Of a DNA stretch of 64,000 nucleotides, positions 1-64,000 are shown piece by piece. The stretch lies in contig JABHLG010000009.1 of NCBI GenBank assembly GCA_018692915.1, positions 9,332 to 73,331 of the forward strand, written 5' to 3'. This DNA comes from Candidatus Woesearchaeota archaeon (lineage in GTDB: Archaea > Nanobdellota > Nanobdellia > UBA10117 > JABICX01). Below the pieces are notes generated by a model. The model searched no databases. It saw only the letters and a program-made list of their open reading frames with translations, and was not told the origin of the DNA. How positions within the stretch are numbered: the stretch's first letter is position 1; each line of letters begins with the position of its first letter. The position numbers and the translations under genes were made by a program.

Positions 1-948
1 TGTTGCTTTGTGGTTAGAACCAAATACAATATCAATATTTAGTTGTTTGGCGTATGTAAATAATTGCTCTTTAATGTGCTCAATTTTAGCAACTGTATCC
101 TTTTTCAGCTCCTCTAATTTAACTAACTCATTAACTAATTTGACGCCATCTTCTTTCTTGAATTCTTCCGGTTCAAGTTCTTCAACTTTGTGCAGGTGTT
201 TCCAGTGCGGACAAATTGATTGATAACCACACCACTTACATAAAGCAGTTTTATTTGGTTTAAATTCAGTAGCAGACTCTATTTTCTTAATAGCTTTCAT
301 AATTTCATTTTGCAACTGAACAAGTGATTTATCACTACGAACTGATTCAACTTCTTTATCAAAAGCTAGCATGTGCCATCTTAATATAACTTTTTTAGCA
401 TCACTAAATTTGTTTTTAACCCATATAGAATACATTGCCAATTGCCTGTCTGCGTCAGCAGAAGATTGGTCTTTCATTCCAGCATTTGTTTTGTAATCAC
501 ATACAAAATACGTAGAACCTTTGCAACCGAGCTTATCTATCCGAACATGATATTGGTTTCCATCTGGCAAGGTAAGTCTATCCTGCGTTTCCAGACCAAT
601 AATTTTCATCTCATTGAATGGTTTGAACCGTTTGTAATAATCTTCAAGAAATTTCTCACCCATTCGTCGATAGTTTTGTTTTGTTATATTCTCCTTAACG
701 ATTTTTACATTATCTGTCCAGTTCTTACGCCACTGTTTTCTGTAAAATATTATTAGCTGATCAAAAGTCATTATTCTGCAACATTTAGCTCGGCGATATA
801 ATTCTTCAAGAGCTTCGTGAACACGTGAACCCATAAACGCTTCAATACCCGTATCAATATCTGGCTTTATTCTATCAATATATCGATATTTGTACTGCAG
901 AGGGCATGTTTCAAAGGTATTTAATCTCGAATGTGAGTATGTAGCCAT
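1..948 (-). CDS. Cas4-like / RecB-family PD-(D/E)XK nuclease with C-terminal Cys cluster (partial; C-terminus beyond window start)
   Basis: Hand translation of the minus strand from ATG at 948-946 runs open to position 1. The N-terminus MATYSHSRLNTFETCPLQYKYRYIDRIK carries the SxSRLxxFxxCP motif, there is a DYKTN (DYKTG-like) catalytic motif, and a CKWCGYQSIC cluster. It is absent from the ORF track only because it runs off the edge. The two plus-strand ORFs at 8-223 and 442-756 lie inside it. Confidence 0.6.
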   Translation of the reverse strand, partial: MATYSHSRLNTFETCPLQYKYRYIDRIKPDIDTGIEAFMGSRVHEALEELYRRAKCCRIMTFDQLIIFYRKQWRKNWTDNVKIVKENITKQNYRRMGEKFLEDYYKRFKPFNEMKIIGLETQDRLTLPDGNQYHVRIDKLGCKGSTYFVCDYKTNAGMKDQSSADADRQLAMYSIWVKNKFSDAKKVILRWHMLAFDKEVESVRSDKSLVQLQNEIMKAIKKIESATEFKPNKTALCKWCGYQSICPHWKHLHKVEELEPEEFKKEDGVKLVNELVKLEELKKDTVAKIEHIKEQLFTYAKQLNIDIVFGSNHKAT

Positions 949-985
949 ATAAAATGTAAGAAAATAAAGCATATAAGCGTTATGT

Positions 986-1138
986 TTAGTCGGATTTCTT
1001 CTTCTTAGGCTTGTTCCAATAAGGAGACTTACAACTAGGACAGATTATTGGATCTTCTTTGGTCTTTATGCGAGGAATCCATTTATGACTGCAGCGTTCG
1101 CATCTGAATCCATCCATAGTAATCTTAATCTTAGCCAT
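986..1138 (-). CDS. small zinc-ribbon protein (50 aa, two CxxC pairs)
   Basis: Minus-strand ORF MAKIKITMDGFRCERCSHKWIPRIKTKEDPIICPSCKSPYWNKPKKKKSD, below the 60-aa track cutoff. It lies 37 nt upstream of, and co-oriented with, the nuclease gene. Confidence 0.4.
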   Translation of the reverse strand: MAKIKITMDGFRCERCSHKWIPRIKTKEDPIICPSCKSPYWNKPKKKKSD

Positions 1139-1199
1139 TATACAATTAAAAGCATAGGAATTATATAAATCTTTCTAGAACATAGGTTATATAAACATT

Positions 1200-2600
1200 A
1201 CTTATATACGTAAGAAATAGAAAACTTTATATAGAATTAATACTTACATAAGTTATACTTAGTTAAGTAAGTTATTAGGAATGGAATTTGATTTGAAAGG
1301 TTTGTCACGGGAAGAAAGAGGGCGACTGCTAGCCAGAAAAAGCGGAATCTCAAAAACTGAACTTGGATGGTCAGTCCCATCTCAGACTGACAATAATCTC
1401 TATCTGGTTCGCTTTGATGGTTGTGGACCAACCTGCAATTGTAAGGATTATCAAATTAGAGACGTAAAATGCAAGCATATCCATGCAGTTGAATTTCACA
1501 TAATGCGCGAGGTCGATAAGAACGGAAGCGTTACAGTAACAAAAAAGGTGATGTATTCGCAGAAGTGGACAGCCTACAACACGAGTCAGACAAACGAGAA
1601 GCTTGTTCTTATGAAACTTTTGAAGGATTTGGCTAGTAACGTAAAGCAGCCAGAATACAAGTTCGGCAGACCAACTCTTCCTTTTTCAGACATGGTTTTT
1701 GGTTCAGTTATGAAAATCTATTCAACTTTCTCGTTGCGCAGGTTCATTTCAGACATGAAAATAGCAAAAGAAATGGGTCTAGTTGACAAGGTTCCGTGCT
1801 ACTCGACGATTAGTAACTTCATGAACAGAGAAGAACTTACATCTATTCTGAGACAGTTAATTCAACTTAGCTCTTTACCTTTGAAAGAAGTTGAAGAAGA
1901 CTTTGCTATTGACAGTTCAGGATTCTCAACTTCTAGGTTTGCTCGTTGGTTTGATCATAAATGGGGCAAAGAGACAAAGTACCGCGTCTGGATTAAAGCA
2001 CACCTGTGCTCAGGAGTTAAAACAAATATAGTAACAAGTGTTGAAATTACAGAAGGAACTGAGCACGATACTAAACAGCTTCCAGCGCTGATCCAAGAAA
2101 CTGCTAAGAATTTCAATCTAAGTGAAGTAAGTGCAGATAAGGCGTACTCAAGCAAGAAAAATCTAGCCTTAATTGATGAAGCTGGAGCAGTTCCGTTTAT
2201 TCTATTCAAGAAAAACGCCACAGATAAGCGAGTTGGATCATACATCTGGAAGAAAATGTATCACTATTTTATGTACAAGCATGATGAGTTTCTGAATCAC
2301 TATCACAAGAGAAGCAATGCTGAGACTGTCTTTCATATGATTAAAACTAAATTCAAAGGAGATCTGCGAAGCAAGTGTAAGACAGCACAGATAAATGAGC
2401 TTCTATGCAAGGTGCTATGCCACAATATCTGTGTTATAATCCAAGAAATAATGGAACTAGGCATAAAAGCAGAGTTCCAAATGGAGATTTCTAACTAAGA
2501 AAAAATCTGACTAGAAATAATACAAAAAATAATGAATAAGAATAGTAAAAGATTCTTAGCTGTCTATCTATTTCAGTAAGTTATCTATTGTTCTTAAACC
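1200..2600 (+). mobile_element. putative IS element carrying the SWIM-DDE transposase (ends not defined)
   Basis: Single transposase ORF, compositional shift, AT-rich flanks. Only a weak candidate terminal inverted repeat was seen (aagttatact near 1250 versus agataacttact near 2575 on the reverse complement). The boundaries are approximate. Confidence 0.3.
1281..2498 (+). CDS. IS4/IS5-family DDE transposase with N-terminal SWIM-type zinc finger
   Basis: CNCKDYQIRDVKCKHIH fits the CxCx(n)CxH SWIM pattern. DDE_Tnp_1 signatures are present: FAIDSSGFSTS, ADKAYSS, and KRSNAETVFHMIKTKF (the R..VE..F..K motif). GC content is visibly higher than the flanks. Confidence 0.75.
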   Translation: MEFDLKGLSREERGRLLARKSGISKTELGWSVPSQTDNNLYLVRFDGCGPTCNCKDYQIRDVKCKHIHAVEFHIMREVDKNGSVTVTKKVMYSQKWTAYNTSQTNEKLVLMKLLKDLASNVKQPEYKFGRPTLPFSDMVFGSVMKIYSTFSLRRFISDMKIAKEMGLVDKVPCYSTISNFMNREELTSILRQLIQLSSLPLKEVEEDFAIDSSGFSTSRFARWFDHKWGKETKYRVWIKAHLCSGVKTNIVTSVEITEGTEHDTKQLPALIQETAKNFNLSEVSADKAYSSKKNLALIDEAGAVPFILFKKNATDKRVGSYIWKKMYHYFMYKHDEFLNHYHKRSNAETVFHMIKTKFKGDLRSKCKTAQINELLCKVLCHNICVIIQEIMELGIKAEFQMEISN

Positions 2601-3041
2601 TTCAGCCATCGCCTCTTCGCCGTTTTGCTCAGCAAGTTCAATAGCTTTAGCATAATCTCCGCTTTCCACATAGACATTTAAAAATCCTTGATTATAAACC
2701 AGATCTGAAGCTGCTCGGGTCTTTTCTTCTTGACCGTATTCTCCAACCTTTTTATAGAAATCTGCATTTCCTTCACCCATAGCACCAAGAGCCATAAGTA
2801 AAGCAGTCTCTAACAGAGAATCGTCCTTTTTAGATATATTATCTGCAACTTTTGTTAAGCCTATTTCTTTAGCAAGTAAAACTGTTGCTTCTGAATCGTC
2901 TGTCTTAATATTGTATAGTGCTAGAATTTCCGGTTTTTTTGCTAATGCCTTAATTACTGCAGTTTGCGGATTAGTAAATTTTAAACTTTTAACCGCTTCT
3001 GTTACGTTTGCTTTAATTGCCATTTCACTTATGAGTGACAT
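2568..3041 (-). CDS. hypothetical protein (helical, 157 aa)
   Basis: ORF track entry with coding-like composition. No family recognised. Confidence 0.5.
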   Translation of the reverse strand: MSLISEMAIKANVTEAVKSLKFTNPQTAVIKALAKKPEILALYNIKTDDSEATVLLAKEIGLTKVADNISKKDDSLLETALLMALGAMGEGNADFYKKVGEYGQEEKTRAASDLVYNQGFLNVYVESGDYAKAIELAEQNGEEAMAEGLRTIDNLLK

Positions 3042-3295
3042 AATTAGTTTAAAAAGCTTCCTATTTGTAATTTGTATAGCGAAACACTAAATTATTTTAC
3101 ATTATATACTTGAGATATAAAAATACGCTGCTAGCGCAGCGGGCTAAGTTATTGATTAAAACTGCTGAAGGGAAAGCTGACTTGTTAGTTTAGTTTCTTT
3201 CTATATTGCAAAGAATAGACTTATTAAACAAAATCTACTTTTTAAACAAAGCCCAGATAATCATAAAGCTTTTAAACTATATATTTCACATATAA

Positions 3296-3865
3296 GTGAT
3301 AATTAAAATGATGAATCAACTATTAAAATTAATCAAAAGAGATCCTCAGTCGCTTAGAGAAAAAGAGATTAGATGTGAAGAAAATGCTCTAAAAAAGACA
3401 AAGCCTGTTGATCTTGTAGAAAATACACTAGAAAATAACCGAAATAGCGCAATGAATTTTAATAAAGATATGAATGGCATTAATGTATTATATACTAACT
3501 ATGGTATGCTTTTTGTTATTGACGAGCATGCTTATATAATTAATAAAGGATCTGCAAGAACTGGAGAAATTAGAGGACGATTTGATTTAAGAGAAATTAC
3601 ACCTGAGACGATTAAAAATATAGATATACTTCCAACATGGGATAATCGCCCAATTATTAATAGCTATGCAAGCGGCGGTGTTCTTAAACGAATAACAGAA
3701 CAATCTAGACCTATCTCTGGAGAAGAATCTAAACAAATTCTTGAAAAATTAGGATATACTCCAAAAAGAGTTTATTATGAATTAACTAGTATGGATCCAA
3801 ATGATCGTAATGCTGTTTTTACAGAGCTTGGTTTTAATAAATCTGAACTTTCTGATTTAATGTAA
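3296..3865 (+). CDS. hypothetical protein (189 aa)
   Basis: ORF track entry. No recognisable motif. Confidence 0.5.
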   Translation: MIIKMMNQLLKLIKRDPQSLREKEIRCEENALKKTKPVDLVENTLENNRNSAMNFNKDMNGINVLYTNYGMLFVIDEHAYIINKGSARTGEIRGRFDLREITPETIKNIDILPTWDNRPIINSYASGGVLKRITEQSRPISGEESKQILEKLGYTPKRVYYELTSMDPNDRNAVFTELGFNKSELSDLM

Positions 3866-3874
3866 TTTTTAAGA

Positions 3875-4240
3875 TTAGAAAACCTTCTTGACGTTATCTA
3901 AATCAAAAACTTCTTTGATATCAACAACTAAAACATGATGAGGTATTATATCATCACCTTTGCTCTTTTCCATAGTAATATCAAAATACTCTCCAGATGA
4001 GTATATCTCACATTTTCCACTAGCTGCATAATAGTATTTACCTTTATCTAAAGCAGCAAGAGAAACGTTTTTGTTGTGCTTCAAGTTCTCAAAGGATTTT
4101 TTCATCTGACAAATCCCAATAAGTAGCTTATTTTTATGAAATCCTAAAGAAATCACTGCAATTATCCTTGGATTGCCTGATTTTGAGCAAGTAGCTAAGA
4201 TTATTTCTTCTCTATCACCAAAAGCCTTCTTCCAATCCAT
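3875..4240 (-). CDS. pyridoxamine 5'-phosphate oxidase-like FMN-binding split-barrel protein (putative)
   Basis: Size and pattern (GNPRIIAVISLG ... HHVLVVDIKEVFDL) resemble PNPOx-like flavin-binding proteins. This is recognition by eye only. Confidence 0.4.
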   Translation of the reverse strand: MDWKKAFGDREEIILATCSKSGNPRIIAVISLGFHKNKLLIGICQMKKSFENLKHNKNVSLAALDKGKYYYAASGKCEIYSSGEYFDITMEKSKGDDIIPHHVLVVDIKEVFDLDNVKKVF

Positions 4241-4285
4241 AATAAAAGAACTATATTAAAATTATATAAGTTTTGTTAAAATCAC

Positions 4286-4504
4286 TTATTGATCTATTTT
4301 TCTTCGTGCGATTAGTGCTTCTTTTACTAACTCTAAGAAAAATGTAAGTGATTCTCTATCATCTTCTGAAATTTCACGATTATCTGCAGTAGTATTAACA
4401 CATTGTTCTAATAATCCAAATTCTCTTCCTTGTATGGATTTTGCTGGTTTGTATAATCTATCAGGGTTTTCTTCAGTGCTTTTTTTAATATTATATTTTT
4501 TCAT
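4286..4504 (-). CDS. hypothetical small protein (72 aa)
   Basis: ORF track entry in an intergenic-free context. Confidence 0.3.
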   Translation of the reverse strand: MKKYNIKKSTEENPDRLYKPAKSIQGREFGLLEQCVNTTADNREISEDDRESLTFFLELVKEALIARRKIDQ

Positions 4505-4514
4505 AGTTAATCCA

Positions 4515-4754
4515 TTAAGAAATATTTGGTATAATGTAATTCATATTATACTCTTCATATGTCCATTTATATGGTGAATCTTGACCTGTGCTAACTTCAC
4601 AAACTAATTTAAATACATCTGGACTCATAACTAATTTTCTTATATCGTCTTTGTCTAGCTCTGGAAAAATATCGAACGCATCGTTAAAAGCTTTGAACTT
4701 AGGATGAAACATTCCTGTATTTCTAAGTAACTCTAAAGATTCTTTAGATCTCAT
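4515..4754 (-). CDS. hypothetical small protein (79 aa)
   Basis: ORF track entry, co-oriented with the neighbouring gene. Confidence 0.3.
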   Translation of the reverse strand: MRSKESLELLRNTGMFHPKFKAFNDAFDIFPELDKDDIRKLVMSPDVFKLVCEVSTGQDSPYKWTYEEYNMNYIIPNIS

Positions 4755-4830
4755 GTTACTAATCAGTAATATTGGTTTTTAAAGGTTTCTGAAATAAAAA
4801 CCCTTTTAAACCGTCACTGGACAGTAATTT

Positions 4831-5337
4831 ATGGCATTTAGTAACCTAGACCATTCTGATTTAGGAGATATTCCAAAAGATATAAAAATTAGTCTAATAT
4901 TACCTAATTTAAATGTGGGAACTAATCCAATAGTTACAAAACCAATTATATATAACTCTAAAATACTTAAAAAAGCATACATAAGCGCATTAAAAAAATC
5001 TGTAGATAAATTAGATGATATAGAGTTTGACCCTAAAGATTATGATTGCCAAAGAGCATTAGATTTAGATATATATGCTACTGAACTAAAGACTAACGGT
5101 TTTAAATTTTCTGGCGCAGATATGTATAACACATTAACAGTTAAACTTGCTGTTATAGATACTTGCAAAGCAGTGCCTTCTCTTAAAAAAATTCTTGATA
5201 TGAAGACAAAAACGCATAGTCAATTACTAAATTATACACAAGGTGATGAAATTGCTATGAGAATTTATGAATCAAACTTATCAAATCAAAAAGGGCTTGA
5301 TATAGAACCATTTCTTAAAAATATGCCTAAATTATAA
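4831..5337 (+). CDS. hypothetical protein (168 aa)
   Basis: ORF track entry. Confidence 0.4.
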   Translation: MAFSNLDHSDLGDIPKDIKISLILPNLNVGTNPIVTKPIIYNSKILKKAYISALKKSVDKLDDIEFDPKDYDCQRALDLDIYATELKTNGFKFSGADMYNTLTVKLAVIDTCKAVPSLKKILDMKTKTHSQLLNYTQGDEIAMRIYESNLSNQKGLDIEPFLKNMPKL

Positions 5338-5351
5338 TTAAAATAAGGTAT

Positions 5352-5891
5352 TTATTCAGCCTTTTCTTCTTCAGACTTCTCTTCTTTCTTATCTTCCTTA
5401 GGTGCTTCTTCTACTTTTTCTTCATTTGCTGGCTCTTCAGTTGCTTCTTCCTTAGCTTCTTCAACTGGAGCTGCAGGTTTCTCTTCTTTCTTTTCTTCTA
5501 CAGGTTTTGCTTCTAAACCTAATAGCTTTGCAATAGTGTCTTTTCCAGCTTTTACAACTTTGCAGTTGATTTGAGCTGTTTGATCAGAAATAGTATTACC
5601 TCTAATTGAGCGTCTCTTTCTCTGGCCTTTTATTTTTGAGTTAAATCCTAAACTTCTAGTTACAACAACCTTTTTTCGTCCAGGACCATCAATATCTTTT
5701 CTCATTGGAAAACCAGAAGTATCTGAACCGCCTGTAACTTCTAATTCATAGCCGTTCAGTCCTATGATTTCGCCACGGAATTTTTCATTAATTTTCTTTC
5801 CGAAAAGCTTCTCAGCATCAGCTCCACTAACAACATGTTTGAATACTTTCTTTTCTTGTTTTGAGCCAATTGCTAACTTTATCTCAACCAT
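5352..5891 (-). CDS. rps6e: 30S ribosomal protein S6e with K/E/A-rich C-terminal extension
   Basis: GYELEVTGGSDTSGFPMRKDIDGPGRKKVVV ... KGQRKRRSIRGNTIS is the S6e signature. About 50 aa of EEKKE/AP-rich tail follow. Confidence 0.85.
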   Translation of the reverse strand: MVEIKLAIGSKQEKKVFKHVVSGADAEKLFGKKINEKFRGEIIGLNGYELEVTGGSDTSGFPMRKDIDGPGRKKVVVTRSLGFNSKIKGQRKRRSIRGNTISDQTAQINCKVVKAGKDTIAKLLGLEAKPVEEKKEEKPAAPVEEAKEEATEEPANEEKVEEAPKEDKKEEKSEEEKAE

Positions 5892-6007
5892 TAGAATTAC
5901 CGAGGATAAGGGTTTTTAAGTCTTTCTGAAAGAAAAAACTTTACTATCTGATTTATTTTCAGCTTAGTTAAAGCTTATGGCATTCAAAATACTTATAAAA
6001 CATATTT

Positions 6008-6466
6008 TTGTTGTGTATTATGATAAACACTCCCGAAAACATTCCCATATCAACAAAAACAAAACATTTGTTTTATCAGACGCTAATAAAACAAGGTATA
6101 TTGATCCCCACAAAAGAACAAGATATATGCACTCCGGAAGAATTATCATTTATTAATAATATTCATAAAAAAAGTGGCAAATTGCAAAATGATATGTATT
6201 TACATGAAAAAGTTAATAATTATATAAATAATGTAGTCGGATTATTATTAGATATAAATGTAAAAATAGAAATTAAATTTAAATTTTCTAATTATTTGCT
6301 AAACAAAATAAATACTGGCGAAGAAACACCTAATGAAATGGAAGCAAAAAACACAATAGATACGATTTTATCTCAATATTTACCTGAAGATATTGATTTT
6401 CCAGATACTTTAGATATAATGGAGACTTCTTTTCAAATTAATCAAGACCAACATGATATGTTCTAA
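6008..6466 (+). CDS. hypothetical protein (152 aa)
   Basis: ORF track entry. N-rich and low complexity. Confidence 0.35.
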   Translation: MLCIMINTPENIPISTKTKHLFYQTLIKQGILIPTKEQDICTPEELSFINNIHKKSGKLQNDMYLHEKVNNYINNVVGLLLDINVKIEIKFKFSNYLLNKINTGEETPNEMEAKNTIDTILSQYLPEDIDFPDTLDIMETSFQINQDQHDMF

Positions 6467-6480
6467 GGCAGTATAAATAA

Positions 6481-8256
6481 CTAAATGCCCCATATTTCTT
6501 TCTCTCGTCTATGGATTTCTGCAATTTCATTAAGGGTTGTCTTTTCTTGTCCATTTAATAATTTTTTAACTCCCTTTAACTGTTTAAAACTTGATTCGGG
6601 CACATCAATATACAACTCATCTCCACCTTCTGCATTTCTGCCAATTGTAATTCCCTTAACAGAAAGCGCTGCTTGCTCGCCTTGTTTTATCTCATCTAAC
6701 TTTTTTCCAGCATCTTCAACACTTTTTATTGTTCCGATAACAAGCCCATCTTTATTCATTATATGTGTATTTGCTCGTATCTTACCTGCAAGAACTTCCA
6801 CACCAAAAATAGCGGGACCTGATTGTCTAAATATATATTGAGGAAGTATTCTAAATTTTCCTGGCCAAGTTATACCTTGTAGCTTTTCTATTTCTGCTTT
6901 CTTTTTCAGCACTTCAATTTGTTCTTCATATTCTTCAACAATTTTGTAAATAACAGGATGACAGATAACAGGAATACTTTCTTTTTCAGCTTCTTTTTTT
7001 ACAGAATCAATACATTTTACATTAAATCCTAGCACAAACCCTGCGCCTATAACTTCTTTCTGACTAGCTGCTTCTAAAACATCATTCTTTGATATGTCTC
7101 CAATATCTGCTTTCTTAATCTGAATACCTTTTTGTTTTAGCAAATTTGCAGCAGCTTCAATTGACCCAAGAGTATCTGCTTTAAGAATAATTCCTACATC
7201 ATCAGTCTCAATTAAAACTTCTTCAATTTCATTTAAAATTCGCTCTTTTGCTTCATCAATTTCATCTTGATTTCTACCTGACGCAAATGGTGCTCCTGCA
7301 AGTGCTTTATCCAAGTCAGGTGCAAGAATTTTGATTCCTGTTGCAGCTACAACTTTATCTACGTGCTTAAAGCTACTCTTGCTATCGCGTATTTCAGATA
7401 ATGGCAATGGCTTAAGCAAAGACCTAATCTTTGTGTCAAAAACATCTACGCCCCCAACAATAATCGTATCTTCTTTAGTTAGAGAACCTGCGTAAATAAT
7501 AACATCCGCAGTAGTTCCCATTCCTTTTTCTTCCTTTATTTCGAGAATTGTTCCTTGTGCAGGTTTATTTACATCAATCTCAAGTTTATCATGTAAAAAT
7601 TTCTGTGAAAGTCCGGTTAAAATCGCTAATAGCTCTGCAACTCCTTCTCCAGAATGTCCTGAAACAGGAACAATAGCAACATTTTTGCTATAATCATCAA
7701 CTTGATTATAAATGTTTGAATCAAAACCTAATTCAGATAACTCTCCAATCAATTTGTAAAATCTTGTTTCGTAAGCTTCTTTTGCTTGCTGAGTTTGCTG
7801 TTTAAGATTTGATAAAAAAGTTTTGTCGTGAGGTTTCCATCCAGTTATCCTATCAACTTTTGTAGCTGCTACAATAAATGGAACTTTGAAAGTTTTAAGA
7901 ATCTGAATAGCTTCTTTTGTCTGAGGCTGAACACCTTGATTAATATCAATTATAAGAACTGCAAGGTCTGCAATTGACCCACCTCGCTTTCGCAGGTTTG
8001 TAAATGCTTCATGACCTGGTGTATCTATAAATAAAAGCCCTGGAATAGTAAATTTCAGATTAAAAACCTCTAAAAGACCACCACAAACCTTTTTCAGCGT
8101 GCCAATTGGCACTTCTGTTGCACCAATATGTTGTGTAATCTTACCTGCCTCTCTCTGAGCAAGAGTGGTTCCCCTAATATAATCAAGCAAAGTTGTTTTG
8201 CCATGGTCTACATGACCCAACACAGTAATTATTGGTTGTCGAATAATTTTAATCAC
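6481..8256 (-). CDS. infB: translation initiation factor aIF5B (IF-2)
   Basis: G-domain GHVDHGKTTLLDYIRGT and DTPGHEAF. Length and domain order are typical of aIF5B. Confidence 0.95.
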   Translation of the reverse strand: MIKIIRQPIITVLGHVDHGKTTLLDYIRGTTLAQREAGKITQHIGATEVPIGTLKKVCGGLLEVFNLKFTIPGLLFIDTPGHEAFTNLRKRGGSIADLAVLIIDINQGVQPQTKEAIQILKTFKVPFIVAATKVDRITGWKPHDKTFLSNLKQQTQQAKEAYETRFYKLIGELSELGFDSNIYNQVDDYSKNVAIVPVSGHSGEGVAELLAILTGLSQKFLHDKLEIDVNKPAQGTILEIKEEKGMGTTADVIIYAGSLTKEDTIIVGGVDVFDTKIRSLLKPLPLSEIRDSKSSFKHVDKVVAATGIKILAPDLDKALAGAPFASGRNQDEIDEAKERILNEIEEVLIETDDVGIILKADTLGSIEAAANLLKQKGIQIKKADIGDISKNDVLEAASQKEVIGAGFVLGFNVKCIDSVKKEAEKESIPVICHPVIYKIVEEYEEQIEVLKKKAEIEKLQGITWPGKFRILPQYIFRQSGPAIFGVEVLAGKIRANTHIMNKDGLVIGTIKSVEDAGKKLDEIKQGEQAALSVKGITIGRNAEGGDELYIDVPESSFKQLKGVKKLLNGQEKTTLNEIAEIHRREKEIWGI

Positions 8257-8331
8257 CTATAATAAACAAAAGACAACTTTGTTTTTAAGGCTTTTCAGAA
8301 AATTATATATTTAAATAAAGATTAGTTTAAT

Positions 8332-8559
8332 ATGGATTCTATGTTTACGAGAAACCCAATTAGTAGAATGAAACTAGAGCTTCAGCTAGCTAAAATGAAG
8401 CTTAAAGAGAAATCAAAACTGCGTAGAGAACGCAAGATTGAAAAGCTTAAGCAAAAAGCTATTGAAAACAAATCAAAATTAGAACTTCTTCAACTCAAGC
8501 TAAAGAATAAAAAATTAAAGAGCAAGAGAAAACGATTGAAAAGGAAGCTTAGGAAATAA
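8332..8559 (+). CDS. hypothetical Lys-rich coiled-coil small protein
   Basis: 75-aa ORF, highly basic (KLKEKSKLRRERKIEKLK...). It could equally be a spurious ORF in AT-rich DNA. Confidence 0.25.
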   Translation: MDSMFTRNPISRMKLELQLAKMKLKEKSKLRRERKIEKLKQKAIENKSKLELLQLKLKNKKLKSKRKRLKRKLRK

Positions 8560-8561
8560 TT

Positions 8562-9323
8562 CTATGCAGGTATCCAATAACCTTCTATAGGGTATGTTGT
8601 GGCAGTGATTCTTTGAGGTTTATTTTCAATTAAATCTAATTCTACGCCACAATATTTAACAAAATAACGAAAATCATCTATTGATTTTTTTGAATTAAGA
8701 AAACTATTACTAAAATTATTCATTACAAACATTGCGCTATCTCCTTTAGCATCTCTATTTGGTAAACCCTCACATGTACGCATCATATTTAAATTAACTT
8801 GATAAGGAGAGTCATCTTCTAACTTTACATCTATTTCTTCTATTTTATTATAAGAAAAAGAATGTAAATCTTCAAGTGAATCTATAATTTCTTGTTTGAA
8901 TCCTTCCTCAGGAGATATTTTATTTCGATTAAATAGGCATTTGCAATAAAATGCTAATTTTAAATGATATCCTTGATTATATATATCCTGTGAAACTAAT
9001 TTTGCAAAAAATTGCCCTTCTGAAAACCCTCTTTTATCCAAAACAGGAGTTATCTCTAATGCAAATCGTATATCTTCATTTTCCAATATATCCATTAAAT
9101 CGTTTTTGTGTCCTTCTATTTCATCATCAATATCATTAATTTTATTCTTCACTTGAGCAATATCATGTTCATAATCTTTTTGAGGTTCGCTATAATACGC
9201 GCCCTGTTCACTTTCTAATTGTGCTATTTTATTTCTTAGTGGAGGCTGCTCTTCACGAAGTGGATAAATTGCATCTACATGCACTTCAAATGGTGATGGT
9301 TCTTTTATTTTTTCTGTTGTCAT
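8562..9323 (-). CDS. hypothetical protein (253 aa), first gene of an unknown three-gene operon
   Basis: ORF track entry. It is 2 nt from the next gene. No known motif. Confidence 0.55.
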   Translation of the reverse strand: MTTEKIKEPSPFEVHVDAIYPLREEQPPLRNKIAQLESEQGAYYSEPQKDYEHDIAQVKNKINDIDDEIEGHKNDLMDILENEDIRFALEITPVLDKRGFSEGQFFAKLVSQDIYNQGYHLKLAFYCKCLFNRNKISPEEGFKQEIIDSLEDLHSFSYNKIEEIDVKLEDDSPYQVNLNMMRTCEGLPNRDAKGDSAMFVMNNFSNSFLNSKKSIDDFRYFVKYCGVELDLIENKPQRITATTYPIEGYWIPA

Positions 9324-9325
9324 TT

Positions 9326-9856
9326 TTATCTCATATATCTTCCAATGTAATTATAGCCACGTCCTTTTTCGTTAGGTTCTTTTCTGATATTAGCTAATAA
9401 TATACGATGATATTCAGTGATTAAATCATCTGTTAATTTTGGTGTGATAGGTCTTAATGAATCAATATCAACAAGTAACTCTCTTTTGCGTTCAACATTT
9501 TCCTCGGAAATCAATTGATCTTCTAAACTCTTTTTTTCTGTTTCATAGATATGTTCTCTTAATCCCCTTAAACGCGATTTAAGTGCATCTATGTTTATGC
9601 TAAAATCTATATCTTTATTCTCGCATTGATCTATATTCATATGCGTTTTGTAAATATCTATACGGCTATTAAGACAATACCCTTGATATCCTCGAAGATC
9701 ATCTATCCATTTAATTGCACTAGTTCTTGCAGCGTTTTTATTATCATAGACACCTGCGAATATGCTTTCAGATTCATAACCACTACCCCAGCGGCCACCC
9801 GTAACATAATCAACTTTTATAATATATATGTCTTTTTTTGATGTCTTTTTTGCCAT
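9326..9856 (-). CDS. hypothetical protein (176 aa)
   Basis: ORF track entry, tightly packed within the operon (9323/9326 and 9856/9859). Confidence 0.55.
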   Translation of the reverse strand: MAKKTSKKDIYIIKVDYVTGGRWGSGYESESIFAGVYDNKNAARTSAIKWIDDLRGYQGYCLNSRIDIYKTHMNIDQCENKDIDFSINIDALKSRLRGLREHIYETEKKSLEDQLISEENVERKRELLVDIDSLRPITPKLTDDLITEYHRILLANIRKEPNEKGRGYNYIGRYMR

Positions 9857-9858
9857 TT

Positions 9859-10497
9859 TTATTTTGTAATCATTAAATAATTCTTAATGGCGTCCGCTTT
9901 TGCATTAATTTTATTAAGATATTTTTCTAATTGAGGTTTTACTTGCAGCTCTTTTGCATCTAAGAATTCTGTGTGTTTTTCTTCATTCTCTAACATTCTA
10001 ATTAAATCTTTTTTAGCAAATCCTGCTCGCTCTACAATATTAGATGGTAAATCAAGAAGTCCTCTAAGATTATCATATGTTTTAATTCGATAAACTTCAT
10101 CATGAGGACAAAGACATTTATTTATTCCCATTCTTGGATGTCGATTAGCTATTTCTTCAATAGGTATTGCACAGTCTTGTTCAGCATTACCAACATAATC
10201 AGCACAATTAAAACTTCCAATAAATTTATCAGAACTTCCATCGTTAGTTATGTATCTAAACGCACAATCTTCACAATTTTCATTTGTTGTTTCTCCATTT
10301 TTTACAACAACCATATTTTTTTTAAAGAATCCATTATCGCCATGTAAAAAAAGCTTGCCATCAATAATCAAACCTTCGTCAGTTTGTTCTATTGGAACTT
10401 TCTCCATTGTTCCATTTAGGTATTTATCCTCAGTTTCATTTTCAACAGGAAGACCTGTTTTTTCAGCTAGTTGTTCTAGCACCTCATTAAATTTCAT
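9859..10497 (-). CDS. hypothetical Cys-rich protein (212 aa)
   Basis: ORF track entry. Cysteines: CEDC ... NCADY ... DCAI ... CLCPHDE. No family recognised. Confidence 0.55.
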   Translation of the reverse strand: MKFNEVLEQLAEKTGLPVENETEDKYLNGTMEKVPIEQTDEGLIIDGKLFLHGDNGFFKKNMVVVKNGETTNENCEDCAFRYITNDGSSDKFIGSFNCADYVGNAEQDCAIPIEEIANRHPRMGINKCLCPHDEVYRIKTYDNLRGLLDLPSNIVERAGFAKKDLIRMLENEEKHTEFLDAKELQVKPQLEKYLNKINAKADAIKNYLMITK

Positions 10498-10555
10498 TTT
10501 GTTATCTCTTATTTACACTTATTTCATCAAAAATTTCTGTGCGAAATTTTCGTGC

Positions 10556-10577
10556 TCTGATAACTTACGTCATCAGA
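10556..10577. promoter_or_regulatory. inverted repeat TCTGAT-N10-ATCAGA in the divergent intergenic region between the unknown operon and the Lrp gene
   Basis: The repeat is seen directly in the sequence as tctgataacttacgtcatcaga. It could be an Lrp/AsnC-type operator. Confidence 0.25.
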
Positions 10578-10679
10578 ATGTGTATTATCTATAAGTAGTT
10601 ACGACACTATATAAGAGTTATTAGGAAAAAGGGCTTAAAATAAGCGTAAAACTTATAAATATGGCTCATTATACATTAT

Positions 10680-11177
10680 ATGGAAAATGTTGGTATTGTA
10701 TATGGTGTTGAGCAGAAAGTTGATGCTAAAGATAAGAAAATCCTAAAAGTGCTTTTTGAAGATGGTAGAATGAGCATTGCAGATATTGCAACTAAAACAA
10801 GATTACGACGAGACTCTGTTGCTCGTCGGCTGAAAAAACTAAGGAAAGACAAAGTAATTACGGGATTTGTGCCTGTAATAAATCCTCCTGCTTTAGGATA
10901 TCCAAATATTGCATTAATGTTATTTAGAGTTAAAACTGGAAATGAATCTGCTAAAAAGAAGTTCCAAGATAAGCTCGTAGGTAATAAATTTATTCTTCAC
11001 ATTTCTAAATTGATTGGAAAGTTTGATTTTAATTGTGCAGTTATTTATGAAAACACGAATCATCTTAATCAGATTGTTGAAGAAATCAAAACTTATGTGC
11101 CTAATTTCATAGATAATTTTGAGTTATTCCAAGTTGTTGATGAACCAAAATTTGAGAAGATGAGTGATTTGTTATAA
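10680..11177 (+). CDS. Lrp/AsnC-family transcriptional regulator
   Basis: N-terminal HTH (KILKVLFEDGRMSIADIATKTRLRRDSVARRLKKL) followed by a RAM-like C-terminal domain. Confidence 0.8.
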   Translation: MENVGIVYGVEQKVDAKDKKILKVLFEDGRMSIADIATKTRLRRDSVARRLKKLRKDKVITGFVPVINPPALGYPNIALMLFRVKTGNESAKKKFQDKLVGNKFILHISKLIGKFDFNCAVIYENTNHLNQIVEEIKTYVPNFIDNFELFQVVDEPKFEKMSDLL

Positions 11178-11453
11178 TTCACAAACTGCGATTAAAGGTA
11201 TTTGATTTTTAGACAATTTTATATCTGAGTTGTCTTCATTTAAATCTAAGTCATGCTTTCGAATTAATTTTATTAACTCATTTCCATCATATAAAGGTCC
11301 ACCTAATTGTGCAATGTCTTCCATTATAGGTTTTACCTTATCACTATCTTCCCTATGATTTTTAAGATATTCATCTTCATATCTAAAACTATATTCCTTG
11401 CTAGGATCTATTTTAATTGCTATTACTATCGCCTCCAAGTACATATAATACAA
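11172..11453 (-). CDS. hypothetical protein (93 aa)
   Basis: ORF track entry. Confidence 0.35.
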   Translation of the reverse strand: MYYMYLEAIVIAIKIDPSKEYSFRYEDEYLKNHREDSDKVKPIMEDIAQLGGPLYDGNELIKLIRKHDLDLNEDNSDIKLSKNQIPLIAVCEL

Positions 11454-11526
11454 AAAACTTTTAAAACTTATGAATTTATTGAAAATCGAATATTTTCAAT
11501 TCCGCAAAGGAGTTAACTCCTTGGCA

Positions 11527-12777
11527 TTATAAAATACAATCTTGTTTTTTCTCAGAGTGGACACTAGAAGCATGTAAGTCGGTTATATGATGTTTATGTG
11601 CAAGTGATCTTCCCCTAGCCATTATACCTTTTTTAACAAAGAATAAGAAAAGTGCAACTAATAATGCAAATGTGCTAGCGCCCCAAAGAACAACTTTAAT
11701 TGTATAAATATCTGCTAAATAACCTGCAAATATTGTAACTAAACCCACAGTAATTGCATTTGCTGCTCTAAATAAACCAGTTGTTCCACCATGCTCTTTA
11801 CGTGGAGTTAAATGTGAAATTCTAGCTATGAGTGGGTTCCATTCCATATTAAATCCAATACCCATTGTTGCACGCGTAATTGTAAATCCAACAAAATCTT
11901 TGAATAACAAAAAGGCATATCCTGAAGCCCAAACTAAAAAGAATCCAGGTATTATTATATATTTTGATGGGAACTTATCAATTGCTTTTCCAATAGGATA
12001 TTGAGTAAGCATACTAACTAAATATGTAACTGAAAGTAATACTCCTATGCTTTGAATTGATATACCAATACTTCTAAGATAAATTGGCATATATACATAC
12101 CAAATACACCATGCAATATTATGCAAAACACCTATTGTAGCAAGTGTACGAAATTTATGCATATTAATTAAATGTTTATATTCGTAAGCAACATCCTTCT
12201 CTAGCCGTTCTAAAGTTTCATGAGATTTCTTTCCATAATCTTTTACTACAAAACTAATAAACACAATATTAAGAACGCCAATAAACGCTGCAAGATAAAA
12301 CAAGTGTGTAAAACCATAATATGCAATAATTAATCCGCCAATAAATGGTGCAATAACATTACCAATACCTATAATCATATTTGCATGTGCCATTTCTTTA
12401 CCTTCATTACCATGTTTTATTGTATCATAAATATACGCCCAGAAAGCTATCCAAAAGAGCGCGCCAAAAACTTCTACAACTAATTTCATTCCAATAAAAT
12501 GCGCAGTTGTTGATGAAAATATAACACCTAACGCAAAAAGTGGGTATCCGATAGCTCCAATCAACATTAATGGACGACGGCCAACTCTATCTGCCATAGT
12601 TCCAATTGGAAACCGAATAATCCCTGCAATCATTGCACCAAAAGCAAAAACCAGTCCAATATTTACCAAACTTATGCCCATGCTATCAAGATAAATTGGA
12701 AGAAAGTTAGCTACAAGCGCAAAACTAAGAACTATATTAAGCCCACATATTGCCCTAATAATTAGATTTCTATTCAT
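11527..12777 (-). CDS. MFS transporter
   Basis: Twelve-TM hydrophobic profile and the MADRVGRRP motif in loop 2-3. Confidence 0.85.
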   Translation of the reverse strand: MNRNLIIRAICGLNIVLSFALVANFLPIYLDSMGISLVNIGLVFAFGAMIAGIIRFPIGTMADRVGRRPLMLIGAIGYPLFALGVIFSSTTAHFIGMKLVVEVFGALFWIAFWAYIYDTIKHGNEGKEMAHANMIIGIGNVIAPFIGGLIIAYYGFTHLFYLAAFIGVLNIVFISFVVKDYGKKSHETLERLEKDVAYEYKHLINMHKFRTLATIGVLHNIAWCIWYVYMPIYLRSIGISIQSIGVLLSVTYLVSMLTQYPIGKAIDKFPSKYIIIPGFFLVWASGYAFLLFKDFVGFTITRATMGIGFNMEWNPLIARISHLTPRKEHGGTTGLFRAANAITVGLVTIFAGYLADIYTIKVVLWGASTFALLVALFLFFVKKGIMARGRSLAHKHHITDLHASSVHSEKKQDCIL

Positions 12778-12804
12778 ATAGTAAGATATCTCTCTAGTAT
12801 ATAA

Positions 12805-13356
12805 TTATTTCTTAGAATACTCTTGGAAAAGCTGAACTTCTTTCTTAGGTTTTGCAAAGCAGCTTGGATCTAAATCAGATAATCTTATTGTAACAACATT
12901 TATTCCAATTTCTTCAAGTTCATTTGCATCCCTATAATCGAAAGCCCAATCAACATATGTTCTATCATTTTCTTTTGTTGCTTCATTAAAATATACTTCA
13001 CCAACATAACTTAATTTTTTTCCAAGGAAAAATTTAGCATCTTCAAATTCACTCAATCGATGTTTATCATATATATTAAATGTATATATCTCATTAATTC
13101 CTTTTCCTAATATTTTTTCTTTAACATATTCATCAGTAACTGGTGCTATAAATGTATAATCAAATTCAGTATAATCTAATGCATTATGAACTTCTTCTAA
13201 TTCTTCATTTTCATATTTATGAATCGATAGACAACCATCAATCTCTTCTCGAGTTAAATAATCTACTTGGTATCTTAAAATTATATATTTGCCTTCGAAG
13301 TCTTCAGGTAGCAACTTACGTCCTTCTTGCTCAATGATTTTTAATAATTCATTCAT
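12805..13356 (-). CDS. hypothetical acidic protein (183 aa)
   Basis: ORF track entry. Confidence 0.45.
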   Translation of the reverse strand: MNELLKIIEQEGRKLLPEDFEGKYIILRYQVDYLTREEIDGCLSIHKYENEELEEVHNALDYTEFDYTFIAPVTDEYVKEKILGKGINEIYTFNIYDKHRLSEFEDAKFFLGKKLSYVGEVYFNEATKENDRTYVDWAFDYRDANELEEIGINVVTIRLSDLDPSCFAKPKKEVQLFQEYSKK

Positions 13357-13389
13357 AAATGATAAAGAAAAATAGTCTTAAAAAGCTTA

Positions 13390-14034
13390 CTAAGCAGAAT
13401 CTATTGCTTTGATAGTTGGATCGATTATCTTATGTAGCTCATTGTAGCCATAAGATGAATCAATATCAGTAAGAATATTTTGTTTTTTGTAATATTCAAT
13501 AACTGGCTTGACTTGTTTTTTGTAAACATCTAATCGTTTTTTGATTGCATCTGGCTTATCATCATCTCTCTGAACTAATTTACCACCACATTCATCACAA
13601 ATTCCTGCTTCTTTTGGTTTTTTAATCGTATTAATATTATATCCTTTATCGCATTTTGAGCAAGACATCCTACCTCCAAGCCGTTCTAAAATTACTTTTG
13701 TTGAAGCAAAATAATTTATTACTGTATCAATTTTCATTGACTTGTCCAGCAATTTTGCTTGTTCTAAATTTCGAGGATAACCATCTAAAATAAAGCCATT
13801 CTTACAATCAGGTTTTTGTAAGCGATTTTTAATCATTATATCAATAATCTCATTTGGAACCAACACACCTTTATCCATATACGCTTTTGCTTTCTTGCCA
13901 ATAGCACTTGATGCTGCAACTTCGGCTCTAAGTAAATCACCTGAAGAAATTGTTGGGATACTGTAGTGCATAGCTACACGATTTGCATTAGTTCCTTTTC
14001 CAACACCTGCTGATCCGAGAAATATTATATTCAT
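13390..14034 (-). CDS. adk: adenylate kinase (long type, Zn-binding LID)
   Basis: P-loop GSAGVGKGT, and a LID with CSKCDK ... CDECGG. Confidence 0.85.
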   Translation of the reverse strand: MNIIFLGSAGVGKGTNANRVAMHYSIPTISSGDLLRAEVAASSAIGKKAKAYMDKGVLVPNEIIDIMIKNRLQKPDCKNGFILDGYPRNLEQAKLLDKSMKIDTVINYFASTKVILERLGGRMSCSKCDKGYNINTIKKPKEAGICDECGGKLVQRDDDKPDAIKKRLDVYKKQVKPVIEYYKKQNILTDIDSSYGYNELHKIIDPTIKAIDSA

Positions 14035-14073
14035 ATTTTTTTCTTAAACTTACTCCTTAAATAGTTTCTTTAA

Positions 14074-14880
14074 TTAGATAAAATCATTTAGCATTTTATT
14101 TATGTTGACTTTTAGTGATTGCTTAACTAAAGGCGTTTTTGAGATTTGAGGTTCTTGTTCATCATATGTCTTTCTTTTAATTTGATATAAAACGCCAAGA
14201 GGTAACTTACTACTTTCTGCAATTTCAATTGCTTTATATTTGTTTTTTTGTGTTTTAATTTGCTTTGTGTTTTTATTAAACCATTGTATATCATTATGTT
14301 TGTTAAAACTTGGACACAACTGAAGAACATTAACTAACGAAAATCCTTTATGTTTTATAGCTTGTTTTATTGTATCTGCAAGTTTTAAATTATAAGAAGC
14401 TCCTTGAGATACAAATGTAGCTCCTTGTGTTATAGCAAGAGTTAATGGATTTACAGGTTGTTCTAGCGCACCAAAGGGTGTTGAATTTGTTTTCATTCCT
14501 TGTGGACTTGTTGGAGAAGTTTGCCCACGAGTTAGACCATAAACAGAATTATCTTGAGTAATATATGTCAAATTAATATTTCTTCGACATGAATGCAAAA
14601 AGTGGTTTCCACCAATACCATAAGCATCACCATCTCCTGCAACAACAATAATATGTAATTTGTTATTTGCAAGCTTTGCTCCAGTTGCAACAGGCAGTGC
14701 TCTTCCATGTATGCCTTCAAATCCATATGCTTTTACATAATGGGGCATCTTACTACCACAACCAATTCCCGATACAATAAGAACATCTTTGCTAGGTATT
14801 TTAAGTTCTTGTAGTGATTTTCGTATAGCTGCAAGTATCATATAATCCCCACAGCCTGGACACCAAGTTGGAATTTTCAT
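14074..14880 (-). CDS. porB: 2-oxoacid (pyruvate):ferredoxin oxidoreductase beta subunit (TPP-binding)
   Basis: WCPGCGD near the N-terminus plus the GDG..YGIGGNH TPP motif. Confidence 0.85.
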   Translation of the reverse strand: MKIPTWCPGCGDYMILAAIRKSLQELKIPSKDVLIVSGIGCGSKMPHYVKAYGFEGIHGRALPVATGAKLANNKLHIIVVAGDGDAYGIGGNHFLHSCRRNINLTYITQDNSVYGLTRGQTSPTSPQGMKTNSTPFGALEQPVNPLTLAITQGATFVSQGASYNLKLADTIKQAIKHKGFSLVNVLQLCPSFNKHNDIQWFNKNTKQIKTQKNKYKAIEIAESSKLPLGVLYQIKRKTYDEQEPQISKTPLVKQSLKVNINKMLNDFI

Positions 14881-16595
14881 ACTAATTTACTAATCTCCTT
14901 AGCAAGATTTTCTGGGTCAAATGGTCGACCATCATATTTGAGTATTTTATGTTTAACTTCAATTCCTGTTTCTTTTCTAATCAACTGAGATAATTGTGAA
15001 GTTTTATTTCCTTCAACAACAATCAAATTCTTTTTTGAAAGTTTGTTAAAAAACTTTATTGGAAATGGACTTATAAAACTAAGATGTATATGTGCAAAGT
15101 CTTTCTTACAAATTTTGCGCGCTTCTCTAACAACTCCTTTAGTTGAGCCCCAACTTACAACAACATTGTTAGAATTTCCAAATAATTTTGGTTCAGATAA
15201 TTCTTTTGCTAACACTTCAAATTTTTGATAACGTTTATCTGTCATAGCAATTTTATTTTCTTTGTCTTCACATTCAGCACCATATTCATCATGTTCATAA
15301 CTACTTGCAACAAATTCACCCTTACTTGTTCCAGGTAAAGTTCTTGGACTAATTCCATCTTTTGTAATTAAATATCGTTTATAATTTTTAGCACCTTTTG
15401 ATATTTTACCTCTATCAATTTTAATTGGTTTTGAGAATAGATTAAGAGAAAAATTATGAACACTTGAATGTGCTGTTGACAAAAACTTATCAACAAGAAT
15501 TACAACAGGAAGCTGATATTTTTCAGCAATATTAAATGCTTGTTGCGTTAAGTAAAAACATTCGTTAACATCTCCTGGAGCAATTACAACTCTTGGAAAA
15601 CTATCTTGAGATGAATATAATGCAAATTGCAAATCTCCTTGTCCACTTCTTGTTGCTAAACCTGTAGCAGGTCCAGGTCTCTGAGAAACTGCAATAACAA
15701 CAGGAGTTTCAGTTTGAGCAGCAAGTCCTAATCCTTCAGACATTAATGCAAATCCTCCTCCAGATGTGCAAGTCATTGAACGAACGCCTGTAAAACCCGC
15801 GCCAATTGCCATATTTATTGACGCAATTTCATCTTCAGTGTGCTTTACAATTATATTATAATCTCTAGAATATTTTGCCATACCTGTAAGTATTGAAGTT
15901 GCAGGTGTCATTGGATATGCAGATATAAATTTACAACCTGCCTTAATCGCACCAGCAACAATTGCATCATTACCTGATATAAATATTCTATCTTCTTTTT
16001 TCCAAGCTGAACTTTGTTCAGCGTGGCCACGCAAATCTTTTGATTTGCTCGGCATTGGAGAAAGTTTGATATCAAATTTGAAATTATTTTTTGCAAAATC
16101 CCATCCAGCTTTTGCTGCTTTAATATTTGCATTAATTATTTTTTTATCTTTGTGTGCAAAAGTTTCTCTAAGAAGATTATTTAATTGTTTTAAATCTAAT
16201 CCAACAAGACCTAATGTTGCACCAATTGCAACTATATTTTGATAAAGAATATTACCTAAATCTTTTGCAATGTCTTGCATAGGAATTGCATAACATTTTC
16301 CTCTTACAATTTTACTTAAAGAAACATCACATAAAACTGCTGATGAACTTTTATTGTGCTTTACAATTGTTTCTTTGTCAAGAGCTAACAACAAATCAAC
16401 GTTGCTACTATGTGAATAAACATTTTCATCACTAACACTAACATTAAGATAATTATGTCCACCACGAATTAAAGAAGGATATTCTGCATAACTAAAAACT
16501 TTCAAACCGTCGCGTAAACATGCTTTTGCAAAAATTTGACCAATATTTATAATCCCCTTTCCTGCTTCTCCACCAATCCGCCAATTAAATTTCAT
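14877..16595 (-). CDS. porA: 2-oxoacid:ferredoxin oxidoreductase alpha subunit (fused gamma-alpha domains)
   Basis: The N-terminal gamma-like domain (GGEAGKGI) is followed by an alpha domain. It overlaps the beta-subunit gene by 4 nt. Confidence 0.85.
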   Translation of the reverse strand: MKFNWRIGGEAGKGIINIGQIFAKACLRDGLKVFSYAEYPSLIRGGHNYLNVSVSDENVYSHSSNVDLLLALDKETIVKHNKSSSAVLCDVSLSKIVRGKCYAIPMQDIAKDLGNILYQNIVAIGATLGLVGLDLKQLNNLLRETFAHKDKKIINANIKAAKAGWDFAKNNFKFDIKLSPMPSKSKDLRGHAEQSSAWKKEDRIFISGNDAIVAGAIKAGCKFISAYPMTPATSILTGMAKYSRDYNIIVKHTEDEIASINMAIGAGFTGVRSMTCTSGGGFALMSEGLGLAAQTETPVVIAVSQRPGPATGLATRSGQGDLQFALYSSQDSFPRVVIAPGDVNECFYLTQQAFNIAEKYQLPVVILVDKFLSTAHSSVHNFSLNLFSKPIKIDRGKISKGAKNYKRYLITKDGISPRTLPGTSKGEFVASSYEHDEYGAECEDKENKIAMTDKRYQKFEVLAKELSEPKLFGNSNNVVVSWGSTKGVVREARKICKKDFAHIHLSFISPFPIKFFNKLSKKNLIVVEGNKTSQLSQLIRKETGIEVKHKILKYDGRPFDPENLAKEISKLV

Positions 16596-17826
16596 TGTCT
16601 CTTATTTCTGTTTCTTGTCGTATTATAAAATATTTATCTTTTGGAATATCTTTATCAACAACAACATCTGGACCAATTATTGTATTTACTCCAATCCGTA
16701 TGCCTGGCATAATAGAAACATTAACTCCCGTCTTAACATTACTTCCAATAATACATCCAAAATGATTTCTTCCCGTATCAATTAAATTGTCTCCAACTTT
16801 AATTTTAACAGTCTTAGTATCAAACCGATAATTTGCAGTGATGGTTCCAGCAGCAATATTACAATTATCCATAATTATACTATCACCTACAAAACTTTGA
16901 TGTGTATTTGTATTGTCTCCAACATAACTATATTTTAATTCAGATGAAAATCCCATAACACAACCCTCTCCAACATGTGTATAATTCCACATAAAAACAT
17001 TATTACCAATTATACTATTTTTACCAATATAACATGGGCCTTTTATTACAGCATTCTCAAACACTTTAACACCGTCTTCAATAATTACTTTTCCAATAAT
17101 TTCTGCACTCTTTGCAATACTTGCTTTTGTTGAAATTCTTGCTTCTGCTTTATCTAAGAAATAATTTCTTATTTCAAAAATATGCCATGGAAATTTAATT
17201 GAACCCCAAAAACCATTATATTTTGAAACCCTATAATCATAATCTTCTTTTATCATATCATCCATTGCAACTTCATACTGGTCATCTTTATCGGTTTTCG
17301 CTGCTTTCATACATCTTACTAATTCGGGAAATTTTCTATGAATATGAACAACAATATTTACTAAATTACTTGGTTCGTTTCCAGCACCAGGCTTCTCAAT
17401 TATACCTTGCATTTTATCGCCCTTAACAATCAAATAACCTCCGGGAAAATATTCTTTAACTTCATATCCCAATATTACAGAATCACCTTTTGTATCAATT
17501 ACATTTTTGTAAGCTTCTTCATCAAACACATCATTTGCACTAACAATTAAAACTTGTTCTGGAATATTTTTAATACTTAATAACGCATCGGCCATGCCTT
17601 TTGGCTTTTCTTGAACAACATATTCAATATTATCTCCACATAATTTCTTTAGTGTATTTATGTTTGTGGGATTACCAATAATTATTATATCTTTCAGCCC
17701 AACATTGTGTAACTTTTCGATTTGATGTAAAATTAATTCTTTACCAAGAAATTTAATTAAACATTTATCTTTCTTAATAGGTGCCATTCGTTTACCAACA
17801 CCACCTGTTAAAATTATAACTTTCAT
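16585..17826 (-). CDS. glmU: bifunctional sugar-1-phosphate nucleotidyltransferase / acetyltransferase (GlmU-like, left-handed beta-helix C-terminal domain)
   Basis: N-terminal MKVIILTGGVGKRM NTP-transferase motif. The C-terminus has hexapeptide repeats. Confidence 0.75.
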   Translation of the reverse strand: MKVIILTGGVGKRMAPIKKDKCLIKFLGKELILHQIEKLHNVGLKDIIIIGNPTNINTLKKLCGDNIEYVVQEKPKGMADALLSIKNIPEQVLIVSANDVFDEEAYKNVIDTKGDSVILGYEVKEYFPGGYLIVKGDKMQGIIEKPGAGNEPSNLVNIVVHIHRKFPELVRCMKAAKTDKDDQYEVAMDDMIKEDYDYRVSKYNGFWGSIKFPWHIFEIRNYFLDKAEARISTKASIAKSAEIIGKVIIEDGVKVFENAVIKGPCYIGKNSIIGNNVFMWNYTHVGEGCVMGFSSELKYSYVGDNTNTHQSFVGDSIIMDNCNIAAGTITANYRFDTKTVKIKVGDNLIDTGRNHFGCIIGSNVKTGVNVSIMPGIRIGVNTIIGPDVVVDKDIPKDKYFIIRQETEIRDNEI

Positions 17827-19166
17827 TTTGGTATTGTCTCCACAATTTTATCAACAAATATTTTTATTCTATCTAATCCTTCTTTTGTTGTGGATTCATA
17901 TGCAAAACCAATTTTTGGCTCTGTGTTTGACGTTCTAAAAAGCGCCCAACCATCATCAAAAATAATTTTAACACCATCAGTATCATCAACATTATGTCCC
18001 TCATTTTTAAGTTTGGTTTTAAGATTATCAATAAATCTAAATTTCTCTGAGTCTTTTATTGTAGCTCGATTTGCTTCAGATACTTCTGAAAAATATTCTG
18101 GAATTAATAATATCTCTTCTTCAATTGTTGTGTTATTATTAATTAAAAACTCCATTAATTTAATTGACGCTAGTAAAACGTCATCTTGATTAAAAGTTTC
18201 ATTAAAGAAATAATGTCCAGATACTTCTCCTGCAAAAACACCATTAACTGCACTAAGCATTCTCGCGATGTGTGTATGACCAACACGACATATTTCTAAT
18301 TCACCGCCATACTTTTCTACAGCATCAGATATCATTCTAGAACACATTACATCGTGCACTATTTTGCCACTATCACATTTAGATAACACTTGTTTTGTAA
18401 GCAAAACAAATAATATATTTGAATCAAGTAATTCTCCATCAGATTTAATAACAAACCATCTATCACCATCACCGTCGTAAATGAAACCTAAATCTGCTTT
18501 TTCTTCAACAACTTTCGCTTTTATTTGACTTAAACTTTTTATTGGGTCTGGTCCATGAACTGGAAATCTTCCATCAGGCTCGCAGAATAATTCAACAATA
18601 TCAAATCCAAGCTCTCTAAGGATATTTGAATAATACTTTCCTGAAGAACCATGTGAACCATCTAGAACAACCTTAAGTCGTTTATCTGATTCAAATTTTG
18701 AATTTTCTATTATGAATTTTTTATAATCTTCAAAAACATCTTTTTTAGTTATAATTCCTTGTCCTAATTTAAATAATTTAGTTTGAACTAATGCTTCAAT
18801 TTTATCGATTCCATTTTCATATGGGATAGATACAGCACCTTTTGTATAAAATTTAATTCCATTATAATTAGAAGGTGTATGTGAACCTGTAATCATTACA
18901 CCACCATCATATTTGTAAAAACCTGTTGCGAAAATCATCATTGTTGTGGATACAATTCCAATATCTATTACATTAGCTCCTGCACTTACTAAACCTAAAA
19001 TAAATTTATTTTTAATAGAGGGTGTGCTTAATCTAGAATCTCCACCAACAACAATTGTTCCGGGATTTATAGTCCCAAATGCTTTCCCAATATTCTCTGC
19101 AGTTTCTTCATTTAATTCACTTGGATAAACTCCACGAATATCATATGATTTATATATTCCTGCCAT
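17823..19166 (-). CDS. glmM: phosphoglucosamine mutase / phosphohexomutase
   Basis: GVMITGSHTPSNYNGIKF phosphoserine loop and DGDGDR metal loop. Confidence 0.85.
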   Translation of the reverse strand: MAGIYKSYDIRGVYPSELNEETAENIGKAFGTINPGTIVVGGDSRLSTPSIKNKFILGLVSAGANVIDIGIVSTTMMIFATGFYKYDGGVMITGSHTPSNYNGIKFYTKGAVSIPYENGIDKIEALVQTKLFKLGQGIITKKDVFEDYKKFIIENSKFESDKRLKVVLDGSHGSSGKYYSNILRELGFDIVELFCEPDGRFPVHGPDPIKSLSQIKAKVVEEKADLGFIYDGDGDRWFVIKSDGELLDSNILFVLLTKQVLSKCDSGKIVHDVMCSRMISDAVEKYGGELEICRVGHTHIARMLSAVNGVFAGEVSGHYFFNETFNQDDVLLASIKLMEFLINNNTTIEEEILLIPEYFSEVSEANRATIKDSEKFRFIDNLKTKLKNEGHNVDDTDGVKIIFDDGWALFRTSNTEPKIGFAYESTTKEGLDRIKIFVDKIVETIPK

Positions 19167-19224
19167 TTTAATCTCCGATTGAAACCCGCAAATTTAATTA
19201 ATAAATTTGTGCTGTTTTATCTTC

Positions 19225-21015
19225 CTATTTCACAGTTACTGATTTTGCTAGGTTTCTTGGTTTATCTGGGTCACAACCACGTAGCAATGCTAGCTGATAA
19301 GCTAATATTTGCATAGGTATAATTTGGCAGATAGAATTTAAATCTTCTGCTTCTCTAACCTTTATATAAAAATCAAATAATTCATTGTTTTTTGGACCAA
19401 CACCTATAATGTATGCTCCTCTTGCTTTCAGCTCTGATGCATTGCTCATTATTTCTTTTTCTGTTCTATCTGACGTAAAGACAATACAAGGAGTTCCTTT
19501 GTCAATAAGTGCGATGGTCCCATGTTTCAATTCACCCCCAGCATAAGCTTCTGCATGAATATAACTAACTTCTTTTATTTTAAGTGCTGCCTCTAATGCT
19601 GTTGGATGTTGCAGACCTCTACCAATAAGATAAATATGTTGTGTATATCTCAGACGTTCTGAGAGCTCTTTAATATGGTCTCGCATAGCTTTTGAAGTTA
19701 AATAATAAATATATCGAATTAATTCTTTAAGTTTTGATCTGCCTTCTTCTTGCTGTCCTGCTAATTCATGTGCAATAAGAGATAATATGGCAATTTGAGA
19801 TGTATATGCTTTTGTTGATAAAACACAAATCTCTGGACCTGCGCCCTGAAGAATTGTTTTGTGAGATGCACGCATAATACTTGAACCCATAACATTTACA
19901 ATTGAAATCACTTTAGCGCCTCTTTCTTTTGCAACACGAATCGCTGCAAGTGTATCTGCTGTTTCTCCACTCTGAGATATTGCAATTACTAAGCTCTTTT
20001 TGTTCAAGAAATGTGTAAAATATTCAAACTCGGATGCCACACAAAAATTTACATGTGTTTTAGCAGTCTTAGAAAACAAATACATTCCATTCATACAAGA
20101 ATGTGCAGAAGTTCCACAAGCAACAAAGAAAATCCCTTGTGCTTCGCGTATTTCATTAGCAATATCTTTAATTTGCTTTGCAGGCAAAGATACAACTTTA
20201 CTAATTACATCAGCTTGTTCACTGATTTCTTTCATAAGATAATGGTCAAAATCACCTTTCTTTGCTTGCTCTGCATCCCAATCAATGCTTGTTGTCTTTC
20301 GATTAACAACTAAATTTTCTTTAAAATTAAAAATAGATAAATCTTCATTATCAATAATTGCTAAATCATTTTCTTCGAGGAAGATAACTTGTTTTGTATA
20401 ATCTAAAAACGCAGGAATATCTGATGCAATAAAAAACTCTTTTTTTCCAACACCAATAACTAATGGTGCTTCTTTTCTAATCGCAACAATTTGATTATGC
20501 TGTGAGTGCATAACAACTATCGCAAACTGACCATTAATGTGATTTAAAGAACGCTTTGCAGCATCAATGAAATCATAACCTCGGTTCATATGATACTCAA
20601 TTGTATTTGGAATAATTTCAGTATCTGTTTCTGATTCAAACTTAAAACCTTGTTTAATAAGAAAATCTCTTTGTTCTTGATAATTTTCAATTATACCATT
20701 ATGAACAACAGCAATTTTGCCACTATTTGATAAGTGAGGATGTGAATTTTTTTCTGAAACACCTCCATGTGTAGCCCAGCGAGTGTGCCCAATGCCAATG
20801 TTACTTTTTGGCATACCATCAACGTCAGTAGATTCAGTAATTTTACCAACAATTTTCTTAATAGTAAAATCTTTATCATTATTTTTAATTGCGACGCCCC
20901 AAGAATCATAGCCACGATATTCCAGAGTCTTTAACCCTTTAACAATAATTTCTGTAGCATTTCTCGGCCCATGATACGCAATAATCCCACACATATAACA
21001 AATATTATAAATCAA
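19225..21015 (-). CDS. glmS: glutamine--fructose-6-phosphate aminotransferase
   Basis: MCGIIAY N-terminal nucleophile followed by two SIS domains. Confidence 0.95.
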   Translation of the reverse strand: MIYNICYMCGIIAYHGPRNATEIIVKGLKTLEYRGYDSWGVAIKNNDKDFTIKKIVGKITESTDVDGMPKSNIGIGHTRWATHGGVSEKNSHPHLSNSGKIAVVHNGIIENYQEQRDFLIKQGFKFESETDTEIIPNTIEYHMNRGYDFIDAAKRSLNHINGQFAIVVMHSQHNQIVAIRKEAPLVIGVGKKEFFIASDIPAFLDYTKQVIFLEENDLAIIDNEDLSIFNFKENLVVNRKTTSIDWDAEQAKKGDFDHYLMKEISEQADVISKVVSLPAKQIKDIANEIREAQGIFFVACGTSAHSCMNGMYLFSKTAKTHVNFCVASEFEYFTHFLNKKSLVIAISQSGETADTLAAIRVAKERGAKVISIVNVMGSSIMRASHKTILQGAGPEICVLSTKAYTSQIAILSLIAHELAGQQEEGRSKLKELIRYIYYLTSKAMRDHIKELSERLRYTQHIYLIGRGLQHPTALEAALKIKEVSYIHAEAYAGGELKHGTIALIDKGTPCIVFTSDRTEKEIMSNASELKARGAYIIGVGPKNNELFDFYIKVREAEDLNSICQIIPMQILAYQLALLRGCDPDKPRNLAKSVTVK

Positions 21016-21048
21016 CTTAAAAGAATTATTTAACTAGAGAATAGAACT

Positions 21049-21588
21049 TTATTCAGTTTCTTCTGTTTCTTCAACTTCTTCTTGTTCAGGTGTTTCATCA
21101 AGTTGTTCAACTTCTTCTGCAACTGCTTCGACTTTTGGTTCTCCTTCGCCGCTAGGTGAAGGCTCTGCTGGGCTTTGCTCAGCTAAGTCTGCAGGAACTT
21201 CAGGCTTAGGTTCAGGTGCTTGCTCAACTACTTCTTCCACAGGTGCTTCTTGCTTTGGTTCTTCAGCAGGTGATTCAACTAGCTCAGTAGATGCTAATTC
21301 TCTTGAAATTCTGTTTAAATCAATATCCAGAGTTGAAACTCTAACGGTTCTGCCTTCTCTGTTCTTAAATTCTTCAGAATCCATTTTAATACCTGTAACT
21401 TCAATTTGGTCTCTTAAAAATCTACTTTTGACAACTTCAGCAACATCAACTGCTCTGCTAATGAACTTTCCACGAGAACGAATTACAACTTTATTTGCGC
21501 CCTTTGTTGTAAATTGCATAACTACTGCCGTTACGTAATTCATAAACGGCTTTCCACCAACAAAAATTGCGTGCTCCTCTGTCATCAT
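21049..21588 (-). CDS. albA: Alba DNA/RNA-binding protein with about 90-aa acidic P/E-rich C-terminal tail
   Basis: GGKPFMNYVTAVV ... VVIRSRGKFISRAVDVAEVV is the Alba core. The tail is EEPKQEAPVEE...EETEETE. Confidence 0.8.
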   Translation of the reverse strand: MMTEEHAIFVGGKPFMNYVTAVVMQFTTKGANKVVIRSRGKFISRAVDVAEVVKSRFLRDQIEVTGIKMDSEEFKNREGRTVRVSTLDIDLNRISRELASTELVESPAEEPKQEAPVEEVVEQAPEPKPEVPADLAEQSPAEPSPSGEGEPKVEAVAEEVEQLDETPEQEEVEETEETE

Positions 21589-21637
21589 TTCACCTTAGTA
21601 TTCTATGTAATCAAAGATTATGAGTATCTTATAAAGA

Positions 21638-21829
21638 TTAGTCTTCTGCAGTCTTCATTTTTTTAGTTATGTAGCCTGCAATCTTGTTTCTTAATTTCTT
21701 ACTTCTTACATCGCTCAGTGCTTGGACTTTTTGCTTGTTTCCTTGAAACTCTTTGTGTAGGTCGTCCTTATATAATTCGATGAATTTGTGTCCTAATCTC
21801 TTAATCTGTTTGGTTCTTATTCTACCCAT
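21638..21829 (-). CDS. rps17e: 30S ribosomal protein S17e
   Basis: MGRIRTKQIKR ... LRNKIAGYITKK. Confidence 0.8.
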   Translation of the reverse strand: MGRIRTKQIKRLGHKFIELYKDDLHKEFQGNKQKVQALSDVRSKKLRNKIAGYITKKMKTAED

Positions 21830-21904
21830 TATTTAAACCTAAAAAGGGTGTTTAAAAAGCTTTCTTATATATAAATCGTTAGACTGAAACGGTATATTAA
21901 CAAT

Positions 21905-23101
21905 CTATTTCCCACAAACTAATTCAATCACATCTCCATCTTTTAATACGTGGTCTTTGCCTATTGGGCGCTTTGTCTTGACATCATAAGCTGTTACAAA
22001 GTTCTTAACAAAGTCTTCGTGAATATGGCGAGCAAAATCTAAAACTGTTGAGTTTTGTGGAAACAGCCATGCATCTGGCAAGATATTTCCTTTAGAATCT
22101 CCAAGCTTTTTCATTCCACCTGGGAAAACAACAAAATATTTTAGCTCATCAAACACTGCTGTATTCAAACACTGCTGAACACCTGTTGCTCCAAGAGTTT
22201 TAAGAACTTTTGTTTTGATAAAATCAAGTGCCTTTTTCTGTTTATCAGATAACTTTCCAGTTTTTAGAATTTTAAAATCCTTATTTCCTGGAACATATTC
22301 AATTAATTCGTGCTTTGCAGCCTCTCGTAATGCTAATTCTGACTCTGATGAGCAAGGAATAATTTTATATGATGGAAATTGCTTTTTCAATTTCTTAATA
22401 TTATCTTTGGCTGTTGGCAAGTCTGCCTTATTTGCAGCAATAACCATTGGCTTTGAAACCTGTCGTAGCTCAGATGCAAATGCTTTCAAATCAATATCTG
22501 TCCACTTGCTAATATCACTATTCAAACCAAACTTCCTCATTGCTTTATGAATCATAGTTTCATTAATTTTCAGCCCAGAAAACTGTTTGTGGATTGCTTT
22601 AACTGAATCTTTATGCTCCATTGTAATAACTTTTGAAAATTTAGCCCAAACTTTCTTCATCATTCCAAAAAACCACATATCTAACTCAACTTCTAAAAAT
22701 TTGACATCATTAGCAGGGTCGTAGCTACCTGCTTTTACTGGCTCGCCTTTTTCATTTGTTGAACCTGCTGCATCAATAACATGAATTAAAACATCTGCTG
22801 AACTTAAATCATCAAGGAATTTATTACCCATTCCTTTTCCTTCGTGAGCTCCAGGAACTAAACCTGCAACATCAAGAAGTTTTACTGATATAAATCGCTC
22901 TCCATTAATACAAAATCCGTGCTTAGGATTACATTTTACTTTAAAGAATTTTTCAACACATTCATGTCTTACAAATCCCATGCCTGAATTTGGCTCAATA
23001 GTTGCAAAAGGATAATTAGCTATCTCTACCTCAGAAAGCGTAGCTGCCTTAAAGAACGTTGACTTTCCAACATTGGCTTTTCCTACAATACCTATTAACA
23101 T
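21905..23101 (-). CDS. ychF: Obg-like ATPase YchF/Ola1 family (C-terminal TGS-like domain)
   Basis: GIVGKANVGKSTFF P-loop. The C-terminus KDHVLKDGDVIELVCGK resembles the YchF TGS end. Confidence 0.8.
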   Translation of the reverse strand: MLIGIVGKANVGKSTFFKAATLSEVEIANYPFATIEPNSGMGFVRHECVEKFFKVKCNPKHGFCINGERFISVKLLDVAGLVPGAHEGKGMGNKFLDDLSSADVLIHVIDAAGSTNEKGEPVKAGSYDPANDVKFLEVELDMWFFGMMKKVWAKFSKVITMEHKDSVKAIHKQFSGLKINETMIHKAMRKFGLNSDISKWTDIDLKAFASELRQVSKPMVIAANKADLPTAKDNIKKLKKQFPSYKIIPCSSESELALREAAKHELIEYVPGNKDFKILKTGKLSDKQKKALDFIKTKVLKTLGATGVQQCLNTAVFDELKYFVVFPGGMKKLGDSKGNILPDAWLFPQNSTVLDFARHIHEDFVKNFVTAYDVKTKRPIGKDHVLKDGDVIELVCGK

Positions 23102-23219
23102 ATTTCACCTATTCCTGAAAAGACAACTAGCAAATTCGCTGAATTTGTGCAGTTAGCTTTACCAACTATTCCAATTAGCATTAAATAATTACAAAAACAA
23201 GGTATTTAAGGATTATTAA

Positions 23220-23633
23220 TTATAACTGTGCAAATTCTTTTAACTTATCTGAAATCTGAACGCTTAAAGGAACATAGACTGTTGCTTTAATTTCATATGT
23301 CAAAGGACCTGATTTTTGTTCATCTACATTTGCCCAATCATCAATCGCATTAATGCATGCGCTAAACAGCTGACTCTTATCTTGATAAGTTTCATTCTCA
23401 AGTAAAAGTTTAATAATTTCAGATTTGTATTTCTGGATTGTATCATCTAAGCTAAAATTTTGCTCATTTGGATGAATTTCAAGACGTGCCATGGAAATAT
23501 TACTACGTGGATATCGAATTGTTAATTCATAATGCCATTCAAAATCTGGAAACCTGCCAGCTCTTCTATCTCCTCGAGAAATACTTGCATTTATTTTTAT
23601 GAAATCTCTGTGCGTACCTTTTGGTGTAAACAT
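23220..23633 (-). CDS. hypothetical protein (137 aa)
   Basis: ORF track entry. Confidence 0.4.
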   Translation of the reverse strand: MFTPKGTHRDFIKINASISRGDRRAGRFPDFEWHYELTIRYPRSNISMARLEIHPNEQNFSLDDTIQKYKSEIIKLLLENETYQDKSQLFSACINAIDDWANVDEQKSGPLTYEIKATVYVPLSVQISDKLKEFAQL

Positions 23634-23742
23634 TCCTTAAAGCGTTAAAAAGATTTAAAAAGATTATTATTTCTTAGTAAATAATTAAATTTATTAATTT
23701 AATCACTAGTTTTATATAGTTCTTAATATAATTTTAATCAGA

Positions 23743-24027
23743 ATGGCATTCCCAATGAAACCCGAAATAAAATTCGTTGAGAAAGCATCAAGACTCGAAT
23801 TATTTATACGTTTAATTCTATGTTTCGTATATGGAATCATAGCAGAAATATGGGCAATATTCGTATTAATTGTTTGGGTCTTACAATGGTTCTACATCCT
23901 ATTCACAGGTAGACGACACAAATCTTTTGAAAACTTTACAAAAGGATTCTGGAGATACTGGGTAAGAGTTGTAGCATATTGTTTGATGTTAACTGACGAA
24001 AGGCCTCCTATTTCAGGACAGGCATAG
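23743..24027 (+). CDS. DUF4389-like small membrane protein
   Basis: The pattern RLxxFIRLILxxxxGIIAEIWAIFVLIVWVLQWFYILFTGRRHK ... WRYWVRVVAYCLMLTDERPP matches the DUF4389 layout. Confidence 0.55.
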   Translation: MAFPMKPEIKFVEKASRLELFIRLILCFVYGIIAEIWAIFVLIVWVLQWFYILFTGRRHKSFENFTKGFWRYWVRVVAYCLMLTDERPPISGQA

Positions 24028-24105
24028 TTACTCCTTAATATTTAAATATTGAGGGTAATTTTTCTTTTTTCGATTGTTTTTTATATTTTATGTTCTACTT
24101 ACTTT

Positions 24106-24846
24106 ATGAAATACAAGATTAGTGGAGATAATTTGCAGGTAGCTAATGTAAGCCTTGCAAAAAATGATATTGTAAATGCTGAAGCAGGTGCAATGGTTTA
24201 CAAATCAGGTAATGTTACAATTGATACTGAAACAAAAGGTGCTGGAAAAGCATTTAAGCGAATTTTAACTGGCGAATCTCTTTTTCTAACAAAGTTCAAG
24301 TCAGTTGGTGGTTCTGGAATAGTTGGTTTTGGTGGAAAAATTCCGGGTAAAATCAAAGTATTTCAATTAAAGAAAGGTCAACACATAATCGCAGAGAAAG
24401 GTGCTTATTTATGTTCTGACTCAACAATTGATATTGACCTAAAAACAGTTAAAAAAGTTGGAGCTGCCTTATTTGGTGGTGAAGGAATATTTTTACAGAA
24501 GATTTCTGGACCTGGAACAGTTTTACTACACGCTGCAGGAGATTTAATTGAATATAATCTTAAGAAATGTGAAAGACTTGATGTTGATACATCTCATTTA
24601 GTTGCTTTTGAACCAACAGTTGATTATGATATTCGCAGAGTTGGTGGAATCAAGACAACAGTATTTGGTGGTGAAGGATTATTCCTTGCGCAAATGACTG
24701 GACCGGGAAAAGTTATTCTTCAGAGCATGACAAAACAAATGTTAATGGGTCCTCGAACATCAGGTGGAACAACACATTCAAATATGGGTAGAAATCAAGC
24801 TGCAGGAAGTGTTCTTGGTGGAGTGCTAAGAGGTATATCTCACTGA
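24106..24846 (+). CDS. TIGR00266 / AIM24-family protein
   Basis: GESLFLTKF ... ALFGGEGIFLQKISGPGTVLLHAAGDLIEY ... DVDTSHLVAFE. The start is taken at MKYKISG (24106). The track ORF begins at 24049 with a probably spurious hydrophobic leader. Confidence 0.7.
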   Translation: MKYKISGDNLQVANVSLAKNDIVNAEAGAMVYKSGNVTIDTETKGAGKAFKRILTGESLFLTKFKSVGGSGIVGFGGKIPGKIKVFQLKKGQHIIAEKGAYLCSDSTIDIDLKTVKKVGAALFGGEGIFLQKISGPGTVLLHAAGDLIEYNLKKCERLDVDTSHLVAFEPTVDYDIRRVGGIKTTVFGGEGLFLAQMTGPGKVILQSMTKQMLMGPRTSGGTTHSNMGRNQAAGSVLGGVLRGISH

Positions 24847-25553
24847 TGAAACTTAAAGATAAAATTATTGTTATCACAGGTGCAAGTGATGGTATTGGAA
24901 AGCAAATTGCTTTAAGACTTGCTAAAGAAAACACTCGACTTGCTCTGATTGCAAGAGATAAAAAAAGATTAACTGAAGTTTCTAAATTATCTAAACAACT
25001 TGGTGCTGCAGAAGTTAAAATATATCTTTGTGACATTTGTAAAACTAAAAAATTAGAAAAAACTGTAAAGGATATTGTTTCTTATTTTGGTAGTATTGAT
25101 ATTCTTATTAACAATGCTGGAATCTGGCAGAAAATTAATCCTCTTGAAAAAATAAAAAAAGACATTGTTGATGAAATTATTGGAACTAATCTTACAGGTT
25201 TAATTCATATAACTAAATTATTTCTGCCTGTTCTGAAAAAACAAAAAGAATCTGCGATAATCAATGTTTCTTCAAGATCGGGTATTGTGCCACAAGAAGG
25301 TCAATCTGTATACTCTGCTAGCAAATATGGCGTTAAAGGATTCACAGATGTTCTTAAAATCGATCTTAAATCGACTAATGTAAAAGTTGCAGGAGTATAT
25401 CAGGGTGGAACAAATACAAGAATGTTCGCAAAAACTGGAGATAATTTCCCAACAGATAATTTTACTGAGCCGGCTGATTTAGCAGATGTTGTTGTATATA
25501 TGTTATCTAGACCTGCAAAAATATGGTTACCTGAAGTCCACATAGAACGCTAG
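24846..25553 (+). CDS. SDR-family short-chain dehydrogenase/reductase
   Basis: ITGASDGIGK cofactor motif, NNAG, and the YSASK catalytic motif. Confidence 0.85.
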   Translation: MKLKDKIIVITGASDGIGKQIALRLAKENTRLALIARDKKRLTEVSKLSKQLGAAEVKIYLCDICKTKKLEKTVKDIVSYFGSIDILINNAGIWQKINPLEKIKKDIVDEIIGTNLTGLIHITKLFLPVLKKQKESAIINVSSRSGIVPQEGQSVYSASKYGVKGFTDVLKIDLKSTNVKVAGVYQGGTNTRMFAKTGDNFPTDNFTEPADLADVVVYMLSRPAKIWLPEVHIER

Positions 25554-25586
25554 AAAACTATTTATTTCTGGACTTTTTTAGATAAT

Positions 25587-25802
25587 ATGAAAGGAACATC
25601 TTGGTTGAAAGGGATTGGTGGATTAATATTAGTTGCTTGTCTTGCAATTCTAGCGATTGTGTTCTTTGTGGCATTTAATGCATTATACGCAGCTGCACTA
25701 GCAATTCTTGCAATTGTTGCAATTATAGTTCTTCCATATTATTTTGGTAGACCAAATCAACCAGAAAAAGCAGGAAATTATAAGCTAAAGAAAATCAAGT
25801 AA
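25587..25802 (+). CDS. small membrane protein (71 aa, 2 TM)
   Basis: ORF track entry with a hydrophobic A/I/L-rich profile. Confidence 0.35.
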   Translation: MKGTSWLKGIGGLILVACLAILAIVFFVAFNALYAAALAILAIVAIIVLPYYFGRPNQPEKAGNYKLKKIK

Positions 25803-25837
25803 ACAAAAACTTATAACAGAAATATTAAACACAATAA

Positions 25838-26434
25838 ATGGACGAGCGAAAGACTAAAATTATTGCTTTTCTAAGAGAAATTGATAAATTCAAATTCATT
25901 ATTAGAGAAATTTATCGCACAGATGATAAAAAAGAAACTAACTCTGACCATGTATGGCACATTGCAATGTTCTTATTGCTTTTTGAAAAAGATGTAGCAG
26001 AACGCGTTGATATTCTCAAGTGCTTTAAGATGATTTTAATTCATGATATTGTTGAGATGTATGCAGGAGACACGTTTGCTTTTGTTGATGCAGATGCAAA
26101 GAAAGAAAAAGAAGTACAAGAAATAAAAGCTGCTGAAAAATTATTCGGACAGCTGCCAGAAGATTTAGGTGAAGAAATACACAATCTCTGGAAAGAATAT
26201 GAAGCTGCTGAAACTAAAGAGGCGCGATTTGTTAAAGGCTTAGACAGACTTCAAGCATTTAATCAAAACATCATAAGTAATGGTCGAATTTGGTGGGAAC
26301 GTAATGTTACATTTGATAAAGCTAAAGATTACAAACAAGAGTTCATAAATAGCGATGAGCTACTAACTGAAGTTTACAACGATATGCTAGAAGAAGTTAA
26401 GAAAATCTTCGATGACAAAAATAAGCAATCTTAA
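25838..26434 (+). CDS. HD-domain phosphohydrolase (YfbR-like 5'-deoxynucleotidase family)
   Basis: SDHVWH ... LIHDIVEMYAGD are the HD motifs. Confidence 0.7.
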   Translation: MDERKTKIIAFLREIDKFKFIIREIYRTDDKKETNSDHVWHIAMFLLLFEKDVAERVDILKCFKMILIHDIVEMYAGDTFAFVDADAKKEKEVQEIKAAEKLFGQLPEDLGEEIHNLWKEYEAAETKEARFVKGLDRLQAFNQNIISNGRIWWERNVTFDKAKDYKQEFINSDELLTEVYNDMLEEVKKIFDDKNKQS

Positions 26435-26436
26435 AA

Positions 26437-26871
26437 TTATTTAACACATTGTATGTAATATTTATCTAACACATCAGTTGCTTTCTCTAAAAGCTTATTC
26501 CAAGATATGGTATGATATGTATTAAAACTGCCCACACCCATATTACCTTTAAATTCCGTGAATGAACTACTCACATCCATATTGTCTTTAAATTCCGTGG
26601 ATGTTTTATCTTCTTTTGATAGAACTACTTTTTCAATACTAAAACCCGCATCTATACCTTTTACACTATTACTATGAATTTTAGGTTTAATTTCAATATT
26701 CTCTCCTCGACATACCTCTTCAACTATTTTTTTGAGTGAAAAATATTTCTGAATTGTAAACGGTCCTTCAAATTTAACAAAATATTCTTTTACCTCAAAT
26801 ACATTTTCTGGTGGTATGTAAGGATGTCCTATTTTTATACCTTCAAGAATATGTGTTATAGGTTTATTCAT
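26437..26871 (-). CDS. hypothetical protein with an internal tandem repeat (TEFKDNMDVSSS / TEFKGNMGVGS)
   Basis: ORF track entry. The repeat is also visible at the DNA level. Confidence 0.4.
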   Translation of the reverse strand: MNKPITHILEGIKIGHPYIPPENVFEVKEYFVKFEGPFTIQKYFSLKKIVEEVCRGENIEIKPKIHSNSVKGIDAGFSIEKVVLSKEDKTSTEFKDNMDVSSSFTEFKGNMGVGSFNTYHTISWNKLLEKATDVLDKYYIQCVK

Positions 26872-26948
26872 TCTAATTTAAAATATATTAATTAATAAAT
26901 ATTTATGTTTTCAGTTAAACTTTAAAGCATTAATTTCTTAGTTTTAAA

Positions 26949-28712
26949 ATGAGTAGAATAGCAATATTAAAACGTGCGGATTGTAATCCTAAAAAGTGCA
27001 GTCATGAATGTGAAAAATACTGTCCAGTTAATCGAACAGGTAAAGAATGTATCATTATAGATGAGACTGCAAAGATAGCTGAAGAGCTCTGCACGGGTTG
27101 TGGAATCTGCCCAAAAAAATGTCCATTTGATGCAATTCAAATTGTGAATCTTCCTCATCAGCTAAAAGAAAAACCTGTTTTCCGTTACGGTAAAAATGCT
27201 TTTGAACTTTTCAGACTCCCTGTTCCGCAAAAGGGTCAAGTTGTTGGTATATTAGGTTCAAATGGAATTGGTAAATCAACTGCACTTGAAATGTTAGCAG
27301 GACTTTTAAAACCAAATCTTGGTCAATTTGAAAAGGAACTTTTAGAAAAGGAAATTATTGATAGTTTTAAGGGAACTGAATTACAAGCATATTTTACTAA
27401 ATTATTTTCTAAGAAAATTTCAGTTAGTTACAAGCCACAATATATTGATTTAATCCCAAAGAAGTTTAAGGGTAAGGTTATTGACTTACTCTCAAAAGCA
27501 GGAAGCAAGAAACAAATTGATGAAATCTCAAAAGAAATTAACATTGGAGCGATTATTAACAGAAAAATTGAACAGCTATCAGGTGGAGAATTACAAAAAG
27601 TTGCAATTGCTGCTGCTGTATTAAAAGAAGCTGACTTATATTTGTTTGACGAGCCAGCATCTTATTTAGATGTTAAAGAAAGAGTTCGTGTTGCAAAAGT
27701 AATTAGAACTCTTGCTGAAAAAGGAAAGCATGTAATTGTCGTAGAACACGACTTGATTATTTTAGATTATCTTGCAGACCTCATTCATATTTTATTTGGG
27801 CAGATGGCAGCTTATGGAGTTGTATCACATCCCCTATCTGCTAAAAATGGCGTTAATACTTATTTAGATGGTTATTTACGAGATGAAAATATTCGATTTA
27901 GAACTCAATCAATTAAGTTTGACCATTCTGCAGCAGGTAGAAGCCAAGATTTAATTGTATTTACAAAATGGCCTGCACTTAAGAAAAAGCTAGGAACATT
28001 TAATCTAGAAATTGAACCTTCTGAAATTCACAAAAAAGAAATTGTTGGAATTGTTGGAGCAAATGCAATTGGTAAAACTACTTTTATGAAAATGATTGCA
28101 GGTCAACTTAAGCCAGACTCTGGCAAGATTCCTGCAAAACTAAAAATATCTTACAAAGAACAATATCTAAAACCACAAAAAGGCGTAACTGTAATGTCTG
28201 CACTTAGTTCAGTTACAAAAGAAATTATGACACAAAAATTCAAGCTAGATATTTTACGACCTTTGGAAATTGAACACTTGATGAATCACAAACTAGATGA
28301 ATTATCAGGTGGGGAACTTCAGAGAGTTGCAATTGCAGCGTGTCTTGCTCGCAAAGCAGATTTCTATTTGCTTGATGAACCTTCAACATATCTTGATGTT
28401 GAGCAAAGACTTCAAGCTGCTCGTGCAATTCAGAAAGTTATCAAAGATAGAGAAGCAGCAGCATTAGTAATTGACCATGACCTCTTATTTATCAACTATG
28501 TCTCAGATAGATTAATGGTTTTTGATGGAACTCCTGCAAAGAAAGGTAAAGCAAACAAAATTCAAACAGTTAAAGCTGGAATGAATCACTTTTTGAAAGA
28601 ACTAGATATCACATTAAGAAAAGACCCTTCAACTCACCGTCCTCGAGTTAACCAACCAGGAAGTCAGAAAGATAAAGTTCAAAGAAAACAAAATAAGTTT
28701 TACGAATTTTAA
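26949..28712 (+). CDS. abce1: ABCE1 / RNase L inhibitor-type ribosome recycling ATPase
   Basis: N-terminal 4Fe-4S ferredoxin Cys clusters (CNPKKCSHECEKYCP, CTGCGICPKKCP) followed by two ABC cassettes (LSGGELQ x2). Confidence 0.95.
   Translation: MSRIAILKRADCNPKKCSHECEKYCPVNRTGKECIIIDETAKIAEELCTGCGICPKKCPFDAIQIVNLPHQLKEKPVFRYGKNAFELFRLPVPQKGQVVGILGSNGIGKSTALEMLAGLLKPNLGQFEKELLEKEIIDSFKGTELQAYFTKLFSKKISVSYKPQYIDLIPKKFKGKVIDLLSKAGSKKQIDEISKEINIGAIINRKIEQLSGGELQKVAIAAAVLKEADLYLFDEPASYLDVKERVRVAKVIRTLAEKGKHVIVVEHDLIILDYLADLIHILFGQMAAYGVVSHPLSAKNGVNTYLDGYLRDENIRFRTQSIKFDHSAAGRSQDLIVFTKWPALKKKLGTFNLEIEPSEIHKKEIVGIVGANAIGKTTFMKMIAGQLKPDSGKIPAKLKISYKEQYLKPQKGVTVMSALSSVTKEIMTQKFKLDILRPLEIEHLMNHKLDELSGGELQRVAIAACLARKADFYLLDEPSTYLDVEQRLQAARAIQKVIKDREAAALVIDHDLLFINYVSDRLMVFDGTPAKKGKANKIQTVKAGMNHFLKELDITLRKDPSTHRPRVNQPGSQKDKVQRKQNKFYEF
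28671..28712 (+). repeat. direct repeat copy 1 (last 42 nt of ABCE1 including the stop)
   Basis: gataaagttcaaagaaaacaaaataagttttacgaattttaa is identical to 28804-28845 except for one C/T difference. Confidence 0.8.
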
Positions 28713-28781
28713 TATTTCTAAATTTTAAGAATAACAAGTTTTTTGACGAACAAATTTACGTTCTGAGGAGAAAAGGCGTGG

Positions 28782-28803
28782 TCAAACTTCGCCCGAAGTT
28801 TGA
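28782..28803. other. GC-rich perfect hairpin (9-bp stem, 4-nt loop) between the two repeat copies
   Basis: tcaaacttc-gccc-gaagtttga. It is an unusually GC-rich structured element in an AT-rich spacer. Confidence 0.5.
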
Positions 28804-28845
28804 GATAAAGTTCAAAGAAAACAAAATAAGTTTTATGAATTTTAA
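28804..28845 (+). repeat. direct repeat copy 2 (non-coding duplicate of the ABCE1 3' end)
   Basis: A 42-nt copy with one mismatch, 133 nt downstream of copy 1. Confidence 0.8.
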
Positions 28846-28922
28846 ATTTATTAAAACAAAAGTGCTAAAGATAATATCTTAATTAGTATTTGTTTAAAAA
28901 TATTCCTAACACGAAATGGGAT

Positions 28923-28972
28923 ATATCACGTATTGCAAATATCACGTATCTCAAAAAAAGATATATAAAGGG
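28923..28972 (+). promoter_or_regulatory. candidate promoter/operator upstream of the 29015 gene
   Basis: Direct repeat ATATCACGTAT (28923-28933 and 28939-28949, separated by tgcaa), then a purine tract and the TATA-like box gatatataaag (28960-28970), about 45 nt before the ATG. A strong SD (ggagg) lies at 29001-29005. Confidence 0.4.
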
Positions 28973-29014
28973 ACAACTCGAATTTTAGAATCCTAGAAAA
29001 GGAGGCTATACAAT

Positions 29015-29203
29015 ATGGTAAAAAGAATAATAACAAATCGACTATCGGGTGGACAACCCAAAGAAACGTGCGAAGACTGCGGAAGTGAAACTAAAGGTGT
29101 CTTAATGTTTAAAAAGTGTCCAGATTGTAAGAGCTCCCGAATTACAACACTTGCAGAAACCGGAGAGAAATTCTGTCGTGCATGTGGCTTAGTTTTACTT
29201 TAA
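29015..29203 (+). CDS. small zinc-ribbon protein resembling the N-terminal Zn-ribbon of TFB/TFIIB (62 aa)
   Basis: KCPDCKSSRITTLAETGEKFCRACGLVL matches the TFB ribbon pattern CPxCGxxxxxxDxxxGExVCxxCGxV, and there is an extra N-terminal CEDCGS pair. It is preceded by a strong SD. Confidence 0.55.
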   Translation: MVKRIITNRLSGGQPKETCEDCGSETKGVLMFKKCPDCKSSRITTLAETGEKFCRACGLVLL

Positions 29204-29210
29204 TTTTTAT

Positions 29211-30116
29211 TTATTTTCTTAATATTTTATGTATATTTTCTTCAGAACCAATGTAAACTCTATAATCTTTAATACAATTACTAAATTTACCAATCATATC
29301 ATAAAATCCATTTACAGAAAGGTAATTATCTCTTTTCTCTAAAAAGTTATCATCTCCACTTAACTCTAGGAAACTTAGATTAAGTGGAAATTTAGCTGCA
29401 TTAATTAAGTTTATTTTTGTATCAGATTCAGGGATAATTTCACCAGACGCACCTTTATTATATTGTAAAGATAAAGATCTGATACGTGATTTATTATTTC
29501 TAATAATTATTGGTTCGTCTATTGTAATAATCTTATTTTCTAATCCACCAGTAATTCTTGATAGAGTATGTATTTTTTTATCAGGGTGACGCTGACTAAA
29601 TAAAGTTACATTATCAGCAGTAGGTTTTGCAACTAAATAAGACCCTGAAAGAACATTAATATCCTCATCATATGTATTAATTAAGTGATCTAAAATAGTG
29701 CTTTTACCTGTTCCTTTTTGTGAACTACTAAGAAGATATATTTGATTTTTATATTCAAACGCAACCCCATGAATAAATAATAATTCTCTTGCTAAAGATA
29801 ACATAATTGAGCGCATAAATACGGAATTTATATTACGATCTCCTAATTTTGACTCTAACTCATCTGAATTAATATTAATATTTGCACAACCATATGCCGT
29901 ATTTAATTCTATAGTATTTGCAGAAGAAGTAGTATCTATATTTAATTTTCCGATAAAATCATTAGCATTATAATGCGGTAATTCTCTAACATATATTCCG
30001 CGCATTAATTCACCAATATTAATTTCTAAATACCTTGCAATACTTCGATTATCTTTAACTGTATATTGAAATTTTCTTCTTTCTGGGCCAATTTCATATG
30101 CTCGTTTTGATTCCAT
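29211..30116 (-). CDS. HprK-like P-loop protein (HPr kinase/phosphorylase C-terminal domain-like fold), function unknown
   Basis: IHGVAFEYKNQIYLLSSSQKGTGKSTILDHL ... VLSGSYLV fits the HprK-type pattern hHG...g.gvLl.G.SG.GKS. Its start ATG shares 1 nt with the upstream gene's stop (TAATG). Confidence 0.6.
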   Translation of the reverse strand: MESKRAYEIGPERRKFQYTVKDNRSIARYLEINIGELMRGIYVRELPHYNANDFIGKLNIDTTSSANTIELNTAYGCANININSDELESKLGDRNINSVFMRSIMLSLARELLFIHGVAFEYKNQIYLLSSSQKGTGKSTILDHLINTYDEDINVLSGSYLVAKPTADNVTLFSQRHPDKKIHTLSRITGGLENKIITIDEPIIIRNNKSRIRSLSLQYNKGASGEIIPESDTKINLINAAKFPLNLSFLELSGDDNFLEKRDNYLSVNGFYDMIGKFSNCIKDYRVYIGSEENIHKILRK

Positions 30117-31903
30117 TATTCTATCTTAACAAAACCTCCTTCACTTTTTATGAAATTATCAATATTAAATTCCTTAAGTGGTAATTTTATGATGTGTCCT
30201 GCGTTAAAGTATTTTTGAAAAGAATAACTAACATTATTATTATCAAACAAAGATTTTGAGTATCTACTGAAATTTAATCTACGAACCTTAGAATCTTTAT
30301 CATAAAAATAATTAGCAATAGTTTCTTTCTGACAATCTCGCAATCCTAATCTAATATAATCTACATCAAGATTATCCATATAATCTCTAGTTGCTTGAAG
30401 AATTATTTCTATATCTTTTAAATTCACATTACCTTCTAAAAGAATATCAAAAGCTTCTTTTAAACCAACTAAAGATAAAGAATACAAACTATCATCTAAA
30501 TGAATATATTTAATTTTCTTAAACAAATATCTGCTCTGAATTGAATTGACTAATTCATAAGAATATTTCAAAACTTCGACAGATTCTTTAATAATTTTAA
30601 ACAACTCTTCTTTAAACAGTTGCAAATTCTTAGTTCTAGCAGCAATACGAGGAGCATTAATTGCAATATTTTGTATGTCACCTACGCGAACTGTTCGCAT
30701 CCAATATTTCCAATTAGCATCTAAACGGGAGTTTTTTAAATAAACTACATTAGATGTCTGCCATTTTGGAATTAAATTCGCAATATAAGATTTCGGTATA
30801 AACAATAAATCATTTTTAGGTTCAGTCCATAGTTTATATACTAAAGATATATTATTTGTTTTTATTTTCTTAAATATATTAAGAATTATATCTGTATTAA
30901 TACCAACATATTTTTCTAAATTCATTAGATTTGGTGGTAAGAAATTTACTTCTAATTCTTTTTGAATAAAACGAGGAGTGCCCATATCTAACCCTAAAAA
31001 TATTTCAACACCAATTGCATCTAAATTTTTAATAAACTTTTCAAGTTCAGATACAATCTTACGCTCATCTAAAATAGATGTATATTTAGAAATAAAATAA
31101 TTAAAAGAATCTAATGCTTGTTCTTTAATACCTAAATTTGCTAGTTTTTTAACCATATTTGTAACTTCCATTAAGTAATCTGGAAGATTAGAAACATTAT
31201 TGAACAAAGCTATTGCATTTAAGTCATGTGAAAAATTAGATACTTTTGGTTTTCCTAAATTCTCAATAAAAATATCTCCATTAATGTGCATATCTAAACC
31301 ATATGGATAACGCAATTTTAAATAATTAAAAAAAGTTTGTATCTTAGCACGAGATTTTTCTATGTTTATTAATGCGCTATTAATTGAATTCACTCTATTT
31401 TGTATTGCAATTTCAAATATTGCTCTAAATTCAATAAGAGATGTTCTTTCACGTATTTGATTTTGAATAGAATTTAATCCAATTTCTATTGTATTTTTAG
31501 GAATGCCTCCATCTAAGTAAGGTTTAGCAAATTTGATTTTATCAAAACGTTCTAGCTTACCATGGTCAGTAATTATATGAAAATCAGATAGTTCACTATC
31601 TTCGTGCTCTATTTTATCACCCTTAAGTATCTTAGATATATTAGATGGATTTATATTAATATAAAAATCTTGGATATAGAACATTCGCTTTAAGCGATTC
31701 TCATGTTCTTGTTTTGAACGAACAAAGCCAGTACGTTCAAGTTGCTCTAAATATTTGTGTGCTGTTGAAAATTTTAAATTAAGTTGCTTAGATATATCTG
31801 TGATTGATTTTGCTCCAGTTTCAGTTAGCAATGCAAGTATTCTTAACTTTACTTCATTGTCAAGCACTTTCAGTTGCTCAATTACTTTCGTGTTTTGAAC
31901 CAT
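30116..31903 (-). CDS. wHTH (ArsR-like) domain fused to a large (about 500 aa) uncharacterised domain
   Basis: The N-terminus LKVLDNEVKLRILALLTETGAKSITDISKQLNLKFSTAHKYLEQLERTGFVRSK is a winged-helix HTH. The remainder has no recognisable motif. It is translationally coupled to the HprK-like gene. Confidence 0.6.
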   Translation of the reverse strand: MVQNTKVIEQLKVLDNEVKLRILALLTETGAKSITDISKQLNLKFSTAHKYLEQLERTGFVRSKQEHENRLKRMFYIQDFYININPSNISKILKGDKIEHEDSELSDFHIITDHGKLERFDKIKFAKPYLDGGIPKNTIEIGLNSIQNQIRERTSLIEFRAIFEIAIQNRVNSINSALINIEKSRAKIQTFFNYLKLRYPYGLDMHINGDIFIENLGKPKVSNFSHDLNAIALFNNVSNLPDYLMEVTNMVKKLANLGIKEQALDSFNYFISKYTSILDERKIVSELEKFIKNLDAIGVEIFLGLDMGTPRFIQKELEVNFLPPNLMNLEKYVGINTDIILNIFKKIKTNNISLVYKLWTEPKNDLLFIPKSYIANLIPKWQTSNVVYLKNSRLDANWKYWMRTVRVGDIQNIAINAPRIAARTKNLQLFKEELFKIIKESVEVLKYSYELVNSIQSRYLFKKIKYIHLDDSLYSLSLVGLKEAFDILLEGNVNLKDIEIILQATRDYMDNLDVDYIRLGLRDCQKETIANYFYDKDSKVRRLNFSRYSKSLFDNNNVSYSFQKYFNAGHIIKLPLKEFNIDNFIKSEGGFVKIE

Positions 31904-32028
31904 AGTGGTGATATGGTTTATGATAGGAAAACTTAAAAGGGTTATCTTAATCCGTGATAGGTCATGATATTGTATTCCATAAACTATAATAAAGAAAATG
32001 TTTTAATCTAAAATTAAAAGGAGCTTAT

Positions 32029-32565
32029 ATGCGATCAGGGATAAGAGCAATTGATATAGGAAATAGAAAAGTAATTTCAGTTAAACCAAGAACTAAGCTA
32101 ACTTCTGTAGCTAAAAAAATGGCTAAAAAAAGAATTGGGGGATTACCTGTAGTTTACAAAAAGAAATTAGTTGGTATTATCACAGAAAGAGATATTATAA
32201 ACAAAGTTGTTGCTAAAGGTAAAACTGCTAAAGGAATGCGAGTAGAAGATGTAATGACTTCGCCAGTAAAAGTTTATGCTGAAAAACATGATGATTTAAC
32301 ACACATAGCTAAAAAAATGGTTAAGCATGATGTATCAAGAATACCAATAGTTCACGAAGAAAAACTTATTGGATTTATAACAAACAAAGATATTGCACGC
32401 GAATCGCCTGTTTTAATTAATGTTCTTTTAGAAAGACTAAAAGTTTCTAATCCAGAATTTAAATTCCAACCAAGTTCTTTTGGAGAATGTGAAGTTTGTG
32501 GCCAGCCAGGTCATCTTGGTTTTAATCAAAATAAATTCTTATGTGAACTCTGCTCAGATAAATAA
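32029..32565 (+). CDS. CBS-domain pair protein with C-terminal zinc ribbon
   Basis: Two CBS repeats (GGLPVVYKKKLVGIITERDI ... SRIPIVHEEKLIGFITNKDI), then CEVCGQPGH ... CELCSDK. Confidence 0.75.
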   Translation: MRSGIRAIDIGNRKVISVKPRTKLTSVAKKMAKKRIGGLPVVYKKKLVGIITERDIINKVVAKGKTAKGMRVEDVMTSPVKVYAEKHDDLTHIAKKMVKHDVSRIPIVHEEKLIGFITNKDIARESPVLINVLLERLKVSNPEFKFQPSSFGECEVCGQPGHLGFNQNKFLCELCSDK

Positions 32566-32614
32566 ATAAATTACATTATACAAAAGTTTAAAAGATTTTA
32601 CATATACACTTCTT

Positions 32615-33400
32615 ATGGATGAAGAATCACCACAGTCACTAACTTTTCCAGAGTATATAAAAGTAAGAGAAGTATTTCTAAAAGATCAAGAAGCGTTAAA
32701 AACAAGAATTAAAGATTTAGAATTAGATGCACAGTTTAAACGTGCAGAAAAACAAGCTAAATGGGAAAAATTCTCAAAATTAGAACGTAGTTTATTGGAT
32801 ATTATTCAAACAACTGACTTAAAACATATATTTAATGAACTAAATGCGCTTGGCTATACATCTACAAGTCAAAAATTAGAATATAACGAAGATGGTCTTA
32901 CAGATTACACAATTATATTAGAATGTGCTGGTCGTGCAATTAATGATAATATTGAATTTAAGGCAGTTACAGATACAAATTATGCTCAACCACCAAATAT
33001 ATTTGAAGAAGTGCGAACACAATGGAAAAAAATTCCTGTGCCTGCCAGAGCAGTATCTGGAGCAATTATACTTCAAGGTAATTTAGATAATCAAGGAAAA
33101 AGTTCTGGCATATATTGTTGCTTAACTATAGATTCATCAGGGATACAGGACTATTTAAACCTTAAAAGAAAAAGATGTCTCTTCTTTTTTGAAGATATAA
33201 ATTCAGATATATCTGTAGAAGAAGCTAGTTCTAAAACAGCATTTATTCCTGAAGATAAAATTAATGATTTAGATTATATAAAACCTATAATTAACCTGTT
33301 AGATTCATTTATTGATGATGCTGCACAAGGAAAAAGTCCTATTTTTGTTGGAGAAAATATGTATGGTGGTAAACCAACTAAAGCAGGTATTAAATTATAA
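32615..33400 (+). CDS. hypothetical protein (261 aa)
   Basis: ORF track entry. Confidence 0.5.
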   Translation: MDEESPQSLTFPEYIKVREVFLKDQEALKTRIKDLELDAQFKRAEKQAKWEKFSKLERSLLDIIQTTDLKHIFNELNALGYTSTSQKLEYNEDGLTDYTIILECAGRAINDNIEFKAVTDTNYAQPPNIFEEVRTQWKKIPVPARAVSGAIILQGNLDNQGKSSGIYCCLTIDSSGIQDYLNLKRKRCLFFFEDINSDISVEEASSKTAFIPEDKINDLDYIKPIINLLDSFIDDAAQGKSPIFVGENMYGGKPTKAGIKL

Positions 33401-34196
33401 GTAAACTAATTAAATTTCTCATTCCTTCTGCTAAACCTAATACAGCTATTGAAATAAGCAAGAAGTTTCTCAATTGTTTGTCTTCTATTTCAGTAGATAT
33501 TACATAAATAGCGGGAATTATAACAACCATTTTTAGTGGAATAAAACTAAATGCGCCAAAGCGCTCTATGAAAAATCTTGGTAGTGGGTGTTTTTCCCAG
33601 CCTCCAACAAAAAATAATATCATAGATGTAGCTGTTGCATCTAGCAAGTGTGCAGTAAATGCTGCATAACCAATCTTATCTGTAATCCATGTCCATTTAA
33701 GTTTTGTAAATACAAAATAAAACGCTACTGCAAGTGAAACAATTGTAAATACAATTCCTAAAAACAATCCTATGTTTTCAAAACTAATTTTTGTGATATT
33801 AATTGCAATGAGATTTACTAAAACAATAATTCCAATTAAATTAGTAATACTATACCAAGGATACTTTGTTTTATGTCCAATCATCAGACCAAATACTAAA
33901 CCAAGTAAGAAAATAAAGGTAGTTAGCAAATAAATTCCCGGAGATACTGTCCAAAAGTTCCTAATCATATATCCTGAGTCAATAAATGCTCTAAGTGTTG
34001 AACCAAACAAAATAAATGGAAGTGTGGATAGTAAAAACTTGAAATCAATTTTTACTTTAAACTTTCTAAGAATTATAAAAATAGTATAAAGCAAAGCAAG
34101 TGCAACAACTGCATATGTAATTGTATTTACAAAATTATAACCTTGTTCTACTCTAATAGGTGATAAAAAATATTTATCTATAAAATTTATTTTCAT
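33390..34196 (-). CDS. polytopic membrane protein (possibly the archaeal DUF63 family)
   Basis: Seven to eight predicted TM helices. The family assignment is from memory only. Confidence 0.5.
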   Translation of the reverse strand: MKINFIDKYFLSPIRVEQGYNFVNTITYAVVALALLYTIFIILRKFKVKIDFKFLLSTLPFILFGSTLRAFIDSGYMIRNFWTVSPGIYLLTTFIFLLGLVFGLMIGHKTKYPWYSITNLIGIIVLVNLIAINITKISFENIGLFLGIVFTIVSLAVAFYFVFTKLKWTWITDKIGYAAFTAHLLDATATSMILFFVGGWEKHPLPRFFIERFGAFSFIPLKMVVIIPAIYVISTEIEDKQLRNFLLISIAVLGLAEGMRNLISLLII

Positions 34197-34524
34197 TTCG
34201 AGACCGCATATACATAAAAAGCCCTATTTGAGATAGGACAGTAATTACTAAAAGTGATGTTAAATAATTTTTAGGAGGCATACCTGCAATTGCAGAGCTT
34301 GTGATTTGGTTCTTAGGATATTTTGAATCATCTAATGGATTTGTTCCTAATTCTACTTCTACGCCATCTGAAAAACCATCTTTATCTGTATCCATATCAT
34401 TAATTCCTGTGCCTAACTCTTGTTCTGATAAATCCTCTAATCCATCATTATCTGTATCAATTGCATAAGCAGAACTAATTATGAAAGTTAATACTAAAAA
34501 CATAATTATAATTTTAAATTTCAT
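34174..34524 (-). CDS. secreted protein with DxDxDG calcium-binding-like repeats and a C-terminal TM anchor
   Basis: Signal peptide MKFKIIIMFLVLTFIISSAYA. Repeats DTDNDGLEDLSEQELGT and DTDKDGFSDGVEVELGT (thrombospondin type 3 / EF-like). C-terminal TM helix followed by RSRNENKFYR. Confidence 0.5.
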   Translation of the reverse strand: MKFKIIIMFLVLTFIISSAYAIDTDNDGLEDLSEQELGTGINDMDTDKDGFSDGVEVELGTNPLDDSKYPKNQITSSAIAGMPPKNYLTSLLVITVLSQIGLFMYMRSRNENKFYR

Positions 34525-34547
34525 TGTTCTTTTCTTTCGCGAACGTT

Positions 34548-34567
34548 TCTTTTCTTACAAGAAAAGA
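34548..34567 (-). terminator. palindromic hairpin tcttttctt-acaa-gaaaaga immediately 3' of the 34574 gene (recurring motif, copy A)
   Basis: Perfect inverted repeat. It is the same TTTCTT-GTAAG-AAA family found at four other sites. Confidence 0.4.
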
Positions 34568-34573
34568 AAGGCT

Positions 34574-35047
34574 CTACCAGGGGCTCTGCCAGTTCTGTTT
34601 AGGTTGCTGTTGCTGTTGTTGAGGTTGCTGAGTTTGGAATGACCCAAACGCATTAGCATCTTGCTGACCATAACCTGCTTGTTGCTGTTGAGGTTGCTGA
34701 GGTTGTTGCTGAGGTTTAGCTGGACTTAATTTACTTTCCATTTGTGTAATTTTCTGCTTTAGAACTTCCATCTCAGAAAGCAAAGAGTCAATCTTGCTAG
34801 TTAAAATCTCAATTTTATTTGACAGTTGCATTTGAGATGAAGCAGATGTTCCTGAAGAACTTGGAAGTGCTGAAGGACTTGGTAATTGACCTACACCACC
34901 TATATCTGGCATTTCGCCACCTGCGGGACCTAAAGCGCCACTTGGACCGCCAATTCCACTAGTAGGTAATTTCATAAAATCTTCTTCTTCATCAGGTCTT
35001 CCTCTTAACTTATCAAAAACGCCCATAAAACACAAAAAGATTATCAC
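34574..35047 (-). CDS. low-complexity protein with N-terminal MGVFDKL, a G/P/S-rich linker, a coiled coil and a poly-Q tail
   Basis: ORF track entry. The likely true start is at MGVFDKLRGRP (35026). The PspA/ESCRT-III-like N-terminal resemblance is weak. Confidence 0.45.
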   Translation of the reverse strand: MIIFLCFMGVFDKLRGRPDEEEDFMKLPTSGIGGPSGALGPAGGEMPDIGGVGQLPSPSALPSSSGTSASSQMQLSNKIEILTSKIDSLLSEMEVLKQKITQMESKLSPAKPQQQPQQPQQQQAGYGQQDANAFGSFQTQQPQQQQQQPKQNWQSPW

Positions 35048-35115
35048 TTAAATATTTTGTTATGTTATTGGAGTATGACCCAAAATATTATTAAGAACTG
35101 TAGTTTAGAGTTTAT

Positions 35116-36600
35116 ATGAGTAAGTATGAAATAATTATGGGGTCATATCAAGGTAGTGTTGAAAAATACTATTTCTTAGCTCTCGAACTGCTCGGAGAGT
35201 TTGGTTTTAAGTCAATCAAGACAAATGATACATTTACATCAAGTATAACTTCTTCATTCTGGGGCTCAATTGAACAACGGAGAACCTTACAACAAGAAAA
35301 AGCATCACAATTCCTTGCGACAATTGGCAACATGATTAAAACTATGTTTCAAATAATTAGGTCTTTACGAATTATGGACGAAAAGATGAAATATTATACT
35401 GAAGCTAAAAAAGGGCCTGACCGAAAATCTGCGGAAATTGCATTAAAAGGAATTTGGATTGATATGGTTGAAGGAGGAGGTAAGAATCCTAGTTCTATTT
35501 ATGGATTAGCAACACAAGTTGGATTTACTACACTTCCAGATTTATTCTTTGATATCTGTCCAAGAGATTCTACTGATTTAAACAAAAAAATGAATGAATT
35601 AAACAAAAGTGGAATAAACAAAAAAATAACTGAAGTTCTTAGAAGAAAACTTTTCCAATATATGGAATGGAGAGATAAAACTGATGAAGAAATTAAAACA
35701 AGTAGAAGATTCCACCTTGCTTATCTTAGACAGCACTTTAACACAATTCGAATGTATTTAAGTTGGGTCAAACCTTATTTGAAAAATGTAAATAGATTAA
35801 AACAACATGGCTCAAGACAAGAACATTTACTAGAAATGGCAGATACTGCAATATCTGATATTGAATTATTTTCTTATCCTGAAAATTTTAAAAAATATAA
35901 AAAATATGTTCCAATAATAACAACTAATTTTGAATACACAACAGTTCCTGAATTATCTTATCAACAAGAATACCAGCGAGGACCAATTCACGTTGGACGA
36001 ACGCGCATGGTAATCGAAGGAAAAGCAATGTTAATTGAAGAAGTACGTGAGAAGTTTAGGCAAGATATGTTAAACGATCTTAACTTACTAAAAGACATGT
36101 TCTCTGCAATGCAAGCACTTGGAGATGATTTAAAGAATTATTTAGAAGAAGCTGAAGAAGAAGACCCTGCAGGTAAACTAGGTAAAAAATTAAAATCTGG
36201 AAAAGCTAAAGCACCTACTGGAATTATTGGTTTATTTGGCCCATTCAAAGATATTGGAAAAGGATTTACAACATTATTTGGTGGATTTACGCGAGGGAAA
36301 AAGAAAGAGTTCAAAAAAACAGTTATAACATATGATTTACCAGAAGACATTGAAAAAATGTGGAAAATAAGACAAGCAACTGTAAAAGAAAAACGAAGTA
36401 GTAGAATGAAATTCAAAATGCGTGAAGATTTTGACGATGATAAATCATTTAAGAAATATTTAGACCTATCTAAAAAACGTAACACAAAAGCAGAAGAAGA
36501 TGAGCTTGCAGCAGTTAAAAAAACTGTAGAAAAAAAAGAAGACATTGTCTGGAAGATTTATGACACATACAAGAAAAGTCTTGGCGTTGTTCGATGGTAA
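35116..36600 (+). CDS. hypothetical protein (494 aa), charged C-terminal third
   Basis: Long clean ORF with no recognised domain. It is divergent from the Q-rich gene. Confidence 0.6.
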   Translation: MSKYEIIMGSYQGSVEKYYFLALELLGEFGFKSIKTNDTFTSSITSSFWGSIEQRRTLQQEKASQFLATIGNMIKTMFQIIRSLRIMDEKMKYYTEAKKGPDRKSAEIALKGIWIDMVEGGGKNPSSIYGLATQVGFTTLPDLFFDICPRDSTDLNKKMNELNKSGINKKITEVLRRKLFQYMEWRDKTDEEIKTSRRFHLAYLRQHFNTIRMYLSWVKPYLKNVNRLKQHGSRQEHLLEMADTAISDIELFSYPENFKKYKKYVPIITTNFEYTTVPELSYQQEYQRGPIHVGRTRMVIEGKAMLIEEVREKFRQDMLNDLNLLKDMFSAMQALGDDLKNYLEEAEEEDPAGKLGKKLKSGKAKAPTGIIGLFGPFKDIGKGFTTLFGGFTRGKKKEFKKTVITYDLPEDIEKMWKIRQATVKEKRSSRMKFKMREDFDDDKSFKKYLDLSKKRNTKAEEDELAAVKKTVEKKEDIVWKIYDTYKKSLGVVRW

Positions 36601-36605
36601 TGAAA

Positions 36606-36629
36606 CTTTCTTTCTTGTAAGAAAGAAAG
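36606..36629 (+). terminator. palindromic hairpin ctttctttctt-gta-agaaagaaag, 6 nt after the stop codon (recurring motif, copy B)
   Basis: Seen directly in the sequence. It sits in terminator position. Confidence 0.45.
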
Positions 36630-36781
36630 AACATAGAGAAAAACTATTTTTAAAATACATTATATAATGCCATTGTCTACGACAATTGCGGAATTGAAAA
36701 TCTATACGAATAACATCTTCAAATTTTCAATAAACAAATAAGGAAAGTTATTTCTATGAGTAATTACTATATAATTATAGC

Positions 36782-37306
36782 ATGACTAAACCAAGTAAGA
36801 ATGCTAAGAAACTTCAGAAGAAGCTAAACGGTAACAACACATCGCAAACTTCAAAAAAGCTTGCGGAGCTGACTACGTCAGAAACAAAAGACACTGAGGA
36901 CACTGAAAAAAAGAACCAAGAGAAAAAAACACAACAATTTATTAATGAAAATCATTTTGAGTTATTTTCTAAATTCACGCAACCAGAACATATAGATATA
37001 ACTAAACTCCTAACTGAATCACCAAACAAATCAGAAGAAACAGAAACATTAGAGCAAACTACTGCACAATTTATTACCCAAGAAGAAAGCGAAAACATTG
37101 TTCAAAACCAATATACAGGTGGTGAAGATTATACTAAATACAATAAACATGAGCATATAGATATAACAAAATATCCTATAAAAGATAAGCAATTAAAACA
37201 ATACAAAACAGAGCTACTTTCATTTAATCCAGTAACTACTGATAGTGAATCTAATTCTCCTGAATCAGATTATAACACTAAAAAACCCAAAGAACAACAC
37301 TACTAA
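36782..37306 (+). CDS. disordered polar protein with two EHIDITK repeats (174 aa)
   Basis: ORF track entry. Low complexity (T/E/K/Q/N). Confidence 0.4.
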   Translation: MTKPSKNAKKLQKKLNGNNTSQTSKKLAELTTSETKDTEDTEKKNQEKKTQQFINENHFELFSKFTQPEHIDITKLLTESPNKSEETETLEQTTAQFITQEESENIVQNQYTGGEDYTKYNKHEHIDITKYPIKDKQLKQYKTELLSFNPVTTDSESNSPESDYNTKKPKEQHY

Positions 37307-37400
37307 TTCCCAAACTTATTTATATATTAAAGAATATATATTCTATTATGATGTTAAAATGTGAAACATTTGAACGGCCCGCTAAAATGGAGGTTTTAGC

Positions 37401-39311
37401 GTGAAATTAAGTCCTACTTATTGGGAAGCAGGAAGAGCAGGTAATGATCAACATATTACTTCTATAGGCAACATCGGAATTGGAACTCATGCAGGAAAAG
37501 ACCAACTCCAAGAATTAAAAGCTAAGATTTTCAAAGGTGCTGGTGCTGTTGAACTTGGTTTTATGGGCCGTGGAAAGGGTGTAAAAGGTCAAGGAAACAC
37601 TACTCCTGGAATGCATGGTAAAGAAGAACGAGAAGCAATGCGCGACCTTGCAAAAGTAAATAAAGTTCGGTTATCAACACATGCGTCAGTTGGTGCAGGT
37701 TCATGGTCAGGTTTTCACGAAAACAAATTTGATGAAAATGCACGAGAACAAAATATTTTCGAAGGTAAACGAGCAATTGAATTTGCAGCAGATGTAGCAG
37801 AGGGCGGACCAATTGTTATTCATACAGGTGAATTTCCAAGAGGTATTACAGAAGTTCCTAATGGTGATGATAACTTTCGAACATTAATAAAAGAAAGTGG
37901 TCAGCAAACTCATTATCTTATGGATAAAAAAACAGGACAGTTAATCACAGCAGTTAGAGAAGACCAAGTAAATTTCGTGCCTGAATATGATGTAACAACA
38001 AATGAAAAAGACCAGTGGGGTAAAGAAATAAAACATATTAAATGGAAAGATAAACCAGGTGGAGAATTTAATATTATTAAACATAATTGGGCACATTATA
38101 AAGAAGAAGCTAAGAAAAATGATAGAGAAGATTATAAAAAATTCCAAAACCCTAACGATAAAAATTATGACCCTTCAAAATCAGCAGATCCATCTATACT
38201 TTTCTATTATGAAAATCTTGAAGCTAAACGATTACAAGCTCAAGGACAAGCAGATGAGTATGAATTAATGTATCGACGGCACGCAGATGATAGAGAAAAA
38301 ATCAAAAAAGCAGTAGATTATTGGGAAAAAAAATGGAAAGAAATACCTAAAGAAGATAGATGGAAACATATGGAAGCAATACCTATCGAAGGTAAAGGAT
38401 TAGTAGAACCACATGTTCGTAACAGACTTGAGCACCTTAAAAGAATGCTTGAAGACACTGAAAAGCAAATGAGTTATGGAAAAGAAGTCGCAGCTAGTTC
38501 ACGTGCTAATGAGCAAGAAATTAAAGACCAGCAAAAGAGAGTTACGTCAATTCCAGATTATGGTTTAAAAAAGACTGCAGATTCTATCGCCACAATGGCT
38601 ATTTATGCTGCTGAAGAACAGCAAAAGAAAAATCTAAAACGTGATATGTTTATAGCTCCTGAAAATATTTTTCCAGAAATGGGTTATGGTTCCCATCCTG
38701 ACGAACTTAAAAAAATTGTTCAAGACTCACGTAAAGAAATGGTTAAAAAACTAACAGATCCATTTATTGAAAGAAATGGTGAAAAAATCAAAAATCCAGA
38801 TTTCCATGCAAACCTTAGTGAAAGTAAAGCAAAAGAAATGGCTGCGCGACACATTAAAGCAACTTTTGATATTGGGCATGCAAATACTTGGCAAAAATAC
38901 TTTAAAGGCAAGCCAAAAGAATTCAAAAAATGGCTTATTGATCAAGTATCTGAACTAAACAAGGAAGGAGTTCTTGGTCACGTGCACGTTACAGATAATT
39001 TTGGTTATTATGATGAGCATTTATCTCCAGGGCAAGGTAATGTTCCTGTTGAGGAGTTTGTTAAGCAATTAAAAAAATCTGGATATAAAGGTCAAATTAC
39101 AGTTGAAACTGCAGAGCAGGACTACAAAGCAATGACTGAAATGTGGAGAACTGTAAACAGTCCCGTTTATAAAATCGGTGGCGGATGGCAAGACTGGGCA
39201 GGTATTGAGCAAGGATACTTTGGTAAAACTCGCTCACCTAATTTCTTATTTGGTCCAATTGCTCCAGACCCAAAAACATGGACTCTTTGGTCAGAAGTCC
39301 CGATGGAATAA
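37401..39311 (+). CDS. xylose-isomerase-like TIM-barrel (sugar phosphate isomerase/epimerase / endonuclease IV superfamily) protein with about 330-aa charged insertion
   Basis: N-terminal barrel half GAVELGFMGRGKG ... RLSTHAS ... IVIHTGE. C-terminal half FDIGHANTW ... GHVHVTDNFGYYDEHLSPGQGNVPVEEFVKQLKKSGYKGQITVE. GTG start with ggagg SD at -12. Confidence 0.6.
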   Translation: MKLSPTYWEAGRAGNDQHITSIGNIGIGTHAGKDQLQELKAKIFKGAGAVELGFMGRGKGVKGQGNTTPGMHGKEEREAMRDLAKVNKVRLSTHASVGAGSWSGFHENKFDENAREQNIFEGKRAIEFAADVAEGGPIVIHTGEFPRGITEVPNGDDNFRTLIKESGQQTHYLMDKKTGQLITAVREDQVNFVPEYDVTTNEKDQWGKEIKHIKWKDKPGGEFNIIKHNWAHYKEEAKKNDREDYKKFQNPNDKNYDPSKSADPSILFYYENLEAKRLQAQGQADEYELMYRRHADDREKIKKAVDYWEKKWKEIPKEDRWKHMEAIPIEGKGLVEPHVRNRLEHLKRMLEDTEKQMSYGKEVAASSRANEQEIKDQQKRVTSIPDYGLKKTADSIATMAIYAAEEQQKKNLKRDMFIAPENIFPEMGYGSHPDELKKIVQDSRKEMVKKLTDPFIERNGEKIKNPDFHANLSESKAKEMAARHIKATFDIGHANTWQKYFKGKPKEFKKWLIDQVSELNKEGVLGHVHVTDNFGYYDEHLSPGQGNVPVEEFVKQLKKSGYKGQITVETAEQDYKAMTEMWRTVNSPVYKIGGGWQDWAGIEQGYFGKTRSPNFLFGPIAPDPKTWTLWSEVPME

Positions 39312-39385
39312 AGAGTAGTTTTGCTAATAGAATATTTTAATTAGGAAGTAGTCACTAAAATATTATATATAATTCAATATATATA

Positions 39386-40219
39386 TTGAATACTATGAAA
39401 TTTAAAGTTAGACATAATAAGGGCCATTTAAATTATAATAAAAAATATCCAAAAAACGAAATAATAATTGCTAGGAAACTAGCAAAGCGACTTTACAAAG
39501 AAATGGGTGAGTTTATTGTTGCTATGTCTTTATTTGGCTCTTCAGCACGTGGCGGGCATAAAAAACATGACATTGATGTATTAGTTATAATTGATGATGT
39601 TCATGTTAAATTAACGCGCGAGCTAATTGAAACATATCGCATAATTCTTGCAAAAGCTGTTTCAAATATAGACCCAAAGCGACTTCATATTCAAACTATG
39701 GCTTGGACATCTTTTTGGGAGTATGTTAGAGTTGGAGACCCTATTGCAATAAACATATTACGAGATAGTATTTCATTAATTGATATTGGATTCTTTGACC
39801 CACTTCAAACACTTTTATTCCAAGGCAGAATAAGACCTAGTGAAGAAAGCATTTGGACATATTTTTCACTAGCACCTACATCATTACACAGTTCAAAAAT
39901 GCACATTAATGCAGCACTTTTAGACCTTTATTGGGCAGCAATTGATGCAGCACATGCTGCTCTTATGAGTATTGGTGAAATTCCACCTAGCCCCGCACAT
40001 GTTTCTGACATGATACAAAAAAAATTAGTTGTGCCTGGATTAGTTCCTGCACGCTGTGCAACTGTAATGAAACACATGTATATTATATCTAAAAAAATCA
40101 CTCACGGTGAATATTCTCATTTAGAAGGTGACGATTATGATAAATACCAGCGCCATGTTCAGAAATTTATAAAAGACATGGAGAAAGTCATTAAACATAA
40201 AATTAATAAGAAATTATAA
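39386..40219 (+). CDS. Pol-beta-type nucleotidyltransferase domain fused to a helical HEPN-like domain (277 aa)
   Basis: LFGSSARGGHKKHDIDVLVIIDD is the GS-x(n)-DxD NTase motif. It is paralogous to the core of the 41299 gene (shared LRD.I.L.D.G.F.P...L..G.I.PS.E.I). Confidence 0.65.
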   Translation: MNTMKFKVRHNKGHLNYNKKYPKNEIIIARKLAKRLYKEMGEFIVAMSLFGSSARGGHKKHDIDVLVIIDDVHVKLTRELIETYRIILAKAVSNIDPKRLHIQTMAWTSFWEYVRVGDPIAINILRDSISLIDIGFFDPLQTLLFQGRIRPSEESIWTYFSLAPTSLHSSKMHINAALLDLYWAAIDAAHAALMSIGEIPPSPAHVSDMIQKKLVVPGLVPARCATVMKHMYIISKKITHGEYSHLEGDDYDKYQRHVQKFIKDMEKVIKHKINKKL

Positions 40220-40227
40220 AATTCCTA

Positions 40228-40250
40228 CGTTGGCCGCAACGTGTGTTGCG
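40228..40250. terminator. GC-rich overlapping hairpins (cgttggccgcaacg / cgcaac-gtgt-gttgcg) between convergent genes
   Basis: Seen directly in the sequence. Candidate bidirectional terminator. Confidence 0.35.
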
Positions 40251-40289
40251 AACCAGGCAGGAACCTTAAGTAAAATTTAGTTAAAAAGT

Positions 40290-41228
40290 CTAAAATAGAC
40301 CTTTTAACATGTTGTTTTGTGCTAACAGAACAGTAGCTTGTGTTACTGCGCCTCTGTTATTGTGTAGCTTTTTACCAGTTAATTGTTTGTATATATCTTT
40401 AATTAAAGTGTGCACAGCTGTTACTTCAGCAGGCTCTTCTCTAATTTCAGAGTCAGCTCTATTCTTAACAACTTTCTGCATGTATCTTCGTGCTTGAGAA
40501 GCTTCTTGCTCATTTTCTTCAATTGAATATGTTCCTTCAGCCATACTTTCTGCAGTGCTATTAAGATCTAAACCTGTTATAGAATCTAAAAGGCTTTGAT
40601 AAGTTGCAAATGTATCTGCATATTCATCAGTATCTGTTGATCCTCTAAGAATCGCTTCTTGTGCAGGTGTAAGTGTAAGATGAGATGCAATTCCAAGTTC
40701 AGTTTGGCCTTTAATCAGGTCAACTAAAACTTCTTGTGTGTGTGTTCCTGTGGCATCGATACCTATTGGATTTCCCATAGTATCTTTTTTAATTAAATCT
40801 TTTGCTCTAACTACATTCATAAAATCATTTTCATAGACTTTACTTGTAAGTTTTCTTGACTGGTCAGAATTATAAATTCTTTCCAATGCTTTTTTTCCGT
40901 CAAATGGCATTTTATTATTCCTCGTTTCTACTAAAGAGTTAATATAATCGTTTAAAAAGCTTTCGGTTTGTTCTAAAAAGTAATTATTTGCTAAATTTTC
41001 ATATCCTGACCATTTTGCGCCAGCTTTTGTTCCAGGCGCGCGAGGAAAACCAAATCGCAGCGATCCATCATTATCTTGTCTAATTATGCTCTCACCATTT
41101 TCGACATCAAAAAACGCTTCACTAAGTAGTTTGTAATGCTCATTTTCATCCTTAGCTCTTGGATGTGGTTTGATCAGCTTATCTTCAATATATATCTTTA
41201 AGTCTGCAGGTAATTCCTTTGAAACCAT
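40290..41228 (-). CDS. hypothetical protein (312 aa)
   Basis: ORF track entry with no recognised domain. It lies between the two NTase paralogues. Confidence 0.55.
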   Translation of the reverse strand: MVSKELPADLKIYIEDKLIKPHPRAKDENEHYKLLSEAFFDVENGESIIRQDNDGSLRFGFPRAPGTKAGAKWSGYENLANNYFLEQTESFLNDYINSLVETRNNKMPFDGKKALERIYNSDQSRKLTSKVYENDFMNVVRAKDLIKKDTMGNPIGIDATGTHTQEVLVDLIKGQTELGIASHLTLTPAQEAILRGSTDTDEYADTFATYQSLLDSITGLDLNSTAESMAEGTYSIEENEQEASQARRYMQKVVKNRADSEIREEPAEVTAVHTLIKDIYKQLTGKKLHNNRGAVTQATVLLAQNNMLKGLF

Positions 41229-41298
41229 TCGATAATAACACCTAAAGACTTAAAAGAGTATCCAAAAGCTTTATATTTATTGTGTTTCAAGATTTATA

Positions 41299-43206
41299 AT
41301 GCCAGAACCAACATACCTACAAAAAGAGCAACCAAAATATCAAAATCAAGATAATTCTTCAAATGTTAAAATTGATGATATAGAACTTTTAAAGAAAAAA
41401 GCAGCTGCACAAGCTGCAAAAAAAGAGCAAGAAAAACGAGAATTTGCAGAAAAAATCAAAGTTTTAATGAGTGACACTGCAAAAAAAGCTACTCCTTTCA
41501 AAAAAGAAATTCTTGGTAAACACAAACAACGACTAATTGGTATTATTATTATGCCTCCAAAAGCAGACAAAAAACTTGAAACAAAGGCAGGCAAGCTTAA
41601 TGATAAATTAGATATTTTATGTTTATTAGAATTTAAAGATATTTCAGATATCAAAAAGAAAATTGAAAAGAAACAAGAAATTGAAAAGAAAATCAAAGAC
41701 CTTGCAAAGAAAAAATTACCTGGTCATGATGTTAATGTTGTATTATTAGATGAAATATGGGATATGTGTCTAAAAGGAAAGCACGACATCCTTAATATTC
41801 TATCAATAGGTATGCCGCTTTACGATAGTGGTTGGATAGGCGCACTTAGAATGACTGAAATCCACAAAATGAAAGTGCTTCAGAAATTTGAAAAATATGT
41901 TATATGTTATGCTCTTGCAGGTTCTATGGTGCGTGGAGATGCTACAGAAACATCTGACGTAGATGGATTTATTGTTATTGATGATACAGATGTAACTCGA
42001 ATGACTTCTGCTGAATTAAAAAATAGACTTATGGGAATTATTTGGGGATATGCTGGAGAAGCTGCTTTAGCTGCAGGTGTTAAAAACAAGTTAGAAGTTC
42101 AAGTTTATGTTCTAAGCGACATGTGGGACTCAATAAAAAACGCTAACCCGGTCATAGTTACATTATTAAGAGATGGAATTCCATTATATGATAGAGGAAT
42201 GTTCACTCCGTGGAAAATGCTTCTTAAGAAAGGTAAAATTAAACCAAGCCCTGAAGCAATTACAAATTATATGAAATCAGGTGGTCAGATACTTGATAGA
42301 ATCAAAGCAAAATTTAAAGAAATGTCTATTGAGGACTTTTTCTGGGCAACATGCACACCGTCTCAAGGTGCACTTATGGTTATGGGTGTAGCACCACCTG
42401 CACACAAAGAAGTTGCTGCAGCACTTAGAGAACACTTTGTAAAAAACGGGTTACTTGAAGACAAATATGTAAAAATGTGGGAACGAATCTTCAAAGTGCG
42501 AAAGGATTTTGAGCACGGACGTAGAAAAGACATTGACGCAAAGGAAATTGCTTCACTTGTAAATGATGTTCAATTATATTTAAAGAGAATTGATAAATTA
42601 TTCATAGAAGTTGAAAAAAGAGTTATTTGTGATGAAATGAAGGTCCTTTACAACAAAACTGTTGAGGATTGCTTAGCTGCAGTTTCAATGGTTGGAAAGA
42701 AAGCTACAAAGAAAGATGTTTTTAAGAAATTCAAAGATGAGCTTGTTGATAAACAACTTGCATCAGAGCGATATAATGACCTTGTTAAAAGAATTGAAGA
42801 ACTAAGCAAATCATGTAAAGCAAGTAGAGAAGAAATTGCTTCACTTAGTTTTGAGCAAGATAAGCAAGCAAGAGATGTTTTTAATTTAATTCGAGCTGAG
42901 CATGGCCAGAAAATTGAGAAATTCAAAGTCTCAGCACAATATAATAAAGGAAAAGACACAGCAGCTATATGGTTATTCACAAAAGATGCTTACATAATTA
43001 GAGATGTATCTGATCCAAACACTGCAATTATGAGTTATAAAATTTCATCTAATGGTTCTTTAACTGATAAAAAAGATGCTAAATTATCTGATGTTGAAAA
43101 GAAACTTCAGACTTTTTCAGGCACACCAACAACAATGACAAAACAAACAATTGATTGTCTTAAAGATATTCTCTCAGATGATGTTAAGATTGTCATTGGA
43201 GCCTAG
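41299..43206 (+). CDS. large nucleotidyltransferase + HEPN-like protein with K/E-rich N-terminus and C-terminal coiled-coil extension (635 aa)
   Basis: ALAGSMVRGDATETSDVDGFIVIDDTD NTase motif. The central region is homologous to the 39386 protein. Confidence 0.65.
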   Translation: MPEPTYLQKEQPKYQNQDNSSNVKIDDIELLKKKAAAQAAKKEQEKREFAEKIKVLMSDTAKKATPFKKEILGKHKQRLIGIIIMPPKADKKLETKAGKLNDKLDILCLLEFKDISDIKKKIEKKQEIEKKIKDLAKKKLPGHDVNVVLLDEIWDMCLKGKHDILNILSIGMPLYDSGWIGALRMTEIHKMKVLQKFEKYVICYALAGSMVRGDATETSDVDGFIVIDDTDVTRMTSAELKNRLMGIIWGYAGEAALAAGVKNKLEVQVYVLSDMWDSIKNANPVIVTLLRDGIPLYDRGMFTPWKMLLKKGKIKPSPEAITNYMKSGGQILDRIKAKFKEMSIEDFFWATCTPSQGALMVMGVAPPAHKEVAAALREHFVKNGLLEDKYVKMWERIFKVRKDFEHGRRKDIDAKEIASLVNDVQLYLKRIDKLFIEVEKRVICDEMKVLYNKTVEDCLAAVSMVGKKATKKDVFKKFKDELVDKQLASERYNDLVKRIEELSKSCKASREEIASLSFEQDKQARDVFNLIRAEHGQKIEKFKVSAQYNKGKDTAAIWLFTKDAYIIRDVSDPNTAIMSYKISSNGSLTDKKDAKLSDVEKKLQTFSGTPTTMTKQTIDCLKDILSDDVKIVIGA

Positions 43207-43239
43207 ATTCCGATAATCTTTTAAACTAGTTTTATTGGT

Positions 43240-43509
43240 TTGATTATAATGAAAGGAATAATAATGAACTATCGTGGTTCACATCATACACAGCGTCCAA
43301 AGCATATGATTCTTCATCCAGAAGGCTCAGCTAGCAAAGCAGATGCTGAAAAATTTGTAGGTAAGAAAGCTACTTGGACAACTAAATCTGATAAGAAAAT
43401 CACAGGTATAATCACAGCACCACATGGTGCAAAAGGCGCTGTTCGTGTTAGATTCGATGAAAAGGGCTTACCAGGTCAATCACTTGGAACTCAAATCGAA
43501 ATTGAATGA
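43240..43509 (+). CDS. rpl35ae: 50S ribosomal protein L35Ae
   Basis: HGAKGAVRVRFDEKGLPGQSLGTQIEI matches the L35Ae C-terminus. The start may be at an internal Met (43249 or 43264). Confidence 0.75.
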   Translation: MIIMKGIIMNYRGSHHTQRPKHMILHPEGSASKADAEKFVGKKATWTTKSDKKITGIITAPHGAKGAVRVRFDEKGLPGQSLGTQIEIE

Positions 43510-43563
43510 TTTTTTCTAGAATCGCAACATATTTAAACAACTTATGTTACTCATAAGTGAATA

Positions 43564-44103
43564 ATGGGAAACTATGTAAGTAATTGTAATGATTGCGCTA
43601 CAAGCTATAGTTGCAAAGGACCTAGTGGATCTGAGAGCTCTTTTCAGACAAGTTACTCTGCTTCTATACAAAATATAGGTGATGATAATGCCAATGTTCA
43701 AATGTCTTATTTAGATCAACAGCAAGAAGGAACAAATGCTTCTGCGAATGTTCAAGTTGATTACCTTAAACCTGAATCACAAGATAAGGACTCACTTCAA
43801 AAAGGGTACTTAATTGGTGAAATAAATAAAAATAAAGAAGATGAAGAAAAAGACAAAGAAAATGTTTTTTTCAAGCACCATGATAGTTTAGGTGAAAAAC
43901 TAACTCAAAAGGAAGATACTAACGCAACAGTTAGTTTTTCAGTTGATTCAACTCAAAGCAATGTTCGAATGGAAGATATATTAAATCCTGATAATAGAGC
44001 AAAACAAATAGTTAATGAACATAACAAACTTGGAGATGCAGTTCAAACAGGTGTTGGAAAAGAATTTAAAGATATCAACACTATCGGCACAAGACTTGAT
44101 TAA
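43564..44103 (+). CDS. hypothetical disordered protein (179 aa)
   Basis: ORF track entry. N-terminus MGNYVSNCNDC, polar and low complexity. Confidence 0.4.
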   Translation: MGNYVSNCNDCATSYSCKGPSGSESSFQTSYSASIQNIGDDNANVQMSYLDQQQEGTNASANVQVDYLKPESQDKDSLQKGYLIGEINKNKEDEEKDKENVFFKHHDSLGEKLTQKEDTNATVSFSVDSTQSNVRMEDILNPDNRAKQIVNEHNKLGDAVQTGVGKEFKDINTIGTRLD

Positions 44104-44144
44104 TTTTACTTATTTTATTCCAATAAAATAAACTTATTCGAAGC

Positions 44145-44453
44145 TTATCTTTTAGTAAAGAATTCGTGCATTGGGTATTTCATACCTGTTGCAGGAGATA
44201 TTTTAAAAATTTGACCAACTTTTCCTTCATGGACGTTGAATCTTGTGAAAACTTTTCCACTTGAAAGCTTTAAGAAATAAATTCCGTCAGGCCAATTTCT
44301 TATCCGGTCATTCATAGCCTGTTTAAATGTTCTTTCGGTTTTGACGTCTTTTTTATCAATATAGACGTATTTCTGCTTGAGATATGGTGCGGCATAGTTC
44401 TTTCTAACACGAATTACTGACAATTGATCTTCGAATTTTGGTCGCTGTACCAT
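44145..44453 (-). CDS. hypothetical basic protein (102 aa)
   Basis: ORF track entry. Confidence 0.45.
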   Translation of the reverse strand: MVQRPKFEDQLSVIRVRKNYAAPYLKQKYVYIDKKDVKTERTFKQAMNDRIRNWPDGIYFLKLSSGKVFTRFNVHEGKVGQIFKISPATGMKYPMHEFFTKR

Positions 44454-44575
44454 AGTTTCATTAATATTATATCTTGCTTTGTTTATATAGTTAAGTAGCG
44501 CCTTATTAATGATGCTAGTACCTAACTACCTTTGAGTAAACAAAAGTATTATAAAAGGTTTTCGTTAATTTTGCA

Positions 44576-45037
44576 ATGATAAATGTTAGTAAAACGCAGT
44601 TAGAGAACAAAAATTATAAATTAAAATTTACAGATGCTCCAGAACAAGATTTTAGCACACGTTTATATTATCATACTAAAAATCATAAATGGTACATATT
44701 ATTAGATTTTGAAGATTTACCAAAAAACGCCCACTTTGAAGGACTTAATGAAAAAACAAATAAATTAGGTATTAATTTTAGATTAGGTTTCAAAAAAAAT
44801 ACAACAAATAATATAGATTGCACAATAGAATTAAAAGATATGATATTTTTTGAAAACAAAAACCAAGATTATCTTTTAGGTAATATATTTTCTACACATA
44901 TAAAAAGTCAACAATATCAACAAAAACCAAAGCCACGTCAAGTTGCACCTAAATTTTTTGTCGATGATGCTAAAGAAAAAAAATTAAAAACTAGTTTAAA
45001 TGAAGAAATTGGTGAAGGCTTTACATTCTACCAATAG
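44576..45037 (+). CDS. hypothetical protein (153 aa)
   Basis: ORF track entry. Confidence 0.4.
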   Translation: MINVSKTQLENKNYKLKFTDAPEQDFSTRLYYHTKNHKWYILLDFEDLPKNAHFEGLNEKTNKLGINFRLGFKKNTTNNIDCTIELKDMIFFENKNQDYLLGNIFSTHIKSQQYQQKPKPRQVAPKFFVDDAKEKKLKTSLNEEIGEGFTFYQ

Positions 45038-45066
45038 GCTATTAAACTTCTTTAGAAAAAAATAAT

Positions 45067-46173
45067 ATGAAATCTCAGACAATTCAAGAAGGAAAAATTC
45101 AGTTAAAAGTTCCTAAAGGATATAAACTAGACAGCAAGATGCCGGTTTTTTATAATCCTATTCAGGTGCTTAATCGAGATATATCTATCCTACTTTTGAA
45201 ATCAATTGACATAACAGAACGAACTTTGCGTGTTTTAGACTTGCTAGCTGCATCGGGAGCTAGAGGGTTAAGAATTAAAAAAGAGGTTAAAAAATGTGAT
45301 GTAACTTTGAATGATTATAGCAAAGAAGCTTGCAAATTAATTAAATATAACGCTAAATTAAATAAGGTGAAGGTTAAAACTGAGTGCAAGCCTGCAAATG
45401 TTCTGCTTTCCGAACTAAACACATGGGACTATATTGATTTGGATCCATTTGGAACTCCAGTTCCCTTCTTAGATGATGCAATCAAGCGGATTTCGCCGCA
45501 CGGAATCATAGGCATAACTGCAACAGATACTTCTGCGCTTTGTGGTGCTGCTGTAAAAGCTTGTCTGCGAAAATATGGCTCAAAACCTTTACGCAACGAG
45601 TTTATGCATGAAACTGCTGTGCGAATTCTAATCAAAAAAGTTCAGGAAGTTGCTGCACAATACGACACTGCACTCACACCTATTTTTTCACATAGCTCAA
45701 ATCATTATGTTCGTGTTTATTTTCAGAAAGCTAATTCTGCTAAGAAAGCTGATGAAATTCTAAAACATCATGGCTATATTCTCTATTGCCCAAAATGCTG
45801 CTATAGAAAAACTTCAACTAATTTACTATCTGAGTCAAATAAATGTAAATGCAATGGAAAATTAGAACCAATTGGCCCTGTTTGGCTAGGAAAACTATGG
45901 GACCGAGCTCTTGTTAAGAAAATGGTTCAAAATATCAACACCGAAGCTGAAAAGAAGGGTAAAACTATAACTTCCATACAAACAAATAAATTAATTAGAG
46001 AGATTTATGAAGAATCAGCAATTCCAACAGTTGGTTTTTATGACATTCATACTCTTGCTAAGAAAAATAAATGGAAACAAGTCCCTAAAATGCAAGATAT
46101 TTTTAATAAAACCAAAGGAACTCGAACTCATTTCAGATTAACTGGAATCCGAACTAAAAAAATTAATGTCTAA
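45067..46173 (+). CDS. trm1: tRNA (guanine26-N2)-dimethyltransferase Trm1
   Basis: FYNPIQVLNRDISIL, the SAM-binding LDLLAASGARGLR, and a C-terminal Cys cluster. Confidence 0.85.
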   Translation: MKSQTIQEGKIQLKVPKGYKLDSKMPVFYNPIQVLNRDISILLLKSIDITERTLRVLDLLAASGARGLRIKKEVKKCDVTLNDYSKEACKLIKYNAKLNKVKVKTECKPANVLLSELNTWDYIDLDPFGTPVPFLDDAIKRISPHGIIGITATDTSALCGAAVKACLRKYGSKPLRNEFMHETAVRILIKKVQEVAAQYDTALTPIFSHSSNHYVRVYFQKANSAKKADEILKHHGYILYCPKCCYRKTSTNLLSESNKCKCNGKLEPIGPVWLGKLWDRALVKKMVQNINTEAEKKGKTITSIQTNKLIREIYEESAIPTVGFYDIHTLAKKNKWKQVPKMQDIFNKTKGTRTHFRLTGIRTKKINV

Positions 46174-46483
46174 TAACTCCACTTAGAAATACTGCTTTTC
46201 TATCTACATTACGTAAATCTTGATATAAATCTCTATATGCTCTATCTGCTTCAATTTCAGCATTAGCTTTTGCTTCTAATGCATGTTCTTTAGCGATTCT
46301 TGCTCTTACTTCAGATATTTTCATACCATTTGGAAGATATTCATTATTCGCTAAAGATTCTGCTATAATATCATTTTCCAAGCACTCAGCGTCTCTGCAT
46401 TTAGAAATATACTCATCGCAGAAATTTCTAATATACTGGACAACAGGTTCAAATCTCAATCGAAATCTTGTTTCAAATCTCAT
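46163..46483 (-). CDS. hypothetical protein (106 aa)
   Basis: ORF track entry. Confidence 0.4.
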   Translation of the reverse strand: MRFETRFRLRFEPVVQYIRNFCDEYISKCRDAECLENDIIAESLANNEYLPNGMKISEVRARIAKEHALEAKANAEIEADRAYRDLYQDLRNVDRKAVFLSGVIRH

Positions 46484-46646
46484 CTTTATGTTCTATTGAA
46501 AACACTTCTTCAATTGGTAAATCAAATAAAAGTTCTACCTTTATTTTCATAAGCTCAGCCAGATCATCTGCTCGATCAGGAGCTCTTGCAGTATAATTTA
46601 CAATGCGATTAATTGCATATTGAGTATTTTCAGAAGGTTCTATCAT
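46473..46646 (-). CDS. possible small ORF (57 aa) overlapping the start of the downstream gene
   Basis: Hand-translated MIEPSENTQYAINRIVNYTARAPDRADDLAELMKIKVELLFDLPIEEVFSIEHKDEI. Below the track cutoff, with coding-like composition. Confidence 0.2.
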   Translation of the reverse strand: MIEPSENTQYAINRIVNYTARAPDRADDLAELMKIKVELLFDLPIEEVFSIEHKDEI

Positions 46647-46670
46647 TTTAAAATTAATTTGTTCTACGAT

Positions 46671-47660
46671 TTATTCCTCAGTTTCTTCTTCAACAACTTC
46701 ACGTGATTTTTTTGCAGCTTCAATCATACTGTCAAGGTTTAATTTTTCAATCATTTCCTTGTAACGGTTTCTGATTGTAACTTCTGTAACTCCAACAACA
46801 TCTGCGATTTCTCGCTGTGTTCGTTTTTCACCAGTCATTAAAGATGCTACATATAAAGCAGCGGCAGCAAGACCTGTTGGACCTCTACCTGAAGTCAATT
46901 CTGAGTTTTGTGCAATGTTTAGAATATCAATAGCTTTTGTTTGAGTTTCTGCTGAGAATTTTAGCTTGTTTGCGAATTTTGGAATATAGTCAATTGGTCC
47001 ACTTGGAAGCATTCGAATTCTTAATTCTCTTGCAATAAATCTGTAAGTCTTTCCTACATCTCTTTTATTTGTATTTGTAATATTACAAACTTCATTTAGA
47101 GACCTTGGTAAATTAAATAATCGAGCAGCAATGTAAACTGCGCCTACAACAACAGATTCCATTGATCGTCCTCGAACAAGTCCTTTTGTTACAGCCATTC
47201 TATAAATTCTAGCTGCTTCTTCTTCAATTGCTGGAGGAACGTTTAGTAATGAAGAAACTCTTCGAAGTTCTACAAGAGCGTATTTTAAATTTCGCTCAAG
47301 AGATGTTGAGGAACGTGAGTGCCATTTTTTAAGTCGCATAAACTTTCTTCGGTCAGAGCCTTTCAGACCATAAACATCTGCAGCATCTCCGATTTCAGTT
47401 CCTGTTCCCATGTCGTGTTTTGCAAAGCTTGTTGGGGAACCAGCTCTTCGCTTTGATTCACCTTCTCCACCAAATTCACGCCATTCTTGACTTATGTCAA
47501 TCTCATTTTCATCAACAACAAGTCCACAACTTTTACAAATAACTTCTCCCCTTTTTTCGTCAAGGGTTAGATTAATGCTCTGACATTCAGGGCATTTTTT
47601 AATAAAACCAGCTTTCGCCTTTGATTGATCTTTCACATTTGGCAAATTTATCGCCTTCAT
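46671..47660 (-). CDS. tfb: transcription initiation factor IIB (TFB)
   Basis: N-terminal Zn ribbon CPECQS ... CKSCGLVV, a B-reader, and two cyclin repeats. Confidence 0.95.
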   Translation of the reverse strand: MKAINLPNVKDQSKAKAGFIKKCPECQSINLTLDEKRGEVICKSCGLVVDENEIDISQEWREFGGEGESKRRAGSPTSFAKHDMGTGTEIGDAADVYGLKGSDRRKFMRLKKWHSRSSTSLERNLKYALVELRRVSSLLNVPPAIEEEAARIYRMAVTKGLVRGRSMESVVVGAVYIAARLFNLPRSLNEVCNITNTNKRDVGKTYRFIARELRIRMLPSGPIDYIPKFANKLKFSAETQTKAIDILNIAQNSELTSGRGPTGLAAAALYVASLMTGEKRTQREIADVVGVTEVTIRNRYKEMIEKLNLDSMIEAAKKSREVVEEETEE

Positions 47661-47804
47661 TATGCTTGTTTTTGTTCAATAGTTGGAACACAAGCTTTAA
47701 AAGTTTATCAGAATTCGACTTTAAAAGTCTTTTGATTTACTAATTTTACTTTCGAAACCTAATTTGATATTGTGGATTTTTAAATATGAAATATATGGAT
47801 TTTA

Positions 47805-48098
47805 TTAAATATTTTTCTTAACGTTTAATATTCCTTTTATTTTATTGGATACTAACACTATTTCTTCTTTAGCACCCATTATTCCTAACTCTGTCTGTAT
47901 ATGCATCTTACCATCTTTACTTATTTCATCTTTAGCTTTTTTTCCTAAATTTCTTATAAATTTTCTTGCTCTAGTTAATCTAACTTGTAGTTCTCTCATC
48001 TCTTCAGAAAGTGCTTTATCTGCGCCGCTTTTTGTATAAACTTTACGTCCAGTTAATCTATAAACATATGTTTTCAATTTAGTATTTATTAGAATCAT
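47805..48098 (-). CDS. hypothetical small basic protein (97 aa), possibly ribosome-associated
   Basis: ORF track entry, next to S8e. The family was not recognised. Confidence 0.4.
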   Translation of the reverse strand: MILINTKLKTYVYRLTGRKVYTKSGADKALSEEMRELQVRLTRARKFIRNLGKKAKDEISKDGKMHIQTELGIMGAKEEIVLVSNKIKGILNVKKNI

Positions 48099-48129
48099 TA
48101 GATAAATACTATTCTAAAATATAAAAGAT

Positions 48130-48513
48130 TTACTTCTTTTTTACAAGAACAGCATTTACAATACCTTCTTGAGTTGGTCTTGAAGTAACTCGTGCAAGGC
48201 CTTCAGGAGTATCAATTATAGCTCCCTTTGAAAGTACGTTCTGTCTAACAAAGTGTCGTGAAGCTGTATTTTCTACAACTCTGCTAATATTTGTTTTCTT
48301 TGCTTTGCCGCTAATCATTAAATTAACTTGATTTGCTCCTCTAAGAGAAGTCTTTTGGTTTCCACCTTTTGTTCTAAGAAATTTCTTTTTGATTTTATCA
48401 GAAACTCTTGTTAAAACTGGATCTCTGCCAATGTGGCTAGCTTTCTTTTTATGTGAAGAATGATATCTACCACCACTAACTTTTCGTTTTGATCTCAGTT
48501 TCCATATACTCAT
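48130..48513 (-). CDS. rps8e: 30S ribosomal protein S8e
   Basis: RSKRKVSGG ... IIDTPEGLARVTSRPTQEGIVNAVLV. Confidence 0.85.
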   Translation of the reverse strand: MSIWKLRSKRKVSGGRYHSSHKKKASHIGRDPVLTRVSDKIKKKFLRTKGGNQKTSLRGANQVNLMISGKAKKTNISRVVENTASRHFVRQNVLSKGAIIDTPEGLARVTSRPTQEGIVNAVLVKKK

Positions 48514-48552
48514 TGTAATACTCTATTTAGTTGGTTTATAAGGTTTGCTTAA

Positions 48553-48735
48553 AGCCTCGGGGGAGATTTTCATCATCTTACAATCTGTTCTTTTGGGATT
48601 GTAAAACCTTTTCTTACAAGAAAAGGGATTATATTGAACTCCCGACCTCTGCCTTACCAAGGCAGCGCTATTTAGAGCGTTCCGGTCTAAGCCGGCGAAG
48701 CTTTGCTTCGGCACGTACCCCTAAGCCACCGAGGC
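48553..48735 (-). tRNA. probable tRNA (anticodon GGU, Thr-like) with non-canonical introns (about 71 nt in the T-loop, about 44 nt in the D region)
   Basis: GC-rich island. On the minus strand: 7-bp acceptor gcctcgg/ccgaggc, T-stem gggag/ctccc, T-loop ttcaa[intron]at giving TTCAAAT, variable aggtc, and anticodon arm ctgcc-ttGGTaa-ggcag. The T-loop insert is homologous to the tRNA-Leu intron. The D-arm could not be resolved by eye. Confidence 0.45.
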
Positions 48736-48751
48736 TTTATCTAGCTAAATA

Positions 48752-49276
48752 ATGGTCAATGTAGTTAAAAAGATTTCACTTTTAATAAAACAATATTTAA
48801 AAAGGAATAATTACTCAAATCAAATGACTGATGTAGTTAATATCCTAGAACAGATTATCAATAAAGAGTATTATGAATTTTCATGCGAGCGCCAGGCAGA
48901 AGAATATGAAGCGATACGTGATGAACGTAGCGGTCGTTATGGTGAAGGTGAAAAAGGAGATTGCTGGCCACACTATTCTGATTTTTTAGAACATTCATTA
49001 TGGATAAAATTACATGAAAATTTCAAAACGCCAGAAGAACTTATTCAAGTAGCTACACTATTATTAGATAAACATGAAAAATTTGAAAAAGGATATTTTG
49101 AACGCAGTATTAACAAAATAAAAGACATATATAGTTCTCCATTCGACACACATGTGCAAAAATACGTAGAAAAACTTGCAGCTAAGGAAAGCCTAGCTGA
49201 ACCAGAAGGTGTAATTGATAAAGATATAGACGTTATAAATAATGACTTTACTCAGAAATCACTTATTGATTTTTAA
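48752..49276 (+). CDS. hypothetical protein (174 aa; start may be at a later Met)
   Basis: ORF track entry. Its 5' end abuts the RNA locus. Confidence 0.4.
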   Translation: MVNVVKKISLLIKQYLKRNNYSNQMTDVVNILEQIINKEYYEFSCERQAEEYEAIRDERSGRYGEGEKGDCWPHYSDFLEHSLWIKLHENFKTPEELIQVATLLLDKHEKFEKGYFERSINKIKDIYSSPFDTHVQKYVEKLAAKESLAEPEGVIDKDIDVINNDFTQKSLIDF

Positions 49277-49452
49277 AACTAAGAAAACTATTTTAATCAG
49301 TTGCTTTTTTAGAAAAGATGATAGAAAAAGACAACAAGGAAAAACTGAAAGAACTTCTTAAGAATATGGGTATGGCTTTTACAGATGCGGATGAAATAGT
49401 TGAAAAATCCAAAACTACTGTCAAGAAATCTTCTGATGTAAAATAATAATTT

Positions 49453-49743
49453 TTAATCTAATTTAAGTTTATATTCTATAAAGTTTGAGATTATTTTATC
49501 TCGTGCAACAGCTAGTGCTCGTTGATATGTTGTTGTACTTATGCCAAAGTCCTTACTCAATTCACGCATAGCAGGTCTCCGACCACCTCCTTCTGGAGAA
49601 GTGAAATAATTATGCTCATAAGCATGAATTAGAATCGCAATCTCTTGAATAGATAAATCAGTCATTTCTTCTAAATTTCTTGCGCCATGAATTATTTCTT
49701 TAACTTTTATTCTTGGCTCTTCCTTTACAATTTGTTCTATCAT
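49453..49743 (-). CDS. HTH_10-family (Bat/Tfx-like C-terminal HTH) DNA-binding protein
   Basis: YFTSPEGGGRRPAMRELSKDFGISTTTYQRALAVARDKI matches YFxxPR..ELA..LGIS..T...HLRRAE.KI. Confidence 0.55.
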   Translation of the reverse strand: MIEQIVKEEPRIKVKEIIHGARNLEEMTDLSIQEIAILIHAYEHNYFTSPEGGGRRPAMRELSKDFGISTTTYQRALAVARDKIISNFIEYKLKLD

Positions 49744-49759
49744 TTTAATATAGTAGTAA

Positions 49760-50143
49760 TTATCCTTTTAGTTTCTTGGTAACGTTAATTTTTTCGTGGC
49801 AAGAATCACATTCAAATGTGAATGATAAAACAGATTTTCGCTTGCCTTTGATTATAATTCCAACTTTCTTTCGCTTAAATGGTTCTTCTTTCTCAGCAGA
49901 ATGTTTACATTTTGGACAAGTATATACAATACCTGCAATCTCACTAGATTCATAATCTTCTTTTGGAACAATTTTCTCACAAGATTCACAAATATACTCA
50001 GTAGCTCGCATTTTTGGTTTTTTAAGAACGCCACCGCATGAGCATTTTTGTTTAGTGACCCAAACTTCTGCTTTTCCTTCGCCAATAGCTCTACGTGTAT
50101 AATAATCAAGTTCACTCATTGACTTAGGTCTTTGAATTACCAT
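49760..50143 (-). CDS. multi-zinc-ribbon protein (four CxxC pairs)
   Basis: CSCGG, CESCEK, CPKCKH, CDSCHEK. Confidence 0.5.
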   Translation of the reverse strand: MVIQRPKSMSELDYYTRRAIGEGKAEVWVTKQKCSCGGVLKKPKMRATEYICESCEKIVPKEDYESSEIAGIVYTCPKCKHSAEKEEPFKRKKVGIIIKGKRKSVLSFTFECDSCHEKINVTKKLKG

Positions 50144-50240
50144 TTTTGCTCTGATATATACTCCAAAAGGAGTAAAAAGACAGCAACTCGCAATTTGCTG
50201 TATAATCTTATCAGAAATTATTGTTTAAAAGAATACCTAT

Positions 50241-51479
50241 TTACCGCGTTTTCTTACCAGTAGAATATTTTGATTTTTTATTATTTTTAAATATATAATT
50301 TACTAGCTTCATTAAAATAGGAGTCATAACTACAGTTAATAAAATTAATATTAATACACTTGAAAATAAACCTGATATATCTTCATTTACAAAGAAATTA
50401 ACATTATCACTAACTAATATCATTAAGGCACTCATTACAACTAATGTTACTTCGCCATAAGGCAACATAGCTAATCCAGTTATTAAAGATTCTCGAGTAT
50501 CATATTTAAATAATTTTGCTACAGTAAATGCACCACCTACTTGTATGGTTATTATAACTCCAAAAAACAATAATGCCCTATATATGTTAGAGGCAAAGTT
50601 TGTAAATTCTAATAAAGTACCTGTCATTACAAAAAATATTGGTATAAAAAACCCGTATGATATTGAATGTATTTTTTTATGGAAACTATAAGTTTCGAAG
50701 ACAGGCGATCTTGCAATCATAATTCCTGCAATAAATGCTCCAATAATTAAACTCAATCCAAAACTTGCTGCCAACCACGCAAATAATAATATCAATACTA
50801 TGGCAAATGTAAATTGTGCTTCTTGAACTTTAAATTTAATAAAACTATTGCTGATTTTAGGCATATATCTAAAGCCTAAATAAAATAATGCGAAGCAAAT
50901 TAAAATAGATGCGAAAGATTTTCCTAAGGATAAAAAGATATTTCCAGCACCACTAAGTACTACGTCTGCATATGTGACTACTCCAGTTAAAAGTAAAAGG
51001 CCAGTAATATCGTTAAGAACTAAACTACCCATGACAGTTTTACCCACCTTAGTATCTAGTTCTTTAACCCCCATTAATGAAGCAAGTGATACTCCCATCG
51101 AAGTTGCACCTAATGCTGTTGCTAAAAATAAACTCGTAAGTAATGAGAAACCCTGCATCTGGGTTAAAATAATTACTGCAATTACTGGCAGTGTAGAACT
51201 CAATAATGATATTGATATGGATGTATTTTTGTATTTTAATAATTCCTTTATTGAACCGTGTTCAAAACCTGCTAAGAATATTAATAATATAATTCCAAGT
51301 TCTGCAAACAGCTTAAATGTCATATCGGGACTAATAATTTTTAGTACTGCTGGACCAAGTAATATTCCAGTTAATATTTCACCTAATAAAGCAGGCATTT
51401 TTAGCTTCTGAGCTAATTCACCAAATAATTTAGCAAGTAGTAATAAAATTGCCAACCCTAAAAAAATATTAATATCCAT
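50241..51479 (-). CDS. monovalent cation:proton antiporter (CPA family, Na+/H+ exchanger)
   Basis: A 12-13 TM profile. The N-terminus FGELAQKLKMPALLGEILTGILLGP is typical of NapA/Kef-type proteins. Confidence 0.85.
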   Translation of the reverse strand: MDINIFLGLAILLLLAKLFGELAQKLKMPALLGEILTGILLGPAVLKIISPDMTFKLFAELGIILLIFLAGFEHGSIKELLKYKNTSISISLLSSTLPVIAVIILTQMQGFSLLTSLFLATALGATSMGVSLASLMGVKELDTKVGKTVMGSLVLNDITGLLLLTGVVTYADVVLSGAGNIFLSLGKSFASILICFALFYLGFRYMPKISNSFIKFKVQEAQFTFAIVLILLFAWLAASFGLSLIIGAFIAGIMIARSPVFETYSFHKKIHSISYGFFIPIFFVMTGTLLEFTNFASNIYRALLFFGVIITIQVGGAFTVAKLFKYDTRESLITGLAMLPYGEVTLVVMSALMILVSDNVNFFVNEDISGLFSSVLILILLTVVMTPILMKLVNYIFKNNKKSKYSTGKKTR

Positions 51480-51931
51480 TATTTCTTACCTTTTTTATTA
51501 CCTTTCGTTATTTGTTTATAATGCCTTAAAATCGCAATATCTGTTAATATGCCTAATAATTTTTTTCTTTTATCAACTATGGGGATAGTTGATATGCCTT
51601 TATCATACATTATTTGTATAATATCAGATAATTCATCATCTAGATAAGCAACAATTTCATGTTTATTGAAAAAATCGTCAACGATATTAGAAAAAGACGA
51701 TTGTAAATTTTTTATAGCTTCAAAGTCTAGCCCCTCGGAAGATAGTCTTTGTTTAGCAATAAGCTTCAAAAGTAAATCTTTTTGATTTAGTTCACCAATA
51801 ACTTTACCTTTTTTATTAATTACTGGTAATGAAGATTCAGGAACGGAAATTAACAAATTAATTGCTTTTAAAATATTCTCGTGTGGTTTAATTGTTTTTG
51901 GATTTAAAAGCATAATATCTTTTATCTTCAT
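51479..51931 (-). CDS. CBS-domain pair protein (likely regulator of the adjacent antiporter)
   Basis: Two CBS repeats. Its stop overlaps the antiporter start by 1 nt. Confidence 0.7.
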   Translation of the reverse strand: MKIKDIMLLNPKTIKPHENILKAINLLISVPESSLPVINKKGKVIGELNQKDLLLKLIAKQRLSSEGLDFEAIKNLQSSFSNIVDDFFNKHEIVAYLDDELSDIIQIMYDKGISTIPIVDKRKKLLGILTDIAILRHYKQITKGNKKGKK

Positions 51932-52039
51932 ATTATATAATTCATTATATATATTTATAGTTTGCTGAGTAAAATCTAACCAATAAAATTGTTTAAAAAA
52001 GTATCCAAATTGTTATAAAATCGAATTCTTACCTGAGCT

Positions 52040-52321
52040 ATGGTTAAACCTGAGTTAATAGCTAGAAAGAAATCTAAACAAACCAAATCTAAAATGGATT
52101 GGAGTAGAGTTGAAGAGCTATTAGCTGAAAAACTCGCTGACAGAGTTAAAATCAAACTTAAAATAAGAGAATCAGATGAATTAGAAAATGCTGATGAAAT
52201 AGAAGATGCTGTTGACGAAGGTGAATTTTCACAAGAAGAGCTTGATGAAGAAATTAACTCAAGAGAAATCGCTTATTTTTTCATCCACAGACACATAAAT
52301 AAAATACACAAAGTTGGCTAA
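52040..52321 (+). CDS. hypothetical acidic small protein (93 aa)
   Basis: ORF track entry. Confidence 0.35.
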   Translation: MVKPELIARKKSKQTKSKMDWSRVEELLAEKLADRVKIKLKIRESDELENADEIEDAVDEGEFSQEELDEEINSREIAYFFIHRHINKIHKVG

Positions 52322-52370
52322 ATTATATTCTTAGAAACAGTTAAAAACCGCTTATTTCTCGTATAATTAT

Positions 52371-52509
52371 GCTGGGGTACCGAAGTGGTCAAACGGGCAG
52401 GACTTAAGATGAGCCCTTTCTTGTAAGAAAGGTTTCACAGTCCCAAAGAACAAATTATAAGACATCCTGTGGCTTAGTGCCTACGCAGGTTCAAACCCTG
52501 TCCCCAGCA
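52371..52509 (+). tRNA. tRNA-Leu (anticodon UAA) with about 55-nt intron at the canonical 37/38 position (approximately 52410-52464)
   Basis: Acceptor gctgggg/ccccagc, D-arm ccga-agtggtcaa-acgg, anticodon arm cagga-ctTAAga-[intron]-tcctg, a long variable arm (ggcttagtgcctac), T-arm gcagg-ttcaaac-cctgt, discriminator A. No encoded CCA. Confidence 0.75.
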
Positions 52510-52676
52510 CATTTATTTTTATTCTGGAAAGATTATGTTATGGCGATCAGATTACGTTTAAATAAAAAGAATGTAAAAAAGGCGCTAGTTGAGTTCTGAA
52601 TACCTATTCGATACCTTTATATATGAATAAGTATTCATAATTATTAGAGCTGAAAAAAGCTTAGGAGGAAAATAAA

Positions 52677-52949
52677 ATGCCAAATCAAGATGGAACGGGA
52701 AGATTAGGACGAGGACGAAACTGCGACGATGTCGCTATATCTGATAGAACTGGTGGCGGTTTCGGACGAGGAAGAGGATTAGGACGTGGCCTTGGAAGAG
52801 GTTCTGCAAGAGGTGCGGGATACGGATTTCGAAAAACAGATTATCAAACACCAACTAAAAAAGATGAAAAATCTTACTTAACTACTGAACTAAAAGCTGC
52901 TGAAGAAGCCATATCTGAAATTAAAAAGAGACTACAAGATTTAAAGTAG
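52677..52949 (+). CDS. DUF5320-like Gly/Arg-rich protein with C-terminal coiled coil
   Basis: MPNQDGTGRLGRGRN ... GRGRGLGRGLGRGSARGAGYG ... EAISEIKKRLQDLK. Strong SD aggagg. The family is typically linked to NifX-like and DUF134 genes. Confidence 0.6.
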   Translation: MPNQDGTGRLGRGRNCDDVAISDRTGGGFGRGRGLGRGLGRGSARGAGYGFRKTDYQTPTKKDEKSYLTTELKAAEEAISEIKKRLQDLK

Positions 52950-52983
52950 TTTCTTTTTTATATTATTATATTTAAATAATTAC

Positions 52984-53331
52984 ATGAAAATTGCATTTGC
53001 AGCTGAAGGCGAAGGAATTAGTGCTAGTTTAGCTTATCATTTTGGTAGATGTCCGTACTATGTTTTTGTTGAATTAGAAAGTAACAATATCAAAAGTACA
53101 ACTACAAAGAAAAATCCTTTTTTCAACAAACATGAAGAAGGATCTGTGCCAAAATTTATTGCGGGTGAAAAAGCAAAGATTATGATTACAGGTGGAATCG
53201 GACCAAAAGCTATAGAATGGTTTGATAAGTTGGGAATAATCGTAATAACTGCTAAACCTAAAGAATTAACTGCGGTTTTGAAAGATTACTTGGATGGAAA
53301 ATTATCTGGAGCAAAATCATGCAGAACTTAA
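52984..53331 (+). CDS. NifX/NifB-like dinitrogenase FeMo-cofactor-binding domain protein
   Basis: MKIAFAAEGEGISASLAYHFGRCPYYVFVE ... ITGGIGPKA. Confidence 0.7.
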   Translation: MKIAFAAEGEGISASLAYHFGRCPYYVFVELESNNIKSTTTKKNPFFNKHEEGSVPKFIAGEKAKIMITGGIGPKAIEWFDKLGIIVITAKPKELTAVLKDYLDGKLSGAKSCRT

Positions 53332-53750
53332 AAATAAAACGACTTAAACAAGCAGTAATCAAAGCCAGCAAAGGTATATGGAATGCAGTCCCGATGATTA
53401 TATGTGTTGTATTATTGATTGGATTACTGAACGTATTGATACCTAAATCTACATATTCAAAAGTTTTCACAAACAGTATTTTTGATCCAGTAATTGGGGG
53501 GGCATTAGGAAGTATTCTTGCAGGCAGTCCTATAACAAGTTATATACTTGGTGGAGAATTTCTTGCGCAAGGAGTTAGTTTAGTTGCAATCACTGCTTTT
53601 ATTGTATCGTGGGTAACAGTAGGTATTGTTACACTACCTGCTGAAATAGTAATGCTTGGAAAAAAATTTGCAATAACAAGAAATGCCATTAGCTTTGTAT
53701 TTGCCATTCTAGTTGCAATAATTACTGTCGGGGTGCTTAACTTACTATGA
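53319..53750 (+). CDS. permease, N-terminal part (two-piece permease)
   Basis: Hydrophobic TM protein. It overlaps the next ORF through ATGA. Confidence 0.55.
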   Translation: MQNLKIKRLKQAVIKASKGIWNAVPMIICVVLLIGLLNVLIPKSTYSKVFTNSIFDPVIGGALGSILAGSPITSYILGGEFLAQGVSLVAITAFIVSWVTVGIVTLPAEIVMLGKKFAITRNAISFVFAILVAIITVGVLNLL

Positions 53751-54280
53751 AACAAACAAGTTTGTTGCCGTTTAATCAAAAGATTAAGCTGAAGCTTCAA
53801 GATATAAGCAAAGCATGGTATTTTGTTATCTCAATTATATTTATTTATATAATTCTTGGCGTAATTGATTTTACAAAAGCATTAGAATCATTACAATTCT
53901 CAGCAAGTGTTTTCATAAAAATTATACCTGTTTTTGTTTTAGTCTTTGCTTTAATGGCTATAACTAATTATTTTGTTACACCTAAAAAGCTAGCCGGCTG
54001 GCTAAACAAAAAGCATGGTTGGTTGATAGCGATTGTTGCAGGTATAATCTCAACAGGTCCAATTTATATGTGGTATCCTATGCTTCAAGACTTGCAGAAG
54101 CAAGGAGTTAAAAACGGATTGATAGCAACTTTCCTATACAATCGGGCAATCAAACCAGCACATCTGCCTTTAATAATTATATACTTTGGACTTGCTTTTA
54201 CAGTTGTCCTAACTATTGTGATGGCTGTCTTATCTGTTATTCAAGGCTGGCTAGTTGAGAAAATCGTTGACTACTTTTAA
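53747..54280 (+). CDS. permease, C-terminal part
   Basis: Hydrophobic. Together the two ORFs total about 320 aa, the size of a single predicted-permease (DUF318-like) protein. Confidence 0.55.
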   Translation: MKQTSLLPFNQKIKLKLQDISKAWYFVISIIFIYIILGVIDFTKALESLQFSASVFIKIIPVFVLVFALMAITNYFVTPKKLAGWLNKKHGWLIAIVAGIISTGPIYMWYPMLQDLQKQGVKNGLIATFLYNRAIKPAHLPLIIIYFGLAFTVVLTIVMAVLSVIQGWLVEKIVDYF

Positions 54281-55014
54281 ATTACTGCCAAACTTACAGC
54301 CATTACAGCCATTCCAATAAACACCCCCGCAATTGTAATATGATGTTTTTCATATTTAAGTGCGTTAGGTAAAAGCTCATCAAAGCTTATGAAAACCATA
54401 ATTCCAGCCACTGCTGCAAGTATAATATTAAGTATAAAAACATTTAGAAAATTCATTAAAAATAAGTAAGCAATTATAGCACCAATCGGCTCAGCAATTC
54501 CTGAAAACGCAGCATATGAAAAAGCCTTAATTTTGTTTCCAGTAGCATAATAAATCGGCATAGCTATAGCAATACCTTCCGGAATATTATGTATTGCAAT
54601 TGCAATAGCAACAATCAATCCGAGTCTAATATCTACAATCGATGAAAAAAGAACAATCATACCTTCCGGAATATTATGAATAGTAATCCCCACAGCTACT
54701 AAACGCCCACATCTTTCTAATTCTTTTTTCTTGCAAGGTGGATTTTCAGCTTCATATGAATGTGGAATAAGTATATCAATTAGGTATATTATCAAGATTC
54801 CTACAAAGAATGAAATAATCGCATAGTTATAGCCAATATTTTCAATGCTTTCACCTAAAAGTTCGGTCAAAGAAATAAAAATCATTACTCCTGCTGCAAA
54901 ACCCATACCAAGAGATAGGTAACTTAATTTAGGTTTTTTTATAAAAAAGATAATTGCTCCACCAATTAGTGTAGAAAGTCCTGCTAATATCGTAAGAATA
55001 AATGCATTAATCAT
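54277..55014 (-). CDS. ZIP-family divalent metal transporter (ZupT-like)
   Basis: HNIPEG motifs (ITIHNIPEG, IAIHNIPEG). Confidence 0.85.
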   Translation of the reverse strand: MINAFILTILAGLSTLIGGAIIFFIKKPKLSYLSLGMGFAAGVMIFISLTELLGESIENIGYNYAIISFFVGILIIYLIDILIPHSYEAENPPCKKKELERCGRLVAVGITIHNIPEGMIVLFSSIVDIRLGLIVAIAIAIHNIPEGIAIAMPIYYATGNKIKAFSYAAFSGIAEPIGAIIAYLFLMNFLNVFILNIILAAVAGIMVFISFDELLPNALKYEKHHITIAGVFIGMAVMAVSLAVI

Positions 55015-55081
55015 TTTCTAATATTTAAGTATAATATAAAAACATTATGAATATATATGCAAAAAATCGTTAGGTTTTTAT

Positions 55082-55399
55082 ATGAATATGTATTCAATTA
55101 ATATTATGAAAATAGCAATTGCATCTGAAGGTAAAACAGAAGATTCTAAAATAAGTGGAGCTGCTGGAAGAGCACTGTATTACCTTATTTTTGAAGATAA
55201 AAAACTTGTAAAAACTATTGAAAATCCTTTCAGACGTGGCAGTGGTGGCGCTGGTTATTCTGTTGCTCGCATGCTTGCTAATGAAAAAATAGATGAAGTT
55301 GTTGCCGGCCAATTTGGTGGAAACATGACTGGCGCTTTAGAAGAAAATGGAATCAAATCAAAAACTGCTTCAGGAAAAGTAAAAGAGGTAATTCAATGA
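55082..55399 (+). CDS. NifX/NifB-like FeMo-cofactor-binding domain protein (second copy)
   Basis: MKIAIASEGKTEDSKISGAAGRALYYLIFE ... VVAGQFGGN. Confidence 0.7.
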   Translation: MNMYSINIMKIAIASEGKTEDSKISGAAGRALYYLIFEDKKLVKTIENPFRRGSGGAGYSVARMLANEKIDEVVAGQFGGNMTGALEENGIKSKTASGKVKEVIQ

Positions 55400-55674
55400 C
55401 ACCAAGACCGTGTATAAACAGACGAGTAAGATTTAATCCTAATGCAGATTATTTTAAGCCTGCAGGTATTCCTATGCGAACTCTTGAAGAAGTTCAACTG
55501 ACTCTTGGAGAAGCAGAAGCAATTAGATTATTTGATGTTCAAAACTTAGAGCAAAAGCAATGTGCTGAGAAAATGGAAGTTTCGCAACCAACATTTTCAC
55601 GAATTTTAGACTCCTCAAGAAAGAAAGTTGCTGATGCACTGATTAATGGAAAAGCAATAAGAATTGAAAAATGA
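55396..55674 (+). CDS. DUF134 (UPF0251) predicted DNA-binding protein
   Basis: PRPCINRRVRFNPNADYFKPAGIP ... LTLGEAEAIRLFDVQNLEQKQCAEKMEVSQPTFSRIL. Confidence 0.7.
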   Translation: MTPRPCINRRVRFNPNADYFKPAGIPMRTLEEVQLTLGEAEAIRLFDVQNLEQKQCAEKMEVSQPTFSRILDSSRKKVADALINGKAIRIEK

Positions 55675-56771
55675 AAGCATTAAAATTTGCTTTGGTGTTG
55701 TTAGTAATTCTTAATATATTTGCAGTTGTGTCGGCTGAAGAAACCTGTGCATATTTTTTCTATGGTGAAGGATGTCCGCACTGCGGAAAAGTCAAACCAT
55801 ACATTGACGAGCTCAACCAACAACCAGAAGTTAATATACAGATTTTTGAAATATATCACAACCGAGAAAATGCGGTTTTACTTAATGATTTTTACGAATC
55901 CTATAATGTTCCAGCAAATTCAAGAGGAGTTCCTACGGTTTTAATCAATGGGAAATATTTAGTAGGTGATGATCCAATTTTAGATAATCTTGAAACTGAA
56001 CTTATTAAAAACAAGGGTGTTTCTTGTCCATCTTTAGTAAATGAAGGTGCTACGGGCGTAACTGGACAATCTTCATCAACAAATGAGTTTGGCGGTCTAT
56101 CCATATTGACGGTAACTGGAGCAGCATTTGTTGATTCAATTAATCCATGTGCAATCGCAGTTCTTTTGATTTTACTTTCAGCATTACTAGCTTCGGGTGA
56201 GAAAAAACGAGCACTAAAAGCTGGAATTGCTTTTACAATATCAATATACATTTCATATTTCTTATTTGGAATTGGTTTGTTCAAAGTGATTCAAATTTCA
56301 GGAGTCTCATATACCTTTTACAAACTTGTTGGCTTGCTTGCAATTATTGTGGGTATCTTTAATTTAAAAGATTGGATCAAACATGGCTCTTTGGGTTTTG
56401 TGATGGAGATTCCACGATCGTGGAGACCTACGCTTAAGAAATTGCTTAATAAGGTTACATCACCAATTGGCGCATTTTTAATGGGATTCTTAGTGTGTTT
56501 GTTTGAACTACCTTGTACGGGAGGACCCTATATTGTAATACTCGGCTTGCTTGCTCAAAGAACAACACAGATGCAAGCTTTACCAATACTTGCGTTTTAT
56601 AATCTCGTATTTATACTACCACTATTGGTCGTTACCTTCCTTGTATTTAGAGGCTTTACAACAATAGAATCAGCAGACAAGTGGAAAGAAAAGCATATCC
56701 GAAAGCTCCACTTAATTGCAGGTATTGTTATGATAGCATTAGGTGCAGTAATTCTAAGTGGATTAATCTAA
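55671..56771 (+). CDS. thioredoxin-like domain fused to CcdA/DsbD-type transmembrane thiol-disulfide transporter
   Basis: Signal peptide and CPHC thioredoxin motif at the N-terminus. The C-terminus has six TM helices and Cys residues (CAIAVLL ... ELPCTGGP). Confidence 0.75.
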   Translation: MKALKFALVLLVILNIFAVVSAEETCAYFFYGEGCPHCGKVKPYIDELNQQPEVNIQIFEIYHNRENAVLLNDFYESYNVPANSRGVPTVLINGKYLVGDDPILDNLETELIKNKGVSCPSLVNEGATGVTGQSSSTNEFGGLSILTVTGAAFVDSINPCAIAVLLILLSALLASGEKKRALKAGIAFTISIYISYFLFGIGLFKVIQISGVSYTFYKLVGLLAIIVGIFNLKDWIKHGSLGFVMEIPRSWRPTLKKLLNKVTSPIGAFLMGFLVCLFELPCTGGPYIVILGLLAQRTTQMQALPILAFYNLVFILPLLVVTFLVFRGFTTIESADKWKEKHIRKLHLIAGIVMIALGAVILSGLI

Positions 56772-57032
56772 ACCATAAGATTCCATAAATCCAGTTATTA
56801 ATTTATATTCCTTGAGATAGCCTGAACCCTTAGCAGTTAGTGAATATGTTTTGCCTTTCGGGTTTTTAGTTTCTGTAATAAAGCCTTTTGAGATAAGTTC
56901 ATTCAAATACTGCTCAAGCATTTGATGTGAGAGATTTGCTTTATACATTATATGTGTCGGTTTTGTCTTGCCAATCTGAATCGCTTTGAGAATGTCATAA
57001 ATAACTTGAAGACTTTCTCTTTTTGATTTCAT
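56763..57032 (-). CDS. winged-helix DNA-binding protein (HTH_45-like)
   Basis: THIMYKANLSHQMLEQYLNELISKGFITE ... YSLTAKGSGYL. Confidence 0.6.
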   Translation of the reverse strand: MKSKRESLQVIYDILKAIQIGKTKPTHIMYKANLSHQMLEQYLNELISKGFITETKNPKGKTYSLTAKGSGYLKEYKLITGFMESYGLD

Positions 57033-57679
57033 TTCTTAAGCAACCTCAGATTAACTAATACACATACATATGCAATCAGCTCTAAGGACCTTCCAAGTAT
57101 GAAGAACAATCCCTGGCGGGCTGCAAATATAAATGTAAAATTACTAATTAGCAAAAAGACAAACGCAATCAAAACCAGTTCTGTCTTTAAGTTCTTATGC
57201 GCCCGATAGTTCCGATAATAAAACAATACGAGGAACATTAACATGAAAGAGGAAATAATATGAAATACATGAATAGACATGGGGTTAAACAGAATCGGGA
57301 TCAAAACCAACCCTAATAACAACCCAAGTAATTGCTTGCTCCGTGTTTTGCAAGTCATATAAACCAAAAGAATTAGACCAACTGAAAACAGGATTTCATG
57401 AGAAAACGTAGACGCAGTAATAAACGGAACTGCTGTTCTAAATTTAGCTCTAACAACTGTTTCAAGCTTATACTTCAAAACAATTCCAAGAATCACCTGG
57501 AGAATATATGCAAGTGCAAAAGACAAGAATGCAAAACTAAAAAGTTTCAACTCTTTCCGACCTGTAAGTTTGTAAACTTTGTATGAAATAAAACTAACTA
57601 AAAAAGTCGTAACAGCAAAAGCCAAAGTAAAAAGTATATTAAGATTCATAAATCCTTGAGAAATTGCATAAGGTGGCAT
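57029..57679 (-). CDS. polytopic membrane protein (216 aa)
   Basis: ORF track entry with about six TM helices. Confidence 0.5.
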   Translation of the reverse strand: MPPYAISQGFMNLNILFTLAFAVTTFLVSFISYKVYKLTGRKELKLFSFAFLSFALAYILQVILGIVLKYKLETVVRAKFRTAVPFITASTFSHEILFSVGLILLVYMTCKTRSKQLLGLLLGLVLIPILFNPMSIHVFHIISSFMLMFLVLFYYRNYRAHKNLKTELVLIAFVFLLISNFTFIFAARQGLFFILGRSLELIAYVCVLVNLRLLKK

Positions 57680-57786
57680 ACTAAGAAAAGCTTAATTTTG
57701 TTTAAAAGAGTTGTGAAGGATTCCTCTTATTTATCCTTAACAGCGCTTTAATAAAGCAAATTTATATTTCCTTCAGGAGAACCAAA

Positions 57787-58212
57787 ATGAAAAATAATAA
57801 AATAATTGGAATGATGGCGCTGTTCGTTATTGGTATGATAGTATCAGTAGGAGCAGTCAGTGCATATAGGGGTAACTATTCAATAGAAGGTCCTAACTGC
57901 TCACCTGAAAGGCACGAAGAAATGCAACAAGCATTTGAAAATCAAGATTATGAATCATGGTATAACTTAATGACTGAAGATGGAAGACATCCACGAGTTG
58001 TTGATGTTGTAAATGAAGATAATTTTGATGTGTTTGTCAAAGCACATGAAACTGGAAAATCTGGCGACACTGAAACTGCTGCACAATTGCGAGCTGAACT
58101 TGGACTAAATAACGGTATGGGTCCAAAAGACGGAACAGGTTTCAGAAGAGGAATGGGTTCAAGACAAGGTCTTAGAGATGGTTCTGGAGCTGGACAGATG
58201 AAAGGTCAATGA
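57787..58212 (+). CDS. secreted protein with Gly/Arg-rich DGTGxRRGxG tail
   Basis: Signal peptide. The C-terminus GMGPKDGTGFRRGMGSRQGLRDGSGAGQ echoes the N-terminus of the DUF5320-like protein. Confidence 0.5.
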   Translation: MKNNKIIGMMALFVIGMIVSVGAVSAYRGNYSIEGPNCSPERHEEMQQAFENQDYESWYNLMTEDGRHPRVVDVVNEDNFDVFVKAHETGKSGDTETAAQLRAELGLNNGMGPKDGTGFRRGMGSRQGLRDGSGAGQMKGQ

Positions 58213-58336
58213 AAAAAGTAATTCTTCCTTTATTTTTTATTTTTAGATAAGCTTTTTATTACTATAATCTCATATATTTACATATATCCCGACAAACAGG
58301 AACAAAGTGGACTCGTTGTGTCCCCAGCACTGAACC

Positions 58337-58354
58337 TTTTTCTTGTAAGAAAAA
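58337..58354 (+). other. palindromic hairpin tttttctt-gt-aagaaaaa (recurring motif, copy E), 7 nt after a 12-nt copy of the tRNA-Leu 3' end
   Basis: Seen directly in the sequence. tgtccccagcac at 58319-58330 equals 52499-52510. Confidence 0.5.
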
Positions 58355-58381
58355 CGTTCTCGAAAAAGAACATTTTCAAAA

Positions 58382-59347
58382 ATGAAAACATGTAAAATAG
58401 GTTCTATAGAAATTAAGAATAACATTTGTCTAGCGCCGATGGCAGGTTTAACAGATATTGCTTTTAGAGTGTTAGCTAAAAAACAAGGTGTTGGATTAGT
58501 CTGGACTGAAATGGTTTCTGTAAATGCCATCAACCAAAACAATGGCGTTACAATGAGAATGACTGAAATCGATCCTAACGAAAGACCTGTTGCAATTCAA
58601 TTATTTGGTCAGCAGATTGAGCAGATTGAAAGAGCAGTTAAGAAAATCGAAGACCGCGCAGACATTATTGATTTTAATATGGGCTGTCCTGCAACACATA
58701 TTATTAGAGCAGGTTCTTGTTCTGCATTATTAGGTCGACCTGAAAAAGTTAAAAAAATTATTGAAACAATTCGCAAATCAACAAAGAAACCAATCACTGT
58801 AAAAATAAGAATAGGTCTTAATGACTACAAAAAAAATCATGTTCGAATTGCTAAAATTATTGAGCAAGCAGGAGCAGATGCAATTATAGTTCATGGCAGA
58901 ACTGTTGCTCAAAAATATTCAGGGATTGTAAATTACAAAGCAATTAAAGAAGTTAAAGATGCGGTCTCAATTCCTGTAATTGGAAATGGTGATATTGTTG
59001 ATGGCGCTTCTGCTAAGAAAATGTTTGATGAAACAGGTTGTGATGCGATTATGGTAGGTAGGGCTGCTGCCAAAGACCCGTTCATATTCAAGCGAATTAT
59101 TCATTATCTAAAAACTGGAAAAGAACTTCCTGAACCAACTGATAAAGAAAAGATAAATCACTTTTTTGAATATGCAAAACTCTGTGAAAAATATACTATT
59201 AGAGTAGGTCATTTAATTGCTCACGCACATTTATTCACAAAAGGAATTAGAAAAAGCACAATACTTCGTGAACAAATTAATACAGTAAAAACGCGCGATG
59301 AAGTAATTGCGCTAATTAAATCATTTAAGAAAAAGCTTAAAAACTAA
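58382..59347 (+). CDS. dus: tRNA-dihydrouridine synthase
   Basis: LAPMAGLTDIAFR ... FGQ ... DFNMGCP FMN TIM-barrel motifs. Confidence 0.9.
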   Translation: MKTCKIGSIEIKNNICLAPMAGLTDIAFRVLAKKQGVGLVWTEMVSVNAINQNNGVTMRMTEIDPNERPVAIQLFGQQIEQIERAVKKIEDRADIIDFNMGCPATHIIRAGSCSALLGRPEKVKKIIETIRKSTKKPITVKIRIGLNDYKKNHVRIAKIIEQAGADAIIVHGRTVAQKYSGIVNYKAIKEVKDAVSIPVIGNGDIVDGASAKKMFDETGCDAIMVGRAAAKDPFIFKRIIHYLKTGKELPEPTDKEKINHFFEYAKLCEKYTIRVGHLIAHAHLFTKGIRKSTILREQINTVKTRDEVIALIKSFKKKLKN

Positions 59348-59363
59348 TTAGATTGAATAGCAT

Positions 59364-60050
59364 ATGAAAACACCAAAAGCTGATGTTAAAAATATAATTG
59401 TTGCTGGAAAGTCTGGAGCTGGAAAGCAACCTCGTATTGATGTTATTGCTGAAGAGCTAGGATTAAAACAGCTATCTACTGGAACAATTTTTAGAGATAT
59501 TCTTTCAAAAGATACTCCTCTTGCTAAAAAAGTAAAATATTATGTAGAAAATGGTAAGTGGGTTCCTGATGAAGTTACAAATGAAGTATTTGCTGAATAC
59601 TTTAAACGCCATGATTTCAAAGGGTGTATTCTTGATGGATTTCCACGGACTGCTGAGCAAGCAAAATTCTTAATGAAACTATTAAGAGAAAATGGTAGTC
59701 ATGTTGATATGATTATAGAAGTTCATAGAGAAGACGAACATATTGTAAATCATGTTATTCACAGACGGATTTGTAAAACATGTGGTAAAACATATCATAT
59801 GGTAGATAACCCACCAAAAGGTAAAAAATGTAGTAAATGTGATGGTGAAGTTTATCACCGAAGCGATGATACTGTAGAAAAAATCAAAAGCAGATTAAAT
59901 GAATTCCATACAAAAGTTGTTCCTGCAATTGAAGAATTAAAGAAAAATGATATTCATTTTGTTATGGTAAATGGTTTCTTAAATCCTTGGACACCAACTA
60001 AAGTTCAAGAAACTGTTCGAGAAGCATTAAAAACAAAGATTGATTTGTGA
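59364..60050 (+). CDS. adenylate kinase-like nucleotide kinase (second, long-type paralogue with Zn LID and atypical P-loop)
   Basis: GKSGAGKQP P-loop variant. LDGFPRTAEQA. LID CKTCGK ... CSKCDG. Confidence 0.7.
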   Translation: MKTPKADVKNIIVAGKSGAGKQPRIDVIAEELGLKQLSTGTIFRDILSKDTPLAKKVKYYVENGKWVPDEVTNEVFAEYFKRHDFKGCILDGFPRTAEQAKFLMKLLRENGSHVDMIIEVHREDEHIVNHVIHRRICKTCGKTYHMVDNPPKGKKCSKCDGEVYHRSDDTVEKIKSRLNEFHTKVVPAIEELKKNDIHFVMVNGFLNPWTPTKVQETVREALKTKIDL

Positions 60051-60100
60051 AAGTTTCTTTAGAAAACATAAACTTAAATATTAATTAATATTTTCTTAAT

Positions 60101-60652
60101 ATGCATAATAAAAGCTGGATTAAATATGTAATTGGTTTGCTAATTTGTATAATTATTAGAAGATTTGTTCCAATGCCTATTCCAAATATTGAACCAATTA
60201 TGTTTACAATGATGCCTTTTGCAAAAAAATATGGAAAAATGGCAGGCTTCATATTTGCATTTAGTGCAATTATTGCTATTGATTTTATAACGGGAATTGT
60301 TGGTATTTGGACAGCAGTCACTTCAATCACTTATGGTGCAATTGGAATATTTGCAGCACAATATCTATATCAAAAGAAGAACAAAACAAAATATTATGTT
60401 GGCTTTGCAATTCTAGGAACTCTTGCTTATGATGCAATAACTGGAATTGGAATGGGAACGCTATTATTTGGTCAAACTTTGCAATTCACAATTCTTGGGC
60501 AAATTCCATTTACAATATATCATTTAATTGGTAACGTAAGTTTTGCAGCTTTATTTAGTGGATTAATATACAAATTTATTGTAGCAAATCCTAAACTAGA
60601 CACTGATGTAGTTTATGATAAAATAAAAACCAAATTTTCACATCGAATTTAA
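60101..60652 (+). CDS. membrane protein resembling an ECF-transporter S component (6 TM)
   Basis: Hydrophobic profile only. Confidence 0.45.
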   Translation: MHNKSWIKYVIGLLICIIIRRFVPMPIPNIEPIMFTMMPFAKKYGKMAGFIFAFSAIIAIDFITGIVGIWTAVTSITYGAIGIFAAQYLYQKKNKTKYYVGFAILGTLAYDAITGIGMGTLLFGQTLQFTILGQIPFTIYHLIGNVSFAALFSGLIYKFIVANPKLDTDVVYDKIKTKFSHRI

Positions 60653-60653
60653 A

Positions 60654-60872
60654 ATGGATAGAGAAACTGAAAAAAGATATGTAGCTGACCAAATCAGAGT
60701 TTTATTTCTAACTAAATGGGCAGGTAAGTGGGTTGCTGAAAACGAACTACGACAGCAAAACCGTTTATGGTCACAGGTTTTTCAGGAACTAGTCCAGCAG
60801 AAGTTTATTGAAAAGAAACACGAGGGCACTATAACAAAATATAAATGGAAGGAACCTCTTGAGCAATTATGA
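60654..60872 (+). CDS. hypothetical small protein (72 aa)
   Basis: ORF track entry. It overlaps the next gene by 4 nt. Confidence 0.35.
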   Translation: MDRETEKRYVADQIRVLFLTKWAGKWVAENELRQQNRLWSQVFQELVQQKFIEKKHEGTITKYKWKEPLEQL

Positions 60873-61561
60873 AGCACGTAATTATCTATCGAAATAATGA
60901 AATCAATTTCTCAGTTAAAGCTAATCATTTAGCTAAACGAATTATTCTACGGATTTCTAATGATGGAGAAGTTAATGTTACGATTCCTAGCAAGAGATTT
61001 GAACGAGAAGCTATTCAGCTAGTTCAGAAAAAAGGTGCTTGGATTTTAGCGCATTTAAACAAAATTAATCGAGAAACAGAATCTAAGCCAAAGGTTGTTG
61101 ATGAAATTCAGTTCCTTGGCAATAAATATCCTGTTGAAGTTTTGGGTGGCTCAAAACGTGCTAAGCTAAAATTCAAAACAAACAAGTTTGAGCTATACTT
61201 AGGTAACCATACATATGATGATGTCCGAGTTGAACTGAAAAAATGGTATACGACACGCGCTAGGGAAGTTATTCCGAACTTAATTGAAAACTTTGGCTAT
61301 TCAGATAGAGTTAAACGAATTGCAATCAAAGGTCAGAAAACCTGCTGGGGTTCTTGCTCAACAAAGAACAATTTGAATTTTAATTGGAAGCTAATGATGG
61401 CTCCTTTTGAAGTTGTTAATTATGTTGTTGCTCACGAACTAACGCATTTAGACCATATGGACCACTCCGCACAGTTCTGGTCAGCTGTTCAGGAAAAATG
61501 CCCAGACTATCTCAGACATCGAGGCTGGCTAAAACACCATGGTCGATTGTTGAAGTTCTAA
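60869..61561 (+). CDS. YgjP-like (DUF45/M48-type) zinc metallopeptidase
   Basis: VVAHELTHLDHMDHSAQFW is the HExxH motif followed by a conserved W. Confidence 0.8.
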   Translation: MKHVIIYRNNEINFSVKANHLAKRIILRISNDGEVNVTIPSKRFEREAIQLVQKKGAWILAHLNKINRETESKPKVVDEIQFLGNKYPVEVLGGSKRAKLKFKTNKFELYLGNHTYDDVRVELKKWYTTRAREVIPNLIENFGYSDRVKRIAIKGQKTCWGSCSTKNNLNFNWKLMMAPFEVVNYVVAHELTHLDHMDHSAQFWSAVQEKCPDYLRHRGWLKHHGRLLKF

Positions 61562-61609
61562 TCGATTGTTTCAACAAAACTTTTTATATCGTAGAGATTT
61601 CTCAAAGGA

Positions 61610-63475
61610 ATGAGTATTTTTCCATTTGATGAAGTTAGACCTGAACAGAATAAACTAATGGCAGACATTGAATCTGCTATAAAAGAAGGACAAAGTATAA
61701 TTGCTCACGCTCCAACAGGTTTAGGGAAAACTGCTGCAGCACTAACTCCTGCGCTTGAATATGCAATTGAAAATAACAAAACAGTTTTCTTTCTAACGTC
61801 ACGTAATACACAACATACACTAATTATTGAAACTTTACGTGAGATGAATAATAAACAAAAAATTATAGCTGTTGATTTTATTGGCAAAAAAGGTATGTGC
61901 CCGCAGATGCTCAATTATGATTCGCGAAGTATAAACTTTATTGAATTTTGCAAGGACCAGCGAAAAACAAAAGACTGTAAATTATTCAATAAGACTCTGG
62001 ATAAAAATGAAGCTACAAAAAAATCAGAAGAATTTATTGCAAAATTAATTGAAGAAGGTCCACTAAATGTTGAAGAAGTTGTTGCTAGAAGTGTGAATAA
62101 TTTTTGTGCATATGAACTTTCTATGCTTTTAGCTCAACAAGCAAATGTTATTGTTGCAGATTACTATCACATATTTAGTCCGAAAGTTCGTAAGTTCTTT
62201 CTTAATAAGATAAAAAAGGACCTTGCTAATTCAATTATTATTATTGATGAAGCACATAACTTACCAGATAGAATTCGTAATCTTCTAACAAATAAAATCA
62301 ATACATTAACTCTTTCGAAACTTTCTAATGATATTAAAAATAATGTCCTAGAAGATTTAGATGTTACACTAAAAGATATTGTAAATCGCCTAAGAATGTA
62401 TGGTGAAAATGCTTTAGGTAATAAAAAAGAAGTAAAAGTAACAAAAGAAGATTTTATTAGCATCGTAGAAACTGCGACAGATGCTACTTATTCAGATTTT
62501 ATTGAAACACTTGAAACAATTAGCAGTGAAATAGAAGATCCCGATAATGAAGATAGTATCACTCGCTTTGTTGAATTCTTACGTAGTTGGTTAGGTAAAG
62601 AAGAGGGATTTGTAAGAATTTTAAAACGCGAATTCACAAAAGCACGTAGACCATTTACATCAATTGAATACAATTGTTTACATCCTGGAGCACTTGCTAA
62701 AAAAGTTTTTGATGAAGTTCATTCAGCAATACTAATGTCTGGAACACTTACACCTACAGAAATGTATCGAGATATTTTAGAATTAAAAAAAGATACATTA
62801 TTGAAAGTATATAGCAATCCATTTCCAAATGAAAATAGATTAGTTTTAGTTTCATCAGATATTACTACAAAATATGAAGAACGGACTGAGCAAATGTTCA
62901 AAAAAATTGCTGCTTCTTGTGCATATATAATAAATAATGTTAAAGGAAATTCTGCAATATTCTTTTCATCATATGATATTTTAGCAAAGACAATGATATT
63001 TTTAGATAAAATTGTTGAAAAAGATCTTTTTATTGAAAAAAAAGGTATGACAAAAGCAGAACGTTCGCAACTACTTGTAGATTTTAAGCAAAATTTAATT
63101 CATGGTGGTGGAGCAATTATTGGTGTGCAGGGTGCTAATTTTTCTGAAGGTATTGATTTACCTGGGGATTTGCTAAAAGCTGTTGCAATAGTTGGTGTCC
63201 CATTTGCACCTCCAGATTTACGACAAAAAGCAATTATAGATTACTATGAAAAAAACTTTAGACATGGTTGGGATTATGGATATATTTTTCCTGCAATGAA
63301 TCGTGCACTTCAAGCAGCAGGTAGATGTATTCGCAGCGCAGAAGACAGAGGCATAATTGCATTTTTAGACAAGCGATTTTCATGGAGTAAGTATGCAAAA
63401 ATTATTCCACCTGATTGGAATGCTCAAACAACAGATTACTTCGGAGATAAAATACAAAACTTCTTTGATAATTAA
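61610..63475 (+). CDS. xpd: XPD/Rad3-family FeS DNA helicase
   Basis: FPFDEVRPEQ ... APTGLGKT, an FeS-domain Cys cluster (CPQM ... C ... C ... C), DEAH box IIIDEAHNL, and motif VI GRCIRS. Confidence 0.9.
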   Translation: MSIFPFDEVRPEQNKLMADIESAIKEGQSIIAHAPTGLGKTAAALTPALEYAIENNKTVFFLTSRNTQHTLIIETLREMNNKQKIIAVDFIGKKGMCPQMLNYDSRSINFIEFCKDQRKTKDCKLFNKTLDKNEATKKSEEFIAKLIEEGPLNVEEVVARSVNNFCAYELSMLLAQQANVIVADYYHIFSPKVRKFFLNKIKKDLANSIIIIDEAHNLPDRIRNLLTNKINTLTLSKLSNDIKNNVLEDLDVTLKDIVNRLRMYGENALGNKKEVKVTKEDFISIVETATDATYSDFIETLETISSEIEDPDNEDSITRFVEFLRSWLGKEEGFVRILKREFTKARRPFTSIEYNCLHPGALAKKVFDEVHSAILMSGTLTPTEMYRDILELKKDTLLKVYSNPFPNENRLVLVSSDITTKYEERTEQMFKKIAASCAYIINNVKGNSAIFFSSYDILAKTMIFLDKIVEKDLFIEKKGMTKAERSQLLVDFKQNLIHGGGAIIGVQGANFSEGIDLPGDLLKAVAIVGVPFAPPDLRQKAIIDYYEKNFRHGWDYGYIFPAMNRALQAAGRCIRSAEDRGIIAFLDKRFSWSKYAKIIPPDWNAQTTDYFGDKIQNFFDN

Positions 63476-63481
63476 TTTTAA

Positions 63482-64000
63482 TCAAAAACTTGCTATTTGT
63501 TTTGGAGTTAATTCAGTATATTTTCCAGATTCCAATTTTCCAAGTTTTATAGACCCAACTTGAATTCGCTCTAATTTCCTAATTTTATACCCTAATGAAT
63601 TAAAAATACGTCTAACAATTCTATTTTTTCCTTCATGAAGTATTATCTCAGCAGTAGTTTTATCTACCTGTCTAACTTTTGCAGGAGCAGTTTTTCCATC
63701 TTCAAGAGTTACTCCTTTTGATATCTGAAGAATATGTTGTTCAGAAAGTGGCTTGTTTAACTCAACACGATATGTTTTTTTTATCTCATATCGTGGATGC
63801 ATAATTTTATTTGCAAAGTCGCCATCGTTTGTTAACAAAATAAGTCCTGATGTATTATAATCTAATCTACCAATTGGAAACACTCGGGATTTAATTTTAA
63901 TATAATGCATAATTGTTTTGTATTTCGGATCTTTCAAAGCAGTAACACAACCAAGAGGTTTATTGAACATCAAGTAAACTCGCTCTTGCTTACTAATCAA
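63482..64000 (-). CDS. RsuA/RluB-family pseudouridine synthase (N-terminus beyond window)
   Basis: PIGRLDYNTSGLILLTNDGDFANKIMHP is the catalytic Asp motif. The listed Met is probably internal because the ORF runs off the 3' edge. Confidence 0.8.
   Translation of the reverse strand: MISKQERVYLMFNKPLGCVTALKDPKYKTIMHYIKIKSRVFPIGRLDYNTSGLILLTNDGDFANKIMHPRYEIKKTYRVELNKPLSEQHILQISKGVTLEDGKTAPAKVRQVDKTTAEIILHEGKNRIVRRIFNSLGYKIRKLERIQVGSIKLGKLESGKYTELTPKQIASF

What the first reader, a model, noticed from the sequence alone, without database searches (positions are those of the whole stretch)
39386..43206. Two paralogous nucleotidyltransferase + HEPN-like proteins flanking an unknown 312-aa gene
A 277-aa and a 635-aa protein share a Pol-beta NTase core (GS...DxD) plus a conserved helical domain (LRD.I.L.D.G.F.P...L..G.I.PS.E.I). 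They bracket a convergent unknown gene, and GC-rich hairpins sit between them. Fused MNT-HEPN architectures are typical of toxin-antitoxin, defence or nucleotide-signalling systems. The larger paralogue adds a K/E-rich N-terminus and a C-terminal coiled coil. This may be an uncharacterised conflict or regulatory module.
Basis: partly seen in the sequence, partly recalled or inferred. Interest (0 to 1): 0.6.

Follow-up and report, generated by a model that had tools for sequence, protein, structure and literature searches.

The report
Housekeeping nucleotidyltransferase–HEPN paralogues in DPANN archaea
Two related enzymes that look like a fused toxin–antitoxin pair are in fact conserved, vertically inherited core genes of tiny DPANN archaea. 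They sit next to an endonuclease-IV-like enzyme and a ribosomal protein gene, and their function is still unknown.

Summary
Gene A (39395-40219, 274 aa) and gene C (41299-43206, 635 aa) are paralogues (24% identity over 247 aa, E 2e-27). Each has an intact Pol-beta nucleotidyltransferase (NTase) signature (GS..DxD) and a four-helix HEPN-fold domain.

The toxin-antitoxin or defence reading is not supported:
- Both families are conserved across Woese/Pace/Nanoarchaeia; 484 GTDB species genomes encode an A relative.
- They are absent from viral contigs.
- They lie in a syntenic housekeeping block.

A is almost always the last gene of an operon: unknown helical protein, then an Endo IV-like TIM barrel, then A. 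C usually sits beside ribosomal protein L35Ae.

An Aenigmarchaeota locus has one NTase-HEPN-HEPN gene in the same cluster, so A and C are probably ancient tandem duplicates.

C keeps the HEPN RNase motifs (Ex3K, Rx4H); A has lost them. C also carries a dead N-terminal NTase copy and a degenerate second HEPN.

Gene B (312 aa) is a species-specific orphan in a variable slot. There is one GC-rich hairpin, not several, at B's 3' end.

The family was probably already flagged as "MNT fused to HEPN, housekeeping context in DPANN" (Makarova 2019). My best guess at function is nucleic-acid 3'-end processing. That is an inference, not a result.

The parts
39395..40219 (+). Gene A: 274-aa NTase-HEPN fusion. 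The TTG at 39386 is an unlikely start.
   Evidence: ORF list. P0001 is 100% identical over a 274-aa reading, and the search gives 1816 hits. AlphaFold model pLDDT 85.
39536..39577 (+). A catalytic NTase signature G48 S49 x9 D59 x D61. D67 D68 follow at 39593-39598.
   Evidence: G48, S49, D59, D61 and D68 are invariant and D67 is present in 119 of 120 homologues. Coordinates checked.
39752..39847 (+). A superfamily signature linker NILRDxIxLIDxGFFDPLQxLLxxGRIRPSxE, between the NTase and HEPN domains.
   Evidence: Invariant or nearly invariant columns. Shared with C.
39842..40213 (+). A HEPN-fold four-helix domain. The RNase motifs are lost: [F/S]232-K-K-I-x-H237 stands in place of Rx4H, and there is no Ex3K.
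   Evidence: Foldseek 2hsb rmsd 1.7 A. Column counts. hhalign against the C HEPN gives probability 99.6%.
40217..40268 (-). The single GC-rich hairpin followed by a U-tract, immediately after the stop of gene B. Probably a 3'-end or terminator element of B; on the plus strand it folds weakly, after A.
   Evidence: -26.7 kcal/mol, z -5.9 on the minus strand. -17.1 kcal/mol, z -1.9 on the plus strand. Unique in the window. No Rfam match.
40290..41228 (-). Gene B: 312-aa acidic orphan (pI 5.2) in a variable slot. Not a conserved part of the module.
   Evidence: Only itself among 5.8 billion proteins. No Pfam match. GC and GC3 match the neighbours. ORFs in the same slot in relatives show no significant similarity to it.
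41299..43206 (+). Gene C: 635-aa multidomain paralogue of A.
   Evidence: ORF list. 2082 hits, about 600-640 aa throughout. AlphaFold model pLDDT 85.
41374..41523 (+). C N-terminal K/E-rich long helix (aa 26-75). Residues 1-24 are disordered.
   Evidence: Model secondary structure and pLDDT.
41509..41853 (+). C pseudo-NTase module (aa 71-185). It is an internal duplicate of the active module with no GS and no DxD.
   Evidence: hhalign probability 97%, E 1.2e-10 against aa 193-306.
41875..42216 (+). C active NTase module (aa 193-306), with G208 S209 x10 D220 x D222 (41920-41964) and invariant DDTDV (41980-41994).
   Evidence: Pfam. Invariant columns.
42250..42690 (+). C HEPN domain (aa 318-464). 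E378-x3-K382 lies in helix 2 (42430-42444). R401-K-D-F-E-H406 lies at the end of helix 3 (42499-42516).
   Evidence: Foldseek 2hsb rmsd 2.0 A. Profile against AF0298. R 97%, H 78% (Y 16%), E 75%, K 97%. Motif position as described in PMC3710099.
42700..42900 (+). C degenerate second HEPN-like segment (aa 468-534), with a deletion exactly at the Rx4H position.
   Evidence: hhalign probability 93%. Relatives of about 420-440 aa carry a bona fide second HEPN.
42925..43194 (+). C C-terminal alpha/beta domain (aa 543-632), fold unassigned.
   Evidence: Model. No PDB or Pfam match for its profile.
37401..39311 (+). Context: 636-aa Endo IV-like TIM barrel (AP_endonuc_2) with a helical insertion of about 260 aa. 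It is the conserved upstream operon partner of A.
   Evidence: Pfam 68 bits. Directly upstream of A in 65 of 72 loci, median gap 67 nt. Best PDB match is MJ1311, E 1.5e-10. Metal-ligand positions are conserved.
35116..36600 (+). Context: U494, a conserved helical protein of unknown function and first gene of the operon. The non-conserved acidic U174 follows at 36782-37306.
   Evidence: Found upstream of the TIM gene in most loci. Homologue in Aenigmarchaeota, E 2.4e-15. No PDB or Pfam match.
43240..43509 (+). Context: ribosomal protein L35Ae, 33 nt downstream of C. A recurrent neighbour of C.
   Evidence: Pfam. C-L35Ae adjacency in the window's relatives, including inverted copies, and near the single NTase gene in Aenigmarchaeota.

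Best explanation
A and C are ancient tandem paralogues of a DPANN-specific, vertically inherited nucleotidyltransferase-HEPN fusion protein. They belong to a conserved housekeeping gene cluster: helical protein U494, a small acidic protein, an Endo IV-like TIM-barrel metalloenzyme, the NTase-HEPN gene(s), and ribosomal protein L35Ae nearby.

Shown here:
- the paralogy;
- the intact GS..DxD NTase signature in both proteins;
- the HEPN fold in both proteins;
- C keeps the HEPN RNase-type motifs (Ex3K and Rx4H at the end of helix 3), while A has lost both;
- C is built as pseudo-NTase + NTase + HEPN + degenerate HEPN + an unknown C-terminal domain;
- the synteny and the wide, non-mobile distribution.

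Inferred:
- both proteins are active nucleotidyl (probably adenylyl) transferases;
- the HEPN domain of A is a non-catalytic substrate-binding or dimerisation domain, as in kanamycin/streptomycin nucleotidyltransferases and GlnE;
- the HEPN domain of C binds, and possibly cleaves, RNA.

Because the constant partner is an Endo IV-like phosphoesterase, the most economical function is processing or repair of nucleic-acid 3' ends: clean the 3' end, then add nucleotides. This would operate in a translation-related setting. It is not a toxin-antitoxin or defence module. Gene B is a lineage-specific orphan in a variable slot and is not part of the machine.
For: Paralogy.
NTase motifs invariant.
HEPN fold. 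JGI names the relatives 'UPF0332 family'.
Motif status: with the position rule from PMC3710099.
Domain duplication in C.
NTase-HEPN-HEPN relatives, including Aenigmarchaeota.
Distribution: 1816 and 2082 protein hits, 484 species genomes, 866 clusters at 50% identity.
None in viral contigs.
TIM-A adjacency in 65 of 72 loci.
Aenigmarchaeota locus with U494 homologue, AP_endonuc_2 TIM barrel, a single NTase-HEPN-HEPN gene and L35Ae.
TIM barrel closest to MJ1311, a predicted archaeal Endo IV homologue; PMC2770678.
Conserved Endo IV-type ligand positions.
Prior description of a DPANN 'MNT fused to HEPN ... typically in house-keeping context': PMC6393860.
Against: - No biochemical data exist, and no substrate is identified.
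- The third carboxylate typical of Pol-beta NTases is not evident. H98/Q100 in A and N266/Q268 in C occupy that strand.
- The H of Rx4H is Y in 16% of C homologues. The second HEPN of C lacks the motif, so a composite RNase site may not form.
- Distant C homologues (36-41% identity) are not next to A, the TIM gene or L35Ae; instead they are often followed by a CBS-pair gene (25 of 67 loci). That fits a GlnD/DUF294-like regulatory NTase equally well.
- The Endo IV assignment of the TIM barrel rests on motif matching. Only six of the nine ligands are aligned, and the alignment is statistically weak.
- Identity ranks of A and the TIM gene do not correlate (rho 0.13), which is uninformative.
Confidence: 0.55

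Rival explanations
1. Regulatory or metabolic AMPylators. A and C would transfer AMP (or another NMP) to a protein or a small molecule, with the HEPN-like domain acting as the substrate-binding domain. This is how GlnE/GlnD/DrrA/DUF294 work on proteins and how ANT/KNTase/LinB work on sugar-like molecules. The TIM barrel would then be a sugar-type isomerase or epimerase acting on the same metabolite, or simply a co-regulated enzyme.
For: - The best structural matches include DrrA, GlnE, AadA, ANT(9), KNTase and LinB.
- There are weak sequence matches to DrrA, SidM_N and DUF294 and to ANT(9).
- A CBS-pair gene follows distant C homologues in 25 of 67 loci. From my own recollection, not checked here, DUF294 NTases are typically fused to CBS pairs.
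- HEPN domains fused to NTases are usually non-catalytic substrate binders (PMC3710099).
- The TIM profile also weakly hits sugar epimerases (NCBIfam).
Against: - All matches to these families lie far below family cutoffs and cover only the NTase core.
- C keeps Ex3K and Rx4H, which NTase-fused substrate-binding HEPNs normally lose.
- The TIM barrel is closest to MJ1311, a predicted Endo IV homologue, by seven orders of magnitude in E-value. It also conserves Endo IV-type His/Asp positions, which by my recollection single-metal sugar epimerases lack; this was not checked here.
Confidence: 0.25
2. A, B and C form a toxin-antitoxin, defence or nucleotide-signalling conflict module: a fused type VII HepT/MntA-like system in which the NTase neutralises the HEPN RNase by AMPylation.
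For: - The MNT and HEPN folds are those of type VII TA systems (7ae9, 6m6u, 8xeh).
- C has Rx4H.
- There are weak PADLOC PDC-S09/PDC-M05A and HalB/MntA hits on the NTase core.
- Cis auto-AMPylation could still be the regulatory chemistry of a domesticated version.
Against: - The families are conserved, full length and slowly evolving across hundreds of species.
- They sit at a fixed position in housekeeping synteny shared by two DPANN phyla.
- They are absent from viral contigs.
- MntA model scores are 14.9 and 14.6 bits against a cutoff of 60, and HalB scores are 15.7 and 16.8 against 190.
- B is an orphan and absent in close relatives.
- A has lost the RNase motif.
Confidence: 0.07
3. Non-enzymatic scaffold. 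The proteins would be structural or RNA-binding components, for example ribosome- or complex-associated, that retain an NTase-like fold only as a nucleotide-binding module.
For: - The third catalytic carboxylate is not evident.
- C already contains one dead NTase copy and one degenerate HEPN.
- The K/E-rich N-terminal helix and the L35Ae neighbourhood would suit a ribosome-associated factor.
Against: G-S and D-x-D are invariant in 120 of 120 A homologues and 116 of 116 C homologues, together with DD (A) and DDTDV (C). Such invariance is hard to explain without catalysis or at least metal-nucleotide binding.
Confidence: 0.05

Closest known systems
[quoted passage not shown]
   Same: The domain description, the phyletic range (DPANN; 36 of 67 genomes) and the housekeeping context all match. 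Function is unknown in both cases.
   Different: The paper does not describe, in the passages read, any of the following: the two paralogues; the pseudo-NTase and second-HEPN architecture of C; the Endo IV-like/U494 operon; or the L35Ae link.
Type VII toxin-antitoxin HepT/MntA (HEPN/MNT; PDB 7ae9, 6m6u, 7bxo, 8xeh)
   Same: The same two folds are present. The MNT chains of these complexes are the best or near-best structural matches for the NTase part. The GSx9-10DxD motif is shared. C has Rx4H.
   Different: - Here the two domains are fused in one chain, not encoded by two genes.
- Inheritance is vertical and the context is housekeeping, not patchy and mobile.
- The MntA NCBIfam model scores 14.9 and 14.6 bits against a cutoff of 60.
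- A lacks the RNase motif.
- There is no evidence of toxicity.
Two-domain nucleotidyltransferases with a HEPN-like substrate-binding domain: KNTase/ANT(4'), AadA/ANT(3'')(9), ANT(9), LinB
   Same: The single-chain architecture is the same: NTase followed by a helical bundle of about 250-270 aa. Foldseek gives E 1e-4 to 1e-2 at probability 0.93-1.0. ANT(9) is the best NCBIfam hit for A.
   Different: - Scores are far below family cutoffs (24 against 340 bits).
- Domain orientation differs, with rmsd of 16-20 A over both domains.
- Those enzymes are bacterial resistance enzymes.
- C keeps the Rx4H motif that the Aminoglycoside_NT_C family lacks (PMC3710099, Table 1).
GlnE / GlnD / DrrA (SidM) / DUF294 protein-modifying NTases
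   Same: The SD[IL]D-type NTase motif is followed by acidic residues, and the C-terminal domain is HEPN-related. DrrA is the top Foldseek hit and the top PDB profile hit for C. DUF294 and SidM_N hits occur in 19-20 of 71 C homologues. A CBS-pair gene lies next to distant C homologues.
   Different: The E-values are marginal (0.02-0.04). No GlnD_UR_UTase or DUF294_C domain match was found. Those families are bacterial.
Hailong HalB nucleotidyltransferase (PDB 9dbh-j)
   Same: An NTase plus helical domain of similar size. Foldseek E about 1e-4.
   Different: The NCBIfam HalB model scores 15.7 and 16.8 bits against a cutoff of 190. There is no HalA-like partner and no defence context.
Endonuclease IV / MJ1311-type AP_endonuc_2 TIM barrels (for the operon partner)
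   Same: The Pfam AP_endonuc_2 match passes its cutoff. MJ1311 is the best solved relative (E 1.5e-10) and is listed as the predicted Endo IV homologue of M. jannaschii (PMC2770678). The motifs D-x-x-H, H-x-x-D, D-x-H and E align with E. coli Nfo D179/H182, H216, D229/H231 and E261.
   Different: The protein has a helical insertion of about 260 aa and is twice the size of Nfo. The alignment to Nfo is not statistically significant (E 0.11). The three N-terminal ligands are assigned only by strand order and local motif. Activity is untested.

Membership tests
Pol-beta-type nucleotidyltransferase superfamily (Pfam NTP_transf_2, PF01909) | The profile match passes the curated cutoff. | tested here: met
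   A 29.8 bits and C 23.1 bits against a cutoff of 21. All 62 and all 71 aligned homologues match.
Pol-beta-type nucleotidyltransferase superfamily | The hG[GS]x9-13Dh[DE]h motif. | tested here: met
   A: FGS-x9-DID. C: GS-x10-DVD. Invariant in 120 and 116 homologues.
Pol-beta-type nucleotidyltransferase superfamily | A third conserved carboxylate on the neighbouring strand. | tested here: inconclusive
   The strand carries H98/Q100 in A and N266/Q268 in C. No conserved D or E is there, although invariant DD (A) and DDTDV (C) follow the DxD strand. Model coordinates could not be inspected.
HEPN superfamily | A four-helix up-down bundle superposable on a solved HEPN domain. | tested here: met
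   2hsb (AF0298): rmsd 1.7 A over 98 columns with TM(target) 0.69 for A; rmsd 2.0 A over 100 columns with TM(target) 0.68 for C; probability 1.00. The Pfam HEPN model is matched by only a few homologues, but it passes the cutoff in the NTase-HEPN-HEPN relative P0294.
HEPN superfamily, catalytic (RNase) subset | An Rx4-6H motif at the end of helix 3 plus an upstream Ex3[KR] in helix 2. | tested here: met
   Gene C: R401 97%, H406 78% (Y 16%), E378 75% (D 8%), K382 97%. Helix 388-405 is followed by a loop. The rule comes from PMC3710099.
HEPN superfamily, catalytic (RNase) subset | The same motifs, tested in gene A. | tested here: not met
   F or S replaces R at position 232, and K/R/E with no Ex3K occupy the helix-2 positions. 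H237 is kept in 86%.
Type VII toxin-antitoxin HepT/MntA | The MntA antitoxin model (NF047752) passes its cutoff. | tested here: not met
   14.9 bits (A) and 14.6 bits (C) against a cutoff of 60.
Type VII toxin-antitoxin HepT/MntA | Two separate adjacent genes, one toxin and one antitoxin. | tested here: not met
   Both domains lie in one polypeptide in A and in C.
Type VII toxin-antitoxin HepT/MntA | A patchy, mobile distribution typical of TA or defence genes. | tested here: not met
   484 species genomes encode a relative. Synteny is fixed. No relative is found in viral contigs.
Type VII toxin-antitoxin HepT/MntA | Toxicity of the HEPN domain and its neutralisation by AMPylation. | not testable with these tools
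   This needs expression and mass-spectrometry experiments.
Aminoglycoside/lincosamide nucleotidyltransferases (ANT(9), ANT(3''), ANT(4')) | The family model passes its cutoff. | tested here: not met
   ANT_9: 24.4 bits against 340. ANT_3pp_II: 16 against 400. ANT_4p_I: 11.9 against 350.
   No such Pfam or NCBIfam hit at E up to 1. Only sub-threshold generic palm cross-hits appear (MTPAP-like_central, DNA_pol_B_palm).
Hailong HalB | The HalB model (NF051895) passes its cutoff, and a HalA partner is present. | tested here: not met
   15.7 and 16.8 bits against a cutoff of 190. No HalB or other Hailong model reached its cutoff among the six proteins scanned; a HalA partner was not specifically searched for.
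DPANN cluster cls.004259 (NEQ050) | Sequence membership in the cluster. | not testable with these tools
   The NEQ050 sequence and the cluster member list are not available. The description matches.
Endonuclease IV-like TIM barrel (operon partner, 37401-39311) | The AP_endonuc_2 profile passes its cutoff, and the nine trinuclear-metal ligands are conserved. | tested here: inconclusive
   Pfam gives 68.1 bits against a cutoff of 31.1. H94, H141, E421, D490, H493, H529, D538, H540 and E569 are at least 90% conserved. Six of them align to the Nfo ligands, but only at E 0.11. The N-terminal three are assigned by motif only, and hhalign gives another register there. The Nfo ligand list is from my memory of the Endo IV structure literature.

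The most novel reading that the evidence does not exclude
The cluster encodes a DPANN-specific 'cut, clean, extend' RNA 3'-end machine. The HEPN domain (catalytic in C and in the single Aenigmarchaeota protein) would cleave an RNA, leaving a 2',3'-cyclic phosphate. The Endo IV-like TIM barrel would remove the 3' phosphate. The Pol-beta NTase domain would then add nucleotides. U494 would act as a scaffold, and the target would be a translation-related RNA (rRNA or tRNA maturation or repair), as hinted by the conserved rpL35Ae neighbourhood. This would be a new RNA-processing pathway. It would be analogous in logic to Las1-Grc3 or to tRNA restriction-repair systems, but built from a domesticated MNT-HEPN module.
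Probability: 0.15. Interest if true: 0.8.

Novelty: new variant of a known kind. Interest (0 to 1): 0.5.

Why it matters
MNT-HEPN pairs are textbook toxin-antitoxin and defence parts. Here the same parts are fused, duplicated and fixed as core genes in genome-reduced DPANN archaea. That makes this a clear candidate for domestication of a conflict module into housekeeping.

Koonin's group listed what is very probably this family among the top uncharacterised DPANN-specific targets. This analysis adds concrete, testable anatomy:
- an active-looking NTase in both paralogues;
- an RNase-type HEPN only in C;
- a single-chain pseudo-dimer design;
- a constant Endo IV-like partner and an unknown helical partner;
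- a cluster shared by Nanoarchaeota and Aenigmarchaeota.

It also warns defence-system annotators that MNT/HEPN hits in DPANN genomes are likely false positives.

Tried and rejected
- **PDB sequence searches.** Single-sequence searches found nothing for A or C. Profile searches gave only marginal hits.
- **RNA.** Rfam found nothing in 39300-43600. The hairpin sequence is unique in the window.
- **Gene B.** It has no homologue in 5.8 billion proteins, no Pfam, NCBIfam or PADLOC match and no BLAST similarity to ORFs in the same slot. A small profile built from L013/L018/L075 reaches L001 (E 3e-6) but only marginally reaches B (E 0.007 in a set of about 20 sequences). I did not rely on this.
- **U494 and the C-terminal domain of C.** Neither has a PDB or Pfam match.
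- **NEQ050.** I tried to check identity with NEQ050 through the literature and the paper's supplement, without success.
- **Co-inheritance statistics.** The A-TIM identity correlation was uninformative (rho 0.13) because most loci are equally distant.
- **Alignment to E. coli Nfo.** hhalign of the TIM N-terminal half against Nfo gave an unreliable alternative register.
- **CCA-adding enzyme idea.** Rejected, because there is no match to those families and A is too small.
- **Defence-island idea.** Rejected on context and distribution.

Full report
**1. What is there**

The window is a low-GC (about 32%) DPANN archaeal segment. The exact protein of gene A is recorded from 'Candidatus Woesearchaeota archaeon' on contigs up to 496 kb.

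- Gene A: 39386/39395-40219 on the plus strand.
- Gene B: 40290-41228 on the minus strand, 312 aa.
- Gene C: 41299-43206 on the plus strand, 635 aa.

A most likely starts at the ATG at 39395, giving 274 aa. P0001 is a 274-aa protein that is 100% identical over 100% of that reading, and other homologues also start MKF.

A and C are true paralogues, with 24% identity over 247 aa and E 2e-27. Both pass the Pfam NTP_transf_2 threshold.

**2. Domain anatomy**

The AlphaFold models (pLDDT 85 for both) show the following.
- A is an alpha/beta NTase domain (aa 20-130) followed by a four-helix bundle (aa 150-273).
- C has six parts:
  - a K/E-rich helix (aa 26-75);
  - an NTase-like alpha/beta module (aa 79-176);
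  - the Pfam-positive NTase (aa 202-297);
  - a helical bundle (aa 318-464);
  - further helices (aa 474-534);
  - an alpha/beta domain (aa 543-632).

Foldseek against the PDB returns these matches for both proteins:
- MNT antitoxins of type VII TA systems (7ae9, 6m6u, 8xeo).
- HalB.
- The two-domain enzymes AadA, ANT(9), KNTase and LinB.
- DrrA and GlnE, for C only.
- The HEPN protein AF0298 (2hsb) for the helical domain, with rmsd 1.7-2.0 A over about 100 columns and probability 1.00.

A profile of the C family aligns its RKDxEH segment to the R..DY segment of AF0298. The 'NTase plus HEPN-like' description is therefore correct at fold level.

Profile-profile comparison adds two findings:
- C residues 71-185 are an internal duplicate of the active NTase module (probability 97%, E 1.2e-10) that has lost both GS and DxD.
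- C residues 468-534 are a degenerate second HEPN (probability 93%), with a deletion exactly where the Rx4H motif would be.

Relatives of about 420-440 aa are NTase-HEPN-HEPN, and their second HEPN passes the Pfam cutoff (P0294).

**3. Catalytic motifs**

GS..DxD is invariant in 120 A homologues and 116 C homologues. It is followed by an invariant DD in A and DDTDV in C. The usual third carboxylate is not evident: H98/Q100 and N266/Q268 occupy that strand.

For the HEPN domain, Anantharaman et al. (PMC3710099) report three points:
- An Ex3[KR] motif sits in helix 2.
- The motifs are usually lost in HEPN domains fused behind NTases.

C has R401 (97%)-K-D-x-E-H406 (78% H, 16% Y) exactly at the end of helix 388-405. 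It also has E378 (75%)-x3-K382 (97%) in helix 2. A has [F/S]232 in place of the Arg and no Ex3K, though H237 is kept in 86%.

C, and the single Aenigmarchaeota protein with its RKKVEH, therefore look RNase-competent or at least RNA-binding. A does not.

**4. Distribution and context**

Distribution:
- Both families are large and uniform: 1816 and 2082 hits, lengths of about 270 aa and about 600-640 aa, and roughly 50% identity across more than 100 clusters. All named members are Woesearchaeota, Nanoarchaeia or other DPANN.
- 484 GTDB species genomes encode an A relative.
- The whole superfamily comprises only 866 clusters at 50% identity in 1.84 billion proteins.
- No A relative is found in 2.9 million viral contigs.

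Synteny over 84 genome loci:
- The 636-aa AP_endonuc_2 TIM-barrel gene lies directly upstream of A on the same strand in 65 of 72 informative loci. The median gap is 67 nt, and the genes often overlap.
- The unknown helical protein U494 lies upstream of the TIM gene.

A true C gene is adjacent to A only in the window's wider lineage. The A-C gap there ranges from 18 nt (L005) and 38 nt (L014) to about 1 kb. C tends to stay with ribosomal protein L35Ae even when the pair is inverted or moved (L022, L055, L081).

More distant C homologues (36-41% identity) stand apart from A, the TIM gene and L35Ae. A CBS-pair gene follows them in 25 of 67 loci.

The larger block is also conserved in relatives:
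- ABCE1;
- a CBS protein;
- DUF63;
- U494;
- the TIM gene;
- A;
- C;
- L35Ae.

An Aenigmarchaeota locus (L165) carries the following genes in order:
- a U494 homologue (profile E 2.4e-15);
- an AP_endonuc_2 TIM barrel (32.7 bits);
- one 441-aa NTase-HEPN-HEPN gene that is closer to C than to A;
- L35Ae, about 1.4 kb downstream.

The simplest history is one ancestral gene in this cluster, duplicated in tandem in Nanoarchaeia. One copy became a short form that stayed with the TIM operon (A). The other became an elaborated form that stayed with L35Ae (C).

**5. Gene B and the hairpin**

B is a real-looking gene. By my own calculation, a 312-codon ORF at 33% GC has a chance probability of about 3e-11. 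Its GC and GC3 are the same as its neighbours'.

B has no homologue anywhere. The slot between A and C is empty in some relatives. In others it holds ORFs that are mostly minus-strand and often acidic, with no detectable similarity to B. B is therefore not a conserved component.

Only one GC-rich hairpin exists, at 40217-40268. It is strong on the minus strand (z -5.9) and followed by a U-tract, so it lies at B's 3' end. The B/C spacer is an unstructured AT-rich divergent promoter region.

**6. What it most likely does**

Conservation, fixed synteny with core genes in two DPANN phyla, absence from viral contigs, and model scores far below the MntA, HalB and ANT cutoffs all argue against a TA or defence module.

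[quoted passage not shown] This is very probably the same superfamily, though I could not test that by sequence.

For mechanism, the constant partner is informative. The closest solved relative of the TIM barrel is MJ1311 (E 1.5e-10), which is listed as the predicted Endo IV homologue of M. jannaschii (PMC2770678).

Nine His/Asp/Glu positions in the TIM protein are at least 90% conserved. Six of them align with the Zn ligands D179, H182, H216, D229, H231 and E261 of E. coli Nfo. That alignment is statistically weak, and the ligand list is from memory. The other three are matched only by motif and strand order.

An Endo IV-type 3'-phosphoesterase next to a Pol-beta NTase and a HEPN domain suggests nucleic-acid 3'-end processing or repair. 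I rate this specific function at about 0.25. I rate the general statement (housekeeping NTase-HEPN enzymes, not a conflict module) at about 0.8.

The main rival, at 0.25, is a GlnE/DrrA/DUF294- or ANT-like AMPylator of a protein or small molecule. It is supported by the structural neighbours and by the CBS linkage.

**7. Verdict**

The conflict-system interpretation is not supported. The finding is a member of an already flagged but uncharacterised DPANN family, and its anatomy and gene cluster are now better defined. Interest is moderate.

Noticed in passing
window 52371-52509 (+): A tRNA gene of 139 nt, so it contains a long intron. Rfam finds it (RF00005, 44.4 bits) but ARAGORN misses it.
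   Followed up: no
window 35116-39311 (+): A conserved operon upstream of gene A. It comprises the unknown helical protein U494, the non-conserved acidic U174, and a 636-aa Endo IV-like TIM barrel split by a helical insertion of about 260 aa. U494 has no Pfam or PDB match, yet it has a homologue in Aenigmarchaeota.
   Followed up: partly
window 32029-32565 (+); metagenome loci L098-L164: A CBS-pair protein lies in the syntenic block upstream. In distant lineages a CBS-pair gene directly follows the C homologue on the same strand (25 of 67 loci). By my recollection this resembles CBS-fused DUF294 nucleotidyltransferases.
   Followed up: partly
window 30116-31903 (-): A 595-aa protein with an N-terminal winged-helix domain (MarR/IclR-like) and a weak match to anaerobic ribonucleotide reductase NrdD (E 2e-5). 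This is an unusual combination.
   Followed up: no
window 34174-34524 (-): A 116-aa protein with a bacterial thrombospondin type 3 (calcium-binding) repeat, sitting next to the DUF63 membrane protein gene (33390-34196).
   Followed up: no
window 43240-43509 (+): The ribosomal protein L35Ae ORF is listed from a TTG. An in-frame ATG a few codons downstream (MKGIIMNYRG...) looks like the more likely start. The gene lies only 33 nt after the stop of C.
   Followed up: no
L165 9575-10390 (-): The gene called between the Aenigmarchaeota NTase gene and L35Ae translates to poly-valine low complexity. It is probably a false gene call.
   Followed up: no
L013, L018, L075, L001 (slot between A and C): The minus-strand acidic ORFs in this slot form a fast-evolving family in some lineages (35-70% identity; the profile reaches L001 at E 3e-6). 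Gene B matches that profile only marginally (E 0.007 in a tiny set).
   Followed up: partly

Follow-up and report, generated by a model that had tools for sequence, protein, structure and literature searches.

The tRNA-Thr(GGU) locus

The window, that is, the whole 64,000-nt (64-kb) stretch of DNA analyzed here, carries a tRNA-Thr(GGU) gene on its minus strand, at positions 48553..48735. The gene specifies a 183-nt precursor with three exons and two introns, as judged from the sequence, from ARAGORN after in-silico splicing, and from its identity in two further assemblies, L119 and L137. Read along the minus strand, the layout of 48553-48735 is GCCTCGG TG GCTT AGGGGT(45 nt)A TAGC G CTGCC TTGGTAA GGCAG AGGTC GGGAG TTCAAT(66 nt)T CTCCC CCGAGGC T. 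Exon 1 (48717..48735, minus strand; GCCTCGGTGGCTTAGGGGT) comprises the 5' strand of the acceptor stem, U8 and G9, the 5' strand of the D-stem, and the D-loop up to U20. Exon 2 (48633..48671, minus strand) runs from A21 through the 3' strand of the D-stem, the anticodon arm (GGT), the variable loop and the 5' strand of the T-stem to positions 54-59 of the T-loop (TTCAAT). Exon 3 (48553..48566, minus strand) contributes T-loop position 60, the 3' strands of the T-stem and of the acceptor stem, and a discriminator U. A sequence-only reading of this DNA had drawn a minus-strand tRNA with a 7-bp acceptor stem (GCCTCGG/CCGAGGC), a 5-bp T-stem (GGGAG/CTCCC), a 5-nt variable loop (AGGTC), and an anticodon stem CTGCC/GGCAG closing the loop TTGGTAA; all of these elements are present.

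When both introns are removed in silico, the product is 72 nt long and ARAGORN recognizes it as tRNA-Thr(ggt), with a regular cloverleaf. The GGU anticodon assigned by the sequence-only reading is thereby upheld, and an intronless ortholog in a relative (L117) is identical to the spliced product at 68 of 72 positions. The unspliced locus yields no ARAGORN tRNA call in the 64-kb window and falls below the Rfam gathering score; the sole Rfam match in the window is the tRNA-Leu gene at 52371-52509, and no non-tRNA family reaches the gathering threshold at this locus. A permissive Rfam scan, with E up to 10, yields nothing credible besides a partial tRNA match (18.1 bits, E=0.68), which covers the anticodon arm. 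That the locus encodes some other structured RNA, e.g., a fragment of SRP RNA or a small RNA, as its GC-rich island and strongly negative folding z-score might suggest, is a negligible prospect, given that the permissive scan returns nothing other than a partial tRNA match and that the exons match the orthologous tRNA-Thr genes completely.

The window is AT-rich (GC 0.32), and the 183-nt island of the tRNA-Thr gene has a GC content of 0.486. It had been described as the most GC-rich stretch; it is in fact the second, after the coding segment 21105-21287 (0.497), which is the richest 183-nt stretch. The neighboring genes are archaeal: ribosomal protein S8e lies 40 nt downstream, followed by TFIIB and a Trm1-type methyltransferase, and the best named relative of S8e is found in a Woesearchaeota MAG (51% identity). 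The whole tRNA-Thr locus is 100% identical in the two further, independent assemblies, L119 and L137; its identity across three assemblies means that it is not an assembly artefact. A box, GAAATCTTTTTAACT (48763..48777, minus strand), precedes the mature 5' end by 27 nt (by 22 nt in other orthologs). The form GAAA(A)TCTTTTTAACT is kept in all orthologs within this 22-27 nt range, and from this position and conservation the box would be the promoter of the gene.

Splice junctions

The splice junctions were placed on the rule that cleavage by the endonuclease falls two bases inside each of the 3-nt bulges flanking a 4-bp helix. This rule recovers the canonical 37/38 junction of the tRNA-Leu gene in the window. 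Relaxed bulge-helix-bulge (BHB) motifs can be drawn at both introns of the tRNA-Thr gene, which bears out the sequence-only reading, in which such motifs had been expected at the exon-intron junctions.

The T-loop intron (48567..48632, minus strand) is 66 nt long and interrupts the tRNA at position 59/60, on the evidence of BHB geometry and of orthologs with an empty site. In its motif, the outer helix is the T-stem (GGGAG/CUCCC), the central helix pairs UUCA (54-57) with UGAA, and the bulges are cut as AU-A and AA-U. That is, the insert brings its own TGAA, which pairs with exon bases T54-A57 and is followed by a 3-nt bulge and then by the T-stem. The minimum-free-energy fold contains both the central helix and the 3' bulge, at pair probabilities of roughly 0.64-0.74; the z-score of this fold is -4.4. 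We count this motif as relaxed because its 5' side is an internal loop, not a clean 3-nt bulge. A targeted test of T-loops revealed the same 59/60 geometry, together with the sequence module described below, in five other tRNA genes (L047, L059, L108, L053, and L107); three of these five further introns come from one Woesearchaeota MAG.

The D-loop intron (48672..48716, minus strand) was delimited by hand parsing, constrained folding and comparison with orthologs. The sequence-only reading had placed about 44 extra nucleotides in the D region; the insert is indeed there, with a length of 45 nt and a defined location in the D-loop, at 20/21. It consists of two hairpins, CGAAGC-AAA-GCTTCG and CCGG-CTTAGA-CCGG. 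Its motif has an outer helix GCU/AGC with a U-U mismatch beside one bulge, a central helix AGGG/CUCU, bulges cut as GU-A and AA-A, and an inner helix CGU/ACG. Forcing this motif costs 3.2 kcal/mol relative to the minimum free energy, with a local hairpin as the more stable competitor, and the predicted pair probability of the motif is only about 0.01. Because the predicted fold is weak, support for this junction comes mainly from the orthologs. Excision of the intron leaves a 7-nt D-loop, as in the intronless gene of L117. At both introns the orthologs set the junctions independently of the folding, and at both the four bases required for the central helix do pair (UUCA/UGAA and AGGG/CUCU).

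Orthologous genes and the history of the two introns

S8e homologs and one metagenome scan led to contigs of relatives. These contain orthologous tRNA-Thr genes in a common gene order (S8e, TFIIB, TRM, and a Na/H exchanger), and the introns of these genes differ from one relative to another. The gene of L140 shares the 45-nt D-loop intron letter for letter and has a canonical intron of 12 nt, and its T-loop, TTCAATT, is uninterrupted; its spliced product is identical to that of the window gene at 72 of 72 positions, which confirms that the window gene has two non-canonical introns, one of them in the T-loop. The ortholog in L116, which is truncated at its 5' end, has a canonical intron and an insert in the 5' region with the hairpin ATGAAGCAAGCTTCAT, and its T-loop is likewise an uninterrupted TTCAATT. 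In L115 there is a single canonical intron of 38 nt, unrelated in sequence. Finally, L117, L142, and L132 have a tRNA-Thr(GGT) gene with no introns. That of L117 scores 67.7 bits on the Rfam tRNA model; its D-loop measures 7 nt, as does that of the window product, and the D-stem shows a compensatory change, with A12-U23 in L117 and U12-A23 in the window gene.

The site of the T-loop intron is thus filled in the window, L119, and L137, and empty in L140, L116, L115, L117, L132, and L142. The empty site reads TTCAAT-TCTCCC, the hyphen marking the point of insertion, and comparison of filled and empty sites shows that the T-loop insertion occurred with no target-site duplication. This distribution among relatives is consistent with intron gain by insertion. 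Because the D-loop intron is shared with relatives, the sequence comparison shows it to be the older of the two, and the T-loop intron to be the younger, a recent insertion. The D-loop intron does not recur elsewhere in the window, as a member of a repeat family might, and a similar hairpin was seen only in L116, in the orthologous gene.

The orthologs also bear on the exact position of the T-loop intron. The sequence-only reading had it at 58/59, as a 71-nt insert whose excision would leave a T-loop TTCAAAT. TTCAAAT is the commonest archaeal T-loop, ARAGORN accepts the corresponding product equally well, and the flanking bases permit such a shift of register. Yet the T-loop of the closest relatives in which it is uninterrupted (L140 and L116) is TTCAATT, and the rule that recovers the 37/38 junction of tRNA-Leu gives 59/60 for tRNA-Thr and 7-nt T-loops in the five other cases. 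A junction at 58/59 is therefore very improbable; the T-loop insert itself stands, at 66 nt rather than 71, with TTCAATT as the spliced loop according to both the BHB geometry and the empty-site orthologs.

A homologous intron in tRNA-Leu and further copies in the window

The tRNA-Leu(UAA) gene (52371..52509, plus strand) is identified by its Rfam tRNA score of 44.4 bits and by a strict bulge-helix-bulge at the canonical 37/38 position. Its 55-nt intron (52409..52463, plus strand) is delimited by an outer helix of 6 bp, a central helix CTTA/TAAG, and an inner helix of 3 bp. The sequence-only reading had pointed to homology between this intron and the T-loop insert of tRNA-Thr, and the alignment corroborates it: 44 of 51 positions are identical, and the local score is 63, compared with a maximum of 27 in 2000 shuffles. 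One genome thus contains near-identical introns in two tRNA genes at different positions, namely 59/60 in tRNA-Thr and 37/38 in tRNA-Leu.

The two introns have in common a three-part module. In the T-loop intron (48586..48627, minus strand) it consists of a pyrimidine strand CCCTTTTCTT, the loop GTA, a purine strand AAGAAAAGG, a spacer, and a mirror purine strand CCCAAAAGAACA. In the Leu intron (52414..52452, plus strand) it reads CCCTTTCTT-GTA-AAGAAAGG ... CCCAAAGAACA, and is one T/A layer shorter than the Thr copy in each of the three strands. In the window there are five occurrences of the 14-mer TTTCTTGTAAGAAA, where 0.21 would be expected; two of them are the introns and three lie at gene boundaries, and each is followed by AAAGAACA within 18 nt. 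The first intergenic copy (34525..34572, minus strand) is located between two ORFs of the same strand and ends directly at the ATG of ORF 34174-34524. The second (36606..36633, plus strand) is short, with strands 2 and 3 overlapping, and begins 6 nt past the end of ORF 35116-36600. The third (58335..58372, plus strand) stops 9 nt short of the ATG of ORF 58382-59347. The sequence-only reading did not recognize the common core of the introns as a repeat that is also intergenic in the window and across DPANN archaea.

A strict BHB finder returned weak solutions, with short outer helices, at the three intergenic copies; since 75% of random sites yield a solution, these have no meaning, and we make no claim of splicing there. 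Beside one intergenic copy, the 12-mer TGTCCCCAGCAC at 58319-58330 is the same as the 3' end of tRNA-Leu, and we considered whether it might be a tRNA fragment or an attachment-site repeat. This reading was dropped because chance alone should give about four 11-mer matches, and several are seen.

Insertion of the repeat in the T-loop could have inactivated the tRNA-Thr gene, in which case another copy or isoacceptor would do the decoding. Standard tRNA finders do not detect the locus, both of its BHB motifs are relaxed, that of the D-loop being thermodynamically weak as well, and the same repeat sits at intergenic sites with no convincing splicing motif. A dead gene would nevertheless have to account for exons identical at 72 of 72 positions to the L140 product, with every stem intact; for an insert that holds precisely the TGAA needed to pair with T54-A57 and a 3-nt bulge before the T-stem, an arrangement repeated in five other tRNA genes; for the retention of the promoter-like box; and for a locus that is the same in three assemblies. 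A second tRNA-Thr, moreover, was not seen in the 64 kb by ARAGORN, Rfam, or a screen for acceptor stem plus T-arm. We thus regard inactivation as distinctly improbable, and consider it highly probable that the locus is a working, three-exon tRNA-Thr(GGU) gene of a Woesearchaeota-like DPANN archaeon, in whose T-loop a repeat has recently inserted as an intron.

Distribution of the module

A pattern scan over one genome per species found the module in at least 114 stretches. Among the matches listed, 79 loci are archaeal and belong to several DPANN phyla, with MAGs labeled Micrarchaeota, Aenigmatarchaeota, Woesearchaeota, Pacearchaeota, Parvarchaeota, Iainarchaeum, and Nanoarchaeia; several copies per genome are frequent. 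Inspection of the flanks, again for the matches listed, places about half of the copies in tRNA genes, in sense orientation, where they are found in the D-loop, after the D-stem, in the anticodon loop, in the T-loop, and just past the 3' end. Among these same matches the remaining copies are intergenic, in either orientation and sometimes in tandem (L037 and L045), and Aenigmatarchaeota MAGs contain many copies upstream of genes in the opposite orientation. In Clostridia, similar modules lie between stop codons and hairpins resembling intrinsic terminators.

No copy was seen in about 79 kb of contigs from close relatives. No Rfam family matches the module; no transposase, terminal repeats, or target duplication was found for it; and the literature searched, both by sequence and by topic, offered no account of it. 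Nine matches in viral contigs proved to be one homologous coding sequence and not the module, and were set aside. Excision of segments by brute force at each module copy, followed by ARAGORN, and then a BHB-guided version of the same screen, were too noisy, in that odd products were accepted and genes with multiple introns failed. These excision screens were used only for a few clear cases, and the targeted T-loop test described above took their place.

Anatomy of the module

The module is composed of a pyrimidine strand, a short loop, a complementary purine strand, a spacer or small hairpin, and a second purine strand. This second purine strand is the mirror of the first, and hence the parallel complement of the pyrimidine strand. 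The lengths of the tracts shift in step across the three strands: TTTTCTT/AAGAAAA/AAAAGAA in the Thr copy becomes TTTCTT/AAGAAA/AAAGAA in the Leu copy, and tract lengths co-vary likewise in at least a dozen other variants. For the bases not fixed by the search pattern, we compared strand 1 with strand 3 against permuted partners, using loci that had been chosen by that sequence pattern; the parallel-complement relation gives z=6.3, the antiparallel 1.5, and the direct repeat 1.1, values that overstate independence because many of the copies are kin by descent. In a set of 205 hairpins, each 8 bp or longer and with only pyrimidines in its 5' strand, the mirror exceeds the direct copy in 79, the direct exceeds the mirror in 9, and 117 are ties. 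This full-length comparison replaced an 8-mer control (a hairpin plus a direct purine copy), whose counts resembled those of the mirror search and were uninformative because the tracts are periodic. A generic search for triplex motifs found three in the window, compared with 0.15 in shuffled sequences.

Modules with other loops (GGG, TGAA, and TTAAA) are also common in the DPANN genomes scanned. At the level of sequence, the common theme of the modules is the triad and not the loop. A pseudoknot between the loop UGU and the ACA after the third strand was considered and is not supported; ACA also follows modules with the loops GGG, TGAA, and TTAAA, so that there is no covariation.

The arrangement is the class II layout defined for intrastrand triplexes (PMC4666352), i.e., a pyrimidine tract, its Watson-Crick purine partner, and a mirror purine tract. 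On this basis the module is predicted to form a compact three-strand fold. According to literature quoted in PMC4666352, purine-motif triplexes form in DNA and not in RNA, while the complementary strand corresponds to the pyrimidine motif, which is possible in RNA. Because purine-motif triplexes are reported absent in RNA, the transcribed intron may not adopt the triplex.

Rather than being mobile or selfish, the module may be a functional signal in RNA or DNA, e.g., one for transcript end or stability, a protein-binding site, or a compact fold that stabilizes the excised intron, and may have been recruited into introns independently. In the window, the intergenic copies coincide exactly with gene boundaries and are oriented like the genes beside them, those of Clostridia are located between stop codons and terminator-like hairpins, and, among the matches listed, the top of the hairpin and the terminal GAACA are strongly conserved across phyla, all as a signal would have it. 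A terminator within tRNA genes, on the other hand, would be harmful; many of the Aenigmatarchaeota copies listed are upstream of genes in the opposite orientation; tandem arrays exist (L037 and L045); presence varies among close relatives; and no Rfam family corresponds. We judge such a signal unlikely, though still deserving real weight. We propose, as a tentative possibility that is less likely than not, an undescribed, DPANN-wide family of tiny introner-like repeats with relatives in Clostridia, in which a three-strand, triplex-type fold is the sole conserved content. Such repeats would insert with no target duplication, and would become tRNA introns where their ends can pair with the exon as a bulge-helix-bulge. 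The module would then be mobile at the level of DNA.

Proposed pathway and comparison with known systems

In the pathway that we envisage, the tRNA-Thr gene would be transcribed from the conserved AT-rich upstream box, and the precursor would fold into a relaxed bulge-helix-bulge at each intron. The archaeal splicing endonuclease would cut the precursor at 19/20 and 64/65, to release the D-loop intron, and at 103/104 and 169/170, to release the T-loop intron; an RtcB-type ligase would unite the exons into the 72-nt tRNA. Splicing of the precursor is a prediction of this model. The core of the T-loop intron is one copy of the DPANN repeat, the same repeat as in the canonical tRNA-Leu intron. 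The compact self-pairing of the module would spare the folding of the tRNA and thereby make an insertion tolerable at any site that allows a bulge-helix-bulge.

Archaeal tRNA genes with multiple or non-canonical BHB introns are known from Thermoproteales, Thaumarchaeota, and DPANN (reviewed in PMC4090602 and PMC5829648). In DPANN, tRNA gene disruption is increased and tRNA sets are incomplete, and several lineages have splicing endonuclease variants with extra loops (PMC5829648). The tRNA-Thr gene is not essentially different from these precedents. Its introns are likewise located outside 37/38, in the D-loop and the T-loop, the motifs that can be drawn for them are relaxed, a protein endonuclease is the expected agent, and such genes are similarly overlooked by standard tRNA finders. 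That is, the gene itself is a further instance of the known archaeal tRNA genes with non-canonical introns, here in an uncultured Woesearchaeota-like lineage. Every intron state is represented among its closest relatives, i.e., no intron, a canonical intron only, D-loop plus canonical introns, and D-loop plus T-loop introns.

For the transposition of tRNA introns in Thermoproteales, the mechanism has been called "still unknown" (PMC4090602). There, as here, gain after speciation has been deduced. The present case differs in that it concerns another superphylum, and in that the shared sequence is a defined three-strand module, which also occurs between genes, in 3' trailers, in tandem arrays, and in Clostridia. 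It differs also in that an exact filled/empty pair is available, with no target duplication. Because this pair exists, and because the insert is a recognizable repeat that is also found outside tRNA genes, donor, target, and boundaries are open to study at single-base resolution. What is new here is that the core of a putatively mobile intron appears to be a triplex-type repeat, common to DPANN phyla, which also resides between genes and has been caught as a filled/empty pair.

Intrastrand triplex motifs of prokaryotes include PIT elements, BoxC, and TMECO (Hoyne et al. 2000; Holder et al. 2015, PMC4666352). The class II, or purine-motif, type was defined in PMC4666352, with the G/C-rich TMECO/BoxC repeat of Enterobacteria as the known example, and for TMECO DNA triplex formation has been shown physically (PMC4666352). 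The DPANN module resembles these elements in its class II order of strands on one strand, and in having many copies per genome, mostly intergenic. It does not match the TMECO/BoxC consensus, CCCTCNCCC-N3-6-GGGNGAGGG-N3-GGGNGAGGG; that is, the architecture is the same and the family different. TMECO is G/C-rich (CCCTCNCCC...) and proteobacterial, and has no sequence similarity to the DPANN module, which is A/T-rich, has a conserved GTA loop and a GAACA end, and whose triplex is a prediction from sequence alone. The module also differs in its occurrence in DPANN and Clostridia, and in forming the core of introns inside tRNA genes, unlike any motif reported among those elements. Intrastrand triplex motifs have so far been known as a source of genome instability in bacteria, and not as intron material. 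If the fold forms, a nucleic-acid structure would be linked to both the spread and the tolerance of introns.

A looser parallel is offered by the introners of eukaryotes, transposable elements that create spliceosomal introns (PMC9860276). By analogy, the module may be a repeated, insertion-competent element that supplies its own splicing signals and so makes an intron wherever it has landed. The analogy goes no further: a protein endonuclease and a bulge-helix-bulge take the place of the spliceosome, the module is only about 40-70 nt, and no link to a transposase is known. If introner-like repeats of this kind do exist, they would account for the heavy disruption of tRNA genes in DPANN and for the mechanism of archaeal intron gain, and would tie a non-B nucleic-acid structure to the origin of introns.

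The tRNA-Thr gene, missed by standard tools, is the kind of hidden tRNA that makes the tRNA sets of DPANN archaea seem incomplete, and the junction rules together with the module provide a handle for locating further hidden tRNA genes. In the window, the screen for acceptor stem plus T-arm picked up, as other candidates, only the tRNA-Leu gene and two chance matches, one of them within a 595-aa ORF.

Module copies in the window and in other archaeal genomes

The module that forms the core of the tRNA-Thr T-loop and tRNA-Leu introns (a pyrimidine strand, loop, purine partner strand, spacer and mirror purine strand) also occurs in three intergenic copies in the window. All three lie at gene boundaries and run in the same direction as the flanking genes. 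The copy at 34525-34572 ends directly against an ATG, that at 36606-36633 begins 6 nt past the end of an ORF, and that at 58335-58372 ends 9 nt ahead of an ATG. A search for a bulge-helix-bulge motif around these copies yielded no convincing one. Immediately upstream of the third copy, at 58319-58330, lies TGTCCCCAGCAC, identical to the 3' end of tRNA-Leu (52499-52510); about one match of this length is expected in the window by chance.

In Aenigmatarchaeota-type MAGs (loci L009, L031, L034, L042, L064, L067, L102, L104 and L106), the module is found 8-14 nt from the start codons of unrelated genes, on the strand opposite to them, with an AT-rich box upstream of the copies. Because the module is thus opposite in strand to the genes and downstream of this box, the mRNA leader would bear the complementary, i.e., pyrimidine-motif, module. 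Two Parvarchaeota MAGs (L037 and L058) carry it within a 57-nt unit, GGTTGTTGTCTGCCCC-TTTCTTGTAAGAAA-GGTGTAAGTTGCCCC-AAAGAACA-TAT, arrayed head-to-tail. In Iainarchaeum and related MAGs (L027, L071 and L098), a conserved non-tRNA stretch, GGTCAGAACAGAAGGCGGCTTA(T/C)GGCCTGCTGCTC, comes before the module and is possibly where a different structured RNA ends, for instance SRP RNA.

The module in Clostridia

Clostridia, both MAGs and isolates, also carry the module (L005, L017, L032, L044, L045, L051, L072, L073, L074, L085 and L109). Its usual place there is between a stop codon on one side and a terminator-like hairpin on the other, and a second hairpin, GCGAAGC-NNN-GCTTCGC, sometimes follows. 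No Rfam family matched the Clostridia module. In L045 it occurs three times in tandem, with covariation across the three strands, e.g., TTTCTCTTG / AAGAGAAA / AAAGAGAAC.

Other features of the tRNA genes and the window

The tRNA-Thr gene of the relative L140 (Ga0233430_1000238) has a minimal canonical intron of 12 nt in its anticodon loop, ATTTTACCAAAT, with TTGG/CCAA as the central helix and the inner helix nearly absent. In the tRNA-Thr gene of the window, the D-loop intron holds a near-copy of the start of the exon D-arm, with GGCTTAG occurring in each (exon 48721-48727 and intron 48691-48697, minus strand); the L116 ortholog shows a like repetition, with GCTAG at 19-23 and 34-38.

In a further comparison locus, L133 (Ga0114931_10017794, about 5630-5870, plus strand), a whole tRNA gene, GCCAGGGTAGCTCAGGTGG...CCCCTGGTA, appears to be nested in an intron that interrupts the anticodon loop of a second tRNA gene, GGCTGGGTAGCTCAGCGG ... 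AGGCAGAGGTCGGGAGTTCAATTCTCCCCCCAGCTACA. Complementary arms, CCCCGTCACTTTAA / TTAAGTGACGGGG, border the nested gene.

Among 183-nt stretches of the window, the highest GC content (0.497) is at 21105-21287, which by eye is repetitive and rich in CTTC/TGCT.
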